Positions 1 through 64,000 of a stretch of 64,000 nucleotides of DNA are shown piece by piece. The stretch is taken from positions 2,976,001 to 3,040,000 of the forward strand of contig CM000155.2 of NCBI GenBank assembly GCA_000004695.1. The letters run 5' to 3'. Source of the DNA: Dictyostelium discoideum (taxonomy: Eukaryota). The notes below the pieces were generated by a model. That model saw only the letters and a program-made list of their open reading frames with translations. It did no database searches and was not told where the DNA came from. Within the stretch, counting starts at the first letter, position 1, and every line of letters begins with the position of its first letter. The translations under genes were made by a program, and so were the position numbers.

Positions 1-33
<33 letters not shown>

Positions 34-273
34 CGATTACCCAACATTACCATATAAAAATAAATTTTTATTTTTCATATATTCATATATTTTAAAAAAA
101 TAAATTAAAAAATAATAAAAATAATAAAAATAAAAAAAAAAAAGTTAAAAATAAAAAAATAAAAATAAAAAAATAAAATTAATTTAAAATAAAAAAAAAA
201 ACAATAAATCAGCAAAAACCACCCACTCAAAATCAATCCCCACCATCAAGGTTTATTTTCAAATTTTTTTTTA

Positions 274-307
<34 letters not shown>

Positions 308-310
<3 letters not shown>

Positions 311-1487
311 AAATTTTTTTTTTTTTTTTCTTTTCTCCAAATGTCAAATAACAGTAATAATAACATCAAAACATATTATATAATTGGAATAATAACTTTA
401 ATATTTATAGTGTCAGCAGTTATAAAGAATCAATTATCGTCATCAAATCAAGAACAACAAGAAGAAGAAGAAGAAACAGATAGCATGGGAAAATCAAAAG
501 GAAGAGGTAATAAAAAAGGAAAGAAACCAGAAAAGATACAGGAGAAAAAATTAGATAATCATTTAAAAAATCTTGAAAAGGTAAAATTACAAGAAGATTT
601 TAAACTTCAACAAGATGAAAAACAACAACTAAAAAAAGAAGAAACAATACTTGTGGAAAAACAAGAAATAGTTGTGGATGAGTTGAAAAATAAAAAGGAT
701 GAAGAAAAACAACAACAACAACAAGAAGAAGATCAACAACAACAACAACAACAACAACAAGAGGAAGAAGAAGAAGAAGAGGAACAACAGGAAATAGAAG
801 AGGATGAAGAAGAAGAAGAAGGACAAGAGCAGGAGGAAGAAGAAGAACAACAGGAAATAGAAGAGGGTGAAGAGGAACAACAAGAAGAAGAGCAAGAAGA
901 AGAGCAATTTAGTATGTTTGGTGTTTCAATTGAAAGATTAATGGATTTCCAACGTCAAGAGGACGAAAATGAGGGAAGTGATGAAGTTGAGGAATCTTCA
1001 AAAGTTCCAATAGTTTTAAGTTTCATGTTAGATAGAATAAAAAATTTAAATGGTAAATTATAAAAATATTAATAACAAAAATAATAATAATTGCAATAAT
1101 AATAATAATAATAATAATAATAACTCTTTTAACATATATTTTTTTTATTTACATTTATTTTTAAAGGATTTAAAACAGAAGGATTATTTAGAGTTAATGG
1201 TAATTTAAAATTAGTTGAACAGTTAGCAACGGAAGGATTTGACCCATTCAGTGATGATTTAGATCCAAATGTTAATACATGGGCATCATTATTAAAGAAA
1301 TGGATAAGAGATTTACCAGAACCATTAATACCACATGAATTAAATCCAATAATTTTAGATTTTTGTACAAATAATAATATTAATAATACCTGTAATAATA
1401 ATAATGATAATAATAATAATAATAATTTTAATGTTTGTGCTAGTACTAATAATTTAGGAAATGTTTTAAATCTTAGTACTAACATAT

Positions 1488-1551
<64 letters not shown>

Positions 1552-2017
1552 TAACAATAATAATAATAATGAAAGTATTGAAAAGAAAATAACAAATATT
1601 ATAAATATGATTAAATCAGATGATCATAGAAATGTATTATATAAAATTGGTGAGTTTTTTGGAGAGATGTTACAAGAAGAAACAGTTTTAATCACAAAAA
1701 TTAATGTTGAAAGTTTATCAAAGATATTAACACCATCACTATTTAAACCAAATAATATTATTGATGATTTTTCAAACGGTTCTTTAAATGGTAGTGGTAA
1801 TCAAATACCGAAATATCTTACAACTTTAGATTTACCTTCAATACTCTTAAAACAAAAAAAAGAAATTGCTTTTGTTTCTTGTTTATTAAATTATTTTAAA
1901 GATGAATATTCAAAAAAATTACAAGAACAAAATGATCAAGAAGAAGATAATCAAGAGGAAGAAAAAGATAATCAAGAAGAAGATGAGGATGAAGAAGATA
2001 AAGACCAGGAAGAATAA
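308..2017 (+). CDS. RhoGAP domain-containing protein (2 exons: 308..1052, 1167..2017)
   Basis: Exon 1 is a Glu/Gln-rich low-complexity ORF ending at a GTAAAT donor (1053). After AG at 1165-1166 the same frame continues (phase 1) into GFKTEGLFRVNGNLKLVEQLATEGFDPFSDDLDPNVNTWASLLKKWIRDLPEPLIPHEL, the classic RhoGAP arginine-finger region (GLFRVNG ... LLKxWLRxLPEPL). It then runs through a polyN stretch into track ORF 1607..2017 with no intervening stop. Confidence 0.7.
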
Positions 2018-2117
2018 TTGGTAAAATAAAAATAAATACAAAAAACAAAAAATAGAATTCTATAAATAAAAAAAAAAAAAAACAAGGTTTATATATATAT
2101 TAAATAATGTTTTCTTT

Positions 2118-2150
<33 letters not shown>

Positions 2151-2199
2151 AATTTATTTACAATTTTTTTTGTTTTCTTTTCTTTTTTTTTTATTATTA

Positions 2200-3726
2200 T
2201 TAAGAAGTTGCAGTTGTTAAAATTAATGGTATTGATTTCTTTTTTGATCTTTTTTTTTCACTTTCAGATGAATGTGATGATGATGATCTTCTTTTTGAAT
2301 CAGATTTTTGTAATTCTTCTTGTCTTTTTCTTTCTTTTAAGATTTTATATGCTTCTAAATTTGCAAAAGGTTTCTTTGATTCTGGATCAATATATTTTGC
2401 AGGTAGTCCAGTAATTACACATAATTCAATGTTTTTCTTTATTTCATTTTCACTATTTTCAGTCCTATTTGTATCACCTTTATCTTTTTGTTCAACTATT
2501 GGTTCTTGTGTTGATGTTGTTGTAGGATTTGTTTCTGTTGTTACTGTTGCAGTTGTGGTAGGATTTGTTGTTGCAGTTGTTGCTGCTGTAGTAGTAGTAG
2601 TAGTAGTTGAAGTTATATCTACAATTGGTGGTGGATCCAATGATTTTCTTGATGCTCTTACTTTTTTCTTTTTTTCATTACCACTACTAGTAATATTATT
2701 TATTTGTGGTTGATTTGTTAAACAATAAGGTAATATTGAATCAGTGAATGTAATAGTTGTTTGTTCAGGTGTAGATCTATAAATAATTCTTGGACCTGTT
2801 AAGATTGCTTTTTTTGGATGGAAAACCTTTTTTTTATCCTCTTCTTGTTGTAATAGATGATTTAATGATTCAGTGTTATAAATTTCAGTTTCTTTGCATT
2901 CCTCTAAAAGTTCCTCTTGTGTTAAGCCATAGGTACTAATGGTATCCAATTTACTTAAACCTTCACCATCAATTGATGGTGTTGATGGTGTTGATGAAAT
3001 TTCATCATTTTTATCACTTTTACTATTTTTACCACCTTTTCTTGTTGTTGTTGTTTCTGTTGTTTTTATTGATTCTGAATTTCTTGTTGATCTTCTTGAT
3101 CTAGTAGTTGCTGTTGTTGTTGTTGTTGTCGTTGAAGTTGATTCATCTTCTTCATCATCATCATCAACTTTTAGTTTTTTATTTTTTGTTAAAGTTTGTG
3201 GTTGTGATTTTTGTAATTGTTCAATTGCAGAAGATCTTTGTGAGCTTCTTCTAGTTGAAGGTGAGGTTGGTTCTGAATTTGGTGTTTTTGGTGGTGATGG
3301 TTCTTTTCTTTTCCTTTTATTCGGTGTATTATCATTTGTTGTTGTTGTTGAAGTATTATTATCTAAATGTTTCTCTAACTCTGTTTCCATAGTTGATTTA
3401 CTATCAGTATCAGATGATGACTTTTTTCTCCTTGATGATATAGATTTTTTTGATTTTGGGTCTTTATATGATTTAGATGATTTCTTTTTTGTGGATTTGG
3501 TTTCAGTTTCATCATCACCTCCACCTTCTTCTTCCTCTTCATCTGATGCTGCATCTGAATCGACTATATCCTCTTCTTCTTCCTCCTCATCACTATTTAC
3601 AATATAATCTGGATCTTCTTTTTCATTATCACTCTCTTTTAATAATTGTTGCCATAATTCTTCATCTGCTGTTGATAACTCTGTTGTTCTCTTACCTCTA
3701 GTTGATCTTGATGGTAATATTGTCAT
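2200..3726 (-). CDS. Vps72/YL1-family chromatin-remodelling complex subunit (SWR1/SRCAP-type), Ser/Thr/acidic-rich
   Basis: Continuous 508-aa ORF. The N-terminus MTILPSRSTRGKRTT resembles the YL1 N-terminal basic motif. The C-terminus carries CVITGLPAKYIDPESKKPFANLEAYKILKE, which matches the YL1_C domain consensus (C.ITG.PA.Y.DP.T..PY.N.EAFK.IR). Confidence 0.5.
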   Translation of the reverse strand: MTILPSRSTRGKRTTELSTADEELWQQLLKESDNEKEDPDYIVNSDEEEEEEDIVDSDAASDEEEEEGGGDDETETKSTKKKSSKSYKDPKSKKSISSRRKKSSSDTDSKSTMETELEKHLDNNTSTTTTNDNTPNKRKRKEPSPPKTPNSEPTSPSTRRSSQRSSAIEQLQKSQPQTLTKNKKLKVDDDDEEDESTSTTTTTTTATTRSRRSTRNSESIKTTETTTTRKGGKNSKSDKNDEISSTPSTPSIDGEGLSKLDTISTYGLTQEELLEECKETEIYNTESLNHLLQQEEDKKKVFHPKKAILTGPRIIYRSTPEQTTITFTDSILPYCLTNQPQINNITSSGNEKKKKVRASRKSLDPPPIVDITSTTTTTTTAATTATTNPTTTATVTTETNPTTTSTQEPIVEQKDKGDTNRTENSENEIKKNIELCVITGLPAKYIDPESKKPFANLEAYKILKERKRQEELQKSDSKRRSSSSHSSESEKKRSKKKSIPLILTTATS

Positions 3727-3745
3727 TACATAAATTTATTAAAAA

Positions 3746-3781
<36 letters not shown>

Positions 3782-4011
3782 TAAATAGTTATTGAGGGGG
3801 TGTGTGAACTGGTTAAATGAATTAATAAAAAATAAAAATTAAAAATAATGAATTTTTTTTTTTTTTTTTCAAAACAAAAAATAAAAAATAAAATTTATTA
3901 TTGACAAAACACTCAAATTTAGAAAAAAAAAAACATTTTCATTTTTTTATTTTATTTTATTTTTTTTTAAAAATCTATTTTAAAATTTATTCCCGCTTAT
4001 TTTTCTCCAAA

Positions 4012-4052
<41 letters not shown>

Positions 4053-4191
4053 ATGTGAATAGTTATACAAAAAAAAAACATCACAAAACACCCAAATTTG
4101 GAAATAGTAATATATATAAGTTTTAGTTTTTTTTTTTTTTTTTACTAAGATTAAAATAAAACTTCATCACAAACATATTACAACTTAAATA

Positions 4192-4473
4192 ATGAAAGAA
4201 AGAACTTCTGTTGAGTGCCCACATTTAGATCTTTCTGTTGAAGAAGCTGAGGAAAATAGTAGTAAATACCTGTGGCTATTAACAGATCCAGATGAATTTC
4301 CAATGTTTAAACCCAGTGTATGTACGGCCGACTGTAAAGAAAAAATGGTAAAAATAATTGACATTATCCTTTTTAAACATTATAAATTCTCAAGAGATTA
4401 CTTTGAAGATTGCAAAATGGTTTTTGGTCAAGGAGCAGATGGTATGAGCCTCGGTGAATATATCATGTATTGA
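4192..4473 (+). CDS. hypothetical small protein (93 aa); possibly truncated by a frameshift
   Basis: The ORF has non-AT-biased codon usage and sits downstream of an AT-rich promoter-like spacer. Right after the stop, an overlapping open frame (CIEENDFNERTELLTNLQYINGKIVRLCDVLLF) continues for about 100 nt. This suggests a 1-nt frameshift or a pseudogene. Confidence 0.25.
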   Translation: MKERTSVECPHLDLSVEEAEENSSKYLWLLTDPDEFPMFKPSVCTADCKEKMVKIIDIILFKHYKFSRDYFEDCKMVFGQGADGMSLGEYIMY

Positions 4474-4584
4474 AGAAAATGATTTTAATGAAAGAACTGA
4501 ATTATTAACAAATCTTCAGTATATAAATGGAAAAATTGTTAGATTATGTGATGTTTTGTTATTTTGATTTTAATATTTTCATTT

Positions 4585-5198
4585 TTAAAGTATTTTGATC
4601 GTTTGCAGAGAATCAATAAAATCTATTAATAGATTTGATAATTCATAATTTGACCGATCTATTGATATAACAACTATATCATTTAATAATTTTGAATTTA
4701 ATAATGATGATGATTGATTTGATTTGGTTTGAATTTTTAATAAATATTGACTATTTTGATCGGATGATATTATGTTTTTGAGTGTAACCTTTTTCAGATG
4801 CAATACAAAGACAATTATAAAGATAATTGATTGTATTATCATTTAGATTTGCAATAAAATAATTGATAAATAATTCAAGGTAATAACTTGATGATAAACT
4901 ATATAAACAATATTCTTTTGTAAAAATTGAAAAATAATCAGGATTATTAAAAAACTCCTGGTAATTTATCAAAAAGACAAATAATATCATCAACTCTATC
5001 TAAATTGTAATGAAAAACTGATAATATTCTAATTGTAATTGTAAAATTGAATGATTCTGTTTCACCAATAATAAAAAATCCAACATCTTCACTTTTTTTA
5101 GGTGATAAAAGATTTGTTGCGGTTGCCAATATAGTGGTGAGTTCAGTATATTTCCAACTTTGATTTTGATCATTAAATAATAAAGATTCATGTACCAA
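4585..5198 (-). pseudogene. hypothetical gene split across two overlapping reading frames (frameshifted or unresolved short intron)
   Basis: Three minus-strand track ORFs (4947..5198, 4751..4993, 4585..4842) overlap end to end in different frames. The protein text continues across each frame change (DKLPGVF then [13 protein letters not shown]). No GT..AG intron of plausible length bridges them. Confidence 0.25.
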
Positions 5199-5804
5199 GA
5201 TATGTTATAAATAATTTAAACTATAATAGTTATCGTCCTAATAAACGTATATTTAATAAAAGTATAGTTTAACAAATCATTAGGAAGTAAGTTCTCTTTT
5301 AAATAAATTAATTTTTTCAAAAATAAATAAATAAAAAATAAATGATTTTTACTAATTTTTTTTTTTTTTTTATATTATACCATGTTTTGTTGGATCTGTT
5401 GCAGTAGATAGATCATTAAAAATATTATTTGATTCCACATGTGAAACTCATGCAATAGTGAGATTGAAATTGCAGGAGCATTAAAAAGAACTCATTGGGT
5501 TTATTTATTTATTTTTAGTTTTATTTTTATTTTTCTCAATAAAATTAGTATTCGTTGTTTGGTGGTTTTGGGAATAAAAAAAAAATAAAAAAAATAAAAA
5601 TAAAATATTAAAAACACCCTTTTTTTATTTTTTATTTATTTTTTTTTTTTTTAATTTAAATTTTTTTTACCCTCATTAAAAATAAAAAAAAAAAAAAAAA
5701 TTTGCATGTTTGGTTTTTTTTTTTTTTTGAAACCACTTGAATAAAAATCTTAACATAATAAAAATATATAGTGTTTTGATAGAAAAAAATCAAAAAACCA
5801 TACT

Positions 5805-7837
5805 ATGGAGACGGTATCATTAGTACCGTTGGAAGGTCTTGATGATTTAAGTGCACAATCAGCAGCAATCAAAAAGATTGAACAAAATTTCTCAAATATA
5901 GATAGTTTAGCATCAGTAACAAATCATAAAATATCATTAATTCAACAAAAGAAAACAATAGAAGCTCAAATTAAAAATGAAGTACATGTATGTACTAATT
6001 TAAATAAACAATTAATTAATTTTTATTTATTAATTTTAATTTTATTATAATTTATTACATATGACTAGTCAGAATTAGAAAAATCAAAAAAAGGTTTAGA
6101 AACATTATATAAATCATATAATAGAATTAATAGAATGGATGAATCATTTTCAGATACAGTTGAATTATGTAGTGAAACATCGAATTTGATTGGACATTAT
6201 CAATTAATTAAAAAAGTGAATACGGTTAGAGTGAATTTAATTAATATTTTAAAAGAAGTTGATAGATTATTAACAATACCAGAGAAAGCAGCAGAGATTG
6301 AGCAATTGTTAAGCGATGATTTAAATCTCTTAGAGATTCATAGTAAACTTAGAGAATTGGAAAGATTACATCAAAAAGCATTGAAACAATTTGAATCCAA
6401 TTTCGAAGAATTAGAAGCTATCAAAGAGATGTTTTCATCAGTACCTGAATTAAGTCACAGATTTGAAAATAAAATTTGGAATATCGTTAGTAATTCAATC
6501 GATATCGCTCAAATCAAACCTGCAGTATTAGTAAAAGTTGCTCAAATTATTGAACGTGAAAAATTACATGAACAAAAACAAAAAGAAAAGAAATCTCAAA
6601 ATTCTTTAATTTCAAGTGAAGGTATACATGATGATGATGATGATGATGATGATACTGAGGTTAATTTAAATAATTCAAATAAACAACAAAATAATGAAAA
6701 TGAAAATAGTAGTAGTAATAATAATAATAATTATGATATTAATAATGAAGATGAGGGATATGATAGAAATCGTAGTAATTATGGTGATAGATTTTTAGAA
6801 GTTTTAATTCAATCGATTTCAGGTAAATTTGAACCAATGTTTTTAAATTCACATAATGATTTAGTTCAAACATTAAAAGATGTAAATAAAATGGTTGATG
6901 AGTTGTTTATAGTTATGGATATTGTCCAAGAGTGTTACCCACCTTCATATGATTTATTCAATTTTTATGTTGATCAATATCATACTAAATTTTATTCATT
7001 ATTTGGTAGTTTTTCAAATTTAATGGAATCATCACATGTGAATAATAATTATCAAGTGGTTGTAACAAAGAATATACCATCTGCACATATTTTAATGTTG
7101 GTTGAATGGGTTGTAAAGAATTATAGTAGAGATTTGTCACGTTTGGGTATTCAGGATATTTCACCACCATTATTGGATTCATTAGATCCGTTAATTAAAA
7201 TTTATAAAATGCATATCAAACAATTGATGAGAGAATGGTGTGATAATATCATAAATAATGATAACCAAAATAAACCAGAGGTTGTGGATGGCCAATATTG
7301 CTCATTGGCACCCATTCAATTATTCGAGTCGGTCGCATCACAATTGGATATTGCTGCCGCTACAAAGTGCCAGAAATTGGTGGTGGGTGTGATGGAGGAG
7401 GTTGTGTCGGCTTTAATGTATTTCCAAGTCCAATCAATCACTTTATTACAAGAACGTAATCATGAGATTAAATTGGAGAATGTGATAGCCTATGTAAATA
7501 ATAACAGTAAATGCTATGACCATACCCAAACGATCGTTGATAAAGTTTCAAATATTTTAGATTCTGAACATATGGGTTATTTAGATTTCGATCCTGTACT
7601 AGAGGGTTTTTTAAATGTTTCAAAAGTTGCAACTCAAGCAATCTCTTCTGTGATCTTTCGTGATCTTGATGAATGTATTCATAAATTTTATACAGTTGAA
7701 TGGTATCAAGAGGATTTAATGCAACCAATCATTAATACATTTGAAGATTATGTTACAAATGATATTCAAAAATATATTTTAGAAAATTATTTAAAAAGAT
7801 TAGCTTTATTATTATTAGATACATTAATTGAACAGTA

Positions 7838-7871
<34 letters not shown>

Positions 7872-8324
7872 AATAATAAATAATAAATACTAATTAGTGC
7901 ATTTTAAAATTAAAATTTTAGATTATTAGCTCAATTAATTGGTGGTAAAAATAAATTTAATGAAAATACTTATAAAATATTAAGTAATGATTGTGATAAA
8001 TTATTAGATTTCTTTAAAAAATATCTTAGATTATCAGTTGTAACAGCAAAAGTTCAAATTTTGGAAGATTTTAAACAAATGATTACTTCTTCAATTGATA
8101 TGGTACCAGTTTATTTCCGTTCTGTAATTAATTTCCATAAAGATATAAATGAAAGAGTGGTTGAATTAGTACTCTATCAAAGAACTGATATTAGTAAATC
8201 TGAAATCACTGAAGTTTTAGGCCAAATTAAAACAATCGTTGAAACTGTTCATACTGATCCCACCAATCCTCCAACTGGTATATTCTCTCGTATGAATATT
8301 TACCAACGTGGTTGGTTTAGTTAA
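5805..8324 (+). CDS. exoc3: exocyst complex component 3 (Sec6) (3 exons: 5805..5987, 6069..7834, 7922..8324)
   Basis: Exon 1 ends at a GTATGT donor (5988) and AG at 6067-68 restores the frame. Exon 2 ends at a GTAAGT donor (7835, phase 2) and resumes after TTTTAG at 7921. The protein aligns with the Sec6 family: [20 protein letters not shown] ~ human LVSVVRIIEREEKIDRRILDRKKQ, and [22 protein letters not shown] ~ LMVQCFPPHYEIFKNLLNMYH. Confidence 0.8.
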
Positions 8325-8329
8325 AATAA

Positions 8330-8390
8330 ATAAAATAAAATAAAATAAATAAATATAATAAAATAAATATAATAAAATAAATAAAATAAG

Positions 8391-8454
<64 letters not shown>

Positions 8455-8460
8455 AACGTT
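8330..8460. repeat. (AAATA/AAAT)n simple repeat in 3' flank of exoc3
   Basis: Runs of aaataaataaataaat... are visible directly. Confidence 0.8.
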
Positions 8461-8589
8461 ATTATTTTTTTTATTTTTTTTTTCTTAAATTTTTATAACT
8501 GAATTTTTTTTTTTTTTTTTTTTTGTCAATCAAAATATGAATATTTTTTTTTTTAATTTTATTTTTGATTTTATTTTTTTTTTTAAAAA

Positions 8590-9081
8590 ATGCAAGAAAA
8601 ACTACCATTTATTTTACGTGATCCAATACCAGGTGATATGGGTATGGTTGTTTATCAAAATGCTGTTTTTTATTCAAAAGAGTTTGGTTGGGATTCACGT
8701 TTTGAAGCTTTAGTTGCCAAAGTTGTTTCAGAGTATATAACAAATTTTGATGAAAAATATGAAAAATGTTGGATAGCAGAAAAAGATGGTAAAATGGTTG
8801 GTTCGATTTTTGTTGTTAAACAGGATGAAAATACAGCAAAACTTAGAATGTTATATGTTGATTCATCAGCTCGTTGTTTGGGAATTGCAAATAAATTAGT
8901 TGATGAATCTATAAAATTTTCAGAGTCAGTAGGTTATAAAAGAATCATTCTTTGGACAAATAGTATTTTAGTTGATGCAGCTAGAATTTATATAAAATTT
9001 GGTTTTAAACTTGAAAATGAAGAAAAACACACAATGTTTGGACCTGAACTCACTGGTCAAACTTATTCAAAAGATTTGTAA
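8590..9081 (+). CDS. GNAT-family N-acetyltransferase, intronless, 163 aa
   Basis: Single ORF. The motif LRMLYVDSSARCLGIANKLVDESIKF fits the GNAT acetyl-CoA binding motif A (R/Q-x-x-G-x-G/A). The overall size and layout are bacterial-like. Confidence 0.7.
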   Translation: MQEKLPFILRDPIPGDMGMVVYQNAVFYSKEFGWDSRFEALVAKVVSEYITNFDEKYEKCWIAEKDGKMVGSIFVVKQDENTAKLRMLYVDSSARCLGIANKLVDESIKFSESVGYKRIILWTNSILVDAARIYIKFGFKLENEEKHTMFGPELTGQTYSKDL

Positions 9082-9395
9082 TATAAAATATTATTATTAT
9101 TATTATTTTAAAATAATAATAGAGAATATTAAAAAAGGACCAGTGGAAAAAGAAAGACAAGAAAGAATTTTATTTGGTACCGTACAAAGAAAATAAAAGG
9201 AAGCACAACACATTTGAATAATATTTGTAAAATAAAATATAAAGATAATTTTTTAATTTAAAATCCCTATGGTTCTTTACTAAATTTTCTTCATAATCCC
9301 ATATTCCATTTTTATTATTCAATTGAGAATTATAATTTATCCGAGATTTATATTTCCAGCTTATGTCAGTATTTAAAAAAGAAATTCATATAAAT

Positions 9396-9468
9396 GCCCG
9401 GCTAGCTCAGTCGGTAGAGCGCCAGACTCTTAATCTGGTGGTCGGGGGTTCGAGCCCCCCGTTGGGCG
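9396..9468 (+). tRNA. tRNA-Lys (anticodon CUU)
   Basis: GCCCGGCTAGCTCAGTCGGTAGAGCGCCAGACTCTTAATCTGGTGGTCGGGGGTTCGAGCCCCCCGTTGGGCG is 73 nt. It has a canonical A box (TAGCTCAGTCGG) and B box (GGTTCGAGCC), a CTCTTAA anticodon loop, and 7-bp acceptor pairing. It is near-identical to animal tRNA-Lys-CTT. Confidence 0.9.
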
Positions 9469-9502
9469 AAATTTTTAACTCGATTCCTACAAGGATCGCA
9501 AG

Positions 9503-9526
9503 TTCGATTCTATATAAATTTTCAGA
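9503..9526 (+). promoter_or_regulatory. ex-B box (extra downstream B-box copy) of tRNA-Lys
   Basis: GGATCGCAAGTTCGATTCTATATA lies about 35-58 nt 3' of the tRNA. It repeats the B-box core GTTCGA. The same GTTCGATTC-TATA motif follows tRNA-Asp at 32572-32582. Confidence 0.5.
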
Positions 9527-9529
9527 TTT

Positions 9530-10170
9530 GGGTTATAAAAATAATTGTATATGGAGATTAAAAAAATCCTCAATCCTCTCAAGCATAATGCTTAAGAAAA
9601 TAGACTTCCTACTTAACGATTATTCAAGGGAGCTGTCATCCAACCATAACTCTATTTCCTTCTCTCAACTCAACAGCTTACTAAACAAAATAAAACAACT
9701 ATACACAGAATTTCAAAAACAAAATGACTACAACAATAAGGCAAACATCAAAAATCTAATCTCCCTACTAGAGACAGAATTTAAAGACCAAGCCTTCGCA
9801 ACCCTTTCAGCAATAAATGAATCTAAAAAAAGAGAAGAACAACTTAAACAAGAATTGAACAACTATTGCGAAGAAACCTCACTCAAGTACATCTCCGCGA
9901 GAATCAAGAAAAGACACAATGATTTCACCATCAACGCAGTAAAAGATGCACAAGGTAGAACAATCAACAAACAGGAATTGATCGAAGAAGATTACGTAAA
10001 ATATTACTCAAATCTTTATGACTACAAAGAAGATGACGCACCATCTCATTATGAAATGTTGGAAAATTGGACAGTGACCAGGGACTCAACATGGGACAAC
10101 CTTGAAAATGAATTCACAACCCAAGGAGATCCCTAGAAGTAATAAAACCAATTGGAACCCCACACCAAAT
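9530..10170 (+). mobile_element. 5'-truncated non-LTR retrotransposon fragment (ORF2 region between the EN and RT domains), tRNA-gene-targeted TRE family, about 70 bp downstream of tRNA-Lys
   Basis: The sense strand is A-rich, C-containing and GT-poor, like the TRE5-A ORFs at 33.7 kb. It translates to ...TINKQELIEEDYVKYYSNLYDYKEDD..., resembling the L1-type ORF2 'xxFYxxLY' linker between the EN and RT domains. Track ORF 9363..10136 runs through the tRNA and is an artefact. The element is cut off by the N gap. Confidence 0.5.
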
Positions 10171-10270
10171 NNNNNNNNNNNNNNNNNNNNNNNNNNNNNN
10201 NNNNNNNNNNNNNNNNNNNNNNNNNNNNNNNNNNNNNNNNNNNNNNNNNNNNNNNNNNNNNNNNNNNNNN
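10171..10270. other. assembly gap (100 N)
   Basis: A run of n characters, followed by T30. Confidence 0.99.
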
Positions 10271-10301
<31 letters not shown>

Positions 10302-10786
10302 AAAATAAAATAAAGAAATAAAAAGAAAATATATAACGTAGCTACTTAAAAATTTTTATAAGAGAAAAAAAAGTTAATGTGAAAGAATTTTTAATTGTGT
10401 GAGCAAAAAAAAAAAACAAAAATTTTTTAAAAAAAAAAAATTGAAAAAAAAAAATTTTTTTAAAAAAAAAAAAAAAAAAAAAAATAAAAAAAAAAAAAAA
10501 ATAAAAAAAAAGTTTTTCAAGTTTTTATTAATTCTCTCTTTTAATTTTTTTAATATATATAGTTTGTTTAATTTTATTATTTAAATTTAAAATTTAAACA
10601 TTGTTTTTTTAAATTTTTATTTTTTAATTTTAATTTTTTTTTTTCAAAAATATTTCCAAACATTTCACAAATTTGGAAAAAAAAAAAAAAAAGTCCAAAA
10701 TCCAAAAAAAAAAAAAAACTTCCAAAACTAAGAACCCTGTAAGTTCCCCCATAGTATCTACCTATATACATTAAAAATTAGAATAT

Positions 10787-10790
<4 letters not shown>

Positions 10791-10880
<90 letters not shown>
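10791..10880. repeat. (AAT)n microsatellite, about 30 units
   Basis: Visible directly. Confidence 0.9.
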
Positions 10881-10959
10881 TTAATAATAAAATTTTTTAT
10901 TATTTTTTAAAATATTATAATTAATAATGCATACCTGAAAAAACCCCAAATAATTTTTC

Positions 10960-11128
10960 TCTAAAGTGTGGGGGGGGGGATTATTCCCCTGATTAAGGGA
11001 TTAAGGTTAAGGGTCGGAGGAGAGATAGGGGGAGATTATTGGTCAAGATTTGGTTCTTTTAAGGTTTTTTTCTTTTTGAAATCTCCAAAACAAGATTTTT
11101 TTTTTTTTTTTTCTTCTATTTTCCATTT

Positions 11129-11161
<33 letters not shown>

Positions 11162-11785
11162 GATGGTTTTGAGAGGAAAAATACCAATTGGTGATTTAAA
11201 TTAAAATTATTACTTATTTCCTATTTTATTTTCAGGTAAATTGGAAAGTTTAATTTGACTTTTTTTTTTTTTTTTTATTTTCTTTTCTGTTTCTCTGAAA
11301 AAAAAAAAAGAAAAAAAAAAAAAAAAAGAAAAAATTGGAGGCCCAGTTTATTTACAGTCAAGTGAGTAACAGTACAATGACTATCACCAATTCCATCTGT
11401 GGAAGTAATATATTAATCATGTTATTGGCGATGAAAGATACACCACTCTGAAAGAGTACTCAACTCCTGGCGATGAAAGATACACCACTCTGGAAGAGTA
11501 CTCAACTCCTGGCGATGAAAGATACACCACTCTGAAAGAGTACTCAACTCCTGCAAATCTATTGATTTTATACTCAGATTGCACAAGAAAAACAAACGTA
11601 CTATGTTCACCAAATTCAACATATGTCTCCCAAATTAATTTCTAACCAAAAAAAAAAAAAAAAAAAAAAATAATAAAAATTATTATACCTTCTTTTAAAA
11701 ATTAAAATAAAAAAAAAAATTCGGTGCCCGTCTTAATGATTTGATTGGTTGATATCTGGATTTAAAAGTTCCAATATCTAAATAT

Positions 11786-11820
<35 letters not shown>

Positions 11821-11956
11821 TAAAAGTTATTACCAAATAAAATTATAAAAAAAAAATAAAAAAGATATTTCTTATAATTACATACTGAATTTAATTATAC
11901 AATACTTAACAAATATTGTTTAATATTATTTAAAAGTTTTGTTTTAAATCTTCCAT

Positions 11957-11995
<39 letters not shown>

Positions 11996-12260
11996 GGCTA
12001 ATGAAAAATTTTTCGAATAATTGACCTATTCCTGGATAACTCGATCTTTTTCAAAATAACTTTATTTATTCAGAATTAATTCAATTATTCACTGATAGGT
12101 CCAATACCAAATAAAATTATTTTTTTAAAAAAAAAAAAGTTAATATCAAATAAAATTATTTAATTTTAAATAAAAAAAAAAGTTTAATCTAAATTATATT
12201 GCATTAATTCAATCATTCACTGAAAGGTCCACTATTTTAATTATAAAAAAAATAAATAAT
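10960..12260. repeat. non-AT-rich transposon-relic islands, including a 3x tandem 41-bp repeat (about 11440..11562) and dispersed AATTCAAT(T/C)ATTCACTGA(T/A)AGGTCCA copies
   Basis: A G-run plus gggattaaggttaagggtcggaggagagatagggggag sits near 10968. The unit GGCGATGAAAGATACACCACTCTG(A/G)AAGAGTACTCAACTCCT occurs three times head to tail. At 12060-12240 there are two copies of a ~29-bp motif. The composition is far from the local genome background. Confidence 0.35.
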
Positions 12261-12493
12261 ATAAATAATCAATAAAAAATAAAAAAAATTTTAATGTTAG
12301 AATTAAATCAAATTAAAATTTTTTTTTTTTTTTTTTTTATATTATTGATTATTTATGTTTTGTTTTTACAATATTATCTATTTACCATTTTTGGTGATTT
12401 TTGGCAATAATAAGTTTTTTTCAACTTCACAATTATCGCATGTCCCTTTTTTGTGCTTTCCAAACAAAAAGTTGTGTCTAAAATTTTTATTTG

Positions 12494-12540
<47 letters not shown>

Positions 12541-12654
12541 AAAAAAATTTTTTTTTTTTTTTTTTTAATTTATTATTAAATTTTCTTTTTTTGATTTCTA
12601 TAAAATTTATAAATTTTTTTTTTTTTTTTTTTTAATATAAACTTTTTTAATTAA

Positions 12655-13405
12655 ATGTACGGATACGGATATACACCAGCAGTTGTAGCACCAACAGTCA
12701 TGTCATTCTCATTTGTCCCACCTCAAGCATTCCAACAATGTTGGTTTTACTCATTATACACTCAAATTCAACAAGCTCAATTATATGAAATGCAATCTTG
12801 GTTTATGAGAGTTGATGCAAATCGTAGCGGAACAATTAGCAGTGGTGAATTACAATATTTAAATATTGGTGGCACTCCTCTTGGTATTGAAACAGCTGTA
12901 AGTAATAATAATAATAATATATTAAAATAAAAAAGTATAAATTAATTAATAACCAACTTTTTCTTTTCTTTTTTTTTCTTTTTTTTCTTTTTTTTCTTTT
13001 TTTTCTTTTTTTTATAATTTTTATAATTAGACTAAATTAATTAAAGTTTTTGATCATAATAAAAATGGTCAAATTGATTTCTATGAATATGCAGCACTTC
13101 ATCAATTTATCAATAACCTTTACAGATGTTTTGTTGCCAATGATCGTAATTTCAGTGGTACCATTGATGCAAATGAAATTTATAATGCACTCATTACAAG
13201 TGGATTCCAATTACCATTCCCAACTGTTAACTACCTTTTCTTAAAGTTATCCCCAAGTGGTTATGGCCTTTTATTCACTCAATTCTTAAATTTATGTGCA
13301 ACCGTCGCTTTAACTCGTTCATTATTTGAATGGAATGATCCAATGAGAACTGGTGTAGTCCATTTAAATTTAGCTCAACTTTATGATATCATTGCTTTAG
13401 TTTAA
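12655..13405 (+). CDS. penta-EF-hand Ca2+-binding protein, ALG-2/peflin family (2 exons: 12655..12897, 13031..13405)
   Basis: Exon 1 carries the EF-loop [13 protein letters not shown] and ends at a GTAAGT donor (12898). AG at 13029-30 opens exon 2, [62 protein letters not shown]...[16 protein letters not shown]. This aligns along human ALG-2 (FDRENKAGVNFSEFTGVW...[26 protein letters not shown]...). The intron contains a (CTTTTTTT)n repeat. Confidence 0.75.
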
Positions 13406-13502
13406 ATAATTAATAATAATAAATAAAATGTTGTTGTAATCATAAATAAATAAATAAATATTTTTAAATTTCTAATTTTCAATTATTATTTATTTGTTTT
13501 TT

Positions 13503-14067
13503 TTATTTTTTCATTAAACTTGGAATAATTGGTGATTTATAACCATTTTTAGAAAATGTAATTGGATAAAATGATTCTTCTAATTTATTTGAACCATATA
13601 TTTTATAACGACCAAAATGGAAATGTGGTTTTAAATTTGGATTAAATTCACTATCACCTGGGATGAAATGAATTGCAACTACCATACGACCTTTAAATGA
13701 TGATGGATTTGTATTTGAACCATGCCATAATTTACCATGGTGAATTGAACAACCACCTGCTTTAACAGTAACATAGTGAATTGGTAAATTATCAGTGGAT
13801 TCAATATCATTAAATTTTGCAGCATTTTGTAAACCTCTTAAATAATTCTTTGGATTATGAAATTCTTCATTTGAATTACTATCATTAATATCTGCTGGTA
13901 AATCTTTCCATTTATGACTACCCTCCACAAATTCAACTGTACCATTCTCTTTACTAACATCTGTCAATGCAATCCAAACTGTTATTACTTTTTTTGTAGC
14001 ACATTCAAAATATGGTAAATCTTTTATAATATTATAAAAATGTGTGAGTGTTTGTAAGATAAATTTT

Positions 14068-14104
<37 letters not shown>

Positions 14105-14560
14105 AAACATATAAATATTTATTTTTAAAAAAAAATTACCTTGGTGCATTCCAATTGGTTTTCCATTAACTGGTTTCCAAAAGATATCATCTTGTGCGAT
14201 ACGAACTGAGTCAGAACCCAATAACTCGCAAGCTAATTTTCCAATATTTTCATTAAGTACTAGTTGGGCTAATATTGAATCTGATTTCCAGCTATTTACC
14301 AACTCTCTTGTTAAGTCATTTGGTGAGAAATTTGGTCTCCATGTTACATCATCTGGTGTAATAGATTTATCAAAAATACCATTAAAACAATTTTCTGAAT
14401 GATTTTTTATTTTTTCAATATCTGATTGATTTGGTATAATATTATCTAGAACTAAAAATCCATTCTTTTCAAATGATTCTTTATCTTGTTTAGTTATATC
14501 CCTTACACTAATTTTTATTAATTCATTTTCATTTTCGTTCATTTTTTTTTTTTTTAACAA
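13503..14560 (-). CDS. phytanoyl-CoA dioxygenase (PhyH)-family Fe(II)/2OG oxygenase (2 exons: 14560..14140, 14020..13503)
   Basis: Minus-strand exon 1 ends ...KPIGMHQ at G|GTAATT (phase 1). Acceptor AAAAG| at 14021-22 gives ...HQ-D-LPYFECATKKVITVWIALTDVSKENGTVEFVEGSHKW... This reconstitutes the PhyH His-x-Asp iron-binding triad plus a W.AL.D....NG.L....GSH block. Confidence 0.75.
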
Positions 14561-14986
14561 TGTGTTTTGTGTGTGAAAATATGTTATATAATAATAATAA
14601 TAATAATTGTTTTTTTTTTTTTTTTTTTAATTTTTTTTCTCAAAAATTGATTTAAAATAAAAAATAAAAAATAAAAAAAAAATAATATAATATGTGTGTT
14701 TTATTTGAATTTTTTTATTTTTTTTATTTTTAATTTTACCCCACTTTGGTCATTAATATTAATTATTCCTATATATTAAAAATATTTATAATATTTATAA
14801 TAATTTTTTTTTTGTTTTTAATTTTAATTATTTCTATTCAAAAATTAATTTTATAAATATTCTTACATTTTGACAAAATTATAATAAAAATGTAAATATT
14901 TCAAAGATAAAATTCTTAAAGAGATTTTAAAAAAAAAAAAAATAATAATAAATTAAATTAAATAATTTTATCTATAATTATAATTT

Positions 14987-17900
14987 TTATTTATTATTAT
15001 TATTTTTATCGATTTTTGATTTTAAAACATCAATATAATTATTATAAGACTTCATCATTAAATCCTGTATCTTTTGATCAGCATCCAATCTTTGATTCTG
15101 AAGTTGTTCAATTTGCTGTAATAAATTATTTGAGGAAAATGGTTCATTACTACTACTACTATTATTATTATTATTATTATTAAAATAAAATGGTGAAGAT
15201 CTAATTGGTGTTGAATTTGCCGATCTTGATCTTGTTGTAGTATATTGGTGTTGTTGTTGTTGTTGTTGTTGTTGATGTAAATAATCTGATGATGAAAATG
15301 GTATTGATTGTTGATTATTATTATAATAACTTTGATATCTAATACTTGAAGTTGAAGAAGGATATTGGTAATAGGTATTATAATTATCATTTAATCTTAC
15401 TGGTGTTAATCTATTAGTATTAAATGCTATTGGTTGTTGCTGTTGTTGTTGTTGTTGTTGTTGGTATGGTGGTAATAAAACTGTAGTTGGTTTAATTGGT
15501 GTTGTTTTCTTTAAAAAGTTTTCAATTTCATTTAAATCTTTTTCATTTTCTTTTAATATTTTATCAATTTCATCATCATCATGATCATCGTCATCTTTCT
15601 CTCCATCTTTACTTCTTAATAATACTCTTTTCTTTGATGCAGATGATGTATTTTGTTGTTTTTGTTGTTGTTTTTTAGTATTTGAAGAGGTAGTAGTACT
15701 AGTAGTAGTAGTAGTATTATTATTATTATTTGAATTATAAAATAATCGTGGCTCAAATTCATCATCATGATTATCAAATAATTCATCATTTGTATATCTA
15801 CTATAACCACTATTAACAGTTGTTGTATTTGAAGTACCTGAAGAATATCTTCCATTTGGTGTAAAAGATTGTTTCTTTCTCTTTGAAGATGGTGGATTTG
15901 ATATTAATTTTGGTGGTGATGGAGGTGGTGAAATATTTACATTATTACTATTACTATTATTATTATTGATATTATTACTGTTATTATTACTGTTATTATT
16001 ATTATTTGATAATTGTTGTTGTAATTGTAATAATTGTTTTTGTAAATATTCTTTTTCATTTGTAATTTGTGTAATTGAATTTTGTAAATTTAGCATTGTT
16101 AATTCTTGTTGATGTTGTTGTTGTTGTTGTTGATTTTGATCATATTGTTGTTGATTTTGATGTTGTTCATCAATTAAAACAACATTTTGATGTTGTTGTT
16201 GTTGGTCAATATTTAAATTAATTTTATTTAATTTATTAATTAAATCTAAATTTTCAAATTGAATTAATTCTAATTGATGTTTATGATCTTCATTTGATTG
16301 ATAAAGATTATCATATTCTTGTTTAATATTTGAAAGTAATGATTCAGTCCTTTGTTTCTCTAAATCAATATAATTTTGTTTCTCTTTAATTAAATCCATT
16401 AAATATTGTTGATGTTTTTCAACTTTATCCAATTGTTTATCAACCTCTACTAGTATGGATTGAATATCTTCCTTTAGATAACGATCTTGATATTCTCTAT
16501 CCTTTTCAACGATATCTAAATATTCATTGACTTGTTTCATCTTTTCAGTATACTGATCACGAGATCTAGTTAAATCATCGAATAAACTCTTATTCTCAAT
16601 ACCAAGTATATCCAACTCTTGATTCTTTATTTGTACAACCTCTTTAATCTCTTTAACTTTAACTCTACTCTTTTCTTCAACAATTAATTCATTAATTATT
16701 GTCTCTAACCATGTTAAATTCTTTTGTAAATTTAAAATATTTTCATTACTATCATCATTATTATCATCTTGATTTTCATCTTGATTTTCATCATTATCAT
16801 TATCATTAATTTTTTGTTCTTTTAATAATTGATTTAATTTCATTTGAACGAAATCAGTATTTTTAGTATTAATAATATTTGAAGATAATAAAGAATTTAG
16901 TAGTGAATGAATATCATTATTAATAGTATGAATGAATTGTGATAGATGAGAATTTGATTGTTTCAATTCAATCAATTGATCATTGTATAGATTTGATTGT
17001 GATTGTGATTGACTATTCAATTGTTCAAGATTACTAATTTCTTGACGATAAGTTTCAAGTAACTGTTCAAATTGTTGTTGTTGTTCACTATATTGTTGTT
17101 GTTGTTCAATAGATAATTGTAATTGATGTTGTTCGAATTCCATCTGATATTGAGTTTTAATTTGTTGATTATATTTCTCAATCTCTTTTTCAATCTCTTT
17201 TTCAAATTGTTTCTCAAATTTCAATTTTAATTCCTTTTCTAATGATTCTAAATCTTTCTTTTCATTTGATAAATTTGATCGTAATTGATTTCTCTCTTTT
17301 TCAAATTCAATTTCAAATTCTTTTTCAATTATTAATTTTTGATTCTCCAATTCTTTTTCAAAATCTTGTCTTTGTCTCTCCAATTCAATTTCAAATTCTT
17401 GTCTTTGTTGATCAAATTGTAATTTAAAGTCTTGTTCAAATTCTTGTTGATAAATTTCAAATTCTTCTTTTGTAATAAATTCTTCTTTTTCTTCTTCTTC
17501 CTCTTCCTCTTCTTGTTCTGATTCACTTGAATTTAATATTATTGAATCTTGATCATCACCACTATGTAATATAATTGAATCATTATCATCTTCATTTGTA
17601 TTTGAACTATTATTAGTATTAGTATTATTATCATCATTTAATATAATTTCATCATCTAATTCAATGATTGAATTTCTAATATTATCTTTTTCTTCATCAT
17701 CTTCATCAGGGTGATATTGAACACTATCATTATCAGAATTATCAATACTTTCTTCACCATGATCATCTTCTGATTCACTTGAATTAATTATCACTTCATC
17801 ATCTAATTCACCAAATTCATCACAAAATTCTTCATCTTCTTCTTCTTCTTCTTCTTCTTCATCTTCATCTTCATCTTCTTGGTTATTATTATTGTTAATT

Positions 17901-20239
17901 GAATTGTTTGCTGTAGTTGTAGTTGTAGTTGTTGTTGATGTTGTATTTTTATTATTATTATTAGTATTAGTATTATTTGTTGTTGTTGTTGAATTATCAG
18001 ATTTTGAATTTTCAAATAATTGATTACTATTTATATTATAATCAGGTTGAATTGGTGAAGAAATATTATCTTTAATGAATTGATATTGTTCATCATTTAA
18101 AGATAAAGTTTTAGTATGAATACCATCATTTGAATAGATTACATTTTGATTGAAATGAACTTGTTTCTTTTTTAATGATGATAATCTTTGATCTGGATCA
18201 TAATCTGAATTGATAGATAATGAATCTTTACTAATACCAATTTCATTTAACATTTGCTTATAGTGTGGTGAAATATCGTATAATTGAACCAAAACATCTT
18301 TAGCAATACAAAGATCTCTTTTAATCTGTTGGAAATTCTCTAAAATAGATTCATAATCTTTAATAACAATCTCTTGTCTATCTCTATCATCAATTAAACT
18401 TTGATTTGAATTCATCACTGTAACATATTCAAATTGTAATTTTCTCATATCTGCAATCTCTTTTAATTTTCTTTCATACCTTTTCTTTAATTCTTCATAT
18501 GAAATATCATTTTCATTTGGACTTGAATAAATTGATTGTTGTTGAGTTTGTTGTTGTTGTTGTTGTTGAGTTTGTTGAGTTTGTTGTTGTTTTTGTTTAG
18601 ATTCACCATTTGAAATTATACCACTACCATCAGAATTTAAAGATAAATTATTATCAGTTATATTTTGAATGATCATATCCAATGAAGAAGATGATGAATT
18701 CTCTCTATGATGAGTTTTTCTTTTAATTGGACTACCAGTTATAGAAGAAGAGGTTGCATTACTTAATGCAGTGGCTTGTTGTTGTTGTAATTGTTGTAAT
18801 TGAGTGATTTGTAATTGTAATTCTTTAATTTGATGTTGTAAATCATTAATTTTCTCAATCTTTTCATCATTCTCTTTAATTAATAATTGAATTTCATTTG
18901 AAAATTGTTGATTCTCTTGTTTCGATAATTCTAATAATTCATTAACCATATCTAATTCTTCATTATTATTATTATTATTATTAGTGGTAGTGGTAGTAGT
19001 AGTAGTATTAATTTGTTTATCAATTAATTCTTGTTCTTTTTGTTTCAATTGTTGATTTAATTGTTTAATTTGTTCTAATAGTTGATTAATTGTTGATTGT
19101 TTTAATTGTAAATCATTCATTGATTCTTTATATTGTTGATCTAATGATTGATATAGATTCATAATTTCATCAGTTTGATTGAATGATTGTTGATATTCTT
19201 CCAATTGTAATTGATATTTATTTATGGTTTCTTTATTTTCTAGTTTCGATTGTTGATATTCATTTTCAAGTTTTTCAAGTTCACCTTTAATTTCAATTTC
19301 CTTTTGTTCATATTGATTATAATTCTCACAAAGTTCATTATAATTTGTTAACAACTCTTGATAACTTGATGATAATTGATTGATTTGATTTGATTTCTTT
19401 GTATTATCAACTTCTTGTTTCTTTAATTCTTGAATTGTTTCATCCAATTTCTTTAAATTCTCTTTTTCAATTAATTTCAATTCATTAATTTGTTGATTGA
19501 ATTTATTATTAATTTCTTCTAGTTCTTTAATTTTATTAATTTGTTGTTGTTCATTATTACTATTATTATTATTATTTTGTTGTTGCTCTTGTTTTAATTG
19601 TTCATTTTCAGATTTAATTTGTTGATATAATTTTTCAAATTCTTTAAAGTCTGAAGTTAAAGATTCCAATTCCTCAATTTGAGTATTTTGTTCCTTTATG
19701 ATTTGTTCAGATTCAAATAATTGTGAATTTAATACTTCAATTTCATTTGATAATTGATCGATTTGTTCTTGATTCTTTGAAATACTTTCATTATGAATGA
19801 TTTGTAATTCTTGAAGTTTTTGTTTAATTAAAGTTTTTTTTTTTTTTAATAATTCATTCGACTCAACCAATTCAATAGTATAATTTCTTTCTTTTTCTAA
19901 ATGTTCTTCTAATTGTTTAATTTGAATTAATTGTTTATTATATTCAATTTCAAAATTATTATTATTTTCATCTAATTTTTCATTTTCTTTATTATTATTA
20001 TTATTATTATTATTATCAATATTTAATGATTTTAATTCTAAATTATCTTTTTCTAATAAATCAATTTTATTTTGTTTATTATTTAATTCTTCTTCGAAAT
20101 GTTGTTTTGTATAATTTAATTGTTTTTCTAATCTTTCATTCTTTGTTTTGTATTCTATTGATTTGGATTTCTCTTCTTTTAATTCCTCTATTAATTTGGT
20201 TTTACTTTGATTTAATTCCATTATTGTTTCAAAATTACT
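14987..20239 (-). CDS. giant coiled-coil protein, main exon (about 1750 codons), rich in polyN, polyQ and Glu/Lys heptads
   Basis: The ORF is 5.2 kb on the minus strand, which random 80%-AT DNA cannot sustain. It has myosin-tail/SMC-like heptad periodicity throughout. An in-frame 18-nt extension upstream of the first Met leads to an AG acceptor at 20240-41. Confidence 0.6.
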   Translation of the reverse strand, partial: SNFETIMELNQSKTKLIEELKEEKSKSIEYKTKNERLEKQLNYTKQHFEEELNNKQNKIDLLEKDNLELKSLNIDNNNNNNNNKENEKLDENNNNFEIEYNKQLIQIKQLEEHLEKERNYTIELVESNELLKKKKTLIKQKLQELQIIHNESISKNQEQIDQLSNEIEVLNSQLFESEQIIKEQNTQIEELESLTSDFKEFEKLYQQIKSENEQLKQEQQQNNNNNSNNEQQQINKIKELEEINNKFNQQINELKLIEKENLKKLDETIQELKKQEVDNTKKSNQINQLSSSYQELLTNYNELCENYNQYEQKEIEIKGELEKLENEYQQSKLENKETINKYQLQLEEYQQSFNQTDEIMNLYQSLDQQYKESMNDLQLKQSTINQLLEQIKQLNQQLKQKEQELIDKQINTTTTTTTTNNNNNNNEELDMVNELLELSKQENQQFSNEIQLLIKENDEKIEKINDLQHQIKELQLQITQLQQLQQQQATALSNATSSSITGSPIKRKTHHRENSSSSSLDMIIQNITDNNLSLNSDGSGIISNGESKQKQQQTQQTQQQQQQQTQQQSIYSSPNENDISYEELKKRYERKLKEIADMRKLQFEYVTVMNSNQSLIDDRDRQEIVIKDYESILENFQQIKRDLCIAKDVLVQLYDISPHYKQMLNEIGISKDSLSINSDYDPDQRLSSLKKKQVHFNQNVIYSNDGIHTKTLSLNDEQYQFIKDNISSPIQPDYNINSNQLFENSKSDNSTTTTNNTNTNNNNKNTTSTTTTTTTTANNSINNNNNQEDEDEDEEEEEEEEDEEFCDEFGELDDEVIINSSESEDDHGEESIDNSDNDSVQYHPDEDDEEKDNIRNSIIELDDEIILNDDNNTNTNNSSNTNEDDNDSIILHSGDDQDSIILNSSESEQEEEEEEEEKEEFITKEEFEIYQQEFEQDFKLQFDQQRQEFEIELERQRQDFEKELENQKLIIEKEFEIEFEKERNQLRSNLSNEKKDLESLEKELKLKFEKQFEKEIEKEIEKYNQQIKTQYQMEFEQHQLQLSIEQQQQYSEQQQQFEQLLETYRQEISNLEQLNSQSQSQSNLYNDQLIELKQSNSHLSQFIHTINNDIHSLLNSLLSSNIINTKNTDFVQMKLNQLLKEQKINDNDNDENQDENQDDNNDDSNENILNLQKNLTWLETIINELIVEEKSRVKVKEIKEVVQIKNQELDILGIENKSLFDDLTRSRDQYTEKMKQVNEYLDIVEKDREYQDRYLKEDIQSILVEVDKQLDKVEKHQQYLMDLIKEKQNYIDLEKQRTESLLSNIKQEYDNLYQSNEDHKHQLELIQFENLDLINKLNKINLNIDQQQQHQNVVLIDEQHQNQQQYDQNQQQQQQHQQELTMLNLQNSITQITNEKEYLQKQLLQLQQQLSNNNNNSNNNSNNINNNNSNSNNVNISPPPSPPKLISNPPSSKRKKQSFTPNGRYSSGTSNTTTVNSGYSRYTNDELFDNHDDEFEPRLFYNSNNNNNTTTTTSTTTSSNTKKQQQKQQNTSSASKKRVLLRSKDGEKDDDDHDDDEIDKILKENEKDLNEIENFLKKTTPIKPTTVLLPPYQQQQQQQQQQPIAFNTNRLTPVRLNDNYNTYYQYPSSTSSIRYQSYYNNNQQSIPFSSSDYLHQQQQQQQQHQYTTTRSRSANSTPIRSSPFYFNNNNNNNSSSSNEPFSSNNLLQQIEQLQNQRLDADQKIQDLMMKSYNNYIDVLKSKIDKNNNNK

Positions 20240-20386
20240 CTATTAAAAAAAATAAAATAAAAAATAAAAAATAAAATAAAATAAAATAAAATAAAATAAT
20301 AATGATGATGATGATGATGATTTTATTAATAAAATGAATCAAAATTTCAAAAATGTGTATGTATTGAATATTATGAAAATATTTAC

Positions 20387-20717
20387 TTGATTTTGTTTTA
20401 ATTCTTTTTCTGTTAAATTTTTAATTTCATTTTCTAATTTTTTATTATTCTCAAGTAAAATTTGATATTCGCTAGTTATATTTGTAGTTGTTGTAGTTGT
20501 AGTAATTGTTGATGATGATGAAGATGATTCAATATTATTATTATTATCATTATTTAATTTTTTATTTAATTCTAAAATTGTTTCATTTGCAATTTCAACA
20601 TCGATTTTTTCTTTATCTAATTTTAATTTTAATATTTCAATTTCTTCTTCTAAATCTTTAATTAAACTATTATTTTTATTATTATTACTATTATTACTAT
20701 TTATATTATTATTATCA

Positions 20718-20748
<31 letters not shown>

Positions 20749-21461
20749 CATCATCATTGCCTTGTTCTAATTGTTGAATTTTATTTTTTAATAAATCATT
20801 TTCAATCTTTAATTCATTTTCAATTAATTTAAAATCATCCAATAATGAATTGGATTCTTTTAATTTTTGTTCCAATGTTAATATTTTAACTAACATTGAA
20901 TCATTATCTTTAATATTCCTATTGTTTATATCATCCTCCTCTTCTTCCCCTTCCCCTATTATACCATTCCCATTCCCATTACTATTACTATTATTATTAT
21001 TATCGCTATGTAATGAACCATTAATACCATTTATAATTGGTGATGATGATGATGATGTCATTGATGGTGAATTTTGTTGTTGTTGGTGTTGTTGCTTTTT
21101 TATTAAATTTACAATATCTTCATTTTCTTTTAATTTTAATAATGTTTCATTTAATCGATTTGTATTTGATTCTTGAGAATCTTCTATTCTAGATTTCTCT
21201 TCCTCTAAAATTGATACTCGAGATGCTAAAATACCATTTTGTTTACGTTCTTCTACTAATTTCTTTTGAGTTTGTATTATACCCTTTTGCATATCCTCTA
21301 CATGTTTTTTTGAATCTTCTTTCTCTTTCATCATCTGTTTCACCGTTTCAATAAGTTGAGAGTTTTTCTCTCTCTCTGCATTAAAAAAATCAATGGTTTT
21401 TTGATGTAATTCCTTTTCTTTAGAAATCTCTTCTAATAAATAAATTTTCTCTTCTGCTGAT

Positions 21462-21466
<5 letters not shown>
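20387..21466 (-). CDS. coiled-coil protein; probably 5' exon 1 of the same gene as 14987..20239
   Basis: The ORF MASAEEKIYLLEEISKEKELHQKT... stays open until ...ELKQNQ followed by GTAAAT (donor at 20386-85, phase 0). A 147-nt AT-rich intron ends TAATAG| at 20240. This joins in frame to SNFETI-MELNQSK of the downstream ORF. Confidence 0.5.
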
Positions 21467-21501
<35 letters not shown>

Positions 21502-22069
21502 AAAAAAATTATTATTATATTTATTATTATTATTATTATAATTTTTTAAAAATTATAAAATATTTATTAAATTATTATTATTATTATTAATTAATAATTT
21601 ATTATAAATTTTGATATTTAATTTAATTTTATTTAAATTTTTAAAAATTAAACCATTGATTTTAAAAATAAGAAAATAAAATTATATATAAATAAATATA
21701 TATATATATAAAAATGTGTAAAAACAATAAATGAATATTTATTTTTTAAAAAAAAAAAAAAAAAATATTATGTATTTTATTTTATATCTTTTTTTTTTTT
21801 TTTTACTTATAAAAGATGATTTCCCATCTAACGGTCAAAAAAAAAAAAATTTGAAAAAAAAAAAAAAATAAAAAAAAAAAAAATTAAAAAAAAAAGAAAA
21901 AGAAAAAAAAAAAAATTAAAAAAAAAAATAATGGAAATTGACACACTATTAACTCAAAAATTTATTTTTTTTTTTTTTTATTATTTTTTTTTTTTTTTTT
22001 TTTTTCATTTCCAATCCAAATCACCACCATTCACGATAAATAATATATATATAAAAAAAAAATAAAAAA

Positions 22070-22890
22070 ATGAGAAGACAAACAGGTAGACAATTAGAAA
22101 ATGAATATTTAGATGAACAAGGTAAAGTAAGATTCAAAAAAAAAAAAAAAAAAACAAAAAAAAAAACAAAAAAAAAAAACAAAAAAAAAAAAAAAAAAAA
22201 AAAAATTCCAAAGAAAACCCTTGCTGTAACCTAATTTATTAATATTCATACTTTTCTAACTTTTTTTTTTCAAATAATAGAGCAAAAAGATGTAATAAAT
22301 AATTTATTAACAAATGATAAATCAACAAGTTTATTTTATAGGGTAATTATTATTTTTATTATTTTTATTATTTTTATTATTATTAAATTAGGAAGAAAAT
22401 AATTTTACTAATTTTTTTTTTTTTTTTTAAATTTTATTTTATAACTAATTAATTAAAAAAGAAATGTATTAGTATGGTTGGATTTTTTTGTGGAGTTTTA
22501 AAATTATTATGCGCAATATTACCATTTAATGTATTACCATTTGAACATTTAGCACATAGTACATTGAAGGGATCAGGTGTTTCAAGTTTTTTCATTGCTT
22601 GGTTGGAGTGGATTTCAGCATCAGCTTATATTGCAGGTGGTATTGGAATGTATCCCGATTTTGTTAAAGGTTTTATAAGAAAATGGATTATGTTTGCATG
22701 TATCGGTTTCACATCTTTCACCTCATTTGTTGTCTTAATTTTGAGTGGTAGTATTTTTGCCACCCTTTGGATCACTGGTGTCAATTGTATTTATCTTTTT
22801 GCTTGCCTTTATGTTTTCTCTATAACCTCAAATAGTCAAAGAGAAATTATTAATCTTCAAAAATTCCAATATCCTCATAAAAAAGCCTAA
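22070..22890 (+). CDS. small 4-TM membrane protein, hypothetical (3 exons: 22070..22121, 22281..22342, 22462..22890)
   Basis: Exon 1 is MRRQTGRQLENEYLDEQ with donor G|GTAAAG (phase 1). The 62-nt exon 2 (E)QKDVINNLLTNDKSTSLFYR lies between AATAG| and |GTAATT. Exon 3, KCISMVGFFCGVLKLLC..., has four hydrophobic segments. Only one phase combination avoids stops. Confidence 0.5.
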
Positions 22891-23304
22891 ATAGGAATTA
22901 AAAAAAAATAAAAATAAAAATAAAATAAAAAATAAAATGTTTAAAAAATAGATTTTTTATTAATTTTAATAATTAAAAAAATAAATAAATAAATAATTAA
23001 AAAAAACAAATAAATAAAAAAAAAAAAAAAAAAAAATTGATTGTTTAAAAAACACTTATCTGGAAAAAAAAAAAAAAAAAAAATAATAATAATAAAATAA
23101 ATTTTAAAAAAAAAAATTAAAAACCGACAAAATCAATTAATAATCTATTTTTAAAGCCTTTAGAGATAATTATGGCTTAAAATGTATTATTAAAAAAAAT
23201 TTATTTGAAAAATTTGATTTTTTTTTTTTTTTTTTTTATTTTTTATTTTTTTTTTTTTTGAATTTTTTTTTGAATTTTTTTTTTTTTGAATTTTTTTTTT
23301 TTTT

Positions 23305-23335
<31 letters not shown>

Positions 23336-23935
23336 CTTATCTCCATAGTGCAACATTGTATTTTTATATATAAAAAAAAAAAAAAATTAAAAAAATTAAA
23401 AAAAAGTAATGTAATATCGCAAATTAATACATTTTCATATAATAGAATCAATAAAACTTTTATTGTTTTTATAATTTTATTTTTTTTTTTTTATTTTTTT
23501 TATTTATTTTTTCTCCTATTTCCCACACTAATAAAAGAATAGAATTAAAACATATAAAATATATAAAACAAATAATTTTTAAATTACATAAATAAACATA
23601 ATTATAAATAATTAAGGTATAATTTTTAAAATAAAAAACACAGTTTGATATTTTTTTTTATTTATTTAAATAAAAAAAAAATAAAAAAAAAACAAAATAA
23701 TAATATACATAAAAAAAAAAAAAAGATTCCCACACAGAAAAAAAAAAAAAATATCTTTGTTTTTTTTTTTTTTTTTTTAATTTTTTTTTTTTTTCCAAAT
23801 TTTTTTCCCCCCTAACATTAAAAGTATTAATAATAGTATTAAATAAAATAGAATAGAATAAAGGTGAATTAAAATAAATAACATTAATACATTTCGTCGT
23901 GGGTGTTGTGTGTTTTTTGTTTTGTTTTTTTATTG

Positions 23936-23966
<31 letters not shown>

Positions 23967-24124
23967 TGCTTTTTTTTTAATTTCGATATTTTATTGTCTG
24001 TGGGTGTTATGGTTTTATTTTTTAAAAAAATAAAAAAATAAAATTTTTTATTTTATTTTATTCTATAAACTTTATTTTATCCACACACATTTTATACCTT
24101 TAAACCTCTTATAATTAACTAACA

Positions 24125-24158
<34 letters not shown>

Positions 24159-24313
24159 TTAAAACAATTATAGCTTTTAGGAATAAAGAAAAACAAACAA
24201 TTGTGTATAAATATTTTTTAGTTTTTTTTTTTTTTATTCAACAAATTCTCAACAATCTCTTAATACGAAGATCATATTTAAATTATACAAAAACAATTAC
24301 ATATATATAAAGA

Positions 24314-25296
24314 ATGTCAGCAGCAGAAGTTATTAAATTAGTCGTTATTGGTGATGGTGCTGTAGGGTATGCCATTCAAAATTATTAAACAAAACAAAAA
24401 AACAAAGCAAATGAATATTTTCTAACCAAACTTTTTTTTTTTTTATTAAAAATAGTAAAACTTGTTTATTGATTAGTTATGCAAACAATCGTTTCCCAGA
24501 AGATTATATTCCAACTGTATTCGATAATTATGTTGTAAATCTTACAGCAGGTGATAGAAACATAGAACTCGGACTTTGGGATACTGCAGGTCAAGAAGAG
24601 TACGATAAATTAAGACCATTAAGTTATGCAAATGCAAATGTATTTTTAATTTGCTTCTCAATTACCAATCCAGTTTCATTTGAAAATGTTTACACAAAAG
24701 TATTTATCATCAACAACAACAACAACAACAATAATAACAATAATAATAATAATAACAACAAATATATAGGATTTGGTTTTCGTAGCAGTTAGATAATTTT
24801 GGTTGGTGTTTTCAGGTAGCAGTTTTTAGTTTAGAAATTAAATCAAAAAAAAAAAAAGAAAATGAAAAGAAAATACCACCAAAAAAAAAACAAAAAACTT
24901 CAACCACGATAAACCAATTTCCTACACTTCTTTTTTGATTAAAAGTTGGGTACTAACTTTTTTTTTTTTTTTATTTTTTTTTTTTTATTATTATTTTATT
25001 ATTAAAATTTTTAGTGGTACCCAGAAGTTATGCATTTTTGCCCAGAAGTTCCACAAATTTTAGTTGGTACTAAATTAGATACACGTGACGATAGAGGTGT
25101 TTTAGATAAACTTCAACAAACTGGTCATAAACCAATTACAACCGAACAAGGTAACGATTTAGCCAGAAGAATTAAAGCCATTAAATATATGGAATGTTCT
25201 GCCAAAACCTCACAAAATCTCAAACAAGTCTTTGATGAAGCCATTAAATCTGTTTTGTTTATCAAAAAAAAGAAATCCAAGTGTATTGTTATGTAA
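24314..25296 (+). CDS. racC: Rho-family small GTPase (Rac), 192 aa, C-terminal CAAX box CIVM (3 exons: 24314..24366, 24456..24699, 25015..25296)
   Basis: The protein reads [18 protein letters not shown]|[25 protein letters not shown]...[18 protein letters not shown]...ENVYTK|[26 protein letters not shown]...[34 protein letters not shown]. It has the G1, G3 and G4 boxes (GDGAVGKT, DTAGQE, TKLD). Introns are bounded by GTATGC..AG and GTATTT..AG. I recall the sequence as Dictyostelium RacC, but the symbol is from memory only. Confidence 0.8.
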
Positions 25297-26116
25297 ACCC
25301 CGCTCTTCTTTTTTTTTTTTATCTATTGTTCTAATGTCATCATCTTCTTTTATCTTCAAAATAAAATAATCACCTTTTTTTTTTCCTTTTTTTAATTGGA
25401 AAAAAAAAGAAAAAAAAAAAGGAAATATAAAAAAAAAAAAAAAAAACAAAAAAAAAAATAAAAAATAAAAAACCCAAAATAATTATTTAATAACTAAAAA
25501 AAAAAAAACAAATAAAAAAAAAACCCTATATAATTATTTAATATCTAAAAAAAAAAAAAATTAAGAAAATCCTAAATAATTATTAGAATACTAAAAATAA
25601 AAAAAAAAAAACTTTATAATTATTTCCTAAATATTTTTTTTCTGTTTTTTTCTGTTTTTTTTTTTTTTTAATACCCAACATCCAAATTTTCGTTTTTTGA
25701 TCTTAAAACAGTCTCAAGCTTTGAGAAAAGGCAAATTAGGAAGCCACCATCAAAAAAACCAAAAAAAAACCAAAAAAAGTGCCTTTTTATTTGGTTTTGT
25801 ATTTTTATTTTTCATTTTATTTTTATTTTTTTTTTATTTTTTTTTTATTTTTATTTTTTTTACAAATTTTATTAATAAAATATTTTTTTTATTTATTTTT
25901 ATTTTATTTTTTTTTTTTGTATTTAATTTAATTTTTTTTTTTTTTTTATTACTATTTTTTTTTTTAAATGAAAAATCATTTTTCTTAGATTTATTATTGG
26001 ACATTTTTTTTTTTTTTTTTTTTTATTTTATTTTTTTTCATTTATAAATATTTATATAAATATATATCATATTATCTTGTACCTTTTTTATTTTATTAAA
26101 AAAAAAAAAAAAAAAA

Positions 26117-29542
<3,426 letters not shown>

Positions 29543-29942
29543 TGTTTAAAAAATAACAATAATAATAATAAAAAATAATAATAATAAAAAATAATAATAA
29601 TAATAGTAATAAAATAAATTAAATAAAATTAATCATATCCATAAATTTATTCTTTATTTAATTTTTTCATTTTTTGGGAATATATAATTTTTTTTTTCTT
29701 TTCAAAACAAATACAATTATTTTTATAATAAATCTTTAATAATAAGGAAAATTAAATTTATATTGGTTGTTAAAATGAAATATTATTCATTATTTTGGTT
29801 AACTTGTTTTCAATAATATTAATAAAAAAATATATATAACCACAATAGCCTATTTTTTATATTTTTCTTCATTATCTAGGTATTTGTTCAAACATTAATA
29901 AATTATTGGCATTAATTACAAATCTTGGTATTTAAAAAATTT

Positions 29943-29985
<43 letters not shown>

Positions 29986-30119
29986 ATTATAATAAATAAT
30001 AAATAAAAAAATGGTATAAAAACAAACTTTTTTTTTTTTTTAAAATCATTATCAAATACATTATAAAAATAAATATAAAAGTTATCTTTTTTCAAAATAA
30101 TTTAAAATTGGAATAAAAA

Positions 30120-30433
30120 ATGAACAAGGTATAATAATAATTTGAAAAAAACAAAAAAAATTAATTATTTATTAATTATTAATTTTTTTAATATAATAAA
30201 AGTTATTAAATTTATTAGGATTCTTAGTCGTATTAGTTTTTTGTGTTTTTACTGGTTCAAATGCTGAAGGTTTGGGTTCTTGTTCAAGTTGGCATGTAGC
30301 AAGATCTGGCTATACCTGTTGGGATATGGCATCTACATGTGGTGTTTCACTTCAACAATTCATGGGCACTAATAGCTTGTCCTCATATGATTGTGACTAC
30401 ATCCAAATTGGTAGAAAATATTGTTGTAATTAA
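30120..30433 (+). CDS. small secreted cysteine-rich peptide precursor, paralogue A (79 aa; exons 30120..30128, 30203..30433)
   Basis: A 9-nt first exon ATGAACAAG is followed by GTATAA. A 74-nt intron ends AAAAG|. Exon 2 is LLNLLGFLVVLVFCVFTGSNA | EGLGSCSSWHVARSGYTCWDMASTCGVSLQQFMGTNSLSSYDCDYIQIGRKYCCN. It has a signal peptide and a 58-aa mature region with 6 Cys. Codon usage is GC-richer than the surroundings. Confidence 0.55.
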
Positions 30434-31120
30434 TTTGGTATTTGAAAAAAATAGAAATATAATATTATCATATTATAACTATTATTATTAAATAAATATT
30501 ATTTTTAAGAATTTTTCTATCTATTAATTTTAAAAATTTTAATTTTATTTTTTTTACCCTTTGTTAAATAATATATAATAAATTATGTTTTATATAATTA
30601 GTTGTGAATTTTTTTATATAATTTGAAAAAAAAACTTTAAAGTTTTAAGTGGTTCCTTTTTTTTTTTTTATTAAAATAAAATAATTATTAAACATCTAGT
30701 TGAAAAATAAATGATAGTATTAAAAAGATAAAATTAGAATAAATTAAATTATTTACAAAAATAGTAAATAAAATCTTTATTTATTAGGAAATACCATTTC
30801 AAACAATAGCTACTATTATATTAGTGGTATTAAAATTTGTGGTAATTTTATTTTCCCAAATAACCAAAAAAAAAAAAAAATAATAACCACACCCATAATT
30901 AAATATATATATTTTTTTCTTAACTATCTGGGGATTTTAATTTTCTTTTTTTTTTTATTTGTATTTCAAAACTACCATTTAAAATATAATAAAAAAAAAA
31001 AAAAAAAGAAAAAAAATAGTATAAATAAAAAATTATAAAAAAAAAAAAAAAAATAAATCATTTTCCAAATTAAAATTCAATTTTAACATTTTTAATAAAT
31101 CAATAAAATTCTTTCCAATA

Positions 31121-31427
31121 ATGTGCAAGGTATAGTACTCTTTTAATATTTGTATATTAATATATATTATTAACTATAATTATTTTCCTGAAACAGTTAT
31201 TAAACTTATTAGGATTAGTAGTTGTTTTCCTTTTATGTGTTTTCACTGGTTCAAATGCTGAAGGTATGGGTTCTTGTTCAAGTTGGCATGTAGCAAGATC
31301 TGGTTATACCTGTTGGGATATGGCATCTACATGTGGTGTTTCACTTCAACAATTCATGGCAACAAATGGCTTAAGTTCAAATGACTGTAATTACATCCAA
31401 ATTGGTAGAAAATATTGTTGTAATTAA
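31121..31427 (+). CDS. small secreted cysteine-rich peptide precursor, paralogue B (79 aa; exons 31121..31129, 31197..31427)
   Basis: It has the same architecture as paralogue A, about 1 kb downstream. The protein is ATGTGCAAG|GTATAG...AAACAG|LLNLLGLVVVFLLCVFTGSNAEGMGSCSSWHVARSGYTCWDMASTCGVSLQQFMATNGLSSNDCNYIQIGRKYCCN. The mature peptides differ at only about 6 positions. Confidence 0.55.
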
Positions 31428-31849
31428 ATCAAAGTTTGAAATATTTATCATAAATCAATCATTAATTTATCATAATACCAATTTAAATTTTTCCATAAAC
31501 TGTTTTAAATAAATATTTTTCAAATTTTTTTATCTAATTCCCAATTTTTTTTATTATAGATTAATCTGTTTATTATTTATTTCTTTTAATGGATAGTTTA
31601 TTTATGAATTAATTTTGAAAGTAGGGATATTACTCAATTTTGATCTCAATTATCAAAAAAGAATTATAATTTTAAAATATAGTGTTATAAATTTTATTTT
31701 TATTTTTTTTTTTTTTTTATAAATTCAGTTTTAAAGGAGAATATGTTTGAAAGTAGTAGTGAATATGAATAAAATAAACTTTTTTAAGTTAATTTTCTCA
31801 ATTTTATTATTTCTCTAAGGAAATTGTTTTAGATCTTTTTAATTGCCCA

Positions 31850-32540
31850 AATCTTTTGAGTTTATTTTAAAATTTTTGGCTTCTTTTTTTATTCTTGAAG
31901 GGCTTTTAAGTATCACTTACTAACTTTGAGTGGTTTGATTGGTTTGGTTCGTATGATTCGGGCACGACCCTAGGTGGGTGGCGTTGATGATTGATACTGA
32001 CTTTTTTATTGTATTCTTGTTTGTTCAAACATTCTTAACAAAGAGCGAGCGAATTGGTTTGTCATCCAGAGTTTCTGAGCGGTTTGTCTCTGGTCAATGG
32101 AAACCTAGCTCTTTTCGTTCGCATTATATCAATCACTTGAAAACCACTTGAATTTCTATTGTTGAGCTGAAAGAAACCAATGTACAAATTTATTTATTTT
32201 TTTTATTTCATCTTCGTTTAAACATTCTACATATTAGTTGTATGTTTTTTTAGATAGTGCATATTGGTTTTGGTCTTTATTGTCGAACCTAATCTTTTCC
32301 ACAGTACCAAAGATGATTTTGTCGAGTTAATGATTTTGGTATTTTTCTAAATATACCTCTACCCGTGAAGAAGTAGCCTAGATATCTTACTGGGGTATCG
32401 GATATGGGGATTTTTAAATTATCAATGTTTGGATTACAAATAATTTTTGGAAGTTTTCGTGTATGTATCTGGGTAGAATGTGTTGAAGTGATTAAGTACA
32501 ATATCGATGAGAGATAGAATCAAAGGCTTTTTCCAAATCG
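31850..32540. mobile_element. non-AT-rich transposon-derived fragment 70 bp downstream of tRNA-Asp (possibly a downstream-targeting TRE3-type element or LTR remnant)
   Basis: The composition changes sharply, for example ggtttgattggtttggttcgtatgattcgggcacgaccctaggtgggtggcgttgatg. There is no convincing ORF; 32289..32501(-) has no recognisable domain. Its position matches the known downstream-of-tRNA integration window. Confidence 0.3.
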
Positions 32541-32571
32541 TAAAATTTTGCTTTTTTAATACCTCTATAGG

Positions 32572-32582
32572 AATCGAACACT
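32572..32582 (-). promoter_or_regulatory. ex-B box downstream of tRNA-Asp
   Basis: The minus strand reads GTGTTCGATTCCTATAGAGG about 30 nt 3' of the tRNA. It has the same GTTCGATTC core as the tRNA-Lys ex-B box. Confidence 0.45.
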
Positions 32583-32609
32583 CGATCTATTTTTTGTTTT
32601 TGGTAAAAG

Positions 32610-32681
32610 CTCCCTGTCCGGGAATTGAACCCGGGCCTTTCGCGTGACAGGCGAAAATCCTCACCACTAGACCAACAAGGA
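32610..32681 (-). tRNA. tRNA-Asp (anticodon GUC)
   Basis: The reverse complement is TCCTTGTTGGTCTAGTGGTGAGGATTTTCGCCTGTCACGCGAAAGGCCCGGGTTCAATTCCCGGACAGGGAG, 72 nt. It has an A box (TGGTCTAGTGG), a B box (GGTTCAATTCC), a CCTGTCACG anticodon loop and acceptor pairing with one G-U. It is very close to the universal eukaryotic tRNA-Asp. Confidence 0.9.
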
Positions 32682-32732
32682 TATTATTTGAAATTTTTGT
32701 TATAATGCCAAAAATTATATGCTCTTACAAAA

Positions 32733-33585
32733 AACAAACAACAACAACAATCTCTTTTTTTGATTATTTCATTTTTCATATAAAAAAGACTTAAAAAACA
32801 AATAAATAAATAAATAAACTATTTTAAAAAGCCATCTTTTTACTTTATTGTAATTTATTATTTGTTTCGTTTTGAGAATTTTGCGTAGCAAAATTTTCAA
32901 AAAAAAAGCAAAAAATAATCAGATCGAAAAAAACAAACAACAACAACAATCTCTTTTTTTGATTATTTCATTTTTCATATAAAAAAGACTTAAAAAACAA
33001 ATAAATAAATAAATAAACTATTTTAAAAAGCCATCTTTTTACTTTATTGTAATTTATTATTTGTTTCGTTTTGAGAATTTTGCGTAGCAAAATTTTCAAA
33101 AAAAAAGCAAAAAATAATCAGATCGAAAAAAACAAACAACAACAACAATCTCTTTTTTTGATTATTTCATTTTTCATATAAAAAAGACTTAAAAAACAAA
33201 TAAATAAATAAATAAACTATTTTAAAAAGCCATCTTTTTACTTTATTGTAATTTATTATTTGTTTCGTTTTGAGAATTTTGCGTAGCAAAATTTTCAAAA
33301 AAAAAGCAAAAAATAATCAGATCGAAAAAAACAAACAACAACAACAATCTCTTTTTTTGATTATTTCATTTTTCATATAAAAAAGACTTAAAAAACAAAT
33401 AAATAAATAAATAAACTATTTTAAAAAGCCATCTTTTTACTTTATTGTAATTTATTATTTGTTTCGTTTTGAGAATTTTGCGTAGCAAAATTTTCAAAAA
33501 AAAAGCAAAAAATAATCAGATCGAAAAAAACAAACAACAACAACAATCTCTTTTTTTGATTATTTCATTTTTCATATAAAAAAGA

Positions 33586-33590
<5 letters not shown>
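32733..33590 (+). repeat. tandem ~199-bp repeats (B-module array of the TRE5-A element), about 4.3 copies
   Basis: The string ...ACAAACAACAACAACAATCTCTTTTTTTGATTATTTCATTTTTCATATAAAAAAGACTTAAAAAACAAATAAATAAATAAATAAACTATTTTAAAAAGCCATC...GCAAAAAATAATCAGATCGAAAAAA recurs at 32733, 32932, 33130, 33329 and 33528. Confidence 0.85.
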
Positions 33591-33636
<46 letters not shown>

Positions 33637-33711
33637 GGAACCAAGTTAATTAGAAAATTTCCAGATTTTTAACTTTTTAAAGAAAAATAAAAAAGATAGA
33701 AAGAAAATAAA

Positions 33712-35046
33712 ATGAAAATCACAAACAACACCACAAATATTAAGCAACACAAATGCCTACAAAAAATAAGCGAAATTGTGGATAAAACTCAATTAAAAAA
33801 AAAACAATTCAAATACGTCATAAACATCAATCACGAACCAGACGATAAAATAAAAAAAGATTTAGAAAAAAGTTTGGACAAAAAAGATGTTTTAATCAAA
33901 AGTAATAATACATTCAAAATTCTCACAGACAGTATTAGTACAGTAATCTATTTTGTAAATATGTTTGATGCAGAATTAAAAGGACAATTTATAACCACTA
34001 TAAGACCAAAAAATATGTATACAGATTTTGATTGGTATAAATCACTCACAGAAATAGAATGGGTAATAGAAAATGAAGGATGTAAACTAATTAAATCAGA
34101 AATTAAAGGCGAAACTCTAATTATCAAAACAGTGAAAAGAGTCGTAGAAGAATTTGACACTATCATTGAACTAGACAATCTAACATTAATTGGACACTCC
34201 AACAAAGGATGGAGAGATCAAACCTCATTACCAGAAAATCAAGAAGAAAACAAAAATAAAAAACAATCAGATGAACAACAACCACAATCTACATCAGAAC
34301 AAATACCAAAACAAGGAAAAAGAACAATCATTATCCCACCAATCACATCCTCATCTAATGATAAAACATTTATGGCCCTAGATGATACAGCTCAAAAGGT
34401 AATAGAAGCATCACTAGAAAACGTAGATGAACTAACAAGAATAGAGAATGAGATCAATACACAATCGATAAACAATCAAGAAATTAAAACAAAATCAGAA
34501 AAACCTATCGAACCACCATCTCCATACAATACACCAATAAAACAACACGGCGAAACAAAGGGACTAACAACGGAAGAAAAACTTAGAGAGGCAAATGATA
34601 TCTTCGACTTCACCAGCCCAAACACTGATGCAATAAGAAAAATAGAATTCCCACTTTCAATCCCTTCAAATCAATGGTTCTTCTCCTCTCCAATAAAACA
34701 TATCATGAGTTTCAGCCCAACCTATGGTACACCATCGAAAATTATCGATTCACCAAGTAAATTGTTAAACACACCAAAAAAGAAACAACAAGACAAAACA
34801 AACAAGACCAACAAAACACCAGTCAAACCAAAATTGGGTGAATATGGACAAAAAAGCATAAAAACAAAAATGGATGAAGATATAGACAACTTCAACAAGG
34901 AAATTCTAAAACAAATCAATAAATCAAAAAACCCCACAAACACACAAGACCAACAACACAATGAACAAAGTAAAGATCAGTTAGAAGACAAAATAAACCA
35001 GAAACTTCAAAAGGTAGATAAAAATCTACCCCAAATAAAACTATAA
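33712..35046 (+). CDS. TRE5-A ORF1 protein (444 aa)
   Basis: A long ORF with A-rich sense-strand codon usage, typical of Dictyostelium TRE elements. It lies immediately 3' of the B-module array. Its 5' end is duplicated at 35400..35640. Confidence 0.65.
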   Translation: MKITNNTTNIKQHKCLQKISEIVDKTQLKKKQFKYVININHEPDDKIKKDLEKSLDKKDVLIKSNNTFKILTDSISTVIYFVNMFDAELKGQFITTIRPKNMYTDFDWYKSLTEIEWVIENEGCKLIKSEIKGETLIIKTVKRVVEEFDTIIELDNLTLIGHSNKGWRDQTSLPENQEENKNKKQSDEQQPQSTSEQIPKQGKRTIIIPPITSSSNDKTFMALDDTAQKVIEASLENVDELTRIENEINTQSINNQEIKTKSEKPIEPPSPYNTPIKQHGETKGLTTEEKLREANDIFDFTSPNTDAIRKIEFPLSIPSNQWFFSSPIKHIMSFSPTYGTPSKIIDSPSKLLNTPKKKQQDKTNKTNKTPVKPKLGEYGQKSIKTKMDEDIDNFNKEILKQINKSKNPTNTQDQQHNEQSKDQLEDKINQKLQKVDKNLPQIKL

Positions 35047-35342
35047 AGAAAAACACAATAAGAATAGGTGTTTGGAACGTCCAAGGATCCAACACCATCC
35101 AATCTGCCAGCATAATAAACACCGTTTTAGACAACAACAAGCTGGACGCAGCACTTCTAACTGAAACAAATATAAAAACAAATAAAATTTACTCAATAAA
35201 TCAACAATATAAAAACAAAATAACACACCACGCACCAATTGATAAAACAGGACAAGGGGTGTCACAAATCATCATCAACACCCGCAATAGAACTTCCTAA
35301 ACATCTCAAAAAATACAATAATTCACTCAGTACTTTCTATAA

Positions 35343-35399
<57 letters not shown>

Positions 35400-35403
<4 letters not shown>

Positions 35404-36230
35404 CAGTTAATCAGAAAAATAAAAAAGATAGAAAGAAAATAAAATGAAAATCACAAACAACACCACAAATATTAAGCAACACAAATGCCTACAAAAAATA
35501 AGCGAAATTGTGGATAAAACTCAATTAAAAAAAAAAACAATTCAAATACGTCATAAACATCAATCACGAACCAGACGATAAAATAAAAAAAGATTTAGAA
35601 AAAAGTTTGGACAAAAAAGATGTTTTAATCAAAAAGACCCTGTAAAAAAAAAAAAAAAATAAAATGAGATCTAGCATCTCAAGGAGAAGCAAATAATAAT
35701 TGCGTTATCCAATTCAAAAAAAAAATTATATGCTCTTATAGATGGGTTGCTCATACAGATGGGATAAAGCAAAATCTCCTCGGACATGTATAACCTGACC
35801 AATAAGTATCGCAACTAAAATCTCCGAAATGAGGGATTACAATACTATCATCGCGCGGGGGTTTTATTTATTATATTAATATATTTGTGGAAATCCATTA
35901 AAATATATTTCATATTAAATGTTTTAATCTATTAATAAATCATTAATGTTCAAAATTGGGCTTATTCTTAAATTTAATGGTCAGCATTAAATTGGGAATT
36001 TACTATAGATAAAAACAATTCTTTTTAAATTAGAGGAACTCTATTCTAAATCAATAAGTTTAAAATAGAGAATTCACCATAATATATAAAAACAGATATA
36101 TTTTGGTGTTTAGACTAGAAATTACGATATCAGTTTATTTTTTAGGTTCTCCATCTTATTATCAAATCGGTAATATTTGGATCAAGTCCTTTAATCCTCC
36201 ACCCTTTTTAAATAAAAAAAATAAAAAGTA
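35400..36230 (+). mobile_element. rearranged TRE5-A debris: duplicated ORF1 5' segment (35400..35640, followed by A-run) and a unique A-module-like 5'UTR segment (about 35700..36230)
   Basis: 35400..35640 is near-identical to 33660..33905. At 35717 the string aaaattatatgctctta, which also begins the element at 32712, recurs. It is followed by about 500 bp of non-AT-rich unique sequence (gatgggttgctcatacagatggg...gcgcgggggtt...). Confidence 0.4.
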
Positions 36231-36699
36231 ATACCATTTTCAATATATAATAAAGAGATTTAAATTCTTTTTTTTTTTTATTTTATAAAAGTAATAATAT
36301 TAAATCCTTTTTTTTTTTTTTATTTTATTTTTTATTTTTTTTTTAAACAATTCTTTAAATTTTAAACTTTAACAATTATAATAAAGAATAAAAAAATAAA
36401 AAAATTTTAATTCCAATAAATTATTATGGATCACCATTTTTATTATTAAAACTTTAATTTTTTTTTTTTTTTTTTTTTTTTTTATTCCTTTTTTCTTAAA
36501 AAGGTTAATTTTTTCTTTTGTAGATTCAATTTTTTTTTTTTTTCCACAAATATTATTACCATTTCTATAAAATTATATACCATAAATTATTAATTTGACA
36601 ACCTCTATATAACTATTGAGTTATATTTTTTATTTATTTTTTTTTTTTTATACAGGATTATTTATTTATTATAAATATATTTTCAGAGTTACTCTAAAA

Positions 36700-37130
36700 T
36701 ATTATTTATTTTAGATATTTATGAATTTTAGAAATTTTCATAAATGGACTTTTTCATCCTCCGATTTATTGTTTTACTTTAAATTGGAGGATTAATCTTC
36801 CAATTTAGTTTTAATTGAATTGGAGGATTACTCCTCTTTTTTAACCTTTGGTTAAATTAGAGGAGCATTCTTTTATTTTAACAAAGTTAAATTAGAGGAA
36901 TACCACTTTTTTTTACCTTAGGTTGGATTAAGAGGATTGTTACAATCCTTTTTTTTTCAAACTATTGGTTAAATTAGAGTGAAACCACTCAAAATATTCC
37001 CTAAGGTTTATTAAATATTCCCAAGGTTTATTTTGGGTTCCCTCAAAGAGGGATTTACCTTCAAATTAGATCCTAATTTTGGTAAAAAAAAAGTCCGATA
37101 ATCCTCCCTTTTATTAATAATTTTAAAAAA
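36700..37130. repeat. unclassified dispersed-repeat island with reiterated TTAAATTAGAGGA-like motifs
   Basis: The motif ttaaattggaggattaatc / aattggaggattactcc / taaattagaggagcattc / taaattagaggaataccac / ggattaagaggattgtt / taaattagagtgaaacc recurs at 25-45-bp spacing. Similar motifs occur at 35985-36060. Confidence 0.3.
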
Positions 37131-37334
37131 AAAAAAAAAAATAATAAATAATACATATTTAAATAAATAATAAAAGAAATATTTCATAAAATTAAATAAA
37201 AATATTTACACATAATAAAAAAAAAAAAAAACCGTTGTTCAAATAAGAACATAAAATTATTACATTTTTCTAATTGTTTTTTTTTTTTTTAAAAAGCTTT
37301 TTTTATTTTATAAAATATCTAAAAATGAGTCAAT

Positions 37335-38141
37335 TTAGAATGATTTTAAGAAACCTTTTTGTTGGGCTAATCTGTTGAGAGCAGCATCGGATTGACCATT
37401 GTTACGGAGGAAACCGCAGAAAGCAAAGATGGTTTGTTCACCATTGTAGATACCTTCAGCATTGACGTGACCAATGTTAATTTGGACGGAAGCGTGATCC
37501 TTGGCGGTGATTAAACGGTTGGTGGCAGAGCTAAATAATTTAAATTATAAAATAAAAAAATTAATAATTTATTCTCTTTTTAAACCAATTTTTTTATTTT
37601 TTATTATTTTTATTTGACATAGTAACGATGTGTAATAGTAAAAGTAGTAGTGATAGTTTAATTATTATCAATATTTTTGTGTTGTATTTTTAGTTGAATT
37701 GTTATGAAAAAAAAAAATAAAAAAAATAAAAGAATTTTGTTTGTTTTTTTTTTTTTTTTTTTTTTTTTCTTCTAAACAAATTCTATAAAAAATTATCTAT
37801 AACCTAATTTTATATTTTTGATCAAATTTAAATAATATTCTCTGTTTCTTGTTTTAAATTTTCTTATTTATCATAATTATTATTATTATTATTTTTTTTT
37901 TATTATTTTTTTTTTTTTCTGTCTCTTTTTTTTTTTTTTTTTATTTTATTTTTTTTTTTACGATTTTTTTTTTATTTTTTTTTTTTAATAATAATAATAA
38001 ACCCTGCTTTTGAATCCAATATAACTACCACCATCACTACCATTCTACTGTACTCTTCATTTACTTGTATTTAAATAAATAAATAAATAAAAATACATAC
38101 CACTTACGTGGGGTGTAGAGTTCAACGTTCTTGGAGTCCAT
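37335..38141 (-). CDS. rps21: 40S ribosomal protein S21 (2 exons: 38141..38101, 37530..37335)
   Basis: The protein is [14 protein letters not shown]|[64 protein letters not shown]. It aligns with human RPS21 ([31 protein letters not shown]...[29 protein letters not shown]). The GTATGT donor splits the Cys codon (TG|C). The intron is about 570 nt. Confidence 0.85.
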
Positions 38142-38536
38142 TTTATATGATATTGTTATAACTATGAAAGCAAAAAGAGAAAAAGAAAAATCAACAAAAA
38201 AAAAAAAAAATTTCTGTGAGGGTCGAGAAATTTTTTTTTTTTTTTGCAAAAAAAAAAAAAAATTATAAAAAAATTAAAAAAAATTGTTTTTTTTTTATAA
38301 AAAAAAATAAAACCGAATTTCGAAAATTGATCAAAAATTTTGTGTGTGACCAATCATTATTTTTTTTTATTTCTTTTTTATTTTTTTATTTTTTTTTCAT
38401 TTTTTTTTTAATTATTTAATTTTCTAAATAAATAAATAATTAATAAATAAAAAATATATGAAAATAAATAAATAAAATAAATCATTGATAGATCATTCAA
38501 AAAAAAATGGGCGATATTTAAAAGTGGTCTCGTACC

Positions 38537-38584
<48 letters not shown>

Positions 38585-38874
38585 AAAATAAAATAAAATA
38601 AAATTTTCTAAAAATAAAAAAAAAAAAAAAAAAAAAATAATAAAACAAAAAATTTAAGATTTAATCATTTACAAAAATTTCTTTTTTTTTTTTTTATTAT
38701 TTTTTTATTGATTATATTTTTTATAAACACTCATAAATTTGGCAATAAAAGCTTCTAAATGAAATATTGGCTTTGAACCAATTTGTGATCTGTGTTCCTG
38801 TTTTTTTATTTTTTTTTATTTTTTTAATAAATAAATAAAAAGTTAATAATTAATTATATAATTTTTTTTTTTTT

Positions 38875-39924
38875 TTAAAAAATAATATTTACATAATAAG
38901 ATGCCCAATGAATTATTTCAAATTTCATATTATGATCTAGTTTTTTAAAGATTTCTAATAATAAAGTTTTAAAGATTAATTCTGGAGGAATACAATGACC
39001 TAATAATTCGTAGAGTTTACCACGTACTATTGAAAGTCTTGCAGGTGATTGTTCCTCAAAGCAATCCTTAACGATTTGAGAGATGTAATTTTCCCAATCC
39101 AACAATGGTAATTCCGTAGATTGGAAAGGATATTGTTTTGCTTTCTGAGATTCCAATAACATAAGAGCGTAACGTAAATTGCCACCAGACTGTTTAGCGA
39201 CGTTTACAGCCAATTTCGAGGGCAAATCAAATTTTTCAGCGGTTGCCACTTTGGCAAGCACCTTTTCAATCTCCTCTTGCGAAGGTGCAGGCACCCTGAT
39301 ACCCAAACATCTCGACTTGATAGGGTCAATAACTTTGGCAGTCGAGTCGCAACATAAGATCAAACGACAGAATGTTGCATATTTCTCCATAGTTCTTCTG
39401 AGTGCATGTTGGGCGTCTTTCGATAGTTTGTCAACTTCATTTAAAATCACAATTTTAAAAGCGCCCAATGAGCCACTATCGATTGGTGGTGATTGTGCAA
39501 TCTCTTTAATAATGGTTTGAATTACAACACGATCATATGATCCTGCCTCACCTGGATTAATCTCTATATGATAATGACTACTAATCGTTGTAATCTGTAT
39601 ATTCTTACTACTTGTTGGATGTTTAAATGTTCTATGATCAATCTTTAATTTCAATGCATTTGGTCCATATATCTCTTGTAATACCGCTAAAATCCTTGTT
39701 TTTTTACCTGCTCCACTTGGACCATAAACTAATAAATGTGGAAAATCACCACTTTTAATCTGTAAATAAATAAAAATAAATAAATAAATAAATATATATA
39801 TATTTTTCGTTTTTTTTTTATTATTATTATTATTATTTACCATATTCTTTAAATTTATTGATATATCATTATGATAATCCATCTTATCTAATGATGTTGG
39901 TTTATATTTATCAATCCATAACAT
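38875..39924 (-). CDS. rfc3: replication factor C subunit 3 (RFC 38 kDa / yeast Rfc5 orthologue) (2 exons: 39924..39841, 39759..38875)
   Basis: The protein is MLWIDKYKPTSLDKMDYHNDISINLKNM|IKSGDFPHLLVYGPSGAGKKTRILAVLQEIYG...FKIVILNEVDKLSKDAQHALRRTMEKYATFCRLILCC...SRCL. It is collinear with human RFC3, including the Walker A motif, the SRC motif and YPF. The in-frame intron (GTAAAT...TTACAG, 81 nt) reads through in the ORF track as an Asn/Lys-rich insert. Confidence 0.85.
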   Translation of the reverse strand: MLWIDKYKPTSLDKMDYHNDISINLKNMVNNNNNNKKKTKNIYIFIYLFIFIYLQIKSGDFPHLLVYGPSGAGKKTRILAVLQEIYGPNALKLKIDHRTFKHPTSSKNIQITTISSHYHIEINPGEAGSYDRVVIQTIIKEIAQSPPIDSGSLGAFKIVILNEVDKLSKDAQHALRRTMEKYATFCRLILCCDSTAKVIDPIKSRCLGIRVPAPSQEEIEKVLAKVATAEKFDLPSKLAVNVAKQSGGNLRYALMLLESQKAKQYPFQSTELPLLDWENYISQIVKDCFEEQSPARLSIVRGKLYELLGHCIPPELIFKTLLLEIFKKLDHNMKFEIIHWASYYVNIIF

Positions 39925-39998
39925 TTTTATTTATTATATATATTTGTTTTTATTTTATTTATATATTATGTGTGTTTATGTAAAAATTAAAATGAAAA

Positions 39999-40029
<31 letters not shown>

Positions 40030-40351
40030 ATTTGAATTTAAGAAATTGGCGGGAGTTTCGAAATTTATCTTTTTTTTATTTTTTTATTTTTTTTTTTTTT
40101 TTTTTTTTTTTATTTTTCTTTTCTTTTTATTGATTCCATTATTTAAAGATTTAACTAATTATTTATTTTGATTTTATTTTATTTGTTTTTAGATTATTCT
40201 TTTCGGATCTAAAAAAATAAAAAAAGGTAAATATTCAATAAAAACTAAATTTTCCCAGAAATTTGAAAAAAAAAAACAATTTTCATTTTTTCAAAATTTT
40301 TTTTTTTTTTCTTTTATTGCTTTTTTTTAATTTTATTTTTTAAAATAAAAA

Positions 40352-40384
<33 letters not shown>

Positions 40385-40430
40385 TTCTAACATTCTTTAA
40401 AAATAATAAATAAATTAATAAATAAATAAA

Positions 40431-42565
40431 ATGGAAGAAGAAGAAATAATTGAACCAAAAGATTTTGAAAATGAAGAATCAGAAAATATCCAAATGGATG
40501 AAAATGAAAAACAGATACCAATTCAAACTACAAATGATCCACAAAAGTAATTTATTTAATTTTAATTTTAATTTTAATTTTAATACTAATATCTTAATTT
40601 TTTATATATAGTAAAAATATAATGAGAATTTTAGTTGCAACAGATAATCATTTAGGATATTTAGAAAGAGATCCAATTAGAGGTGATGATTCATTTAATT
40701 CATTTGAGGAGATATTAAAATATGCACATACATTAAAAGTTGATATGGTATTATTGGGTGGTGATTTATTTCATGATAATAAACCATCAAGATCATGTTT
40801 ATATCGTACAATGGAATTATTTAGAAAGTATTGTTTAGGTGATTCACCAGTTAGAATTCAATTTCTATCGGATCAATCTGTTAATTTTTCAAATCAATTT
40901 CATACAGTGAATTATGAAGATCCAAATTTTAATATTTCATTACCAATATTTTCAATCCACGGTAATCACGATGATCCAACTGGTGAGGGTGGTTTGGCAG
41001 CTTTAGATTTATTATCAGTTTCGAATCTAGTCAATTATTTCGGTAAAACTGAAGATATTGATGATATTACAGTCTACCCATTACTACTTGGTAAAGGTGA
41101 GACAAAAATAGCGATCTACGGGTTAGGTAATATTAGAGATGAGCGTTTGCATAGAACTTTTCAAAAGCAATCAGTGAAATTAATGAGACCGGTGGAATCA
41201 AAAGATGAATGGTTCAATATTTTAGTACTTCATCAAAATAGGGTAGCCCACAATCCAAAGAATTATGTTCACGAGAAGATGATAGAAAGTTTCATAGATT
41301 TCGTTCTATGGGGACACGAACATGAATGTTTAGTCAATCCACAGGCATCGTCAGTGGGAGAATTCCATATTTCACAACCTGGTTCTTCAGTAGCTACAGC
41401 TTTATCAGAGGGTGAATCAAAGGATAAATTTGTAGGATTGTTGGAGGTTTATAAAAATCAATTCCGTTTTAAACCATTCCCATTGAACACGGTTAGACCA
41501 TTCATTATGGATCAAATCATACTTGCAAATAGTAACATACATCCAACACAACAGAATGATGTAATTCAATGGATTGAGCAAAAAGTAGAATCAATGATTG
41601 AACAAGCCAAATTAAAATCTCAAGGTAAACCCAACGAATCAATGTTACCATTGATAAGATTAAAAGTTGATTATACTGGTTATAGTACTATCAATCCTCA
41701 AAAGTTTGGTCAAAGATTTCAAGGCCGTGTAGCAAATCCAAATGATGTTTTATTATTCCACAGAAAGAAACCAACCACTTTATCAAGTAAAAAACAAAAG
41801 GATGGTGGTGAATTGGATGTGAATTCAATCAAAGAAAAAGAAGAAGATAAAGTGAAAGTGGCCGATTTCATAAGTGAATTCTTGGGTAATACACCAAATG
41901 ATCGTTTACAAATTCTATCAGAGAATGATCTATTCAATAGTTTACATTCATTCGTTGAAAAGGATGAAACCGATTCAATATTGAAAATGGTTGATCTCTC
42001 TTTAAAATCGACTCAAAAATATTTAAATTCAAAAATCTCTTCAAAAGATGCTTACCCAGATTTCATTGCTAAATATATTGATGATAATTTCCCATTACCA
42101 CATCAAAATGTATCTTCGGTCAATTCAGATTTATTACCAATAAATAATCCAAATGAATTTGAATCAAATTTATTAGATGAAGATTCTCATGGTCATGAAC
42201 ATGGTCATAGTCATAATCATAGTCAAATGATTGATAATGATGATGATGAAAACATTTTAAATCAAAGAACAATTTTTAAATCACCACAATCAAATAAAAC
42301 AGCACCAACAACAACTACTACCACCACTACTACTACATCTTCACAAATTTCAACAAGAAGAAAATCTTCAACTCAATCTTCAACTCAATCTTCACAAACT
42401 TCAATTATAATAGATGATGATGATGATGATGATGAAATTAATGAAGATAATGATGATAATGATAAAGATTTTGAAAGTGATGAAGAGAAAACTCCACCAT
42501 CAAAGAAAAGAGGTAAAGTTAAACAAGTTGGTTCAGTTTCAAAAAGATCAAGATCAAAGAAATAA
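40431..42565 (+). CDS. mre11: double-strand break repair nuclease Mre11 (2 exons: 40431..40546, 40612..42565)
   Basis: Exon 1 is MEEEEIIEPKDFENEESENIQMDENEKQIPIQTTNDPQ, with donor AAAG|GTAATT in phase 2. A 65-nt intron ends TATATAG|, then N-KNIMRILVATDNHLGYLERDPIRGDDSFNSFEEIL...LLGGDLFHDNKPSR...FSIHGNHDDPTG...WGHEHEC follows. These are the Mre11 phosphoesterase motifs I-V. The tail is acidic/Ser-rich. Confidence 0.85.
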
Positions 42566-42650
42566 ATTGTATTATAAATAATATATAAATAAATTTTTTT
42601 TTTATTTTTTTTTTTTTTATTTTTTTTATTTTTTTTTTTTATTTTATTTT

Positions 42651-42925
42651 TTAAATAGAATCCCAATCAGTTTTAATATTATTTAAACTTAATTTATCCA
42701 TACTAATAGTATAAGAATAATGATTTAAAAAATAATCAGTTTGAACACCAATTGAAGGTATACAAAGTGGTAAATTATCAGAAGCATCAGCGATAACCAA
42801 GAATAATAATTTTGTATATCTTGGATAACTTGAAATTATTTTACGTTGATTTCGATCAAAATGAACATGATCAACTTGATCATAAAATCTAACTATTAAT
42901 TTTGGTAATGATTGTGATGATGATA

Positions 42926-42994
<69 letters not shown>

Positions 42995-44648
42995 GTAAAG
43001 AAGATTTTGATTGTTTTTCTGAAATGAAGATTGTAAAATTATGAAATTTAAAATAAGTGTTAATTGGTAAATCTACTTGATTACTTTTTTTAGGTTGAAA
43101 AACAGATTGAGCTATTAGATAATGATTGAATTTATTATTTTCAAAATTTTTTTCATTGTAAATAAATAATTTATGAGAAGAGATTGGAATATTTGGTTTT
43201 TGTTTTAATGAGTTTACAATTTGATTATATTTCTTTTGTTGAAAAAATGAAAATTCATTACTAATAATACAGCTTAGTCTATGAAGTAAACGAGATTGAA
43301 TGGTTGGTGGTAAACTATTATAGTATTTCAAGGGTACTCTAATTAGGGGTAATCTCAAATCACGAATATTATTTTTATGTTCATTGAGTTCTAAAATGTC
43401 ATTTAACATCTTTTGTAAAACTTTATCAGTTTGATCTTTAATCATTCGGATTGGAGTTAAACCACTAAGGAATTGTTTTAAATTTATAGTTGTTGATAAT
43501 GGTGATTCAATTGAAAACTCTTTGAAATCTCTTAGTTGATGACGTGTTTTATTTCTACTATAGGATACTGGATCGTCGTTGGTTGGATCATTAAAATATT
43601 GAATTGATCTTTCTGAACAAAAATCCAGTATTTCCAATTTCGAGAAATCTAATAATGGTCTCACCAATAGCACAGAGTGGGTATTTGAAATTTTGGTTAT
43701 TTTAGTCATGGCTGCTAGTCCATCCAATCCACTGTTTTTATTAATTCTTTGTATAAATGTTTCCATTTGATCATTTAAATTTGTTCCATAAAATATTAAA
43801 TTATTACCATTTCCAACAGACTCACTCATTAGTATCTCAATTCTTTGATTACGTAATGACACTTGTTGTTTACATCTTTGTTCATCAATTTCAACTACTT
43901 TATGTTTAATTTTAATAAAGTTTGAATTATTATCATTGTTGATTAATTGATTGATGATTTTACTTATGTATGGTATATCCTCGGCTACAGGATTTGTCAT
44001 TTTATGATCGATTGTAATCACTGTGATTTTTAATTTTCTATTTACATTGGCTGAATTCTCTCCAATACACCAATTCTTTAATAAATATAATAATACCATA
44101 CTATCACTACCACCAGATACACCAATAACTAATGTTGATTTATTACTAATAGTTAATGTATTCATAAATTCTTGAAATTTAAATTCAATCATTTTAGAAT
44201 CAAAGAAAATATCTGGTCTTGCTTTTGCTTCACTTATTTTTTCACTGTAATCATTACTATTTTTATTACTACCATTATTTTTATTTCCAAATAAACCAGT
44301 ATTTACAATTTTATTTGTTACACTTAAACTCATTAATTTTTTAATTTCTTTTAATTTATTATATTGATTGATATCAACTGGTAATCCAATTGTAGTTTCT
44401 TTTATTTTTTCATTTTTGTCAATACTAAAATTATCATTATCATTATTATTTTTATTATTATTATCATTATCATTATTATTGTTATATATATGTGTTGTTT
44501 TATTATTATTTATACCACTATTATTATTGTTATTATTATTATCATCATTAATATTATAAGTTGGTGATTTTGATGTAGTTGTTGAATAGTATGACACATT
44601 TATTCTATTCGCTATGGTATATTTTGGTAATTTAATTAATTTATTCAT
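42651..44648 (-). CDS. PP-loop ATP pyrophosphatase, tRNA(Ile)-lysidine synthetase (TilS)-like, with N-terminal extension and internal poly-Ser
   Basis: The 665-aa ORF contains TLVIGVSGGSDSMVLLYLL (PP-loop SGGxDS), then KLKITVITIDHKMTNP, matching the TilS VahVdHgLR block. The N-terminus MNKLIKLPKYTIANRINVSYYSTTT looks like an organellar presequence. A (GAT)30 repeat encodes about 25 consecutive Ser. Confidence 0.5.
42903..42992. repeat. (GAT)30 perfect microsatellite, coding poly-Ser on the minus strand
   Basis: Visible directly; uninterrupted. Confidence 0.95.
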
Positions 44649-44752
44649 TATTGATACACATAAATTTTTGATTATTTTTAATTTTTTTTAATCTTTTATT
44701 TTTTTTTTATTTTATATTTTATTTGTTTTGTTTGAAACTATTTTGCTTTTGT

Positions 44753-44796
<44 letters not shown>

Positions 44797-44872
44797 AATT
44801 TTTCCTGAAAATGATTTTTATAAAAAATGATAAAAAAGAAAAAAATTCACTAAAACAGTGACTTGGTTTTTG

Positions 44873-44906
<34 letters not shown>

Positions 44907-45202
44907 ATACCATTTTATACTTTAATTTTAAAATTTTATTCCAAAAATTATTTTAATATATATTTATATTTGGTTATCAACTAGAAAAGTAAAAATAAAA
45001 ATAAAATTAAAAAATAAAAATTTGGATATGTGGTCATCACAGAATTTAATTGTATAAAAAAAACTTTTTTTTCATTTTTTTTTTTTTTTTTTTTTTAATT
45101 ATTTTTTTTAAATTTTCAATTTTTTTTTTTTTTTTTTTTTTTAAAAATTTTTTTTTTTCTTTTGTTGTTCACCTAAATCATCATATAAAAAAAAATAAAA
45201 AA

Positions 45203-46245
45203 ATGAATAAAACTAATCAATTAATTAATATTTGTATTTTGGTCACATTATTTTTAATTGGAAGTTCATCAGCATTAACATTACAAGTTGAACCAAAATC
45301 ACAAGAATGTTTTTATAATTTCATAGAGTCTGGAAAGACTTCTTTACTCCTCTATCAAGTTATTAGAGGTGGCTTATTAGATATTAATGTTAAGGTAAAT
45401 TTCTTTTTTTTTTTTTTATTATCTCATTCCTATTGTTTTTCACATCATTACCACCATCACTACTATCATCTTTGTCACCGTCACCATCACTATCATCTTT
45501 GTCACCTCATCATTACTACGCCACATCACCGCCAATCATACCTTTTTAAATATTAATATATATAATTCATTATTTTTCGCATATGTGAAATATCATTTAT
45601 TATTGGTCACATTAATTTAGCTCACAGATCCAAAAGGAAATACAATTTTTGAACGTCTTCATTTTGATACACAAATGAAAGGTAAACAAAGTTTTACCGC
45701 TGGTGAATCAGGTGCATACAAAGTTTGTTTCAATAATGAAATGTCAAGATTTACCGCCAAAGTTGTCACATTTACATGGGCTTCTGAAGAAGAAGGTGTC
45801 AAAGAAGTTGCCAAAGGTGGTATGTATTGATTATTAGAATATAAATTACTATTATTATGGTGTATATAGAAAGAAAGAGAAGAGAGAAAGAGTTGGAAAT
45901 AATAAAAAGGTAATCAAATCGAGTTTATTAATAAAACCCTATATTTTTTTATTTTTTAAAAAAATTAATTAAAAAAAAAAAAAAAAAAAAACAAATTAAA
46001 ATTTAGATTCAATCACTCCAATGGATCAATCAGTTCAAAAGATTGAAAGAGTTCTTCAATCAGTTATTCATGAACAAAAGAAATTAAGATATAGAGAACA
46101 AGCAAACAGAGATACCTCTGAAAGTACTAATGCACGTGTTGTATGGTGGACAATCGCTGAGGTTATTGTATTAGTTGTAATGGGTGTTGGTCAAATTTGG
46201 TATTTAAGAAAATGGTTTGATAATAAATCAACAGGAAGAGTTTAA
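45203..46245 (+). CDS. p24/emp24 (TMED, GOLD-domain) cargo receptor (3 exons: 45203..45394, 45621..45819, 46007..46245)
   Basis: The protein is MNKTNQLINICILVTLFLIGSSSALTLQVEPKSQECFYNFIESGKTSLLLYQVIRGGLLDINVK|LTDPKGNTIFERLHFDTQMKGKQSFTAGESGAYKVCFNNEMSRFTAKVVTFTWASEEEGVKEVAKG|DSITPMDQSVQKIERVLQSVIHEQKKLRYREQANRDTSESTNARVVWWTIAEVIVLVVMGVGQIWYLRKWFDNKSTGRV. It has a signal peptide, a GOLD domain, a coiled coil, a TM segment and a short cytosolic tail. Donors are GTAAAT and GTATGT. Confidence 0.8.
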
Positions 46246-46549
46246 AATAATTTTTTAAAAAAAAAGAAATAAAAAAAAAATAAATAAACAATTATAATAA
46301 ATAAAATAATTTTTTATAAAAAAAAAAGAAAAACATATAGTCACATTATCCACACCCAAATGAAAGGCTTTTTTTTTTTTTAATATTGATTAGTTCCAGT
46401 GTAGTTAGTTTACCATTTATTTATTTTTTGTTTTTTTTTTATCATTTTCCATTTTTTTTATAATCTTTTTCTTTTTTTTTTTAAAAAAAAAAAAATAATC
46501 AAAATCATGATATTTTTAGAATAATCAATAATTTTTTTTTTTTTTTTTT

Positions 46550-49500
46550 TTGCAAATCAAAACAATAAGAATGTCATTTTTTAACAATGATTTTAAAATA
46601 GATAGAATTAATAATAGTAATAATTATGAAAAATCATTTTGGAAAATTATTAGTAATTTTTATCTATTAAAATTAATTTTTAATAAAATTAATGATACAG
46701 AGTGGATAAAATTTGAAAATCCAAAACAAATCAATCATTTTAAAAATAGAAAAAAGTTTAAAGATATTACATCTTTAAAATGGATGTTAAAAAAAAAATT
46801 ATTCTCATTATTAAAACTTAAAATCAATAACAATGACGAGTTTATTAATATTGATAAACATTCGATTTATGAATTATTTCGATCATTATCATTGACTCCA
46901 AACTCTATTAATGTTTTAGATAATACTATTCATGGTAATAATGATGAAGAAAATTTCATTGAAACTCAAGAGAATTGGATATATAATGATCTTGAAGCAC
47001 AATATGATCAACCAAAATCCATTGTAGAATATAATGAAAATGATATTATTCAAATTAAAGAAATATTAAATTTATTATTAAATAAGAGAAGGAATGAATT
47101 TGAAATTTGTGATTTAACAAATGCAGCGATTAATTGCAATAGTTTATATGTTTTGAAGTTATTAATTAGTGAACCATATTATATTGATGTTATTCCATCA
47201 TCGATTTTATTGGCATATAGAAAATGTGACCCAATTATTATTTTAGAATTATTTAAATTTAATAAATCAATTTTTTCATTTTATGAAATTAAAATTCACT
47301 CTTTGGAACAATCAAGTAAAAATAAATACAATTCTTTAGAAATGGTTAAATTTATCTTAGAAAATGATTATTTATATAAATTAAATGAAATTGAAAAACA
47401 ATCACCATCATCATATATATCATTATTTTTTATTGAAATTTCACATAGGAAATTAAAAGTTGAAAATGTTTTAAAATTAAAATGTTTAAAAACTATTAAA
47501 ATTTTAATGGAATTAAATTTAATTGAACCATCAACATTTGTTGATAATTCAATTTTTGATGTATTAAATTTTAATAATACTTTTGAAGAATCAAAAACAA
47601 TTTTGTTGTTTTGTTTAAAGTATTTCCCAAAATTAAAAAATGATAAAGAAATCAAAAAAAAACTAGAAAACATTTTAGAAAATGATTGTGATAATTTAAA
47701 AGAATTACAAACGTTGATTATAATAAATTTACATCCTTTAAATTTATATAGACAATACATCAAGAATTATCAAGAATCAATAGATGAATGTCATTTAGAT
47801 GGTTTAGTTTCAAATGATTATGATATGGAATCCAATAAATTTATTACCTTTTATAGATTATCCACTTTACTTTCTTTTGGGGGTCAAAAAATATTTAATC
47901 TTTTTAAATTGGATAACGCAAGAAATTTATTATTAACAGAAAAAGATATTAAAAAAAGTAATATAAAATTTCATCCTTTATTATTTGATTCATATGATTC
48001 ATCAAAACTTTTAATTGATAATATATCAGTAGTAGAGTGGTTAATCGATAATAATATGATGTTAAGGGTACTCAATTCAAACATGATTTCTATTAAATTT
48101 AAATCTTTTGATTTTGGATTATCCTGCTTTTTAAATTATGAAGTATTAAGAAATTTAAAAAGAAGTTTAATATTTGAACAATTTTTAAAGGATTTCTTTT
48201 TCTCATCAATCGAAAATGGATCAATTAATATATTGAAAAAAATAAGTAATATCGTTCGAGAATATATCAATGTATCTCAATTTTATAGTACAATAGAGCT
48301 TTTTTTACCAAATGATATATATATTTCCTTAGAGGTGTTTAATTATTTCAATGAAAATGGTTTTAATGGTTTTAGGGATCAATTACTATATAAATTTTTA
48401 AAACTATCTATTGATAAACATCCATCATTAAAAAAGGTTAAAATAAATCATAATCTAATTGGTTTATATGACTTAATCCTTTTTTTCCCAAAAGATTTAA
48501 ATTTAGTTAAATTATTTCTTAATAATATTGACAAATTAAAAGAAGATAATCCAATTCAAGAGTTAGATAATAATATATACAATCAATATTTTGATTTAGT
48601 CCAAAACAATTTCAAAACAAAGCAATTGGTTTCAATTATTAAATTAATTATCTCAAAGTTTAATAACAATTCAAATGTACATATTTTAAATCATTATTTT
48701 AATCTCTTGATAAGAAATTATGGTGTAACTATTGAAACTATTAAAACAATACAAGATCTACTGTTTGAAAATTCAATTGTTATTGAAAATTCTACAATTC
48801 GTACATTCTATTACCTAAATGCTAGATCCCCAAAATTTACGAAATTAATACTCACAGGAATTAAATCATATTGGCTTTGTTTAGGAACGGATCAAATTAA
48901 ATCAATTGAAATTTATATTAGTAATTTCAATTATAAATATTTAACTGAACAACAAGAAATTTATGGAAATCAAAAATTTAAAAATTCATTTGATATAATT
49001 TTAAAAGAGTTAATTTCAAATATTATTTTTAAAAAATTTAAAACTAATCCAAATATTGAAATAAGAGAATTTGAAAGATTAACTAAACCTCTTTTAATAT
49101 ACTTTTTAAAAATTGGAAGAAGAGATTTATTTTTAGAAAATTATCAATGGTTTAAAATGATGTTATATAAACATTTAAATAATTTAAGTATTTTAGAACT
49201 AATTGCGGAATGTACCTCATCAATTTTATCTCCATCAGTTCCTTCGAATGGTAATCTTAAATTATTAAACTCAATATCACCAATTTTTAGAACCAATTAT
49301 TTCAATGACAGTTTTAAATTTAAAAAACCAAATGATTTTGATTTGAATTTGTTTTTTAAATCTTGTAGCCAATATGAACTTTCTATAGTATTAGAAAATT
49401 ATTTCAATTCAAATAGTTTCCTTTCAAAGGCTTTATTTGAATCATTTGATTTTAATAACATTGATAATTTAAAGTTTTTAATTGAAAATTATAATAATCA

Positions 49501-50227
49501 CATTCAATTAATTGGTTTATTTGATTATAAAAAATCATGTTTTCTATCTTTAAAATTTATTTTAAATAATTTCCCACAAAAATTTTATAATCATATTATA
49601 ATACCAATTGAAATTCAAAAGGAATCATTAAATGATTTAGAATTTTCTGATAATTTTTTAAACTACATTTATATTTATTTCAGCAATAATGTAGATTCAT
49701 TAAAATTTTTAAATTCAGAAAATGGTAAAATAAATCAATTCATTCAAGAATTAATAATTAAAATTAGGGAATTAATAACAACAAATAAATTATTTTTAAT
49801 TGAAAAAACTGATCAATCAAAACAACAAAAATCAGATAAAAATAATGAAATTAAATCAATAATCGAACAAAAAGATATTAAAGAATTACTATTATCAAAT
49901 TTAAATAATTATTTAGAAATTAGAGATTCACAAAGGAATTTAAAAAAAAGTGAATTTGAAATTAAATATTTAAATGATGATAATAATTTATTTATTCAAT
50001 CATTTATAAATGGTGATATTAAACAATGTGAATTGTTACTACTTCATTTTAAAAACTTTATTTTAACAAAATCTTCAATAACAAAAACAATTATAAATAA
50101 TAATATTTTTATAATTAAATATTTTTATCATAAACTTATAAAAATTAATTTAATTTTATTAAATTATTTAAAATCACAATTATTACAAAATTATGACTAT
50201 AAATATAATTTAAATTGGTTAGAATAA
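46550..50227 (+). CDS. large Asn/Ile/Leu/Lys-rich hypothetical protein (1225 aa), lineage-specific
   Basis: An uninterrupted 3.7-kb ORF in roughly 80% AT DNA. There are no recognisable domains. The likely initiator is the Met at about 46571 (MSFFNNDF...). Confidence 0.5.
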   Translation: MQIKTIRMSFFNNDFKIDRINNSNNYEKSFWKIISNFYLLKLIFNKINDTEWIKFENPKQINHFKNRKKFKDITSLKWMLKKKLFSLLKLKINNNDEFINIDKHSIYELFRSLSLTPNSINVLDNTIHGNNDEENFIETQENWIYNDLEAQYDQPKSIVEYNENDIIQIKEILNLLLNKRRNEFEICDLTNAAINCNSLYVLKLLISEPYYIDVIPSSILLAYRKCDPIIILELFKFNKSIFSFYEIKIHSLEQSSKNKYNSLEMVKFILENDYLYKLNEIEKQSPSSYISLFFIEISHRKLKVENVLKLKCLKTIKILMELNLIEPSTFVDNSIFDVLNFNNTFEESKTILLFCLKYFPKLKNDKEIKKKLENILENDCDNLKELQTLIIINLHPLNLYRQYIKNYQESIDECHLDGLVSNDYDMESNKFITFYRLSTLLSFGGQKIFNLFKLDNARNLLLTEKDIKKSNIKFHPLLFDSYDSSKLLIDNISVVEWLIDNNMMLRVLNSNMISIKFKSFDFGLSCFLNYEVLRNLKRSLIFEQFLKDFFFSSIENGSINILKKISNIVREYINVSQFYSTIELFLPNDIYISLEVFNYFNENGFNGFRDQLLYKFLKLSIDKHPSLKKVKINHNLIGLYDLILFFPKDLNLVKLFLNNIDKLKEDNPIQELDNNIYNQYFDLVQNNFKTKQLVSIIKLIISKFNNNSNVHILNHYFNLLIRNYGVTIETIKTIQDLLFENSIVIENSTIRTFYYLNARSPKFTKLILTGIKSYWLCLGTDQIKSIEIYISNFNYKYLTEQQEIYGNQKFKNSFDIILKELISNIIFKKFKTNPNIEIREFERLTKPLLIYFLKIGRRDLFLENYQWFKMMLYKHLNNLSILELIAECTSSILSPSVPSNGNLKLLNSISPIFRTNYFNDSFKFKKPNDFDLNLFFKSCSQYELSIVLENYFNSNSFLSKALFESFDFNNIDNLKFLIENYNNHIQLIGLFDYKKSCFLSLKFILNNFPQKFYNHIIIPIEIQKESLNDLEFSDNFLNYIYIYFSNNVDSLKFLNSENGKINQFIQELIIKIRELITTNKLFLIEKTDQSKQQKSDKNNEIKSIIEQKDIKELLLSNLNNYLEIRDSQRNLKKSEFEIKYLNDDNNLFIQSFINGDIKQCELLLLHFKNFILTKSSITKTIINNNIFIIKYFYHKLIKINLILLNYLKSQLLQNYDYKYNLNWLE

Positions 50228-50348
50228 ATTATTATTATTTTATTATTATTATTATTATTATTATTTAAAAAAAAAAGAAAATTATATATTATATTTTATA
50301 AGTTTATTCGAACAAAAAAAAAAACCTTTTTTGTTTATTATTACTTTA

Positions 50349-50374
<26 letters not shown>

Positions 50375-50380
<6 letters not shown>

Positions 50381-51620
50381 AAAAGAACCATCAAAACCAC
50401 TAAAACCTGATAATAAAAATATTGGATAATAAGGTTTCTTTGCGATTTGAGCAGACCATTGCCAAGCAGAAGTTAATCTACCATCAATACAAGAGCCAGC
50501 ATCGAAAAAGTTATCGGCACCACTACCATCGAAAGCGTGTTTAAAGAAATCACAAAGGATGATTTTGGTTAAAGTTTGTGGACCACCAAAGGTGTTTTTG
50601 ATGTAAGCAACTAAATTTGGATCGGTGATCTTTGGAATATATTCAATGGTTAAAACGATTGGACTTAGGATTCTAGAGATTTGAGTGTATTTATCGATGA
50701 AAACCAAAGAGTTTGGAACGTTATGATCACCCAAATGAATAACGGAAGAACCAACCCAATCATCACCAACTTTTTTTTGAGTTTGACGTAGAATACTATG
50801 CATAATTTTACCAACGTTTGGACATTGTTGAATACGATTTAGACCTTGACCAGTGTTTGATAATTGATATCTGTGTCCGCATAAAAGATCAATTTCTGCA
50901 AAGTACCAAAGTTTAAACATATCATGAAGAATATGTTGCCACAAGGAGAGTGATTGATATACATAGTTATATTGTTTACGATGATTGTGAGAAAGACGTG
51001 CACCACCAATGCCATGTTCCAAAGCCAATGAAAAACCTCTCTCTGATTGATTTGGACTAAAGTATTCCTTGAGGAGATGTTTCATTTTCTTGACTGGATC
51101 ACGATTCTCCCTAAGGAATGTATGATTATCACAGATGGAGTAAATACAAACCTCAATCTCCTCTGATTTCAACATTGATGATGAGTAACGACGTGATAAT
51201 GTTTTGATTGCATGTTCCTTTTCACGAATTTCACGTTGAATTTGAGGTCTGGTTTTATTCTCTGCTAAAACCTCACGAGTTGCCAATTCTAACAATGGAT
51301 CCTCTAACAATTTGAGTCCGTTACGTTCATCCAAAAACAAGAAAACGGTTTTCAATGGTTTAATCATATTAAGTCCACTAAGATTTTTCTTTACATCTTC
51401 ATCTGCTGCATCTTGTAATAAATGAATCATTTTACCATATTCAGTTCTCATCTTTGCTGGATTCATAATCTTGTGTCTTCTACCAATTTCAAAAACATTT
51501 TGAAAGAATTCTTCATTTTCAAAGAAATCTTTATTTTCAACTAATTGTTGACCTTTTTTAAAATCACTTTTTTTTTAAAATAATAAAATAAATAAAATTA
51601 GTTTTGAAAATTTATAAATT

Positions 51621-51652
<32 letters not shown>

Positions 51653-52618
51653 TTATAATTACCTTGCAACCAATAAACCTGATAAAATTGCACACATACC
51701 TCTTAATTGATCATTTATTCTTTTTGATTTTGAACCACCAACATGAATGATATCGATTTTATCTGTATATTCTGAAACGTGAAGTGCTGCCTCTAAAAGA
51801 CGAAGATCATTTCTCTCACGAATATTTAAACGAATTGGAATATATTTAGATCTTTCTGTGAACCAATCCTTTGAAAGTCTTGGAATAAAATCTGTAAAAT
51901 TTTCATTCTTGTGAATGAATTTCTCCTCGTCCTCATCAATCTCTTCATCTTCATCTTTATGGTGATTATTGATTTGATGATTATTAGAACCCCCACCATT
52001 ACGTTGTTGATTAGTATGATGAAAAGGTAATGGATTGAGTAAATTACTAGTGCCTCTATACATACTATTTATACTGTTAATGTTGTTGTTGTTGTTATTA
52101 ATACTTTTATTATCATCCATTTCAATGTTGTTAGTGTTGTTGGTATTATTATTGTTGTTGTTGTTGTTTTGAACTTTTTCATCTTCTTTGCCATGTAATG
52201 GAGGTTGACGATCACGTTTATTTAATTCATCATAATCAAGTTCTTGACCATGTTTATTTTTAAAAATATGTGACCTACGTGAACCTCTTCTATGGAGTGA
52301 CTAAAATTTTTTTGAAAAAAAAAAAAAATATATTTTAAATATTAGACTTTTTTTCTTTTAATTTTTCTTTTTTGTATTTTTCTTTTTTTTTTTTTTTTTT
52401 TTATATATACATACAGTTGAACAAACTGTACAAAGTTCATCTTGACATTGCAAACATACAACTTCAGCTGGTTGATCTGTACATTCACAGCACATACCTG
52501 GAGTTTCTTCATCTTCACTCATAGATTCAAATTTACGATTGGTTGAGTCATCTTCTTCTATATCTATATCATCAAGGTCGTTATCCAAAACTTTTGTTAA
52601 TTTATTTTGTTTTGACAT
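50375..52618 (-). CDS. conserved eukaryotic protein with N-terminal B-box-like Cys cluster (3 exons: 52618..52415, 52300..51663, 51566..50375; about 677 aa)
   Basis: Exon A is MSKQNKLTKVLDND...GMCCECTDQPAEVVCLQCQDELCTVCST|GTATGT (7 Cys, zinc-finger-like). Exon B follows TTTTAG| and includes track ORF 51659..52120, ending ...LLVA with AG|GTAATT in phase 2. Exon C begins AAAAG|T, completing a Ser codon, then [45 protein letters not shown]... This is track ORF 50375..51466 extended in frame upstream of its Met. Confidence 0.55.
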
Positions 52619-52980
52619 TTCTATAATAAATAATAAATAAAAAAAAAAAAAAGGTTTAGTGGTGTGGAAAAAAAAAAAAAAAAAATGGAAATTAGATATT
52701 TGGATCAACAACAAAAAAAAAAAAAAAAAAAATTTTTGAAAAAATAAAAAAAATTGGAAAAAAGAAAAAATAAAGAAAGTTGAACTTGAAGGGGGTGAAA
52801 ATAATAAATGTTTACTACAAAAAACATTAACCATATCCCTAAAATTTTCTTTTTTTTTTTTTTCTTTCTTATTTTACTTTTTTTTTTTACTTTTTTTTTT
52901 TACTTTTTTTTTTGTTTTTTTTTTTTTTTTTTTTGAAACCAATGATTTAAATATACTAATGTTATTTTTTTAATTTTTTA

Positions 52981-53193
52981 TTATTTTTTTTTAAATGATT
53001 TACCTTCAGATTGATCTCTTCTTTTTTTTGAAGTTTTGGACGCCACCTTTAACTCGTTTTTGGTATGTTCAGAAGAATGCCCAGAAAATAAATTATATAC
53101 CCAATTAATTATTGCTACAAGTATTATTAGGTTAATCAATAAACCTAATATTAGGGCTGAACTATCTGTTTGAAAGTTTTGTATATAATTCAC
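52981..53193 (-). CDS. hypothetical small single-pass membrane protein (70 aa) with Lys-rich tail
   Basis: An isolated ORF in the 1.1-kb spacer between ppk1 and the zinc-finger gene. It has one strong hydrophobic helix (ALILGLLINLIILVAIINWVY). No homology is recognised. Confidence 0.25.
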   Translation of the reverse strand: MNYIQNFQTDSSALILGLLINLIILVAIINWVYNLFSGHSSEHTKNELKVASKTSKKRRDQSEGKSFKKK

Positions 53194-53302
53194 AATTTTA
53201 TAATGACTAATAAAATATTATTTTTTTTTTTATTTTCTTTTTTTTTTAAAAATTGGAGAACAAAAAAATAAAATAAAAAAAATAAATAAAAATAAAATTA
53301 AT

Positions 53303-53333
<31 letters not shown>

Positions 53334-53355
53334 TAAAGAATTTTTTTAAAATTTT

Positions 53356-53388
<33 letters not shown>

Positions 53389-53534
53389 ATAAAAAATAAA
53401 AAATAAAAAAAAAAAAAAAAAATTAAATTAAAAAAAACGAAAAAATTATTTGTTTTTTTTGTTTTATTTAATATAAAAAATAATAAATCCCTTTTTTATA
53501 TTAAATATTCGTGAATCTGATCTTTTCCAAAAAT

Positions 53535-53574
<40 letters not shown>

Positions 53575-53752
53575 CTCTCTCGAATACTGTATTTTGGAAT
53601 TGATTGGGTTTGACTTAAAATATTTTTTTTATTGATAAACCAGAGCCTCCAAAAGATCGATAATAATAAAAAAAAAAAAAAAAAAAAAATAATAATATAA
53701 TAAAAATAAAAGTTATTAATTTTTTAAATATTTTAATTATTTATTTATTTGT

Positions 53753-56700
53753 TTATTTTGACCAAATTACTGGATGTTTTTGATTTGTTTGATTCATGAA
53801 TTGAGTTTGAGAATCTTCATCAATTGGAGAAGAACGTTTTTTATAACGACCATCAGATAACATTTCCCAAGCGTTTGAATCATTACAATAAACATTTATA
53901 ATTTCATAGAGTTGTTTGATGTTATTAGCATCGTCAACAGGAACCATTACTTCGACACGACGTTTAAGATTACGATGTAACCAATCGGCTGATGCAATAT
54001 AAGCTTTTGGTTTGCCATTATTATGGAAACAATAGATTCTTGAATGTTCAAGGAAACGACCAAGAATTGAGATGACTTTAATATTTTCACTGATACCTTT
54101 AATTCCTGGAAGTATTCTACAACGACCTCTAACGACTAGAGTGATTTTCACACCTGCTATACTTGCTTGGTAGAGGGCATTGACCAATCTCTTATCATCC
54201 AAACCATTCATGACGGCATTGATAGTTGCGTCTTTACCTTCTCTGGCGTTCTTTGCCTCGTTATCGATCAATTGGATTAAAGTGGATCTCATATTCATTG
54301 GAGCGATTAAAAGTTTCTTAAAGGAGGATACACGGCTATAGCCAGTGAGGTAGTTGAAAAGGTTGCACATATCTTCACCTAGGTCAGGGTCACAACTGAA
54401 TAGACAAATATCGGCATAGACGTCAGAGGTGCTTGCATTGTAGTTACCAGTGGAGATATTTAAATACTCTCTTAGACCATTCTCCTCCTCACGTACGACC
54501 ATTGCGATTTTAGCATGAGTTTTCAAACCAACCAAACCATAACTTACATGACAACCAGCTTGTTCCAAAAGACGGGCGAATTTTGTATTTTGTTCTTCGT
54601 CACCAGATGCCTTCAAATCCACCAAGACCATAACCTCCTTATGAGAGGCAGCCTCGCAAAGTGCACGAATCAATTGAGAATTTGAGTTTGTTCTATAGAT
54701 TGCGATTTTGATTGCCAATACTTTTGGATCCTTAACTGCACTTTCAATAAAGAATTGAACAGAAGAATTGAAGCTTAGATAAGGTAAATTCACCAATAGC
54801 TCACCTTTTCTAATGACAGAAAAGACGTCCTCTGATGGATATTTTGCCAAGTTTACTAATCTACTTGGGATGTGGGGTACCCAAGGTTGGAATTTGAGAT
54901 GTGGTAAGTTTAATTTACAAAGTTCAAAGAGATCTTGTAAACCCAATGGACCATTGATGACGTAGACATCATAGGCATCCAATGCCAATTGTGTCTTTAA
55001 CATATCCAATATCTCTGCGGGCATATTATGACTGACCTCTAATCTAACCATTGGTGCAAACTTTCTCTTATGTAATTCGGTTTTAATTAATTCCAAAAGA
55101 TCATTTGCCTGATCCTCTCCACTAAGCTTCAAATCATTGTGACGTGATACACGGAACAATGACTTTGTCAAGATTTTAGTGTTTGGGAAGAGTGTATCCA
55201 AATTTGCCAATATTATCTCCTCCATTGGTATGATTGAATAGTTGGAACGTTGTTTAATATGTACAAAACGTGGGATTCTTTGAGGCACTTTAATACGTAC
55301 GAATCTGGTGGTATCTTCGTCATGTTTCAAAAGGACCGCTATGTTCAATGAGAGATTACTAAGATTAGGGAATGGATGACCTGCATCGACCACCAATGGT
55401 GTCATCAATGGGAAAACATGTTGTAAAAAGAAACCACGTAATTGAATTTTCTCTGGTTCTGTTAAATCGGAATACTTTATAATGAATACATTATTATTTG
55501 AAAGTTCTGGTGCTAATATATTCATATAGATATTATAAATCTCATTGATTAAATTTCTTGTTGTATTCAATACCATATTAATATAATGTTCCTCTGGTTT
55601 CAATGTTTTTCTAGTAGAAATATAACCTAATCTTAACTTTAATGCACGTTTACAAAAATACATATCCAAATTTTGTGATGTAATTGCAATGAATCTAACA
55701 CGTTCTAATATTGGATAAGTTGGATTATATGCTTCATAAAGTATACGATAAAAGTAAATTAATTCTGATAATTCCCTATTAAAAAACATTCTTGAACCAC
55801 TTAATTGTAAAACTTTAATATCAATTGGTATTTCTGATTCTGGTATACTTTGTTGTTGTTGTTGTTGCTGTTCTGCTAAACTACCATTACCATTTGGAAT
55901 TATTGATGATGATGATAATCCTGAAATTAAGGGTGAAGTTGAACCATCACCACCTGATGAAAATGGTTTACCAATCATTGTTGATGATTTAAAATCATTG
56001 TTATTATTATTATTTGTATTTTGAATTAAATTATTAAATAAATTATCAACATCTAAAATTGTATGTTTTACAGATGGTACAATGAAATTATTTTCACTAT
56101 CAACTATATCTTGACAATAGGATGGATCTGGTAAGACATTTGCTAATGGTGGTGCATCCCATGAATTTAATGATGTAAATTTAGATTTTGTTGAATCTGA
56201 ATTACAATTACCATTACTATTACTATTACTATTATTATTATTACTACTACTACTACTACTACTACCACTACTAATGTCATTTTTCAAAGGTTCGGAAATT
56301 GGTTGTGGATTTTGAACAGTTAGGACATTTGATGTACCTAATTCACTTAAACCTAACATTGATGATAATTTAATTGGTTGAACTGGTGATTTTGATGGAT
56401 TCACTGTTGATGATTTTACAAATTCAGTTGGTGAGAATAATGTACCAGATTCCATTAATTGACAATTTTGAACTGGATTTGCTGTGGTTTCTTTATTTTT
56501 AGATTTTGATTTTGATTTTGATGATTTTGATGATGATTTTGATGAACGTTTCTTTTTTTTATCATTTGGATTTGGAATTAATTTACCATTGCCACCATTT
56601 GATTCTGCTGCTGAATCTTCATCTTCTTCATCAAATGATGATGATTCTTCATCATAATCATCTTCGAAATCAACTGGACATTCTTGTGATATTTTATATC

Positions 56701-56914
56701 TATGTAATTCCATTGCTGCTGTTGATGATGATGATCCAGTATGTTCATCATCACTTTCTTCACCACTTGTTGAAGTAGTTGTTGTAGTAGTGGTAGTGGT
56801 GGAGGTGGTGGTGGTGGTTGATTCTTTATTATTACTATTAATTTTGAGTTTATTTAATTCTTCTTCATCAAATTCATCTAATATTTTATTTTCCATTTTT
56901 GAGTTAGTTATCAT
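53753..56914 (-). CDS. ppk1: polyphosphate kinase 1 (bacterial-type PPK1) with about 370-aa low-complexity N-terminal extension, 1053 aa
   Basis: The C-terminal ~680 aa are collinear with bacterial PPK1. Examples are ...FFNRELSELIYFYRIL..., ...DLKASGDEEQNTKFARLLEQAGCHVSYGLVGLKTHAKIAMVVREE... (the autophosphorylated His region), and ...ISILGRFLEHSRIYCFHNNGKPKAYIASADWLHRNLKRRVEV... (the PLD-like C2 domain). The N-terminus is Thr/Ser/Asn-rich and eukaryote-like. GC content is higher than the surroundings. Dictyostelium is known to carry PPK1. Confidence 0.9.
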   Translation of the reverse strand: MITNSKMENKILDEFDEEELNKLKINSNNKESTTTTTSTTTTTTTTTSTSGEESDDEHTGSSSSTAAMELHRYKISQECPVDFEDDYDEESSSFDEEDEDSAAESNGGNGKLIPNPNDKKKKRSSKSSSKSSKSKSKSKNKETTANPVQNCQLMESGTLFSPTEFVKSSTVNPSKSPVQPIKLSSMLGLSELGTSNVLTVQNPQPISEPLKNDISSGSSSSSSSNNNNSNSNSNGNCNSDSTKSKFTSLNSWDAPPLANVLPDPSYCQDIVDSENNFIVPSVKHTILDVDNLFNNLIQNTNNNNNNDFKSSTMIGKPFSSGGDGSTSPLISGLSSSSIIPNGNGSLAEQQQQQQQSIPESEIPIDIKVLQLSGSRMFFNRELSELIYFYRILYEAYNPTYPILERVRFIAITSQNLDMYFCKRALKLRLGYISTRKTLKPEEHYINMVLNTTRNLINEIYNIYMNILAPELSNNNVFIIKYSDLTEPEKIQLRGFFLQHVFPLMTPLVVDAGHPFPNLSNLSLNIAVLLKHDEDTTRFVRIKVPQRIPRFVHIKQRSNYSIIPMEEIILANLDTLFPNTKILTKSLFRVSRHNDLKLSGEDQANDLLELIKTELHKRKFAPMVRLEVSHNMPAEILDMLKTQLALDAYDVYVINGPLGLQDLFELCKLNLPHLKFQPWVPHIPSRLVNLAKYPSEDVFSVIRKGELLVNLPYLSFNSSVQFFIESAVKDPKVLAIKIAIYRTNSNSQLIRALCEAASHKEVMVLVDLKASGDEEQNTKFARLLEQAGCHVSYGLVGLKTHAKIAMVVREEENGLREYLNISTGNYNASTSDVYADICLFSCDPDLGEDMCNLFNYLTGYSRVSSFKKLLIAPMNMRSTLIQLIDNEAKNAREGKDATINAVMNGLDDKRLVNALYQASIAGVKITLVVRGRCRILPGIKGISENIKVISILGRFLEHSRIYCFHNNGKPKAYIASADWLHRNLKRRVEVMVPVDDANNIKQLYEIINVYCNDSNAWEMLSDGRYKKRSSPIDEDSQTQFMNQTNQKHPVIWSK

Positions 56915-58209
56915 TTTTTGGATTTTTTTGGATTTTTTTTTTTTTTTTGGATTTTTTTTATTTATTTATTTGTGGTGTGTGTATTTTAAAAACTAGGAAG
57001 AGAGAAAAGAGAAAAGAGAAAAAAAAAAAAAAAAGGAAAAAAAGGAAAAAAAAAAAAAAATGAATGGTTTAAAAAGTTAACCAACAAAGCAAAAAAAAAA
57101 AAAAATTAAAAAAAAAAAATAAAAAAAAAAAAAACAAAAATAAATTATTTTGAATTTATTCTATATGTTCTAAAAATCCATTGTCTGGGGGGTTTGTCTG
57201 AAAGTTTCAATTTTTTTAATTGTCAATTTCGGAATTATATTAATAATCTTGGATATAGTCTGAAAATACAATGCAATTCGGTCTGAAACTCTAAAAAAAT
57301 TCCAAAATTGTTCAATGTCAACATACTGTCATTATTTTTTTTAAAAAATTTTTAAAAAAAAAAAAAAACAAAAAAAAAAAAAAAAAACAAAAATAGTTTT
57401 TGATCAAAATTTTTTTTTTGGTTTTTTTTTTTTTTTTTTTTTTTTATTATTATTTTTCATTTTTGATTGTTTGGTGAAAATCGTATTTATATATAAATAA
57501 ACCACTTTTTTTTTATTTTTATTCCAAATATATATAAAACTATTTAAATAAAGTAAAAAAAAAAAAAAAAAAAATAAACCATTCCAAAATTTTACAATTT
57601 AAAAGAAATAAAAAAAAAGAAGAAAAAAAAATACAACTTTTTAGTAATAAACCATACCTTTAATTTCAATAGAACTTGATTTTGTAGGTTTTATATCATT
57701 CATTTTTAGTTTTTTAATACTTTGGTTATTTAATTATTTTTAATTTTTTTTTTTTTTTTTTTTTTTTCTATTCCAAATATTTTTTTATATTTTATACTTT
57801 TATATTTTTTTTAAAATATTTTTAATTATTTATTTTTATTATTTTAAAGTTTGAATCTATTACAAGCAAGGATTAAGTATTTATTTCTTTTTTTCCCAAA
57901 CTAAATAATTAATGATAAAATAAATTAAAAAAAAAAAAAAAAAAAAAATTAAAAAATTATAAAAATAAAAAATTAAAAAAAAAAACAAATTAAAAAAAAA
58001 AAAAAAAAAAACAATAATAGTTACACAAAAAACAAATTAAAATAAAAAAAACCCTCAAAAAAGTGGGGGTATCTCATTTTTTGGAAGATAAAAAAAAAAC
58101 TTTTTTTTTAAATAAATTAAATTTATTAAATATAGAAACATGAGTGTGTGTAAAAAAAAAAAAAAGAAAACAAAAATAAAAAATAGAAAAATAAAAAAAA
58201 TAAAAAATT

Positions 58210-59003
58210 TTATTTTATGAATTTATATTTTGAATAATAAAAGAAAGTTAAAGTATATAGAAATTGAATTACTACAAAATGAATATGAGAAATTGAAAAA
58301 TGATGTTGAATTAATTCCAAAATACTATTCATAGTTAAAAAAACAATTAATAATATTTTAACTAAATCTGGTGATAATATTTCATGTTGTTGCTGCTGCT
58401 TTTGCTCTTGCTGTTGTTTTCCATTTTCATTATAATATTTATTGTATAAATAAAGTAACTTGAATACTACCAATTGTTGAATTGCAATGAAATTACTCTC
58501 AATTGAATCTAAATAATAGGAAAAATCAAAAGAAATACTAAGTGTACCCATAAGTAAAGGAATCAATTGTGACATTATTGCATGAGAAAATGACCAACCA
58601 ATTCCAATTCCTAAAATTCTATAATCTTTTGATCCTGAAAATTCTGCAAACTTTAATACCAATGACATTGAAAATAAATCTATAACATTACAAATTATTT
58701 TAATTATTTCCTTAAAAAAAAAAAAAACAAAAAAAAAAAAAAAAAAAAATTAAAATAAATCCATAATTAGTAATATTTTAATAATAATAATAATAATAGT
58801 AATAATAAATACATACAGGGTATATACCAATTGAAGTAGTATTAAATGATGGTAGAAAGGTTGCAATAATTAACATTTTTAAGAACTGAGTGAATATACA
58901 TCCAATGAATCCATATAATATTAATTGATTGGATTTTATTTCATTTCTAAATTTAAAAAAAAAAAAAAATAAAATAAAATAAAAATTATTAGTAGTTTTG
59001 TTT

Positions 59004-59034
<31 letters not shown>

Positions 59035-59128
59035 TTATTTTGAGGTATTACAGTTTTAATGATTTATAAATAATATAAAATGGAGAAAATGTTATCAAAA
59101 GACAACTCGAAAAATATAAAAATGTCAT
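58210..59128 (-). CDS. tmem147: TMEM147 homologue (7-TM ER membrane protein of the Nicalin-NOMO/BOS complex) (3 exons: 59128..59052, 58946..58817, 58710..58210)
   Basis: The protein is MTFLYFSSCLLITFSPFYIIYKSLKL|NEIKSNQLILYGFIGCIFTQFLKMLIIATFLPSFNTTSIGIYP|EIIKIICNVIDLFSMSLVLKFAEFSGSKDYRILGIGIGWSFSHAIMSQLIPLL.... It matches human TMEM147: [50 protein letters not shown], and [26 protein letters not shown]. Donors are CT|GTAATA and GTATGT. Confidence 0.75.
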
Positions 59129-59274
59129 TACTGATATACTTTTAAATTTTGTTTACAATCTATTGAACAATATTCCCCACAGTGTTCCATTTGGTTTTTA
59201 TTTTTATTTTTATTTTTATTTTCATTTTCATTTTTTTTTGATAATAATAAAAAAAAAAAAAAAAAAAAAAAAAA

Positions 59275-59312
<38 letters not shown>

Positions 59313-59801
59313 AAAAAAAAAAAAATGGAAATAGGTCCTATTTTATTTTATAATTTTTAAGACAGAGCGATTGCGATCCGGTTCAAAAAAAAAATTAAAA
59401 ATTTTAAAAATTGTGGCCTTTTAAGGATTTTTTTTAATTTTTTATTTTTTGTTTTTTTTTCTTTCCAAACCTATAATAAATACAAAAAAAGCTTTTTTTT
59501 TTCCCACGCCATAACACAAAAAACAGTACCTTTTTTTAAACTATAAAATTTTCGCAAGGAAAAAAAAAAAAAAAATAAAAAAAAAAATAAAAAAAAATAA
59601 AAAAAAAAAAAAAATTTCATTTTTTATTTTTGTAAATTTTTAATTTGTGTACAAATATAAATATATATATTTTTAATATTATATATATAATATACATATA
59701 GTTCTATTTATTTGGGAGTCCCAAATAAAATAAGGAAAAAAAATAAAATAAAAATAAAAAATAGAATAAAAAGATCAATAAAAAAAATAAAATAAAATAA
59801 A

Positions 59802-61200
59802 ATGTCACCCAATGATGTTGAACAACAGCAGCTACCAACCCAAAATAACAACTATAATGATAATATAAATAGTCCATCATTAAATGATGATGATGAGGAT
59901 TCATTTTTTAGAGAAATTAAAGAAATTAGCAGAGGTAGACCAAAAACTAGAGATGAAATTCAAATAAGTGATAGAACAAGACTATCAAGATGGGATACAC
60001 CTTTAACAAATGATGGGGTTTCACCTTTTTCAAGTATTTTTAAAACCCTACCACCTGGTTTAACTGATGAACAAATTGCTGCTTTAATTTGTAAGTAAAA
60101 AAAAAAAAACCTATTACACACACACACAATTATAATAACTTTTTTTTTTTTTTTTTTTTTTTTTATGAATAATTTTGAAGTAAGATTAAGAGTTGATGAA
60201 ATTACAAAGAAAATTACAATTGGACCAATTGAATTTACAGAGAGAGATAGAGAGAGATCACCATCACCACCACCAACTTATGATAATAATGGTAAGAGAT
60301 CAAATACAAGGGAACAGAGAATTAAGGAAAAGCTACAAAAGGAGAGACATCAATTGGTTGTAACAGCACAACAAATCAATCCAACCTATAAACCACCATC
60401 AGATTATCAACCACCAAATGAGAAGAAAACTAGAAAGATCTACATCCCAATAAAGAATCATCCAGAATATAATTTCATTGGTTTAATCATCGGACCACGT
60501 GGTAACACACAAAAACGTATGGAGAAAGAGTCTGGTGCAAAAATTGCTATCAGGGGTAAAGGTTCATCACGTGATGGCAAACCAACCAAACTTCAATTTC
60601 AAGAGAATGATGAGTTACACGTTCTCCTAACTGCAGACACTGTTGATCAATTGGATAAGGCGGAAGTGTTGGTTAGAGAGTTTTTAATACCAGTTGAGGA
60701 GGGTAAGAATGAACATAAACGTCAACAACTTCGTGAATTGGCTGAAATGAATGGTACACTTAGAGAACGTCCTGCTTACATGGGTAATCGTAGTTGGACA
60801 CCTGTCGATATAAAATGTGTTCAATGTGGTGAAACTAGTCATCCTTCCTCTGATTGTCCATTACGTTCGAATGAATCAAATCAACAATATATCGAATCTG
60901 AATATCAAAAATTCATTGATGAAATGTCTAAATCTTTAGGTTTTGATATTAGTATTTCTCCAAATCAAAATGATAATTCTTTACAAAATATAAATTTAAA
61001 TAATAATAATAACAATAGTAATGGTAATAATAATGGAAATAATAATGGACGTAATTTTAATAATGATACTGTTGGTGATATGGATGAATCACCTCCACAT
61101 CATACTCAATCACACTTTCAACAAAATTCACCTCAATTTGATCAACAACAACACCAACAACAATGGAATAATAATAACAATAACAACAACAATAACAATC

Positions 61201-61267
<67 letters not shown>

Positions 61268-61515
61268 TAATAATAACAATAATAATAACTTTTCAAATTA
61301 TAATGTAAATATATTTTCAAACATTAGAAAAAGAAAACTATAAATGAATAATTACTAATACCCAATTTTGTTTTTATTTTTCTACAAAAAAAAAAAAAAA
61401 ACTATTAACTAAATAATTTTAGAATAATAATCAATCTTTTTACAATAATAATAACTCACCATATGGCCCTCCAAATGGTGGTTCTCCTTATGGTCCACCA
61501 AGAAATACGTACTAA
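59802..61515 (+). CDS. sf1: splicing factor 1 / branchpoint-binding protein (KH domain plus CCHC zinc knuckle) (exons 59802..60090, 60181..61304 or ..61343, and probably 61423..61515)
   Basis: Exon 1 ends ...[10 protein letters not shown] at T|GTAAGT (phase 1). After GAAG| comes [12 protein letters not shown]...[22 protein letters not shown]...[45 protein letters not shown] (KH)...[15 protein letters not shown] (zinc knuckle). These match human SF1 block for block. A polyN tail follows. A GTAAAT donor at 61305 and AG at 61421-22 would add a Pro-rich terminal exon [30 protein letters not shown]. Confidence 0.75.
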
Positions 61516-61583
61516 CAAAATAATTAACACCTAATAAATTAATATAAATACTAACCTTTTTAAAATAATGTTATCCAATTTTG

Positions 61584-61614
<31 letters not shown>

Positions 61615-62045
61615 GTTATTATTTCAGTTTTTTAATTTTTTTTCCTAAAAGTATGGAAAATTTTGGTTTTACTGTTTTTCTCAAGGAAAAAACTGAACCC
61701 TAATATTATTTATGACAAATAAAAAAAAAAAATAAATAAATAAATAAAATTAATCATCTTAAATCAATTTATTTCAGTTTAGAAACACTTGTATATTATT
61801 AGTAATAAATAATAATAAGTACAAAAAAAAAAAAAAAAAAAAAAAATTATTTGTTCTTTAATATATTATTTTTAAAAAATATTTTTTATTTATTCCTTTT
61901 TTTTTTTTTTTCTTTTCTTGTTTGATGGTTTATTTTAAAAACCTCACACATTATAATTTATTTATTGTTTTTTATTTATTTATTTATTATTTATTTATTT
62001 ATTTATTTATTTAGCTATTATTATTAGTTGTTTTAAAAATACAAG

Positions 62046-62160
<115 letters not shown>

Positions 62161-62204
62161 CTATTATTATTATTTTAATAAGTTGTTTAATTCCAATTTT
62201 AAAA

Positions 62205-62250
<46 letters not shown>

Positions 62251-62259
62251 ATAAACCAT

Positions 62260-62891
62260 TTAAATATCTTTTCTCGCATTAATTTTATCAATAATATTTT
62301 GTAATGGTAACATTTCTTTTTTATCAACTAAATTAAATTCTTTAATAAATAAATAAAAATGACGGAATGCTGTATTTAAATGAGCTTCAACACCCAAAAC
62401 TGATACTCTATCCATATGTGAATAATATATGTGTGCATAAACCCTAAATAAACGTTTAAAAATTGCTTTAATTGTTGGTAAAAAATTCTTTGGCATATCT
62501 TCTGTTGGTTTAGTTGGAAATATATCTTCATCATCTAATTGTACCTCTATATATATATATATATATAAATATAATAATTTTAATATTATTTATTAATAAA
62601 CAATGGAAAAAAATAAAATAAAATAAAAAAAGACACTAAGTGGAAAGGGGATGATGAATATTATTAAAAATACATACGAATCCATGTCATTAAATAATCA
62701 ACATATGCTGGTGCAGAAACTCTAATTGGTTTTTTAATTTCTTTACCATCTGCCCAAAGGAATTCATATTGTGGTCCTGCTGACATTGATGGGCAATATT
62801 TTGGTGTACAAAATTCAGTAATTGATCCATATAATAAATTTGATTGATTAAAAAAATCTATAGCTATTTTAATTTATATTTTAGTTTGTTA

Positions 62892-62922
<31 letters not shown>

Positions 62923-63219
62923 TAAAATAACCTCGTACTATTTACTGATAGCCATTCAAATAATGTTTCATCAGGTGGTAATTTAATTGCATCAGTTAAA
63001 TCACCTGATCCTAATGTCTCTTTTATTTTTTGGTGCAATTCATATTGTTTTGTTCCTTTTTTAATTGATTTTTTAGGTTTAAAAGTTTGTGCTTTTGATC
63101 CACTTATTTTTTAAAAAAAAAAATAAAAAAAAAAAAAAATAAAAAAATAAAAAAATTAGAGGTTGAATTTAATATATTAATATAAAATAAGAAGGAAATA
63201 CTTACAAAATTTTAAACAT
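62260..63219 (-). CDS. MOB1 (Mps one binder) kinase activator, about 216 aa (4 exons: 63219..63206, 63101..62938, 62862..62677, about 62546..62260)
   Basis: The protein is MFKI-F|GSKAQTFKPKKSIKKGTKQYELHQKIKETLGSGDLTDAIKLPPDETLFEWLSVN-T|IDFFNQSNLLYGSITEFCTPKYCPSMSAGPQYEFLWADGKEIKKPIRVSAPAYVDYLMTWI-Q|VQLDDEDIFPTKPTEDMPKNFLPTIKAIFKRLFRVYAHIYYSHMD...EAHLNTAFRHFYLFIKEFNLVDKKEMLPLQNII. It is collinear with human MOB1A and the same length. Exon 1 is 14 nt. Donor 2 is the atypical GTACGA. Confidence 0.8.
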
Positions 63220-63816
63220 TTTATTGTAATTTTATTTTACTTTTATTTTAAAAAATATATACACTGAGAAAATATTTTACAAATTATTATTTTTTATTTT
63301 TTATTTTTTATTTTTTTTTGTATAAGCTAAAATTGAATCAAAAATTAATATATAAATAAATTAATATATAAATAAAATAAATAAATAAATAAACAATATG
63401 TACAATGGGTATAAAGAAAAAAAAAAGAAAAAAAAAAATTTAAAAAAGTAAAATTAATATTTTCACACTTGATGCAAAAATATGTAAGGTTGGTTTTGTT
63501 TTTTTTTTTTAATAAAATTTTGATTGACAACAAAAAAATAAAAAAAAATTTTAAAAATAAAAAAAAAAAAAAAAATAAATAAAAAATAAAATAAAAAAAA
63601 AAATAAAAAAAAAAAAAAACAGGGTTTGAAACTGCGATGATTATTTCAAATAAAAACTTTTTTTATTTTTTGGAAAATTTAATTTACCAATATTGACCAT
63701 TTGATATTTTTATTTTTAAATTTTCCTTTTTTTTTTTTTTTATTTTATTTTATTTTATTTTATTTTTATATATTTATTTATTTATTTATTTGCTCGGAGA
63801 TTTATGATTTTTTTTT

Positions 63817-64000
63817 CTAACTCATAATTTGTCTAGCCTTTTCGTATAAGACAAAACAAGCGGCATTTGCAGGTACAGATCTGATGAAACATGGTGTGAA
63901 ACCTTTATAGAAACCTGCGATACCTTGTTGTTTATAAATTTTAGAGGCACAATCGATCATATTTTTATATTTACGTTGAGATTTGACGATGGCATCAGTT
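63817..64000 (-). CDS. mitochondrial carrier family (SLC25) protein, C-terminal fragment (gene continues beyond window end)
   Basis: The minus strand translates to ...[60 protein letters not shown]. This is the third-repeat helix signature of mitochondrial carriers (G.YKG..P...R..P.NAA.F..YE). It is carnitine/ornithine-carrier-like. Confidence 0.6.

What the first reader, a model, noticed from the sequence alone, without database searches (positions are those of the whole stretch)
30120..31430. Tandem pair of micro-exon genes encoding near-identical secreted 6-cysteine peptides
Two paralogous 79-codon genes sit 1 kb apart. Each has a 9-nt first exon (Met plus 2 codons), a short intron, and a second exon encoding a signal peptide plus a 58-aa mature peptide with 6 Cys. 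The mature peptide is SCSSWHVARSGYTCWDMASTCGVSLQQFM..DC.YIQIGRKYCCN. The mature regions are about 90% identical, and the substitutions cluster in one 12-aa stretch. The introns and flanks have diverged. This looks like purifying selection or gene conversion on a secreted effector. The ORF track missed both genes. I cannot assign them to a known family. Candidate functions are antimicrobial, intercellular-signal or spore-coat-associated peptides.
Basis: seen in the sequence. Interest (0 to 1): 0.65.

Follow-up and report, generated by a model that had tools for sequence, protein, structure and literature searches.

The report
Two annotated Dictyostelium LysM mini-protein genes
The two small genes are real, but they are already annotated in the Dictyostelium discoideum AX4 genome as secreted single-LysM (sugar-binding) domain proteins, and their unusual similarity pattern comes from a short gene-conversion event.

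Summary
Two 79-codon genes start 1001 bp apart, at 30120-30433 and 31121-31427. Each has a 9-nt first exon, a 74- or 67-nt GT..AG intron, and a second exon encoding a signal peptide plus a domain with six cysteines.

They are not unannotated or family-less. Both 79-aa products are identical to D. discoideum AX4 chromosome 6 proteins XP_628992.1/Q54BN7 and XP_628993.1/Q54BN6, named 'peptidoglycan-binding lysin domain'. Both pass the Pfam LysM threshold. An AlphaFold model (pLDDT 86) matches solved LysM domains, best the fern chitinase-A LysM.

They belong to a small dictyostelid family: at least 6 genes in AX4, a 6-gene tandem array in D. firmibasis, and 2 genes in Polysphondylium violaceum. 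Every full-length member aligned keeps six invariant Cys; the nine whose DNA was examined share the 9-nt first exon, and the others start MNK.

The clustered substitutions (codons 58-68) are mostly explained by a B-to-A gene conversion tract covering roughly codons 20-57 in the AX4 lineage. A second, about 10% diverged assembly reveals it (Fisher p=1.2e-5).

The most likely function is a soluble binder of GlcNAc-containing microbial wall glycans. This is inferred, not tested. No paper in the library mentions these genes. Interest is low to moderate.

The parts
30120..30128 (+). Gene A exon 1 (ATG AAC AAG, encoding Met-Asn-Lys)
   Evidence: The product is identical to XP_628992.1/Q54BN7. The start context is AAAAAATG.
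30129..30202 (+). Gene A intron, 74 nt, GTATAA...AAAAG, phase 0
   Evidence: In-frame TAA codons lie just upstream of exon 2, so the signal-peptide coding region can only be reached by splicing. The intron position is conserved in 6 D. firmibasis paralogues.
30203..30433 (+). Gene A exon 2. Codons 4-24 (30203-30265) encode the rest of the signal peptide. Codons 25-79 encode the mature peptide. The stop codon is at 30431-30433.
30299..30418 (+). Gene A LysM domain as matched by Pfam PF01476 (residues 36-75)
   Evidence: 22.1 bits against a cut-off of 20.9. PDB profile hit to the fern chitinase-A LysM. AF2 model and Foldseek search.
30251..30365 (+). Maximum extent of the inferred B-to-A gene conversion tract in the AX4 lineage. 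The minimum extent is 30270-30340.
   Evidence: at 10 sites in codons 26-49, A of the other assembly differs from AX4-A, AX4-B and the other assembly's B, which all agree. Fisher p=1.2e-5 against the ortholog-pattern sites outside the tract.
30365..30397 (+). Gene A variable patch, codons 58-68 (GTNSLSSYDCD). It covers the end of helix 2 and the helix 2-strand 2 loop.
   Evidence: 12 nt differences; 6 synonymous differences on 6.7 synonymous sites. (highest column entropy in the family). Location of the ligand groove from PMC4083421.
31121..31129 (+). Gene B exon 1 (ATG TGC AAG, encoding Met-Cys-Lys)
   Evidence: The product is identical to XP_628993.1/Q54BN6.
31130..31196 (+). Gene B intron, 67 nt, GTATAG...AACAG, phase 0
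31197..31427 (+). Gene B exon 2: signal peptide remainder, mature LysM peptide, and stop codon at 31425-31427
31293..31412 (+). Gene B LysM domain (Pfam PF01476, residues 36-75)
   Evidence: 27.6 bits against a cut-off of 20.9
31359..31391 (+). Gene B variable patch, codons 58-68 (ATNGLSSNDCN)

Best explanation
These are two already-annotated Dictyostelium discoideum AX4 chromosome 6 genes (Q54BN7 and Q54BN6, 'peptidoglycan-binding lysin domain').

Each makes a 79-aa precursor. A cleavable signal peptide, whose first three codons sit on a 9-nt exon, is followed by about 55 aa consisting of one eukaryote-type LysM domain. That domain is probably stapled by three disulfides.

The most likely function is a soluble, non-catalytic mini-lectin, released to the medium or into the endo-lysosomal lumen. 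It would bind GlcNAc-containing microbial wall glycans: bacterial peptidoglycan and/or fungal chitin. Binding would use the canonical LysM groove formed by the strand 1-helix 1 loop and the helix 2-strand 2 loop. These are the glycans of the prey, pathogens and competitors of a soil phagocyte.

The genes belong to a small dictyostelid family that evolves by tandem duplication. In AX4, a short B-to-A gene conversion homogenised roughly codons 20-57 of gene A. The ligand-loop segment (codons 58-68) was left as the main difference between the paralogues.

Shown: the gene models, identity to the annotated proteins, LysM membership by sequence and predicted fold, the family and its conserved Cys pattern, and the conversion tract.

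Inferred: secretion, disulfide bonding, the glycan ligand and the biological role.
For: - Exact-sequence look-up places both 79-aa products in AX4 as XP_628992.1 and XP_628993.1, on a 3.60-Mb contig.
- Pfam LysM scores exceed the gathering score for both proteins and for 9 of 12 family members.
- A profile search of PDB sequences gives fern chitinase-A LysM domains as best hits: 5bum at E=1e-4, then 4pxv. Four of the six Cys are aligned.
- The AF2 model has pLDDT 86 with beta-alpha-alpha-(alpha)-beta topology.
- All the top Foldseek PDB hits (at least ranks 1-35) are LysM domains or LysM-containing proteins; against 4pxv the TM-score is 0.71 normalised to the query and 0.79 to the target.
- An exhaustive profile search finds 419 relatives. 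Of the ten checked for source, the six outside the dictyostelids are Cys-containing multi-LysM proteins, two of them from chytrid fungi.
- The N-terminus has the n/h/c layout of a signal peptide with an SNA|E site (sequence).
- No catalytic domain or second hydrophobic segment is present (79 aa in total).
- The family and gene structure are conserved.
- Gene conversion is shown.
- The variable columns (43, 47-48, 58-69) coincide with the two loops that form the ligand groove in solved LysM complexes (PMC4083421).
Against: - No binding, localisation or expression data exist for these genes in the searchable literature.
- The near-universal G-D-T motif of the strand 1-helix 1 loop is G-Y-T in this family, so ligand binding could be altered or lost.
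- A single LysM usually binds weakly (PMC4083421).
- Peptidoglycan and chitin cannot be distinguished as ligands. The closest solved relatives are chitin binders, whereas the database name says peptidoglycan.
- Signal peptide cleavage and disulfide connectivity were not computed. No predictor or model coordinates were available.
- No transcript evidence could be retrieved.
Confidence: 0.6

Rival explanations
1. The LysM scaffold has been repurposed. Under this reading the peptides act as disulfide-rich secreted signals or direct antimicrobial peptides without glycan binding.
For: - The peptides are small, secreted and Cys-rich, and the family is lineage-specific.
- The conserved Asp of the G-D-T ligand-loop motif is replaced by Tyr in most members (Phe in DDB_G0293854).
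Against: - Net charge of the mature peptides is -2 to +2, with A at -1 and B at 0. This is unlike cationic membrane-active peptides.
- The whole LysM core is conserved, including G39, N60 and G73.
- No similarity to any signalling peptide or defensin family was found; the only Pfam hit is LysM.
Confidence: 0.15
2. They bind a Dictyostelium self-glycan and act in development, for example in the slime sheath, stalk or spore-coat matrix, rather than on microbes.
For: - LysM proteins in other organisms can act on the producer's own wall (established knowledge).
- No expression data exclude this.
Against: - From my own knowledge, not tested here: Dictyostelium walls are cellulose plus a Gal/GalNAc polysaccharide, and no chitin or peptidoglycan is made.
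- The proteins show no resemblance to known Cys-rich spore-coat proteins. Pfam finds only LysM.
- Copy number varies between close species: 2 genes at this locus, against 6 in the D. firmibasis array. This turnover is more typical of environment-facing genes.
Confidence: 0.12
3. The N-terminal hydrophobic segment is an uncleaved signal anchor. The LysM domain would then be displayed on the cell or phagosome membrane as a receptor for bacteria.
For: - The hydrophobic stretch is about 16-18 residues long, which is borderline for a transmembrane helix.
- Sillo et al. 2008 listed a D. discoideum LysM gene, DDB0218607, under 'membrane proteins'. It was 32-fold higher in a wild strain on bacteria (PMC2443395). 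Whether it is one of the two genes here is not established.
Against: - A canonical small-x-small site (S-N-A) follows the hydrophobic core in most full-length members aligned.
- The cytoplasmic tail would be only 3 residues, with no signalling domain.
Confidence: 0.1
4. They are not functional genes, that is, decaying duplicates or prediction artefacts.
For: - No transcript evidence could be retrieved here.
- One family member, DDB_G0289783, is truncated.
Against: - The reading frames are intact.
- dN/dS is 0.21 in the mature part.
- Six Cys and the LysM core are invariant across D. discoideum, D. firmibasis and P. violaceum.
- The exon-intron structure is conserved.
- Orthologues of both genes are intact in a roughly 10% diverged assembly.
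Confidence: 0.03

Closest known systems
LysM domains of fern and horsetail chitinase-A (Pteris ryukyuensis 4PXV/5YLG; Equisetum arvense 5BUM)
   Same: - These are the best sequence hits (E=1e-4) and fold hits (TM-score 0.69-0.74 normalised to the query, 0.74-0.81 to the target; about 31-33% identity).
- The domain is about 48 aa with beta-alpha-alpha-beta topology.
- Cys residues before strand 1, at the start of helix 1, before strand 2 and after strand 2 align with C30, C42, C67 and C77.
   Different: - Those domains are modules attached to a chitinase catalytic domain, whereas here the LysM is the whole mature protein.
- The family here has two extra Cys: C49 at the end of helix 1, and C78, which makes a C-terminal CC pair.
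- G-D-T/I is replaced by G-Y-T.
- Chitin binding is shown for the fern domain and is untested here.
Fungal secreted LysM effectors, especially the single-LysM Mg1LysM of Zymoseptoria tritici (6Q40) and Ecp6 (4B8V)
   Same: - They are secreted, non-catalytic proteins made only of LysM domains and contain Cys.
- Both appear among the fold hits (ranks 23 and 29).
- The architecture is analogous: one LysM of roughly 55-80 aa.
   Different: - Fold and sequence similarity is weaker than to the fern domains.
- The fungal effectors protect the producer's own chitin wall and hide chitin from plant immunity. By my knowledge, Dictyostelium has no chitin wall and no plant host, so the biological logic cannot be the same.
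Bacterial peptidoglycan-binding LysM modules (E. faecalis AtlA 2MKX, T. thermophilus NlpC/P60 4UZ2, E. coli MltD 1E0G)
   Same: - They share the fold and Pfam family.
- The database name of the two genes ('peptidoglycan-binding lysin domain') derives from this group.
- The ligand groove is formed by the same two loops (PMC4083421).
   Different: - Bacterial modules lack disulfides.
- They occur as repeats attached to wall hydrolases.
- They keep the G-D-T motif.
Other members of the same dictyostelid family: DDB_G0293854, DDB_G0271110, DDB_G0289783, a chromosome 5 paralogue, D. firmibasis RB653_008944-008949, and P. violaceum CYY_004684 and CYY_008475
   Same: - Proteins are 76-84 aa (one fragment of 59 aa). 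Of the members listed, 13 of 14 start MNK (DDB_G0289783 starts MNL); gene B in the window starts MCK.
- The 9-nt first exon is shared in the eight gene copies where DNA was examined.
- The pattern C-x11-C-x6-C-x15-18-C-x9-11-CC is invariant in the 12 aligned sequences; the full-length members outside that alignment also show six Cys (by eye).

   Different: - A and B form their own clade.
- They sit at a separate locus beside rfc and mre11. The D. firmibasis array lies beside the DAP-epimerase, LSM11 and PRMT genes.

Membership tests
LysM domain (Pfam PF01476 / CBM50) | Sequence match to the family profile above the curated threshold | tested here: met
   22.1 bits (A) and 27.6 bits (B) against a gathering score of 20.9, over residues 36-75; 9 of 12 family members match at E<=0.01; the profile hits multi-LysM proteins down to E=5e-23.
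LysM domain (Pfam PF01476 / CBM50) | Beta-alpha-alpha-beta fold of about 45-50 residues | tested here: met
   Predicted, not solved. The AF2 model has pLDDT 86, with E7-9, H16-23, H27-34, (H38-42) and E49-51. The top-ranked Foldseek PDB hits (at least ranks 1-35) are LysM domains or LysM-containing proteins at probability 0.6-1.0.
LysM domain (Pfam PF01476 / CBM50) | Conserved ligand-loop motif G-D-T at the strand 1-helix 1 junction | tested here: inconclusive
   Gly and Thr/Ser are kept, but Asp is replaced by Tyr (Phe in DDB_G0293854). See the alignment to 5bum and 4pxv and the family alignment. The effect on binding is unknown.
LysM domain (Pfam PF01476 / CBM50) | Binds GlcNAc-containing glycans (peptidoglycan, chitin, lipochitooligosaccharides) | not testable with these tools
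   This needs recombinant protein and binding assays.
Eukaryote-type disulfide-containing LysM (plant, algal and fungal) | Cys residues flanking the domain and in the two ligand loops | tested here: met
   C30, C42, C67 and C77 align with the four Cys of 5bum. 4pxv aligns from residue 36 on, so only C42, C67 and C77 are covered there. The chytrid and metagenomic relatives read show the same four Cys (by eye). Actual disulfide bonding and the partners of the extra C49 and C78 were not determined.
Fungal LysM effectors (Ecp6 / Mg1LysM type) | Secreted protein consisting only of LysM domain(s), with no catalytic domain | tested here: met
   The precursor is 79 aa: a signal-peptide-like N-terminus plus one LysM. 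Secretion itself is inferred.
Fungal LysM effectors (Ecp6 / Mg1LysM type) | Protects the producer's chitin wall or sequesters chitin fragments from host immune receptors | not tested
By established knowledge Dictyostelium lacks a chitin wall, so membership in the functional class is doubtful. Only the architecture is analogous.
Cationic cysteine-rich antimicrobial peptides (defensin-like) | Net positive charge, or a match to a defensin/AMP family | tested here: not met
   Net charge is -1 (A) and 0 (B), and -2 to +2 across the family. The only Pfam hit is LysM.

The most novel reading that the evidence does not exclude
The family may be a dictyostelid invention: single-LysM, triple-disulfide mini-lectins carrying an aromatic (Tyr) substitution in the ligand loop. 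They would serve a professional phagocyte as soluble recognition or opsonising factors for bacterial peptidoglycan or fungal chitin. Paralogues would differ in glycan specificity through the helix 2-strand 2 loop. That loop stays diverged even where gene conversion homogenises the rest of the gene. This would be an amoebozoan counterpart of animal PGRPs and plant LysM receptors.
Probability: 0.2. Interest if true: 0.5.

Novelty: already known. Interest (0 to 1): 0.2.

Why it matters
As a genome feature this is ordinary. Both genes are in the reference annotation with exactly these models and already carry a LysM name.

What this analysis adds:
- The family is delimited: six invariant Cys, G-Y-T in place of G-D-T, a conserved 9-nt first exon, and at least 6 genes in AX4.
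- The 'clustered substitutions' have a concrete explanation in a short B-to-A gene conversion tract.
- The part that remains different between the paralogues is the canonical ligand loop.

If the proteins prove to be microbial-glycan binders, they would be simple, tractable candidates for how a bacterivorous amoeba recognises peptidoglycan or chitin. No function has been reported for them in the literature I could search.

Tried and rejected
Literature searches that found nothing on these genes:
- The UniProt accessions.
- Guessed neighbouring DDB_G identifiers. The only hit was dstC, whose primers are not in the window.
- The annotation phrases together with DDB_G.
- LysM together with DDB_G.
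- The three known paralogue identifiers.
- The supplements of the Lamrabet 2020 RNA-seq paper.

The one literature lead:
- A LysM gene, DDB0218607, is 32-fold higher in wild strain V12M2 on bacteria (PMC2443395).
- I could not map it to either gene, so it is a lead only.

Transcript and splice evidence:
- Exact-product look-ups that might have returned spliced RNA-seq contigs found nothing for A, B or DDB_G0293854.

Synteny:
- I expected the D. firmibasis six-gene array to be the orthologous locus.
- tblastx and the gene lists show it lies beside the DAP-epimerase, LSM11 and PRMT genes, not beside rfc and mre11. It is a second locus.

Neighbouring ORFs:
- ORFs in the window give no functional link. 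They are RFC subunit, Mre11, a PP-loop ATPase, and several with no Pfam hit.

Explanations rejected for the A/B pattern:
- Purifying selection alone. Synonymous sites are almost identical in codons 28-57 (dS 0.055) but saturated in codons 58-68.

- Disulfide connectivity could not be derived because model coordinates are not exposed.
- No signal-peptide predictor was available.
Full report
**1. What is in the sequence**

The window has 22% G+C.

- Gene A starts with ATG AAC AAG at 30120-30128, followed by GT. An AG at 30201-30202 precedes an open frame running to TAA at 30431-30433.
- Gene B has the same layout: ATG TGC AAG at 31121-31129, an intron at 31130-31196, and exon 2 at 31197-31427.
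- Splicing gives two 79-aa products:
  - A: MNKLLNLLGFLVVLVFCVFTGSNAEGLGSCSSWHVARSGYTCWDMASTCGVSLQQFMGTNSLSSYDCDYIQIGRKYCCN
  - B: MCKLLNLLGLVVVFLLCVFTGSNAEGMGSCSSWHVARSGYTCWDMASTCGVSLQQFMATNGLSSNDCNYIQIGRKYCCN

The splice is needed to reach the hydrophobic leader. In gene A, in-frame TAA codons lie immediately upstream of exon 2. Exon 2 has no in-frame ATG before the hydrophobic leader in either gene: none before residue 45 in A, and none before residue 27 in B. The conserved in-frame hydrophobic segment can therefore only be translated through the 9-nt exon.

- The end coordinate is 31427, not 31430.
- The probable cleavage site is SNA|EG, which gives about 55 aa rather than 58. This rests on the -3/-1 rule only.
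- Six Cys lie in the mature part, at C30, C42, C49, C67, C77 and C78.

**2. The genes are already annotated and belong to a known family**

An exact-sequence look-up finds both products in D. discoideum AX4 on a 3,602,379-bp contig.
- A is EAL60660.1 / XP_628992.1 / Q54BN7.
- B is EAL60661.1 / XP_628993.1 / Q54BN6.
- Both are named 'peptidoglycan-binding lysin domain'.

Neighbouring genes in the window are an RFC subunit (38875-39924, minus strand), Mre11 (40622-42565) and a PP-loop protein.

The evidence for LysM membership is as follows.
- Both proteins pass the Pfam LysM gathering score: 22.1 and 27.6 bits against 20.9, over residues 36-75.
- A four-sequence profile hits the fern and horsetail chitinase-A LysM domains in the PDB (5bum at E=1e-4; 4pxv). 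Four of the six Cys are aligned.
- AlphaFold2 gives a confident beta-alpha-alpha-(alpha)-beta model with pLDDT 86.
- All the top Foldseek PDB hits (at least ranks 1-35) are LysM domains or LysM-containing proteins. Against 4pxv the TM-score is 0.71 normalised to the query and 0.79 to the target.
- An exhaustive profile search of 1.8 billion representatives finds 419 relatives. Of the ten checked for source, the six outside the dictyostelids are multi-LysM, Cys-containing proteins. Two are from chytrid fungi (Phlyctochytrium, Blyttiomyces). Three of the metagenomic ones are labelled 'LysM repeat protein' by their sources.

The statement 'cannot assign to a known family' is therefore superseded.

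**3. The family**

A profile search with source names and locus inspection define a small dictyostelid family.

- AX4 has at least six members: A, B, DDB_G0293854 (84 aa, chromosome 6), a 79-aa paralogue on the 5.1-Mb chromosome, DDB_G0271110, and a truncated 59-aa DDB_G0289783.
- D. firmibasis has six genes in tandem, RB653_008944-008949 (L001 8349-13286).
- Polysphondylium violaceum has two.
- All six D. firmibasis genes have the same 9-nt first exon (ATG AAC AAA/G) and a 60-79-nt intron at the same phase-0 position. In the absence of transcripts, this is comparative support for the micro-exon.
- In a 12-sequence alignment, C30, C42, C49, C67, C77, C78, G28, G39, M45, F56, N60, G73 and Y76 are invariant.
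- The usual LysM G-D-T motif reads G-Y-T.
- Mature peptides have a net charge of -2 to +2, which argues against a cationic antimicrobial-peptide mechanism.
- The D. firmibasis array, and a four-copy array in assembly GCA_054859355.1 (L002), lie beside the DAP-epimerase, LSM11 and PRMT genes. That is a different locus from the window.

**4. Why the substitutions cluster**

The pattern between A and B in AX4 is as follows.

| Codons | Difference between A and B |
|---|---|
| 28-57 | 1 synonymous change (dS 0.055) |
| 58-68 | 12 nucleotide changes: 6 synonymous on 6.7 synonymous sites, and 6 non-synonymous |
| 69-79 | none |

None of 20000 random placements was as clustered. Flanks are at chance similarity.

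Purifying selection cannot erase synonymous differences in one segment only.

Assembly GCA_054859385.1 (L003) is labelled D. discoideum. It is collinear with window 22206-41771 at 88-92% nucleotide identity and carries orthologues of both genes. Four-sequence site patterns show the following.
- At codons 6, 10, 11, 15 and 58-68, the A copies group together against the B copies. This is the ortholog pattern (14 sites).
- At 10 sites in codons 26-49, the other assembly's A stands alone, while AX4-A is identical to both B copies.
- The contrast gives Fisher p=1.2e-5.
- Several of the states unique to the other assembly's A, such as TAT (Tyr43) and ACT41, are shared with D. firmibasis copies. They are therefore probably ancestral.

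The simplest reading is a B-to-A gene conversion in the AX4 lineage. It spans at least 30270-30340 and at most 30251-30365.

The 12-aa 'hot' stretch is thus mainly what the tract did not overwrite. That stretch is nevertheless also the most variable part of the domain across the whole family (columns 58-69). It maps to the end of helix 2 and the helix 2-strand 2 loop.

**5. How it most likely works**

In solved LysM-ligand complexes, the glycan lies in a shallow groove. The groove is formed by the strand 1-helix 1 loop and the helix 2-strand 2 loop, and it is shared by peptidoglycan, chitin and Nod-factor binders (Mesnage et al. 2014, PMC4083421).

The proteins here consist of a secretory leader and one such domain, with no catalytic or anchoring part. 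I therefore commit to the following. They are soluble mini-lectins for GlcNAc-containing microbial wall glycans, released outside the cell or into the endocytic lumen of a bacterivorous amoeba. Family members differ mainly in the groove loops.

- Shown: the family, the fold (predicted), the architecture and the pattern of variation.
- Inferred: secretion, three disulfides, the ligand and the role.
- The choice between peptidoglycan and chitin is open. The nearest solved relatives bind chitin. The database name says peptidoglycan.
- The Asp-to-Tyr change in the ligand loop and the weak affinity typical of single LysM modules are real caveats.

The rivals are a repurposed scaffold acting as signal or toxin, a binder of a self-glycan in development, a membrane-anchored receptor, and a non-functional gene. 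They are listed with their tests in the rival explanations.

**6. Literature**

No paper in the library mentions the UniProt accessions, the paralogue identifiers, or the annotation phrases together with a DDB_G identifier.

The only Dictyostelium LysM remark found is in Sillo et al. 2008 (PMC2443395). A LysM gene, DDB0218607, is 32-fold higher in the wild strain V12M2 than in AX2 on bacteria. I could not establish whether it is one of these genes.

**7. Verdict**

It is wrong that the genes lack a family or an annotation.
- Novelty: already known, as annotated LysM-domain genes. Their function is uncharacterised.
- Interest is low to moderate. It rests on the clean conversion tract and on a possible role of a dictyostelid-specific LysM mini-lectin family in microbe recognition.

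Noticed in passing
L003 8001-9331 (GCA_054859385.1) and L002 8001-9327 (GCA_054859355.1): In two newer 'D. discoideum' assemblies, the automatic annotation fuses two adjacent LysM mini-genes into one product: KAM9953985.1 (161 aa) and KAM9974652.1 (140 aa). The fusion reads through intergenic DNA and drops the first gene's C-terminus. These are mis-models, not two-domain proteins.
   Followed up: partly
L001 8349-13286 (D. firmibasis CM069767.1): Six tandem LysM mini-genes (RB653_008944-008949) lie beside the DAP-epimerase, LSM11, DUF1242 and PRMT genes. A matching four-copy array is present in L002. This is a second family locus, not syntenic with the window. In AX4 the corresponding paralogues appear on contigs of three different chromosome sizes.
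   Followed up: partly
L002 12760-13072: The last LysM copy of this array is split in tblastn. Its N-terminal half (12760-12852) and C-terminal half (12980-13072) are separated by about 130 nt containing stops. It may be a pseudogene or have an extra intron.
   Followed up: no
window 31680-35859: About 4.2 kb downstream of gene B, including a 444-aa ORF (33712-35046, no Pfam hit, Lys/Asn/Gln-rich), has no blastn counterpart in the otherwise collinear L003. Only about 1.7 kb lies between the flanking matches there. This is an indel or a fast-diverging segment between the two assemblies.
   Followed up: no
L001 17962-18999: A 345-aa D. firmibasis gene downstream of the LysM array carries a weak precomputed Pfam hit to T6SS_HCP (PF05638). 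This is unusual for a eukaryote and was not examined.
   Followed up: no
P0169 (DDB_G0289783, AX4): This 59-aa family member ends after the helix 2 region and lacks the last three Cys. It is probably a truncated pseudogene or an incomplete gene model.
   Followed up: no
window 26117-29542, plus strand: A run of same-strand ORFs without Pfam hits lies immediately upstream of gene A. It corresponds to a single 1007-aa called gene in L003 (3951-7468). It is likely one multi-exon gene of unknown function.
   Followed up: no

What the first reader, a model, noticed from the sequence alone, without database searches (positions are those of the whole stretch)
32572..35400. tRNA-Asp with ex-B box and a head-to-head TRE5-A-type retrotransposon (short deletion form) carrying a 4.3x 199-bp tandem B-module array
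The element begins about 30-50 bp upstream of the tRNA 5' end in inverse orientation. This is the position-specific integration behaviour described for TRE5-A/DRE. Its structure is a short 5' segment, about 4.3 tandem ~199-bp modules, ORF1, the first ~80 codons of an APE-type endonuclease ORF2, and a poly(A) tail. That resembles the roughly 2.6-kb TRE5-A.2 deletion derivative rather than the full 5.7-kb element. The tRNA also carries a downstream GTTCGATTC 'ex-B' box, thought to be an extra TFIIIC site.
Basis: partly seen in the sequence, partly recalled or inferred. Interest (0 to 1): 0.5.

Follow-up and report, generated by a model that had tools for sequence, protein, structure and literature searches.

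The report
TRE5-A.2 retrotransposon beside a tRNA-Asp gene
This is an ordinary, already described Dictyostelium discoideum mobile element (the non-autonomous TRE5-A.2 retrotransposon) inserted 47 bp upstream of a tRNA-Asp gene.

Summary

- **tRNA gene:** tRNA-Asp(GUC) lies at 32609-32681 on the minus strand. An external B box, GTTCGATTC, lies 29 nt past its 3' end.
- **Insertion:** A 2,993-bp TRE5-A.2 element (32728-35720, + strand) sits head-to-head with the tRNA gene. The spacer is 46 bp. The element is flanked by an 18-nt target-site duplication, AAAAATTATATGCTCTTA.
- **Empty site:** A near-isogenic D. discoideum assembly has the same locus with no mismatches, one copy of the 18-mer and no element.
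- **Anatomy:** 4.45 x 199-bp A-modules, an A-tract, a 290-bp B-module holding the ORF1 start, and an intact 444-aa ORF1. Then come 79 codons of ORF2 fused across a 3,133-bp deletion, a second A-tract, a second B-module, an 81-nt C-module remnant and an oligo(A) tail.
- **Corrections:** The repeated unit is the A-module (promoter), not the B-module. The "poly(A) tail" at about 35400 is an internal tract present in every copy examined.
- **Family test:** Published TRE5-A ORF1 primers match the window. Published ORF2 primers fall inside the deleted stretch. The residues of the C-module hairpin that were mutated experimentally are intact.
- **Array size:** Other copies carry 1.45 to 21.45 A units, so the array here is not unusual.

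Verdict: already known, low interest.

The parts
32571..32579 (-). External B box (ex-B), GTTCGATTC, 29 nt downstream of the tRNA 3' end. It fits the published GTTCRAnYC motif.
   Evidence: PMC3159450: external B boxes lie about 41 bp downstream of 66% of D. discoideum tRNA genes. The motif is conserved at the same distance in the orthologous loci L010 and L011.
32605..32608 (-). TTTT run immediately 3' of the tRNA, read as the RNA polymerase III terminator.
   Evidence: Read directly. The terminator function is inferred.
32609..32681 (-). tRNA-Asp(GUC) gene, the integration target. Its internal B box GTTCAATTC is at 32622-32630.
   Evidence: ARAGORN; Rfam RF00005, 61 bits; published primer Asp(GUC)rev matches 32612-32632 exactly; B box located.
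32682..32727 (.). 46-bp spacer between tRNA position +1 and the element, which places the insertion at position -47.
   Evidence: Coordinates. PMC5391098 names position 47 upstream as the primary TRE5-A integration site.
32710..32727 (.). 5' copy of the target-site duplication, AAAAATTATATGCTCTTA. The duplication is 13-18 nt, because the leading A's cannot be told apart from the element's A tail.
   Evidence: family D11. The sequence occurs once at the empty site, L012 5331-5348.
32728..32728 (+). One extra C at the 5' junction. It belongs to neither the duplication nor the A-unit, so it is read as a non-templated nucleotide.
   Evidence: Extra nucleotides at TRE5-A 5' junctions are reported in PMC3159450.
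32729..33588 (+). A-module array. Four complete 199-bp units (32729-32927, 32928-33126, 33127-33325, 33326-33524) and a partial fifth unit (33525 to about 33588) that runs into an A-tract. The A-module is the plus-strand RNA polymerase II promoter.
   Evidence: The 200-bp A-module and its promoter activity are from PMC3159450 and PMC5633606. The same unit occurs 1.45 to 21.45 times in other copies.
33589..33632 (+). Internal A-tract 1 (44 A) at the A/B junction.
   Evidence: It is present in all nine other copies, 23-42 nt long.
33633..33922 (+). 5' B-module, 290 bp. It contains the ORF1 start codon at 33712.
   Evidence: Window 33588-33922 aligns to the 3' B-module of the TRE5-A.1 copy in L003 at 4958-5294, 98.2% identity. 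The 290-bp size and the ORF1 start are from PMC3159450.
33712..35046 (+). ORF1, intact, 444 aa. Published work identifies its product as the protein that binds TFIIIB.
   Evidence: Exact match to D. discoideum AX4 proteins (DDB_G0269094, DDB_G0293692 and others). Published TRE5-A ORF1 primer Rep-109 matches 34156-34184 exactly. No Pfam domain found.
35049..35300 (+). ORF2 remnant. It keeps 79 N-terminal codons of the endonuclease domain up to the deletion junction at 35283/35284, then is frameshifted (RNRTS) and stops at 35298-35300.
   Evidence: L003 1764-4896 (3,133 bp) is missing from the window. In the full-length ORF2 the N-terminus gives Exo_endo_phos at E = 3.5e-4, below the curated cut-off, and RVT_1 at E = 2.9e-33.
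35341..35401 (+). Internal A-tract 2 at the ORF2/B junction.
   Evidence: It is present in all nine other copies, 32-42 nt long, including where a full-length ORF2 precedes it (L003).
35402..35634 (+). 3' B-module. It lacks its last 21 bp or so because of the TRE5-A.2 deletion at the B/C junction.
   Evidence: families D7 and D8: identical to 33681-33901 apart from one extra A in an A-run. Alignment.
35635..35715 (+). C-module remnant, 81 nt, carrying the 3' stem-loop that is required for retrotransposition.
   Evidence: One search shows a 70-nt deletion relative to TRE5-A.1. PMC3159450 reports a 72-bp deletion that leaves 87 bp. Counting C at 35715 as position 1, the published residues T15, C26, A35 and C38 are all present and all lie in predicted stems; MFE -11.3 kcal/mol, z = -3.1.
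35716..35720 (+). Oligo(A) 3' tail, 5-10 nt. Its 3' limit is ambiguous with the A's of the duplication.
35721..35738 (.). 3' copy of the target-site duplication, AAAAATTATATGCTCTTA.
   Evidence: family D11.

Best explanation
Window 32728-35720 is one copy of TRE5-A.2. This is the non-autonomous, ORF2-deleted derivative of the Dictyostelium discoideum non-LTR retrotransposon TRE5-A (formerly DRE). It is inserted head-to-head at position -47 of a tRNA-Asp(GUC) gene.

Layout: (A)4.45 - A-tract - B - ORF1 - deleted ORF2 - A-tract - B - shortened C - oligo(A).

How it works, with shown and inferred steps marked:
1. The A-modules are the RNA polymerase II promoter for plus-strand RNA (published).
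2. Full-length copies nearly always begin at an A-unit boundary. This is shown here for 8 of 10 copies that retain A-units, whose starts fall within a 20-nt stretch of the 199-bp unit.
3. From that I infer that each unit carries an internal promoter that starts transcription at its own boundary. An array would then be a stack of promoters, and a daughter copy could inherit any whole number of units up to the parent's.
4. ORF1 protein, intact here, binds TFIIIB at the tRNA gene (published).
5. ORF2 protein (endonuclease, reverse transcriptase, zinc finger) comes in trans from TRE5-A.1 copies (published).
6. ORF2 protein recognises the C-module stem-loop, nicks the target and copies the RNA by target-primed reverse transcription. 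This leaves the 13-18-nt target-site duplication and one extra 5' nucleotide. The duplication and extra nucleotide are shown; the process is inferred.
7. The insertion is recent. A near-isogenic assembly has the empty site with no mismatches in 22 kb of flank (shown).
8. Arrays probably grow by unequal recombination or replication slippage between identical units. The canonical 1.45-unit structure already supplies a 64-90-nt direct repeat that could seed this (inferred, not tested).
For: Anatomy and boundaries:
- Tandem array of 199-bp units.
- Duplicated B-module (families D7, D8).
- 18-nt target-site duplication (family D11).
- Empty site in L012: window 27370-32727 matches L012 1-5348, and 35721-52581 matches 5331-22135, with 0 mismatches and one copy of the 18-mer.

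Family identity:
- ORF1 is an exact match to D. discoideum AX4 proteins.
- Published TRE5-A ORF1 primer Rep-109 matches exactly; Rep-108 matches apart from a small indel difference.
- Published ORF2 primers Rep-75 and Rep-176 are absent from the window but present in the TRE5-A.1 copies in L002 and L003, inside the deleted stretch.
- The module sizes and the AB-ORF1-BC layout agree with PMC3159450.

Subtype:
- A 3,133-bp ORF2 deletion and a 70-nt deletion at the B/C junction relative to L003. The paper reports a 72-bp deletion leaving 87 bp of the C-module.

Position and orientation:
- The 46-bp spacer fits the 47 +/- 3 bp window.
- Six other copies lie 45-50 bp from tRNA genes in the same orientation.

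Other:
- The C-module hairpin is intact.
- The full-length relative has RVT_1 and a weak Exo_endo_phos match.
- A-unit numbers of 1.45, 2.45, 8.45 and 21.45 occur in other copies, all inside their own target-site duplications.
Against: - Nothing contradicts the identification.
- No named TRE5-A reference sequence was available. Database names for ORF1 are all 'hypothetical protein', so the link to the name TRE5-A rests on published primers, module architecture and published residue positions.
- The endonuclease assignment is weak here (20.8 bits against a cut-off of 24.5; no PDB hit by sequence).
- My module boundaries cannot be mapped exactly onto the published ones. A canonical copy has 1.45 A-units, not 1.0.
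- The extra 5' nucleotide is C, not the G most often reported.
- The promoter-stack and array-growth steps are inference only.
Confidence: 0.96

Rival explanations
1. There are two elements in tandem. A TRE5-A.2 would end in a poly(A) tail at about 35400, followed by a separate, 5'-truncated TRE5-A fragment made of B and C only.
For: - A 57-61-nt A-run at 35341-35401 looks like a tail.
- ORF-less A-B-C and B-C fragments do exist next to other copies: L006 735-1423, L008 8010-8523 and L007 8587-8902.
Against: - No target-site duplication brackets 35400.
- The only duplication brackets 32728-35720 as one unit, and the empty site lacks exactly that unit.
- The same A-tract, B and C follow ORF2 in all nine other copies, including those with a full-length ORF2.
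- AB-ORF1-BC is the published structure.
Confidence: 0.02
2. The insertion, or the size of its A array, is an assembly artefact: a repeat misplaced or mis-sized in the source assembly.
For: - The element is absent from the otherwise identical locus in GCA_054883475.1.
- TRE5-A is a high-copy repeat, and 100% identical 199-bp units are hard to count in short reads.
Against: - A perfect 18-nt duplication of a sequence that is single-copy at the empty site is the signature of real target-primed insertion, not of misassembly.
- The position (-47) and orientation are canonical.
- Arrays of 1.45 to 21.45 units occur in an independent assembly.
Confidence: 0.02
3. The 199-bp array is a host minisatellite that was already upstream of the tRNA gene, and the retrotransposon inserted next to it.
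For: The array is AT-rich, and its units are perfectly homogeneous, as in young minisatellites.
Against: - The array lies inside the target-site duplication and is absent from the empty site.
- The same unit heads TRE5-A copies at eight other, unrelated tRNA loci.
Confidence: 0.005

Closest known systems
TRE5-A.2 (formerly DREb), the non-autonomous derivative of D. discoideum TRE5-A
   Same: - AB-ORF1-BC layout.
- Large ORF2 deletion (3,133 bp here).
- Deletion of about 72 bp at the B/C junction, leaving about 87 nt of the C-module.
- Intact ORF1.
- Insertion 47 bp upstream of a tRNA gene, head-to-head.
- Target-site duplication within or close to the published 10-16 bp range.
   Different: Nothing essential. 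This copy has 4.45 A-units rather than the minimal 1.45, which makes it 2,993 bp long. Its 5' end lies 7 nt inside the commonest start (AGATCGA...) and carries an extra C.
TRE5-A.1, the autonomous 5.7-kb element
   Same: The A, B and C modules, ORF1, the first 79 codons of ORF2 and the last 57 nt before the 3' A-tract are 98-100% identical to the L003 and L002 copies.
   Different: TRE5-A.1 has a complete ORF2 (at least 1,143 codons, with RVT_1) and a complete B/C junction. The window copy lacks both and must be mobilised in trans.
Tandem promoter monomers in the 5' UTR of mouse LINE-1 (from my own knowledge, not tested here)
   Same: Units of about 200 bp repeated in tandem at the 5' end of a non-LTR retrotransposon. 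The copy number varies between copies, each unit has promoter activity, and a truncated unit lies next to the body of the element.
   Different: The sequence, host and element clade are unrelated. For TRE5-A, no dependence of promoter strength on unit number was found in the papers I could read.
ORF-less TRE5-type short elements (A-B-C or A-C) seen at other loci
   Same: They share the A-units, the A-tract and the C-module with its 3' hairpin region. L011 2549-3199 sits 47 bp upstream of the orthologous tRNA-Asp with its own duplication. L006 735-1423 is another example.
   Different: They lack ORF1 and ORF2 completely, and their A-units are only 88-93% identical to the window's.

Membership tests
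TRE5-A (D. discoideum tRNA-gene-targeted non-LTR retrotransposon) | Integration about 47 +/- 3 bp upstream of a tRNA gene (or other A/B-box RNA polymerase III target) | tested here: met
   The spacer 32682-32727 is 46 bp, so the first element base is at -47. The published window is given.
TRE5-A (D. discoideum tRNA-gene-targeted non-LTR retrotransposon) | Fixed orientation: the element's 5' end faces the tRNA 5' end, and the two are transcribed divergently | tested here: met
   The tRNA is on the minus strand. The A-modules, ORF1, ORF2 and the tail are on the plus strand. Six other copies have the same orientation.
TRE5-A (D. discoideum tRNA-gene-targeted non-LTR retrotransposon) | Modular untranslated regions: a 200-bp A-module, a 290-bp B-module holding the ORF1 start and duplicated at the 3' end, and a C-module of about 134-137 bp at the 3' end | tested here: met
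   The period is 199 bp. The duplicated segment 33633-33922 is 290 bp and contains the ATG at 33712. The C-module is about 139 nt in the full-length copy L003 and 81 nt here.
TRE5-A (D. discoideum tRNA-gene-targeted non-LTR retrotransposon) | Sequence identity to published TRE5-A sequences | tested here: met
   ORF1 primer Rep-109 matches exactly, and Rep-108 matches apart from a small indel difference. The C-module residues T15, C26, A35 and C38 are as published. No full reference sequence was available for alignment.
TRE5-A (D. discoideum tRNA-gene-targeted non-LTR retrotransposon) | Hallmarks of target-primed reverse transcription: target-site duplication, A-rich 3' end, frequent extra 5' nucleotide | tested here: met
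   Duplication of 13-18 nt, confirmed by the empty site. A tail of 5-10 nt. One extra C at 32728.
TRE5-A (D. discoideum tRNA-gene-targeted non-LTR retrotransposon) | ORF2 with endonuclease (APE), reverse transcriptase and zinc-finger domains | tested here: inconclusive
   Only 79 N-terminal codons remain in the window. The full-length relative in L003 has RVT_1 at E = 2.9e-33. Its Exo_endo_phos match is at E = 3.5e-4, below Pfam's cut-off. A CxxC...HxxxxC motif is visible near its C-terminus.
TRE5-A.2 subtype | Large internal ORF2 deletion giving the AB-ORF1-BC structure | tested here: met
   L003 1764-4896 (3,133 bp) is absent. The junction is at 35283/35284. The ORF2 primers fall inside the deleted stretch.
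TRE5-A.2 subtype | A 72-bp deletion at the B/C junction that leaves the 3'-terminal 87 bp or so of the C-module | tested here: met
   70 alignment columns are missing relative to L003. The remnant is 81 nt plus a tail of 5-10 A. A-run lengths vary between copies, which accounts for the small differences from the published figures.
TRE5-A.2 subtype | Mobilised in trans by TRE5-A.1 ORF2 protein; retrotransposition-competent | not testable with these tools
   This is published. Here it is supported only indirectly, by the intact ORF1 and C hairpin and by the insertion polymorphism against a 0-mismatch background.

The most novel reading that the evidence does not exclude
The number of A-modules may be a fast-evolving, functionally meaningful trait rather than neutral slippage. 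It ranges from 1.45 to 21.45 units among copies with identical ORF1 protein. The two copies identical to the window's element outside the array and homopolymer runs carry 8.45 and 21.45 units. Long arrays might mark the currently active master copies, for instance through stronger or silencing-resistant promoter stacks. Arrays might also be reshaped during retrotransposition itself, through initiation at internal units or through reverse-transcriptase template switching between units.
Probability: 0.12. Interest if true: 0.35.

Novelty: already known. Interest (0 to 1): 0.1.

Why it matters
It matters little beyond correct annotation. TRE5-A and TRE5-A.2, their modules, the tRNA-gene targeting and the external B box have been described since about 1990-2011. 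Multiple A-modules were, as I recall, already noted in 1992.

The useful outputs are:
- Corrected boundaries (32728-35720) and module names.
- A demonstration, from an empty site in a 0-mismatch background, that this copy is a very recent insertion. This fits the known ongoing activity of TRE5-A in laboratory strains.
- A small survey showing that A-module arrays reach at least 21 units in a long-read assembly.

Tried and rejected
- **Rfam.** The whole window at gathering threshold, and 35600-36400 at E <= 1, gave only the two tRNAs. Nothing matched the GC-richer 130 bp next to the insertion.
- **Pfam on ORF1 and on the 83-aa ORF2 remnant.** No meaningful hit. ORF1 has no known domain, as the literature says.
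- **PDB sequence search with the ORF2 N-terminus.** Only chance hits.
- **Exact look-up of the 647-aa MRE11 reading frame.** Not on record, because the annotated gene product is longer. I reached the orthologous loci through a homology search and cluster members instead.
- **Papers not held in the library.** These were Glockner 2001, Winckler 1998, Siol 2006 and Marschalek 1992. The statement that multiple A-modules were described in 1992 therefore rests on my memory.
- **Full-text searches for multiple or tandem A-modules.** Nothing found.
- **Three alternative readings.** I considered and rejected two tandem elements, a host minisatellite and an assembly artefact. See the rival explanations.
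Full report
**What is in the sequence**

ARAGORN and Rfam both find a tRNA-Asp(GUC) gene at 32609-32681 on the minus strand. A published D. discoideum primer, Asp(GUC)rev, matches it exactly at 32612-32632. A TTTT run follows the tRNA 3' end directly. The motif GTTCGATTC lies 29 nt further downstream, at 32571-32579 on the tRNA strand.

This motif fits the published external B box, GTTCRAnYC, which lies about 41 bp downstream of 66% of D. discoideum tRNA genes (PMC3159450). The motif is not enriched in the window as a whole (7 found, 4.75 expected). However, both tRNA genes of the window have it about 30 nt downstream on their own strand. It is also conserved at the same spot in two diverged orthologous loci.

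**The element and its true boundaries**

Tandem Repeats Finder reports a 199-bp unit repeated 4.5 times at 32729-33614, with 99% matches and a score of 1737. The four full units are 100% identical. The fifth unit breaks off after about 64 nt into a 44-nt A-tract (33589-33632).

After the A-tract comes a segment holding the ATG of a 444-aa ORF (33712-35046). Next is a reading frame beginning KNTIRIGVWNVQGS..., and then an A-run at 35341-35401.

The repeat search shows that 35413-35634 repeats 33681-33901. The two segments are identical apart from one extra A in an A-run (families D7 and D8). It also shows an 18-nt direct repeat, AAAAATTATATGCTCTTA, at 32710-32727 and 35721-35738 (family D11). 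The element therefore runs from 32728 to 35720, which is 2,993 bp.

**Proof from an empty site**

I took the neighbouring MRE11 gene and found its annotated AX4 protein. With that protein I fetched the same locus from another D. discoideum assembly, GCA_054883475.1 (locus L012).

- Window 27370-32727 aligns to L012 1-5348.
- Window 35721-52581 aligns to L012 5331-22135.
- There are no mismatches. The only differences are gaps, which I take to be run-length differences but did not inspect.
- L012 carries the 18-mer once, followed directly by TAGATGGGTTGCTC....

So 32728-35720 is one insertion event with a target-site duplication of 13-18 nt. The leading A's of the duplication cannot be told apart from the element's tail. 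The published range is 10-16 bp. The 0-mismatch background shows the insertion is very recent.

Two more distant D. discoideum assemblies (L010 and L011, about 87-90% identical over the 2-5-kb stretches flanking the tRNA gene) also lack this element. L011 has different TRE5-type insertions at the same tRNA gene. One is an ORF-less A(2.45)-A-tract-C element, 47 bp upstream, with its own duplication GCTTTCATTACAAA. The site has therefore been hit independently in different lineages.

**Identification**

- The ORF1 protein is an exact match to several D. discoideum AX4 proteins (DDB_G0269094, DDB_G0293692 and others). All are named 'hypothetical'.
- The link to the name TRE5-A comes from published sequences. 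The TRE5-A ORF1 qPCR primer Rep-109 matches 34156-34184 exactly. Rep-108 matches at 33816-33843, and again in the 3' B-module, apart from a small indel difference.
- The TRE5-A ORF2 primers Rep-75 and Rep-176 are absent from the window. They are present in full-length copies in L002 and L003, inside the stretch that the window lacks.
- The published architecture is AB-ORF1/ORF2-BC. A is 200 bp and is the plus-strand promoter. B is 290 bp, defines the ORF1 start and is duplicated in the 3' UTR. C is 134-137 bp and defines the 3' end. TRE5-A.2 is AB-ORF1-BC with a large ORF2 deletion, plus a 72-bp BC deletion that leaves 87 bp of C (PMC3159450).
- Against the TRE5-A.1 copy in L003, the window lacks L003 1764-4896. 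That is 3,133 bp, so the deletion causes a frameshift. The junction is at 35283/35284. The window also lacks 70 nt at the B/C junction.
- The segment duplicated at the 3' end of TRE5-A.1 corresponds to window 33633-33922, which is exactly 290 bp once the A-tract is excluded.

The 199-bp repeat is therefore the A-module, not the B-module.

**The 3' end**

I counted the last C of ...CCAATTC (35715) as position 1. On that numbering the four residues mutated in the published hairpin experiments (T15, C26, A35, C38) are all present. In the predicted fold of the last 54 nt they lie in two stems, consistent with the published stems I and III. The minimum free energy is -11.3 kcal/mol with z = -3.1, and none of 200 shuffles folded as well. 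The structure reported as essential for retrotransposition is intact.

**ORF2**

Only 79 codons remain, followed by five out-of-frame codons and a stop. In the full-length relative the frame stays open for 1,143 codons. It has RVT_1 at E = 2.9e-33. The N-terminal Exo_endo_phos match is weak (E = 3.5e-4, 20.8 bits, below the 24.5-bit cut-off), and there was no PDB hit by sequence. The APE assignment therefore rests mainly on the literature.

**The A-tracts**

Both internal A-tracts are present in all nine other copies examined. They are 23-42 nt long at the A/B junction and 32-42 nt at the ORF2/B junction. The window has 44 and 57. Neither is a tail. The real tail is 5-10 A.

**Is the A-module array unusual?**

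It is not. I fetched nine other genomic places that encode the identical ORF1 protein and mapped the modules in each.

| A-unit count | Loci |
|---|---|
| 0 (5'-truncated in B) | L008 |
| 1.45 | L004, L005, L009 |
| 2.45 | second element in L002 (a TRE5-A.1) |
| 5'-truncated arrays starting at unit positions 14 and 50 | L002, L003 |
| 4.45 | the window |
| 8.45 | L001, L007 |
| 21.45 | L006 |

The canonical 5' region is thus one full unit plus a 0.45 partial unit. The arrays in L001, L006 and L007 lie inside their own target-site duplications. Six of the copies lie 45-50 bp from tRNA genes (His, Val, Ser, Val, Ala, Gly) in the same orientation.

The 5' ends are not random. Of the ten copies that retain A-units, eight begin between 19 nt before and 1 nt after the unit boundary. 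Four of these begin G+AGATCGA, one TCAGATCGA and one CAAAAAATAATCAGATCGA. The window begins with an extra C followed by unit position 1, and L001 begins at about position 1. Random truncation would rarely place eight of ten ends within 20 nt of a 199-nt unit. By my rough binomial estimate the chance is about 4e-7.

I infer that each unit directs initiation at its own boundary. An array would then be a stack of promoters, and daughters could inherit any number of units up to the parent's. Outside the array and the homopolymer runs, the window's element is 100% identical to L001 (8.45 units) and L006 (21.45 units). This is compatible with descent from a master copy with a long array. Growth of arrays by unequal exchange or slippage is plausible but untested.

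From memory, Marschalek et al. 1992 (Mol Cell Biol 12:229) already described the tRNA-proximal end of DRE as 'one or multiple A modules followed by a single B module'. That paper is not in the library, and the papers I could read do not mention the point.

**Mechanism**

The published steps are these. [quoted passage not shown] ORF1 protein interacts with TFIIIB. TRE5-A.2 is mobilised in trans by ORF2 protein from TRE5-A.1. The C-module is essential. Integration is at position -47, just outside the TFIIIB footprint.

Shown here for this copy are the -47 position, the orientation, the duplication, an extra 5' nucleotide, an intact ORF1, an intact C hairpin and a recent origin. The insertion process itself, target-primed reverse transcription, is inferred.

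**Verdict**

The finding is a correct family call with a wrong module name and a wrong 3' boundary. It is a known element in a known position, and interest is low.

Noticed in passing
window 31700-32556, minus strand: A 5'-truncated, internally deleted non-LTR retrotransposon fragment lies about 50 bp downstream of the tRNA-Asp gene, just past the external B box, on the same strand as the tRNA. It keeps reverse-transcriptase motifs (KFYDLEKAFDSISH, VRYLGYFF) and ends in an A-run near 31700-31720. It is 72% identical in DNA to 1,059-aa RVT_1 ORFs in L008 and L009 and does not match TRE5-A.1. By position it looks like a TRE3-type element, but the family was not determined. It is present in L012; in L010 and L011 only about 110 bp match, in inverted orientation.
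   Followed up: partly
window 35739-35868: A 130-bp stretch, GC-richer than its surroundings, lies directly beyond the 3' target-site duplication and ends in GCGCGGGGGTTTT. It has no Rfam match even at E <= 1. It is present in the near-isogenic L012 but is replaced by other sequence in L010 and L011. It could be a small RNA gene or the remnant of an older insertion. Unexplained.
   Followed up: partly
L012 5331-5348 (GCA_054883475.1, JBTAPE010000034.1): This is the empty site for the window's TRE5-A.2, within 22 kb of flank that has no mismatches. The insertion is therefore a polymorphism between near-isogenic D. discoideum genomes.
   Followed up: yes
L011 2549-3199 and 3214-4652: In another D. 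discoideum strain the orthologous tRNA-Asp gene carries an ORF-less A(2.45)-A-tract-C element. It sits 47 bp upstream and has the duplication GCTTTCATTACAAA. It is followed by a 5'-truncated TRE5-type ORF2 tail with a zinc-finger motif, a long (AAT)n run and a C-module. These are independent hits on the same target.
   Followed up: partly
L006 1627-7993: A TRE5-A.2 copy with 21.45 tandem A-modules (about 4.3 kb of promoter repeats) lies inside the duplication GTACGTTATTATCTA, 48 bp from a tRNA-Ala gene. L001 and L007 each have 8.45 units.
   Followed up: partly
window 9395-9510: tRNA-Lys(CTT) on the plus strand has its own external B box, GTTCGATTC, at 9502-9510, about 32 nt past its 3' end. 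No TRE5-A modules were detected nearby.
   Followed up: partly
window 30160-30433 and 31156-31427: Two paralogous segments, 87% identical, appear to be small intron-containing genes lying between the upstream gene and the tRNA locus.
   Followed up: no
L010 4065-4150 and 4320-4403: In a third strain the region upstream of the orthologous tRNA-Asp gene holds a different insert of about 0.9 kb, with a direct repeat of about 85 nt. It was not identified.
   Followed up: no

Follow-up and report, generated by a model that had tools for sequence, protein, structure and literature searches.

We analysed a window of 64,000 nucleotides of Dictyostelium discoideum DNA that carries, on its minus strand, an open reading frame (ORF) running from ATG to stop (53753..56914) and encoding 1053 amino acids. 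This ORF, ppk1, is single and collinear with a single-exon gene of D. firmibasis; hence D. discoideum ppk1 is intronless, as is also recorded in Table 2 of PMC3680246. Its start is either Met1 or Met7, an ambiguity of six codons, and both ATGs are kept in D. firmibasis. The features of the gene are given below.

53753..56914, minus strand: coding sequence of ppk1, a single exon of 1053 codons and a stop codon (53753..53755)
55811..56914, minus strand: N-terminal extension (residues 1–368), S/N/T-rich, mostly predicted disordered, with no known domain
56297..56440, minus strand: conserved island (residues 159–206), LFSPTEFVKS ... LG.S.LG.SN.L..QNPQ.I, shared by no fewer than 7 of the 8 dictyostelid sequences and predicted disordered
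56030..56155, minus strand: conserved island (residues 254–295), APP..NVLPDP.YC...D..NFIVPS....ILD.DNLF., from the alignment
55790..55837, minus strand: conserved stretch leading into the PPK N domain (residues 360–375), EIP.D.K.LQLSGSR, from the alignment
55481..55786, minus strand: PP_kinase_N (Pfam PF13089; residues 377–478)
54920..55450, minus strand: PP_kinase middle or 'head' domain (Pfam PF02503; residues 489–665)
54332..54829, minus strand: PP_kinase_C_1, PLD-like (Pfam PF17941; residues 696–861), containing GLKTHAK (54509..54529) with H800 (54515..54517)
53807..54313, minus strand: PP_kinase_C (C2), PLD-like (Pfam PF13090; residues 868–1036), containing RFLEHSR (54038..54058) with H957 (54044..54046)
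54125..55474, minus strand: GC3 island (residues ~481–930, ~1.35 kb), GC3 0.30–0.48

The species is borne out by another ORF of the window (33712..35046, 444 amino acids), which matches multi-copy proteins of D. discoideum AX4 exactly; exact look-ups of the ppk1 product in its 1053-residue and 1047-residue (Met7-start) forms, and of eight other single-exon ORFs, gave no match. Synteny with D. firmibasis extends over ~20 kb at 72–83% DNA identity. Gene order agrees as well, with a DUF2009 gene downstream of ppk1 and, upstream, DNA orthologous to that of the SF1/BBP gene. Across the catalytic part, D. discoideum PPK1 and its D. firmibasis ortholog share 98% identity. Purifying selection on the protein is evident from the core, where the two species have 8 amino-acid differences in 450 residues and synonymous differences in 28–38% of identical-residue codons. 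The exact match, the synteny, the identity of the catalytic domain and the assignment to the PPK1 family bear out the earlier note, which had matched the gene to the published Dictyostelium PPK1. Zhang et al. 2007 reportedly described DdPPK1 as a ~370-residue N-terminal extension ahead of a PPK1 module. The ORF shares with DdPPK1 (Zhang et al. 2005/2007; Livermore et al. 2016) the organism, the intronless gene and, by that description, the extension plus PPK1 module. No difference was detected, and we infer that the ORF matches UniProt Q54BM7 and is the known nuclear ppk1 gene (DdPPK1). The gene is already known and our analysis adds modest refinements to it; the account given here, with catalysis, extension, origin and derived features of D. 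discoideum ppk1 taken together, is very probably the best explanation of the locus.

The four-domain PPK1 is complete and spans residues ~369–1046, so that the C-terminal ~685 residues form a bacterial-type PPK1 module. Its Pfam domains occur in the right order, with E-values of 8e-21 to 1e-66 and profiles covered almost fully. The NCBIfam model TIGR03705 ('polyphosphate kinase 1') matches residues 377–1040 with 698.9 bits against a cut-off of 465.85, and the subfamily model NF003921 scores 803 against a cut-off of 701. The top match among solved structures is Escherichia coli PPK (1xdo; E 8.6e-97, query residues 375–1013). Both H800 and H957 are invariant in an alignment of 49 sequences; H800 (GLKTHAK) aligns with the autophosphorylated histidine of E. 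coli GLKIHAK, and H957 (RFLEHSR) with the histidine of RYLEHDR. In literature numbering these E. coli residues are H435, the autophosphorylated histidine in C1, and H592, the conserved histidine in C2. Hence the claim that the C-terminal ~680 residues are a PPK1 with PLD-like domains and catalytic histidines is confirmed by Pfam, TIGR03705, 1xdo and the alignment.

If the enzyme works like its E. coli homologue, ATP would phosphorylate the C1 histidine, H800, from which the phosphate would be passed processively onto the growing polyphosphate chain, in a reversible reaction. The ppk1 product is predicted to retain this catalytic chemistry, including ATP-dependent polyphosphate synthesis. Cells without ppk1 have no detectable intracellular polyphosphate (PMC10056890, PMC8885430). 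E. coli PPK1 (PDB 1XDO/1XDP) has the same four-domain architecture and the same GLK(I/T)HAK and R(Y/F)LEH(D/S)R histidines but no counterpart of the 368-residue extension, and the amoeba gene differs in being a nuclear gene of a eukaryote that uses the codons of its host. The VTC4 polyphosphate polymerase of yeast and trypanosomatids also makes eukaryotic polyphosphate from ATP (PMC8885430), but its fold and mechanism are unrelated to PPK1, VTC4 being a tunnel enzyme of the CYTH/TTM type under the control of an SPX domain; a Pfam search of the ppk1 product found neither CYTH/TTM nor SPX domains. Dictyostelium Ppk1 is a textbook bacterial-type polyphosphate kinase working in a eukaryote, and it underlies studies of polyphosphate as a signal of density and starvation.

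The extension is composed of 19.6% serine, 11.4% asparagine and 8.4% threonine, and S, T, N and Q together make up 43% of it versus 21% of the catalytic part. No Pfam family matched residues 1–368, and AF2 pLDDT falls below 50 at residues 1–268 and 302–355. To this extent the N terminus is the low-complexity, amoebozoan-type sequence described earlier, but it is not merely of low complexity since it holds conserved motifs. The island at residues 254–295 is partly recognizable in Clastostelium and overlaps the one stretch of the extension for which order is predicted (residues ~269–301, AF2 pLDDT 60–73), where AF2 places helices at residues 264–270 and 295–305 and a strand at 277–279. A further AF2 helix (residues 364–373, pLDDT 54–78) lies in the lead-in to the N domain. 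The extension is an amoebozoan addition, a mostly disordered low-complexity linker with short dictyostelid-conserved motifs and one ordered island. These motifs most plausibly mediate localization, oligomerization or regulation, and are concrete targets for learning why the extension is needed. A functional role of the DdPPK1 extension is said to have been addressed by Zhang et al. 2007. Database representatives of ~1050–1078 residues with N termini of ~370–390 residues were rejected as relatives of the extension, being bacterial CYTH, GNAT or DUF4956 fusions.

PPK1 orthologs are found in the dictyostelids D. purpureum, P. violaceum, T. lacteum, C. fasciculata and A. subglobosum, and in the protosporangiid Clastostelium. 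Because of the Clastostelium ortholog, ppk1 predates Dictyostelia, and its acquisition preceded the split between Dictyostelia and Protosporangiida. Three introns are common to distant dictyostelids in both position and phase, at residues 426 (phase 0), 479 (phase 2) and 674 (phase 0). Those at 426 and 479 are GT..AG introns in C. fasciculata and A. subglobosum, and that at 674 is one in D. purpureum and A. subglobosum. Such introns imply an intron-bearing ancestor, and the intronless state of D. discoideum ppk1, which the earlier note had taken as a sign of ancient transfer, is therefore derived, by secondary loss of ancestral introns.

The composition of the gene tells a similar story. The GC content of the ORF (0.329) exceeds that of the window (0.224) and of flanking intergenic DNA (0.11–0.18), and in this sense ppk1 is less AT-rich than its surroundings, as had been claimed; other ORFs nevertheless reach 0.30–0.36, and it is by GC3 that ppk1 stands out. 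Comparison with flanking genes places the high GC3 at residues ~481–930 only, and in host-type codons. The remainder of ppk1 has a GC3 of 0.06–0.18, similar to its neighbours, and the other long ORFs of the window lie at 0.07–0.25. This GC3 island is absent from the D. firmibasis and D. purpureum orthologs. Synonymous change within it has been directional in the D. discoideum lineage (A/T to G/C, 96 versus 15 differences), and against D. firmibasis the skew of 113:24 is confined to 54000–55500. Changes from A/T to G/C are in excess and those from G/C to A/T in deficit in this ~1.5 kb tract, total divergence is not raised, and the equally conserved N domain and last 120 codons are unaffected.

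The island is enriched in C-ending codons preferred by the host, the bacterial-style CTG, NCG, CGC, CGG, GGC and GGG accounting for 2 of 450 core codons. T to C in TTY, ATY, AAY and GAY and A to G in TTA, GAA and AAA were frequent, at 20–45% of opportunities, and other changes were rare: NCA to NCG at 1 of 62, GGT to GGC and CGT to CGC together at 1 of 25, and GTA to GTG and AGA to AGG each at 0 of 12. The GC-richer core is recent and derived in D. discoideum. The idea of a foreign composition only partly adapted to the host thus fails, and no residual donor-like composition or codon usage was found in ppk1. Introgression of a foreign segment was likewise rejected as the source of the island, where neither amino-acid nor total DNA divergence is elevated. 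Intron loss and the local shift to host-preferred C-ending codons both belong to the recent history of the D. discoideum lineage and are not relics of transfer. Intronlessness and GC content, the classic 'HGT footprints', should hence not serve as evidence of transfer for ppk1.

The relationships of the catalytic module were examined by neighbour joining (NJ) and maximum likelihood (ML), the likelihood tests being run in our own small implementation with a site-homogeneous, Gonnet-derived rate matrix and Gamma4 on 30 taxa with fixed within-group topologies. In NJ the amoebozoan clade received a bootstrap of 1.0 and its grouping with a Galdieria-type clade one of 0.98; ML distances gave the same topology whether alpha was 0.6, 1 or 100. 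ML placement put Amoebozoa as sister to this red-type group, the second-best position being 15.6 lnL units worse. Topologies separating the two were only marginally worse (z 1.75–2.2), and a cyanobacterial sister was rejected (−70 to −133 lnL, z 3.5–4.9). Both eukaryotic groups are long-branched. Long-branch attraction and composition bias were considered as sources of their grouping. It persisted under Dayhoff-6 recoding (bootstrap 0.90), in ML placement, with Gamma-corrected ML distances and when either group was taken out, though some residual long-branch attraction is possible. The clade to which the amoebozoan sequences belong lies nested among thousands of bacterial PPK1s, beside Caldilineaceae-type Chloroflexota. 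Hence the phylogeny supports one half of the origin envisaged by the earlier note, in that the assemblage lies inside bacterial diversity, but not the other, the catalytic domain itself grouping with eukaryotes (Clastostelium and the Galdieria type). As the immediate sister is eukaryotic, the gene may have entered Amoebozoa or another lineage, in one transfer or in several.

Judged by these trees, the closest relatives outside Amoebozoa are probably eukaryotic PPK1s of the Galdieria-type PPK1-NUDIX clade, and the closest bacterial ones Caldilineaceae-type Chloroflexota rather than cyanobacteria. The red-algal-type proteins (Galdieria phlegrea P0148, P0168, MMETSP P0188, P0218, P0222 and P0251) are sister to amoebozoan PPK1 and also have long N-terminal extensions. 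They differ in their identity of ~37–44%, in a C-terminal NUDIX domain that is missing in amoebae and in N termini where no dictyostelid motif was seen by eye. Several 'red-type' members are metagenomic sequences; two of these were checked, and both have eukaryotic neighbours. The Caldilineaceae-type PPK1s (among them P0009, P0010, P0024 and P0087) are 46–50% identical over 95–99% of the catalytic part; they are the top-scoring bacterial relatives and the closest bacterial group in all trees. They are, however, bacterial (P0010 is flanked by genes of bacterial type on a contig of 1.73 Mb), carry unrelated N termini of their own ahead of the catalytic module, and in trees are paired with the eukaryotic PPK1s of the green lineage instead of directly with amoebae. 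Cyanobacteria were rejected as the nearest bacteria: the best named ones stand at 44–45% among the matches listed, and the Caldilineaceae-type sequences, absent among those, are closer. Within Amoebozoa, PPK1 was found only in Dictyostelia and Clastostelium (matches above ~49% identity in 5.8 billion sequences). Its distribution elsewhere in eukaryotes is patchy, covering red-type and green-lineage algae and a few other eukaryotic contigs; PMC3680246 names the same few eukaryotes.

Ppk1 has already been treated as horizontally acquired (PMC10056890, PMC8885430), and several histories could account for its bacterial-type module. Bacterial contamination or faulty assembly as the source of the ORF has practically no probability: the domain content of the catalytic part would fit it, but against it speak the AT-rich dictyostelid DNA in which the ORF sits, the codon usage, which is the host's own, and the in-frame fusion with an amoeba-type extension kept across dictyostelids. 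Gene order shared with D. firmibasis (the DUF2009 gene and SF1/BBP gene DNA) and spliceosomal introns in orthologs refute it. Direct transfer of a bacterial ppk1 into the dictyostelid lineage, followed by partial amelioration, would explain why the module is bacterial-type, why the D. discoideum gene is intronless and why GC3 in its core is above that of every other long ORF in the window. We consider it improbable, as the GC3 island is derived in D. discoideum and missing in D. firmibasis and D. purpureum, its enriched codons are host-preferred with hardly any of bacterial style, and the introns imply an ancestor that bore them. Moreover, PPK1 occurs in Clastostelium, outside Dictyostelia, and its nearest relatives beyond Amoebozoa are eukaryotic. 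An ancestral eukaryotic PPK1, or one acquired once very early, inherited vertically in Amoebozoa, red-type and green lineages and lost in most others, is unlikely but deserves somewhat more weight. All recognized eukaryotic PPK1s share a neighbourhood with Caldilineaceae-type sequences, and the topology tests do not reject a monophyletic eukaryotic group (−8.1 lnL, z 1.2, proportion 0.11 in the resampled-likelihood bootstrap, RELL). The best tree, however, puts green-lineage PPK1s with Caldilineaceae-type bacteria instead of with other eukaryotes, the distribution is extremely patchy (in Amoebozoa, Dictyostelia and Clastostelium at the search depth given above), and the NUDIX fusion of the red-type clade is missing in amoebae.

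A further history, to which we give somewhat less than an even chance, is that amoebozoan PPK1 was not taken up directly from bacterial prey. It would share its origin with the red-algal-type PPK1-NUDIX clade and, together with the green-lineage enzymes, go back to one or very few transfers from Caldilineae-like Chloroflexota; later spread would have been through vertical inheritance of great age, with losses in most lineages, or through transfer from one eukaryote to another. Separately, D. discoideum ppk1 carries a ~1.35-kb tract of recent, directional and codon-specific synonymous change, in a genome where GC-biased gene conversion is reportedly absent. A 2013 publication gave cyanobacteria as neighbours of amoebozoan PPK1, with which our trees disagree. 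Were the shared Chloroflexota origin true, that published view of a cyanobacterial donor would be revised. By our trees the probable donor neighbourhood moves from cyanobacteria to Caldilineae-type Chloroflexota, and amoebozoan ppk1 seems to have a common ancestry with the PPK1 genes of other eukaryotes. As to the tract itself, GC-biased gene conversion (gBGC) or a recombination hot spot, rather than selection on codons, is a conceivable though doubtful cause. It would account for a shift that is sharply local and contiguous over ~1.5 kb, that combines A/T to G/C excess and G/C to A/T deficit with total divergence not raised, and that spares the equally conserved N domain and last 120 codons. 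Against it stands the codon specificity of the shift, NCA to NCG being taken at 1 of 62 opportunities versus 20–45% for T to C in TTY, ATY, AAY and GAY. [quoted passage not shown]

The ppk1 open reading frame occupies exactly the interval that the earlier note had assigned to it, and its product carries the four Pfam domains of a polyphosphate kinase 1 (PPK1) in the correct order.

53753..56914, minus strand: ppk1 ORF, ATG to stop, 1053 aa
Residues 377-478: PP_kinase_N (Pfam)
Residues 489-665: PP_kinase middle domain (Pfam)
Residues 696-861: PP_kinase_C_1, or C1 (Pfam)
Residues 868-1036: PP_kinase_C, or C2 (Pfam)

Against the NCBIfam model TIGR03705 'polyphosphate kinase 1' the protein reaches 698.9 bits (cut-off 465.85), and among solved structures E. 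coli PPK comes closest (1xdo; E 8.6e-97, query residues 375-1013). H800 of D. discoideum GLKTHAK aligns with the autophosphorylated histidine of E. coli GLKIHAK, and H957 of RFLEHSR with a second conserved histidine; neither H800 nor H957 varies across an alignment of 49 sequences. Translation starts at Met1 or Met7, both ATGs being kept in D. firmibasis. Judged from sequence, every testable feature of a PPK1 is present, as the earlier note had recognized for the C-terminal part, and the gene is real, functional and already well known. We infer that it is the published D. discoideum ppk1 (UniProt Q54BM7 in PMC3680246), a match that the note had also drawn and that agrees with the D. firmibasis ortholog, 98% identical over the catalytic part, with synteny, and with the exact identity between the window's 444-aa ORF (33712..35046) and D. 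discoideum AX4 proteins. Amoeba polyphosphate is made by Ppk1, acquired from bacteria (PMC10056890, PMC8885430).

Over about 20 kb around ppk1, the DNA is 72-83% identical to that of D. firmibasis and the gene order is unchanged, including both neighbours; in D. purpureum the SF1 gene is also close to ppk1.

50375..51466 and 52358..52834, minus strand: DUF2009 non-canonical E2-like gene, preceded upstream by a B-box-type exon (CCECT...C..C..C motif)
60165..61343, plus strand: SF1/BBP splicing-factor homologue

The N-terminal extension (residues 1-368) matches no Pfam family. It is rich in serine (19.6%), asparagine (11.4%) and threonine (8.4%), with S+T+N+Q at 43% versus 21% in the catalytic part. 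The composition is thus as the earlier note described, but the extension is not uniformly low-complexity, since several of its motifs recur in seven or all of the 8 dictyostelid sequences compared.

Residues ~52-59: EESDDEHT
Residues 68-100: acidic block
Residues 159-206: LFSPTEFVKS and LG.S.LG.SN.L..QNPQ.I
Residues 254-295: APP..NVLPDP.YC...D..NFIVPS....ILD.DNLF, partly visible in Clastostelium too
Residues 360-375: EIP.D.K.LQLSGSR

In an AlphaFold2 model (mean pLDDT 67.3, pTM 0.70), residues 1-268 and 302-355 are predicted to be disordered, residues ~269-301 have moderate confidence (60-73), and a helix at 364-373 runs into the N domain. The ~370-residue extension of Dictyostelium PPK1 was reportedly found by Zhang et al. 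in 2007 to be needed for activity and localisation.

In three species, D. discoideum, P. violaceum and D. firmibasis, the catalytic part lacks introns. In other orthologs, exact splicing at GT..AG boundaries revealed short introns (64-87 nt) whose positions and phases are common across groups; A. subglobosum ppk1 has about seven, D. discoideum none.

After window residue 426: phase 0, C. fasciculata and A. subglobosum
After window residue 479: phase 2, C. fasciculata and A. subglobosum
After window residue 674: phase 0, D. purpureum and A. subglobosum
Locations in the orthologous stretches: L002 9720..9786; L004 4690..4753, 4915..5001; L005 4094..4163, 4322..4391, 4969..5032

Because distant dictyostelids share position and phase, the ancestral gene had these introns, a modest new point. 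Hence the intronless D. discoideum state, correctly noted earlier, is a secondary loss and not a footprint of transfer.

With a GC of 0.329 against a window mean of 0.224, ppk1 is less AT-rich than its surroundings, as the earlier note held; other ORFs nevertheless reach 0.30-0.36, and the distinctive part is an island of raised GC3 in the core (54125..55474, 450 codons).

Extension: GC3 0.06-0.12
N domain: GC3 0.15
Core, residues ~481-930: GC3 0.30-0.48
Last 120 codons: GC3 0.16-0.18
Other long ORFs in the window: GC3 0.07-0.25

That note had found the composition consistent with an ancient horizontal acquisition only partly adapted to the host, which is not borne out. TTC, ATC, AAC, GAC, GTC, TCC, GAG, AAG and TTG are enriched in the core, GGT, CGT, CCA and CAA still dominate, and CTG, NCG, CGC/CGG, GGC and GGG are nearly missing (2 of 450 codons). 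In register, the island bins have a GC3 of only 0.12-0.30 in D. firmibasis and 0.09-0.26 in D. purpureum. At synonymous third positions that differ in the core, 96 have G/C in the window and A/T in D. firmibasis, versus 15 in reverse (25 and 44 outside the core). D. purpureum has G/C at 18% of the former core sites; this is near its baseline of 14% where the other two both have A/T and well under the 37% where both have G/C, so most core changes are derived in D. discoideum. Across the ~20 kb of synteny the bias concentrates in the 54000-55500 bins (40:6, 39:10 and 34:8; 113:24 summed), where total divergence is not raised (0.11-0.12), and most other bins are ~1:1 or lean the opposite way. One weaker outlier in the same direction (56500-57000, 36:16), covering the ppk1 5' end and upstream region, may stem from the way low-complexity repeats align. 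The shift is moreover codon-specific: T to C in TTY/ATY/AAY/GAY/GTY/CTY and A to G in TTA/GAA/AAA took 20-45% of opportunities, against 1/62 for NCA to NCG, 1/25 for GGT to GGC plus CGT to CGC, and 0/12 each for GTA to GTG and AGA to AGG. A genome-wide study found that highly expressed D. discoideum genes prefer C-ending codons and saw no sign of GC-biased gene conversion (PMC8321536). Derived, codon-specific and host-preferred, these changes make the island a recent host-type feature and no un-ameliorated bacterial remnant; the local ~1.35-kb A/T to G/C tract is a modest new point.

A word-indexed search and an exhaustive HMMER search (the latter over 1.84 billion representatives, with 16,141 matches) agree on the order of relatives: dictyostelids (65-98% identity), then Clastostelium recurvatum, a protosporangiid eumycetozoan (P0008, 61-63%), beyond which identity falls to 50% or less. 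The top bacterial matches in the word-indexed search are Caldilineaceae/Chloroflexota MAGs, and one Caldilineaceae-type PPK1 sits among bacterial-type neighbours on a 1.73-Mb contig. Kimura neighbour-joining united the amoebozoans (bootstrap 1.0) and grouped them (0.98) with P0139, P0148 (Galdieria phlegrea), P0168, P0188 (an MMETSP eukaryote), P0218, P0222 and P0251; genes neighbouring P0251 and P0168 are eukaryotic. Composition bias as the source of the grouping of amoebozoans with the red-type group (the Galdieria-type eukaryotic PPK1-NUDIX clade) was rejected, bootstrap remaining 0.90 after Dayhoff-6 recoding.

Since raw distances risked long-branch attraction, we built ML distances (Gonnet-derived matrix; alpha 0.6, 1 and 100). 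At every alpha the topology stays the same: the joint amoebozoan and red-type clade (16 taxa) has as its sister a clade in which Caldilineaceae-type bacteria join green-lineage eukaryotes (Mesostigma, Ostreococcus), with named cyanobacteria farther out. In the likelihood analyses, which used home-made code, site-homogeneous models and limited taxon sampling, the red-type group is the preferred sister of Amoebozoa in a placement scan (runner-up -15.6 lnL); with that group removed, Amoebozoa fall on the green/Caldilineaceae-type stem. Among fully optimised topologies, ((Amoebozoa, Red),(Green, Caldilineaceae-type)) is best, with 0.85 of the resampled-likelihood bootstrap (RELL). A tree with monophyletic eukaryotes is not rejected (-8.1 lnL, z 1.2); splitting Amoebozoa from the red-type group costs 15-21 lnL (z 1.75-2.2), and every cyanobacterial-sister topology 70-133 lnL (z 3.5-4.9). 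Cyanobacteria were closest in 2013 (PMC3680246), whereas here Caldilineae-type bacteria are, presumably because no such genomes were then available. The earlier note had set grouping with eukaryotes against a place within bacterial diversity: the catalytic domain does group with eukaryotic PPK1s, but the whole assemblage lies within bacterial diversity. A horizontal origin of the eukaryotic PPK1 family stands. The transfer predates any event confined to dictyostelids and was less direct, and both the composition and the lack of introns arose recently in the host lineage. The Caldilineae-type neighbourhood and the sister relation to the PPK1-NUDIX clade are modest new points.

The red-type eukaryotic clade has a C-terminal NUDIX domain, matched by Pfam in P0168 (residues 1118-1203; L088 349..4089) and seen as NUDIX-box-like tails in P0148, P0188, P0218, P0222 and P0251; the domain fused to the kinase here is a possible hydrolase of (poly)phosphate or nucleotides. 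The Caldilineaceae-type PPK1s closest to the eukaryotic ones (P0009; P0010, L089 6001..8484) have their own, non-homologous N-terminal extensions. Bacterial PPK1s of similar length were rejected as relatives of the dictyostelid extension, being CYTH, GNAT or DUF4956 fusions. Many of those of ~1050-1078 aa (P0157, P0162, P0176, P0183, P0199 and others) share a CYTH-like N-terminus; Pfam finds CYTH in P0157, GNAT acetyltransferase in P0134, and in P0237 both DUF4956 and CYTH, a pairing that recalls eukaryotic VTC components.

Elsewhere in the window, two very long ORFs match no Pfam family, the second with a GC of only 0.185.

14987..20221, minus strand: 1744-aa ORF
46550..50227, plus strand: 1225-aa ORF
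9363..10136, plus strand: 257-aa mechanical ORF
9395..9469, plus strand: tRNA-Lys(CTT)
33712..35046, plus strand: 444-aa ORF
32609..32681, minus strand: tRNA-Asp

The 257-aa ORF has the highest GC3 (0.395) among long ORFs other than ppk1; given this and its overlap with tRNA-Lys, it probably does not encode a real protein. The 444-aa ORF also lacks any Pfam domain. Among the proteins of the window it alone gave an exact look-up match, being identical to a D. discoideum AX4 protein present in many copies (DDB_G0269094, DDB_G0293692 and others; at least 14 contigs), and its position ~1 kb from tRNA-Asp suggests that it probably belongs to a tRNA-gene-targeted retroelement.
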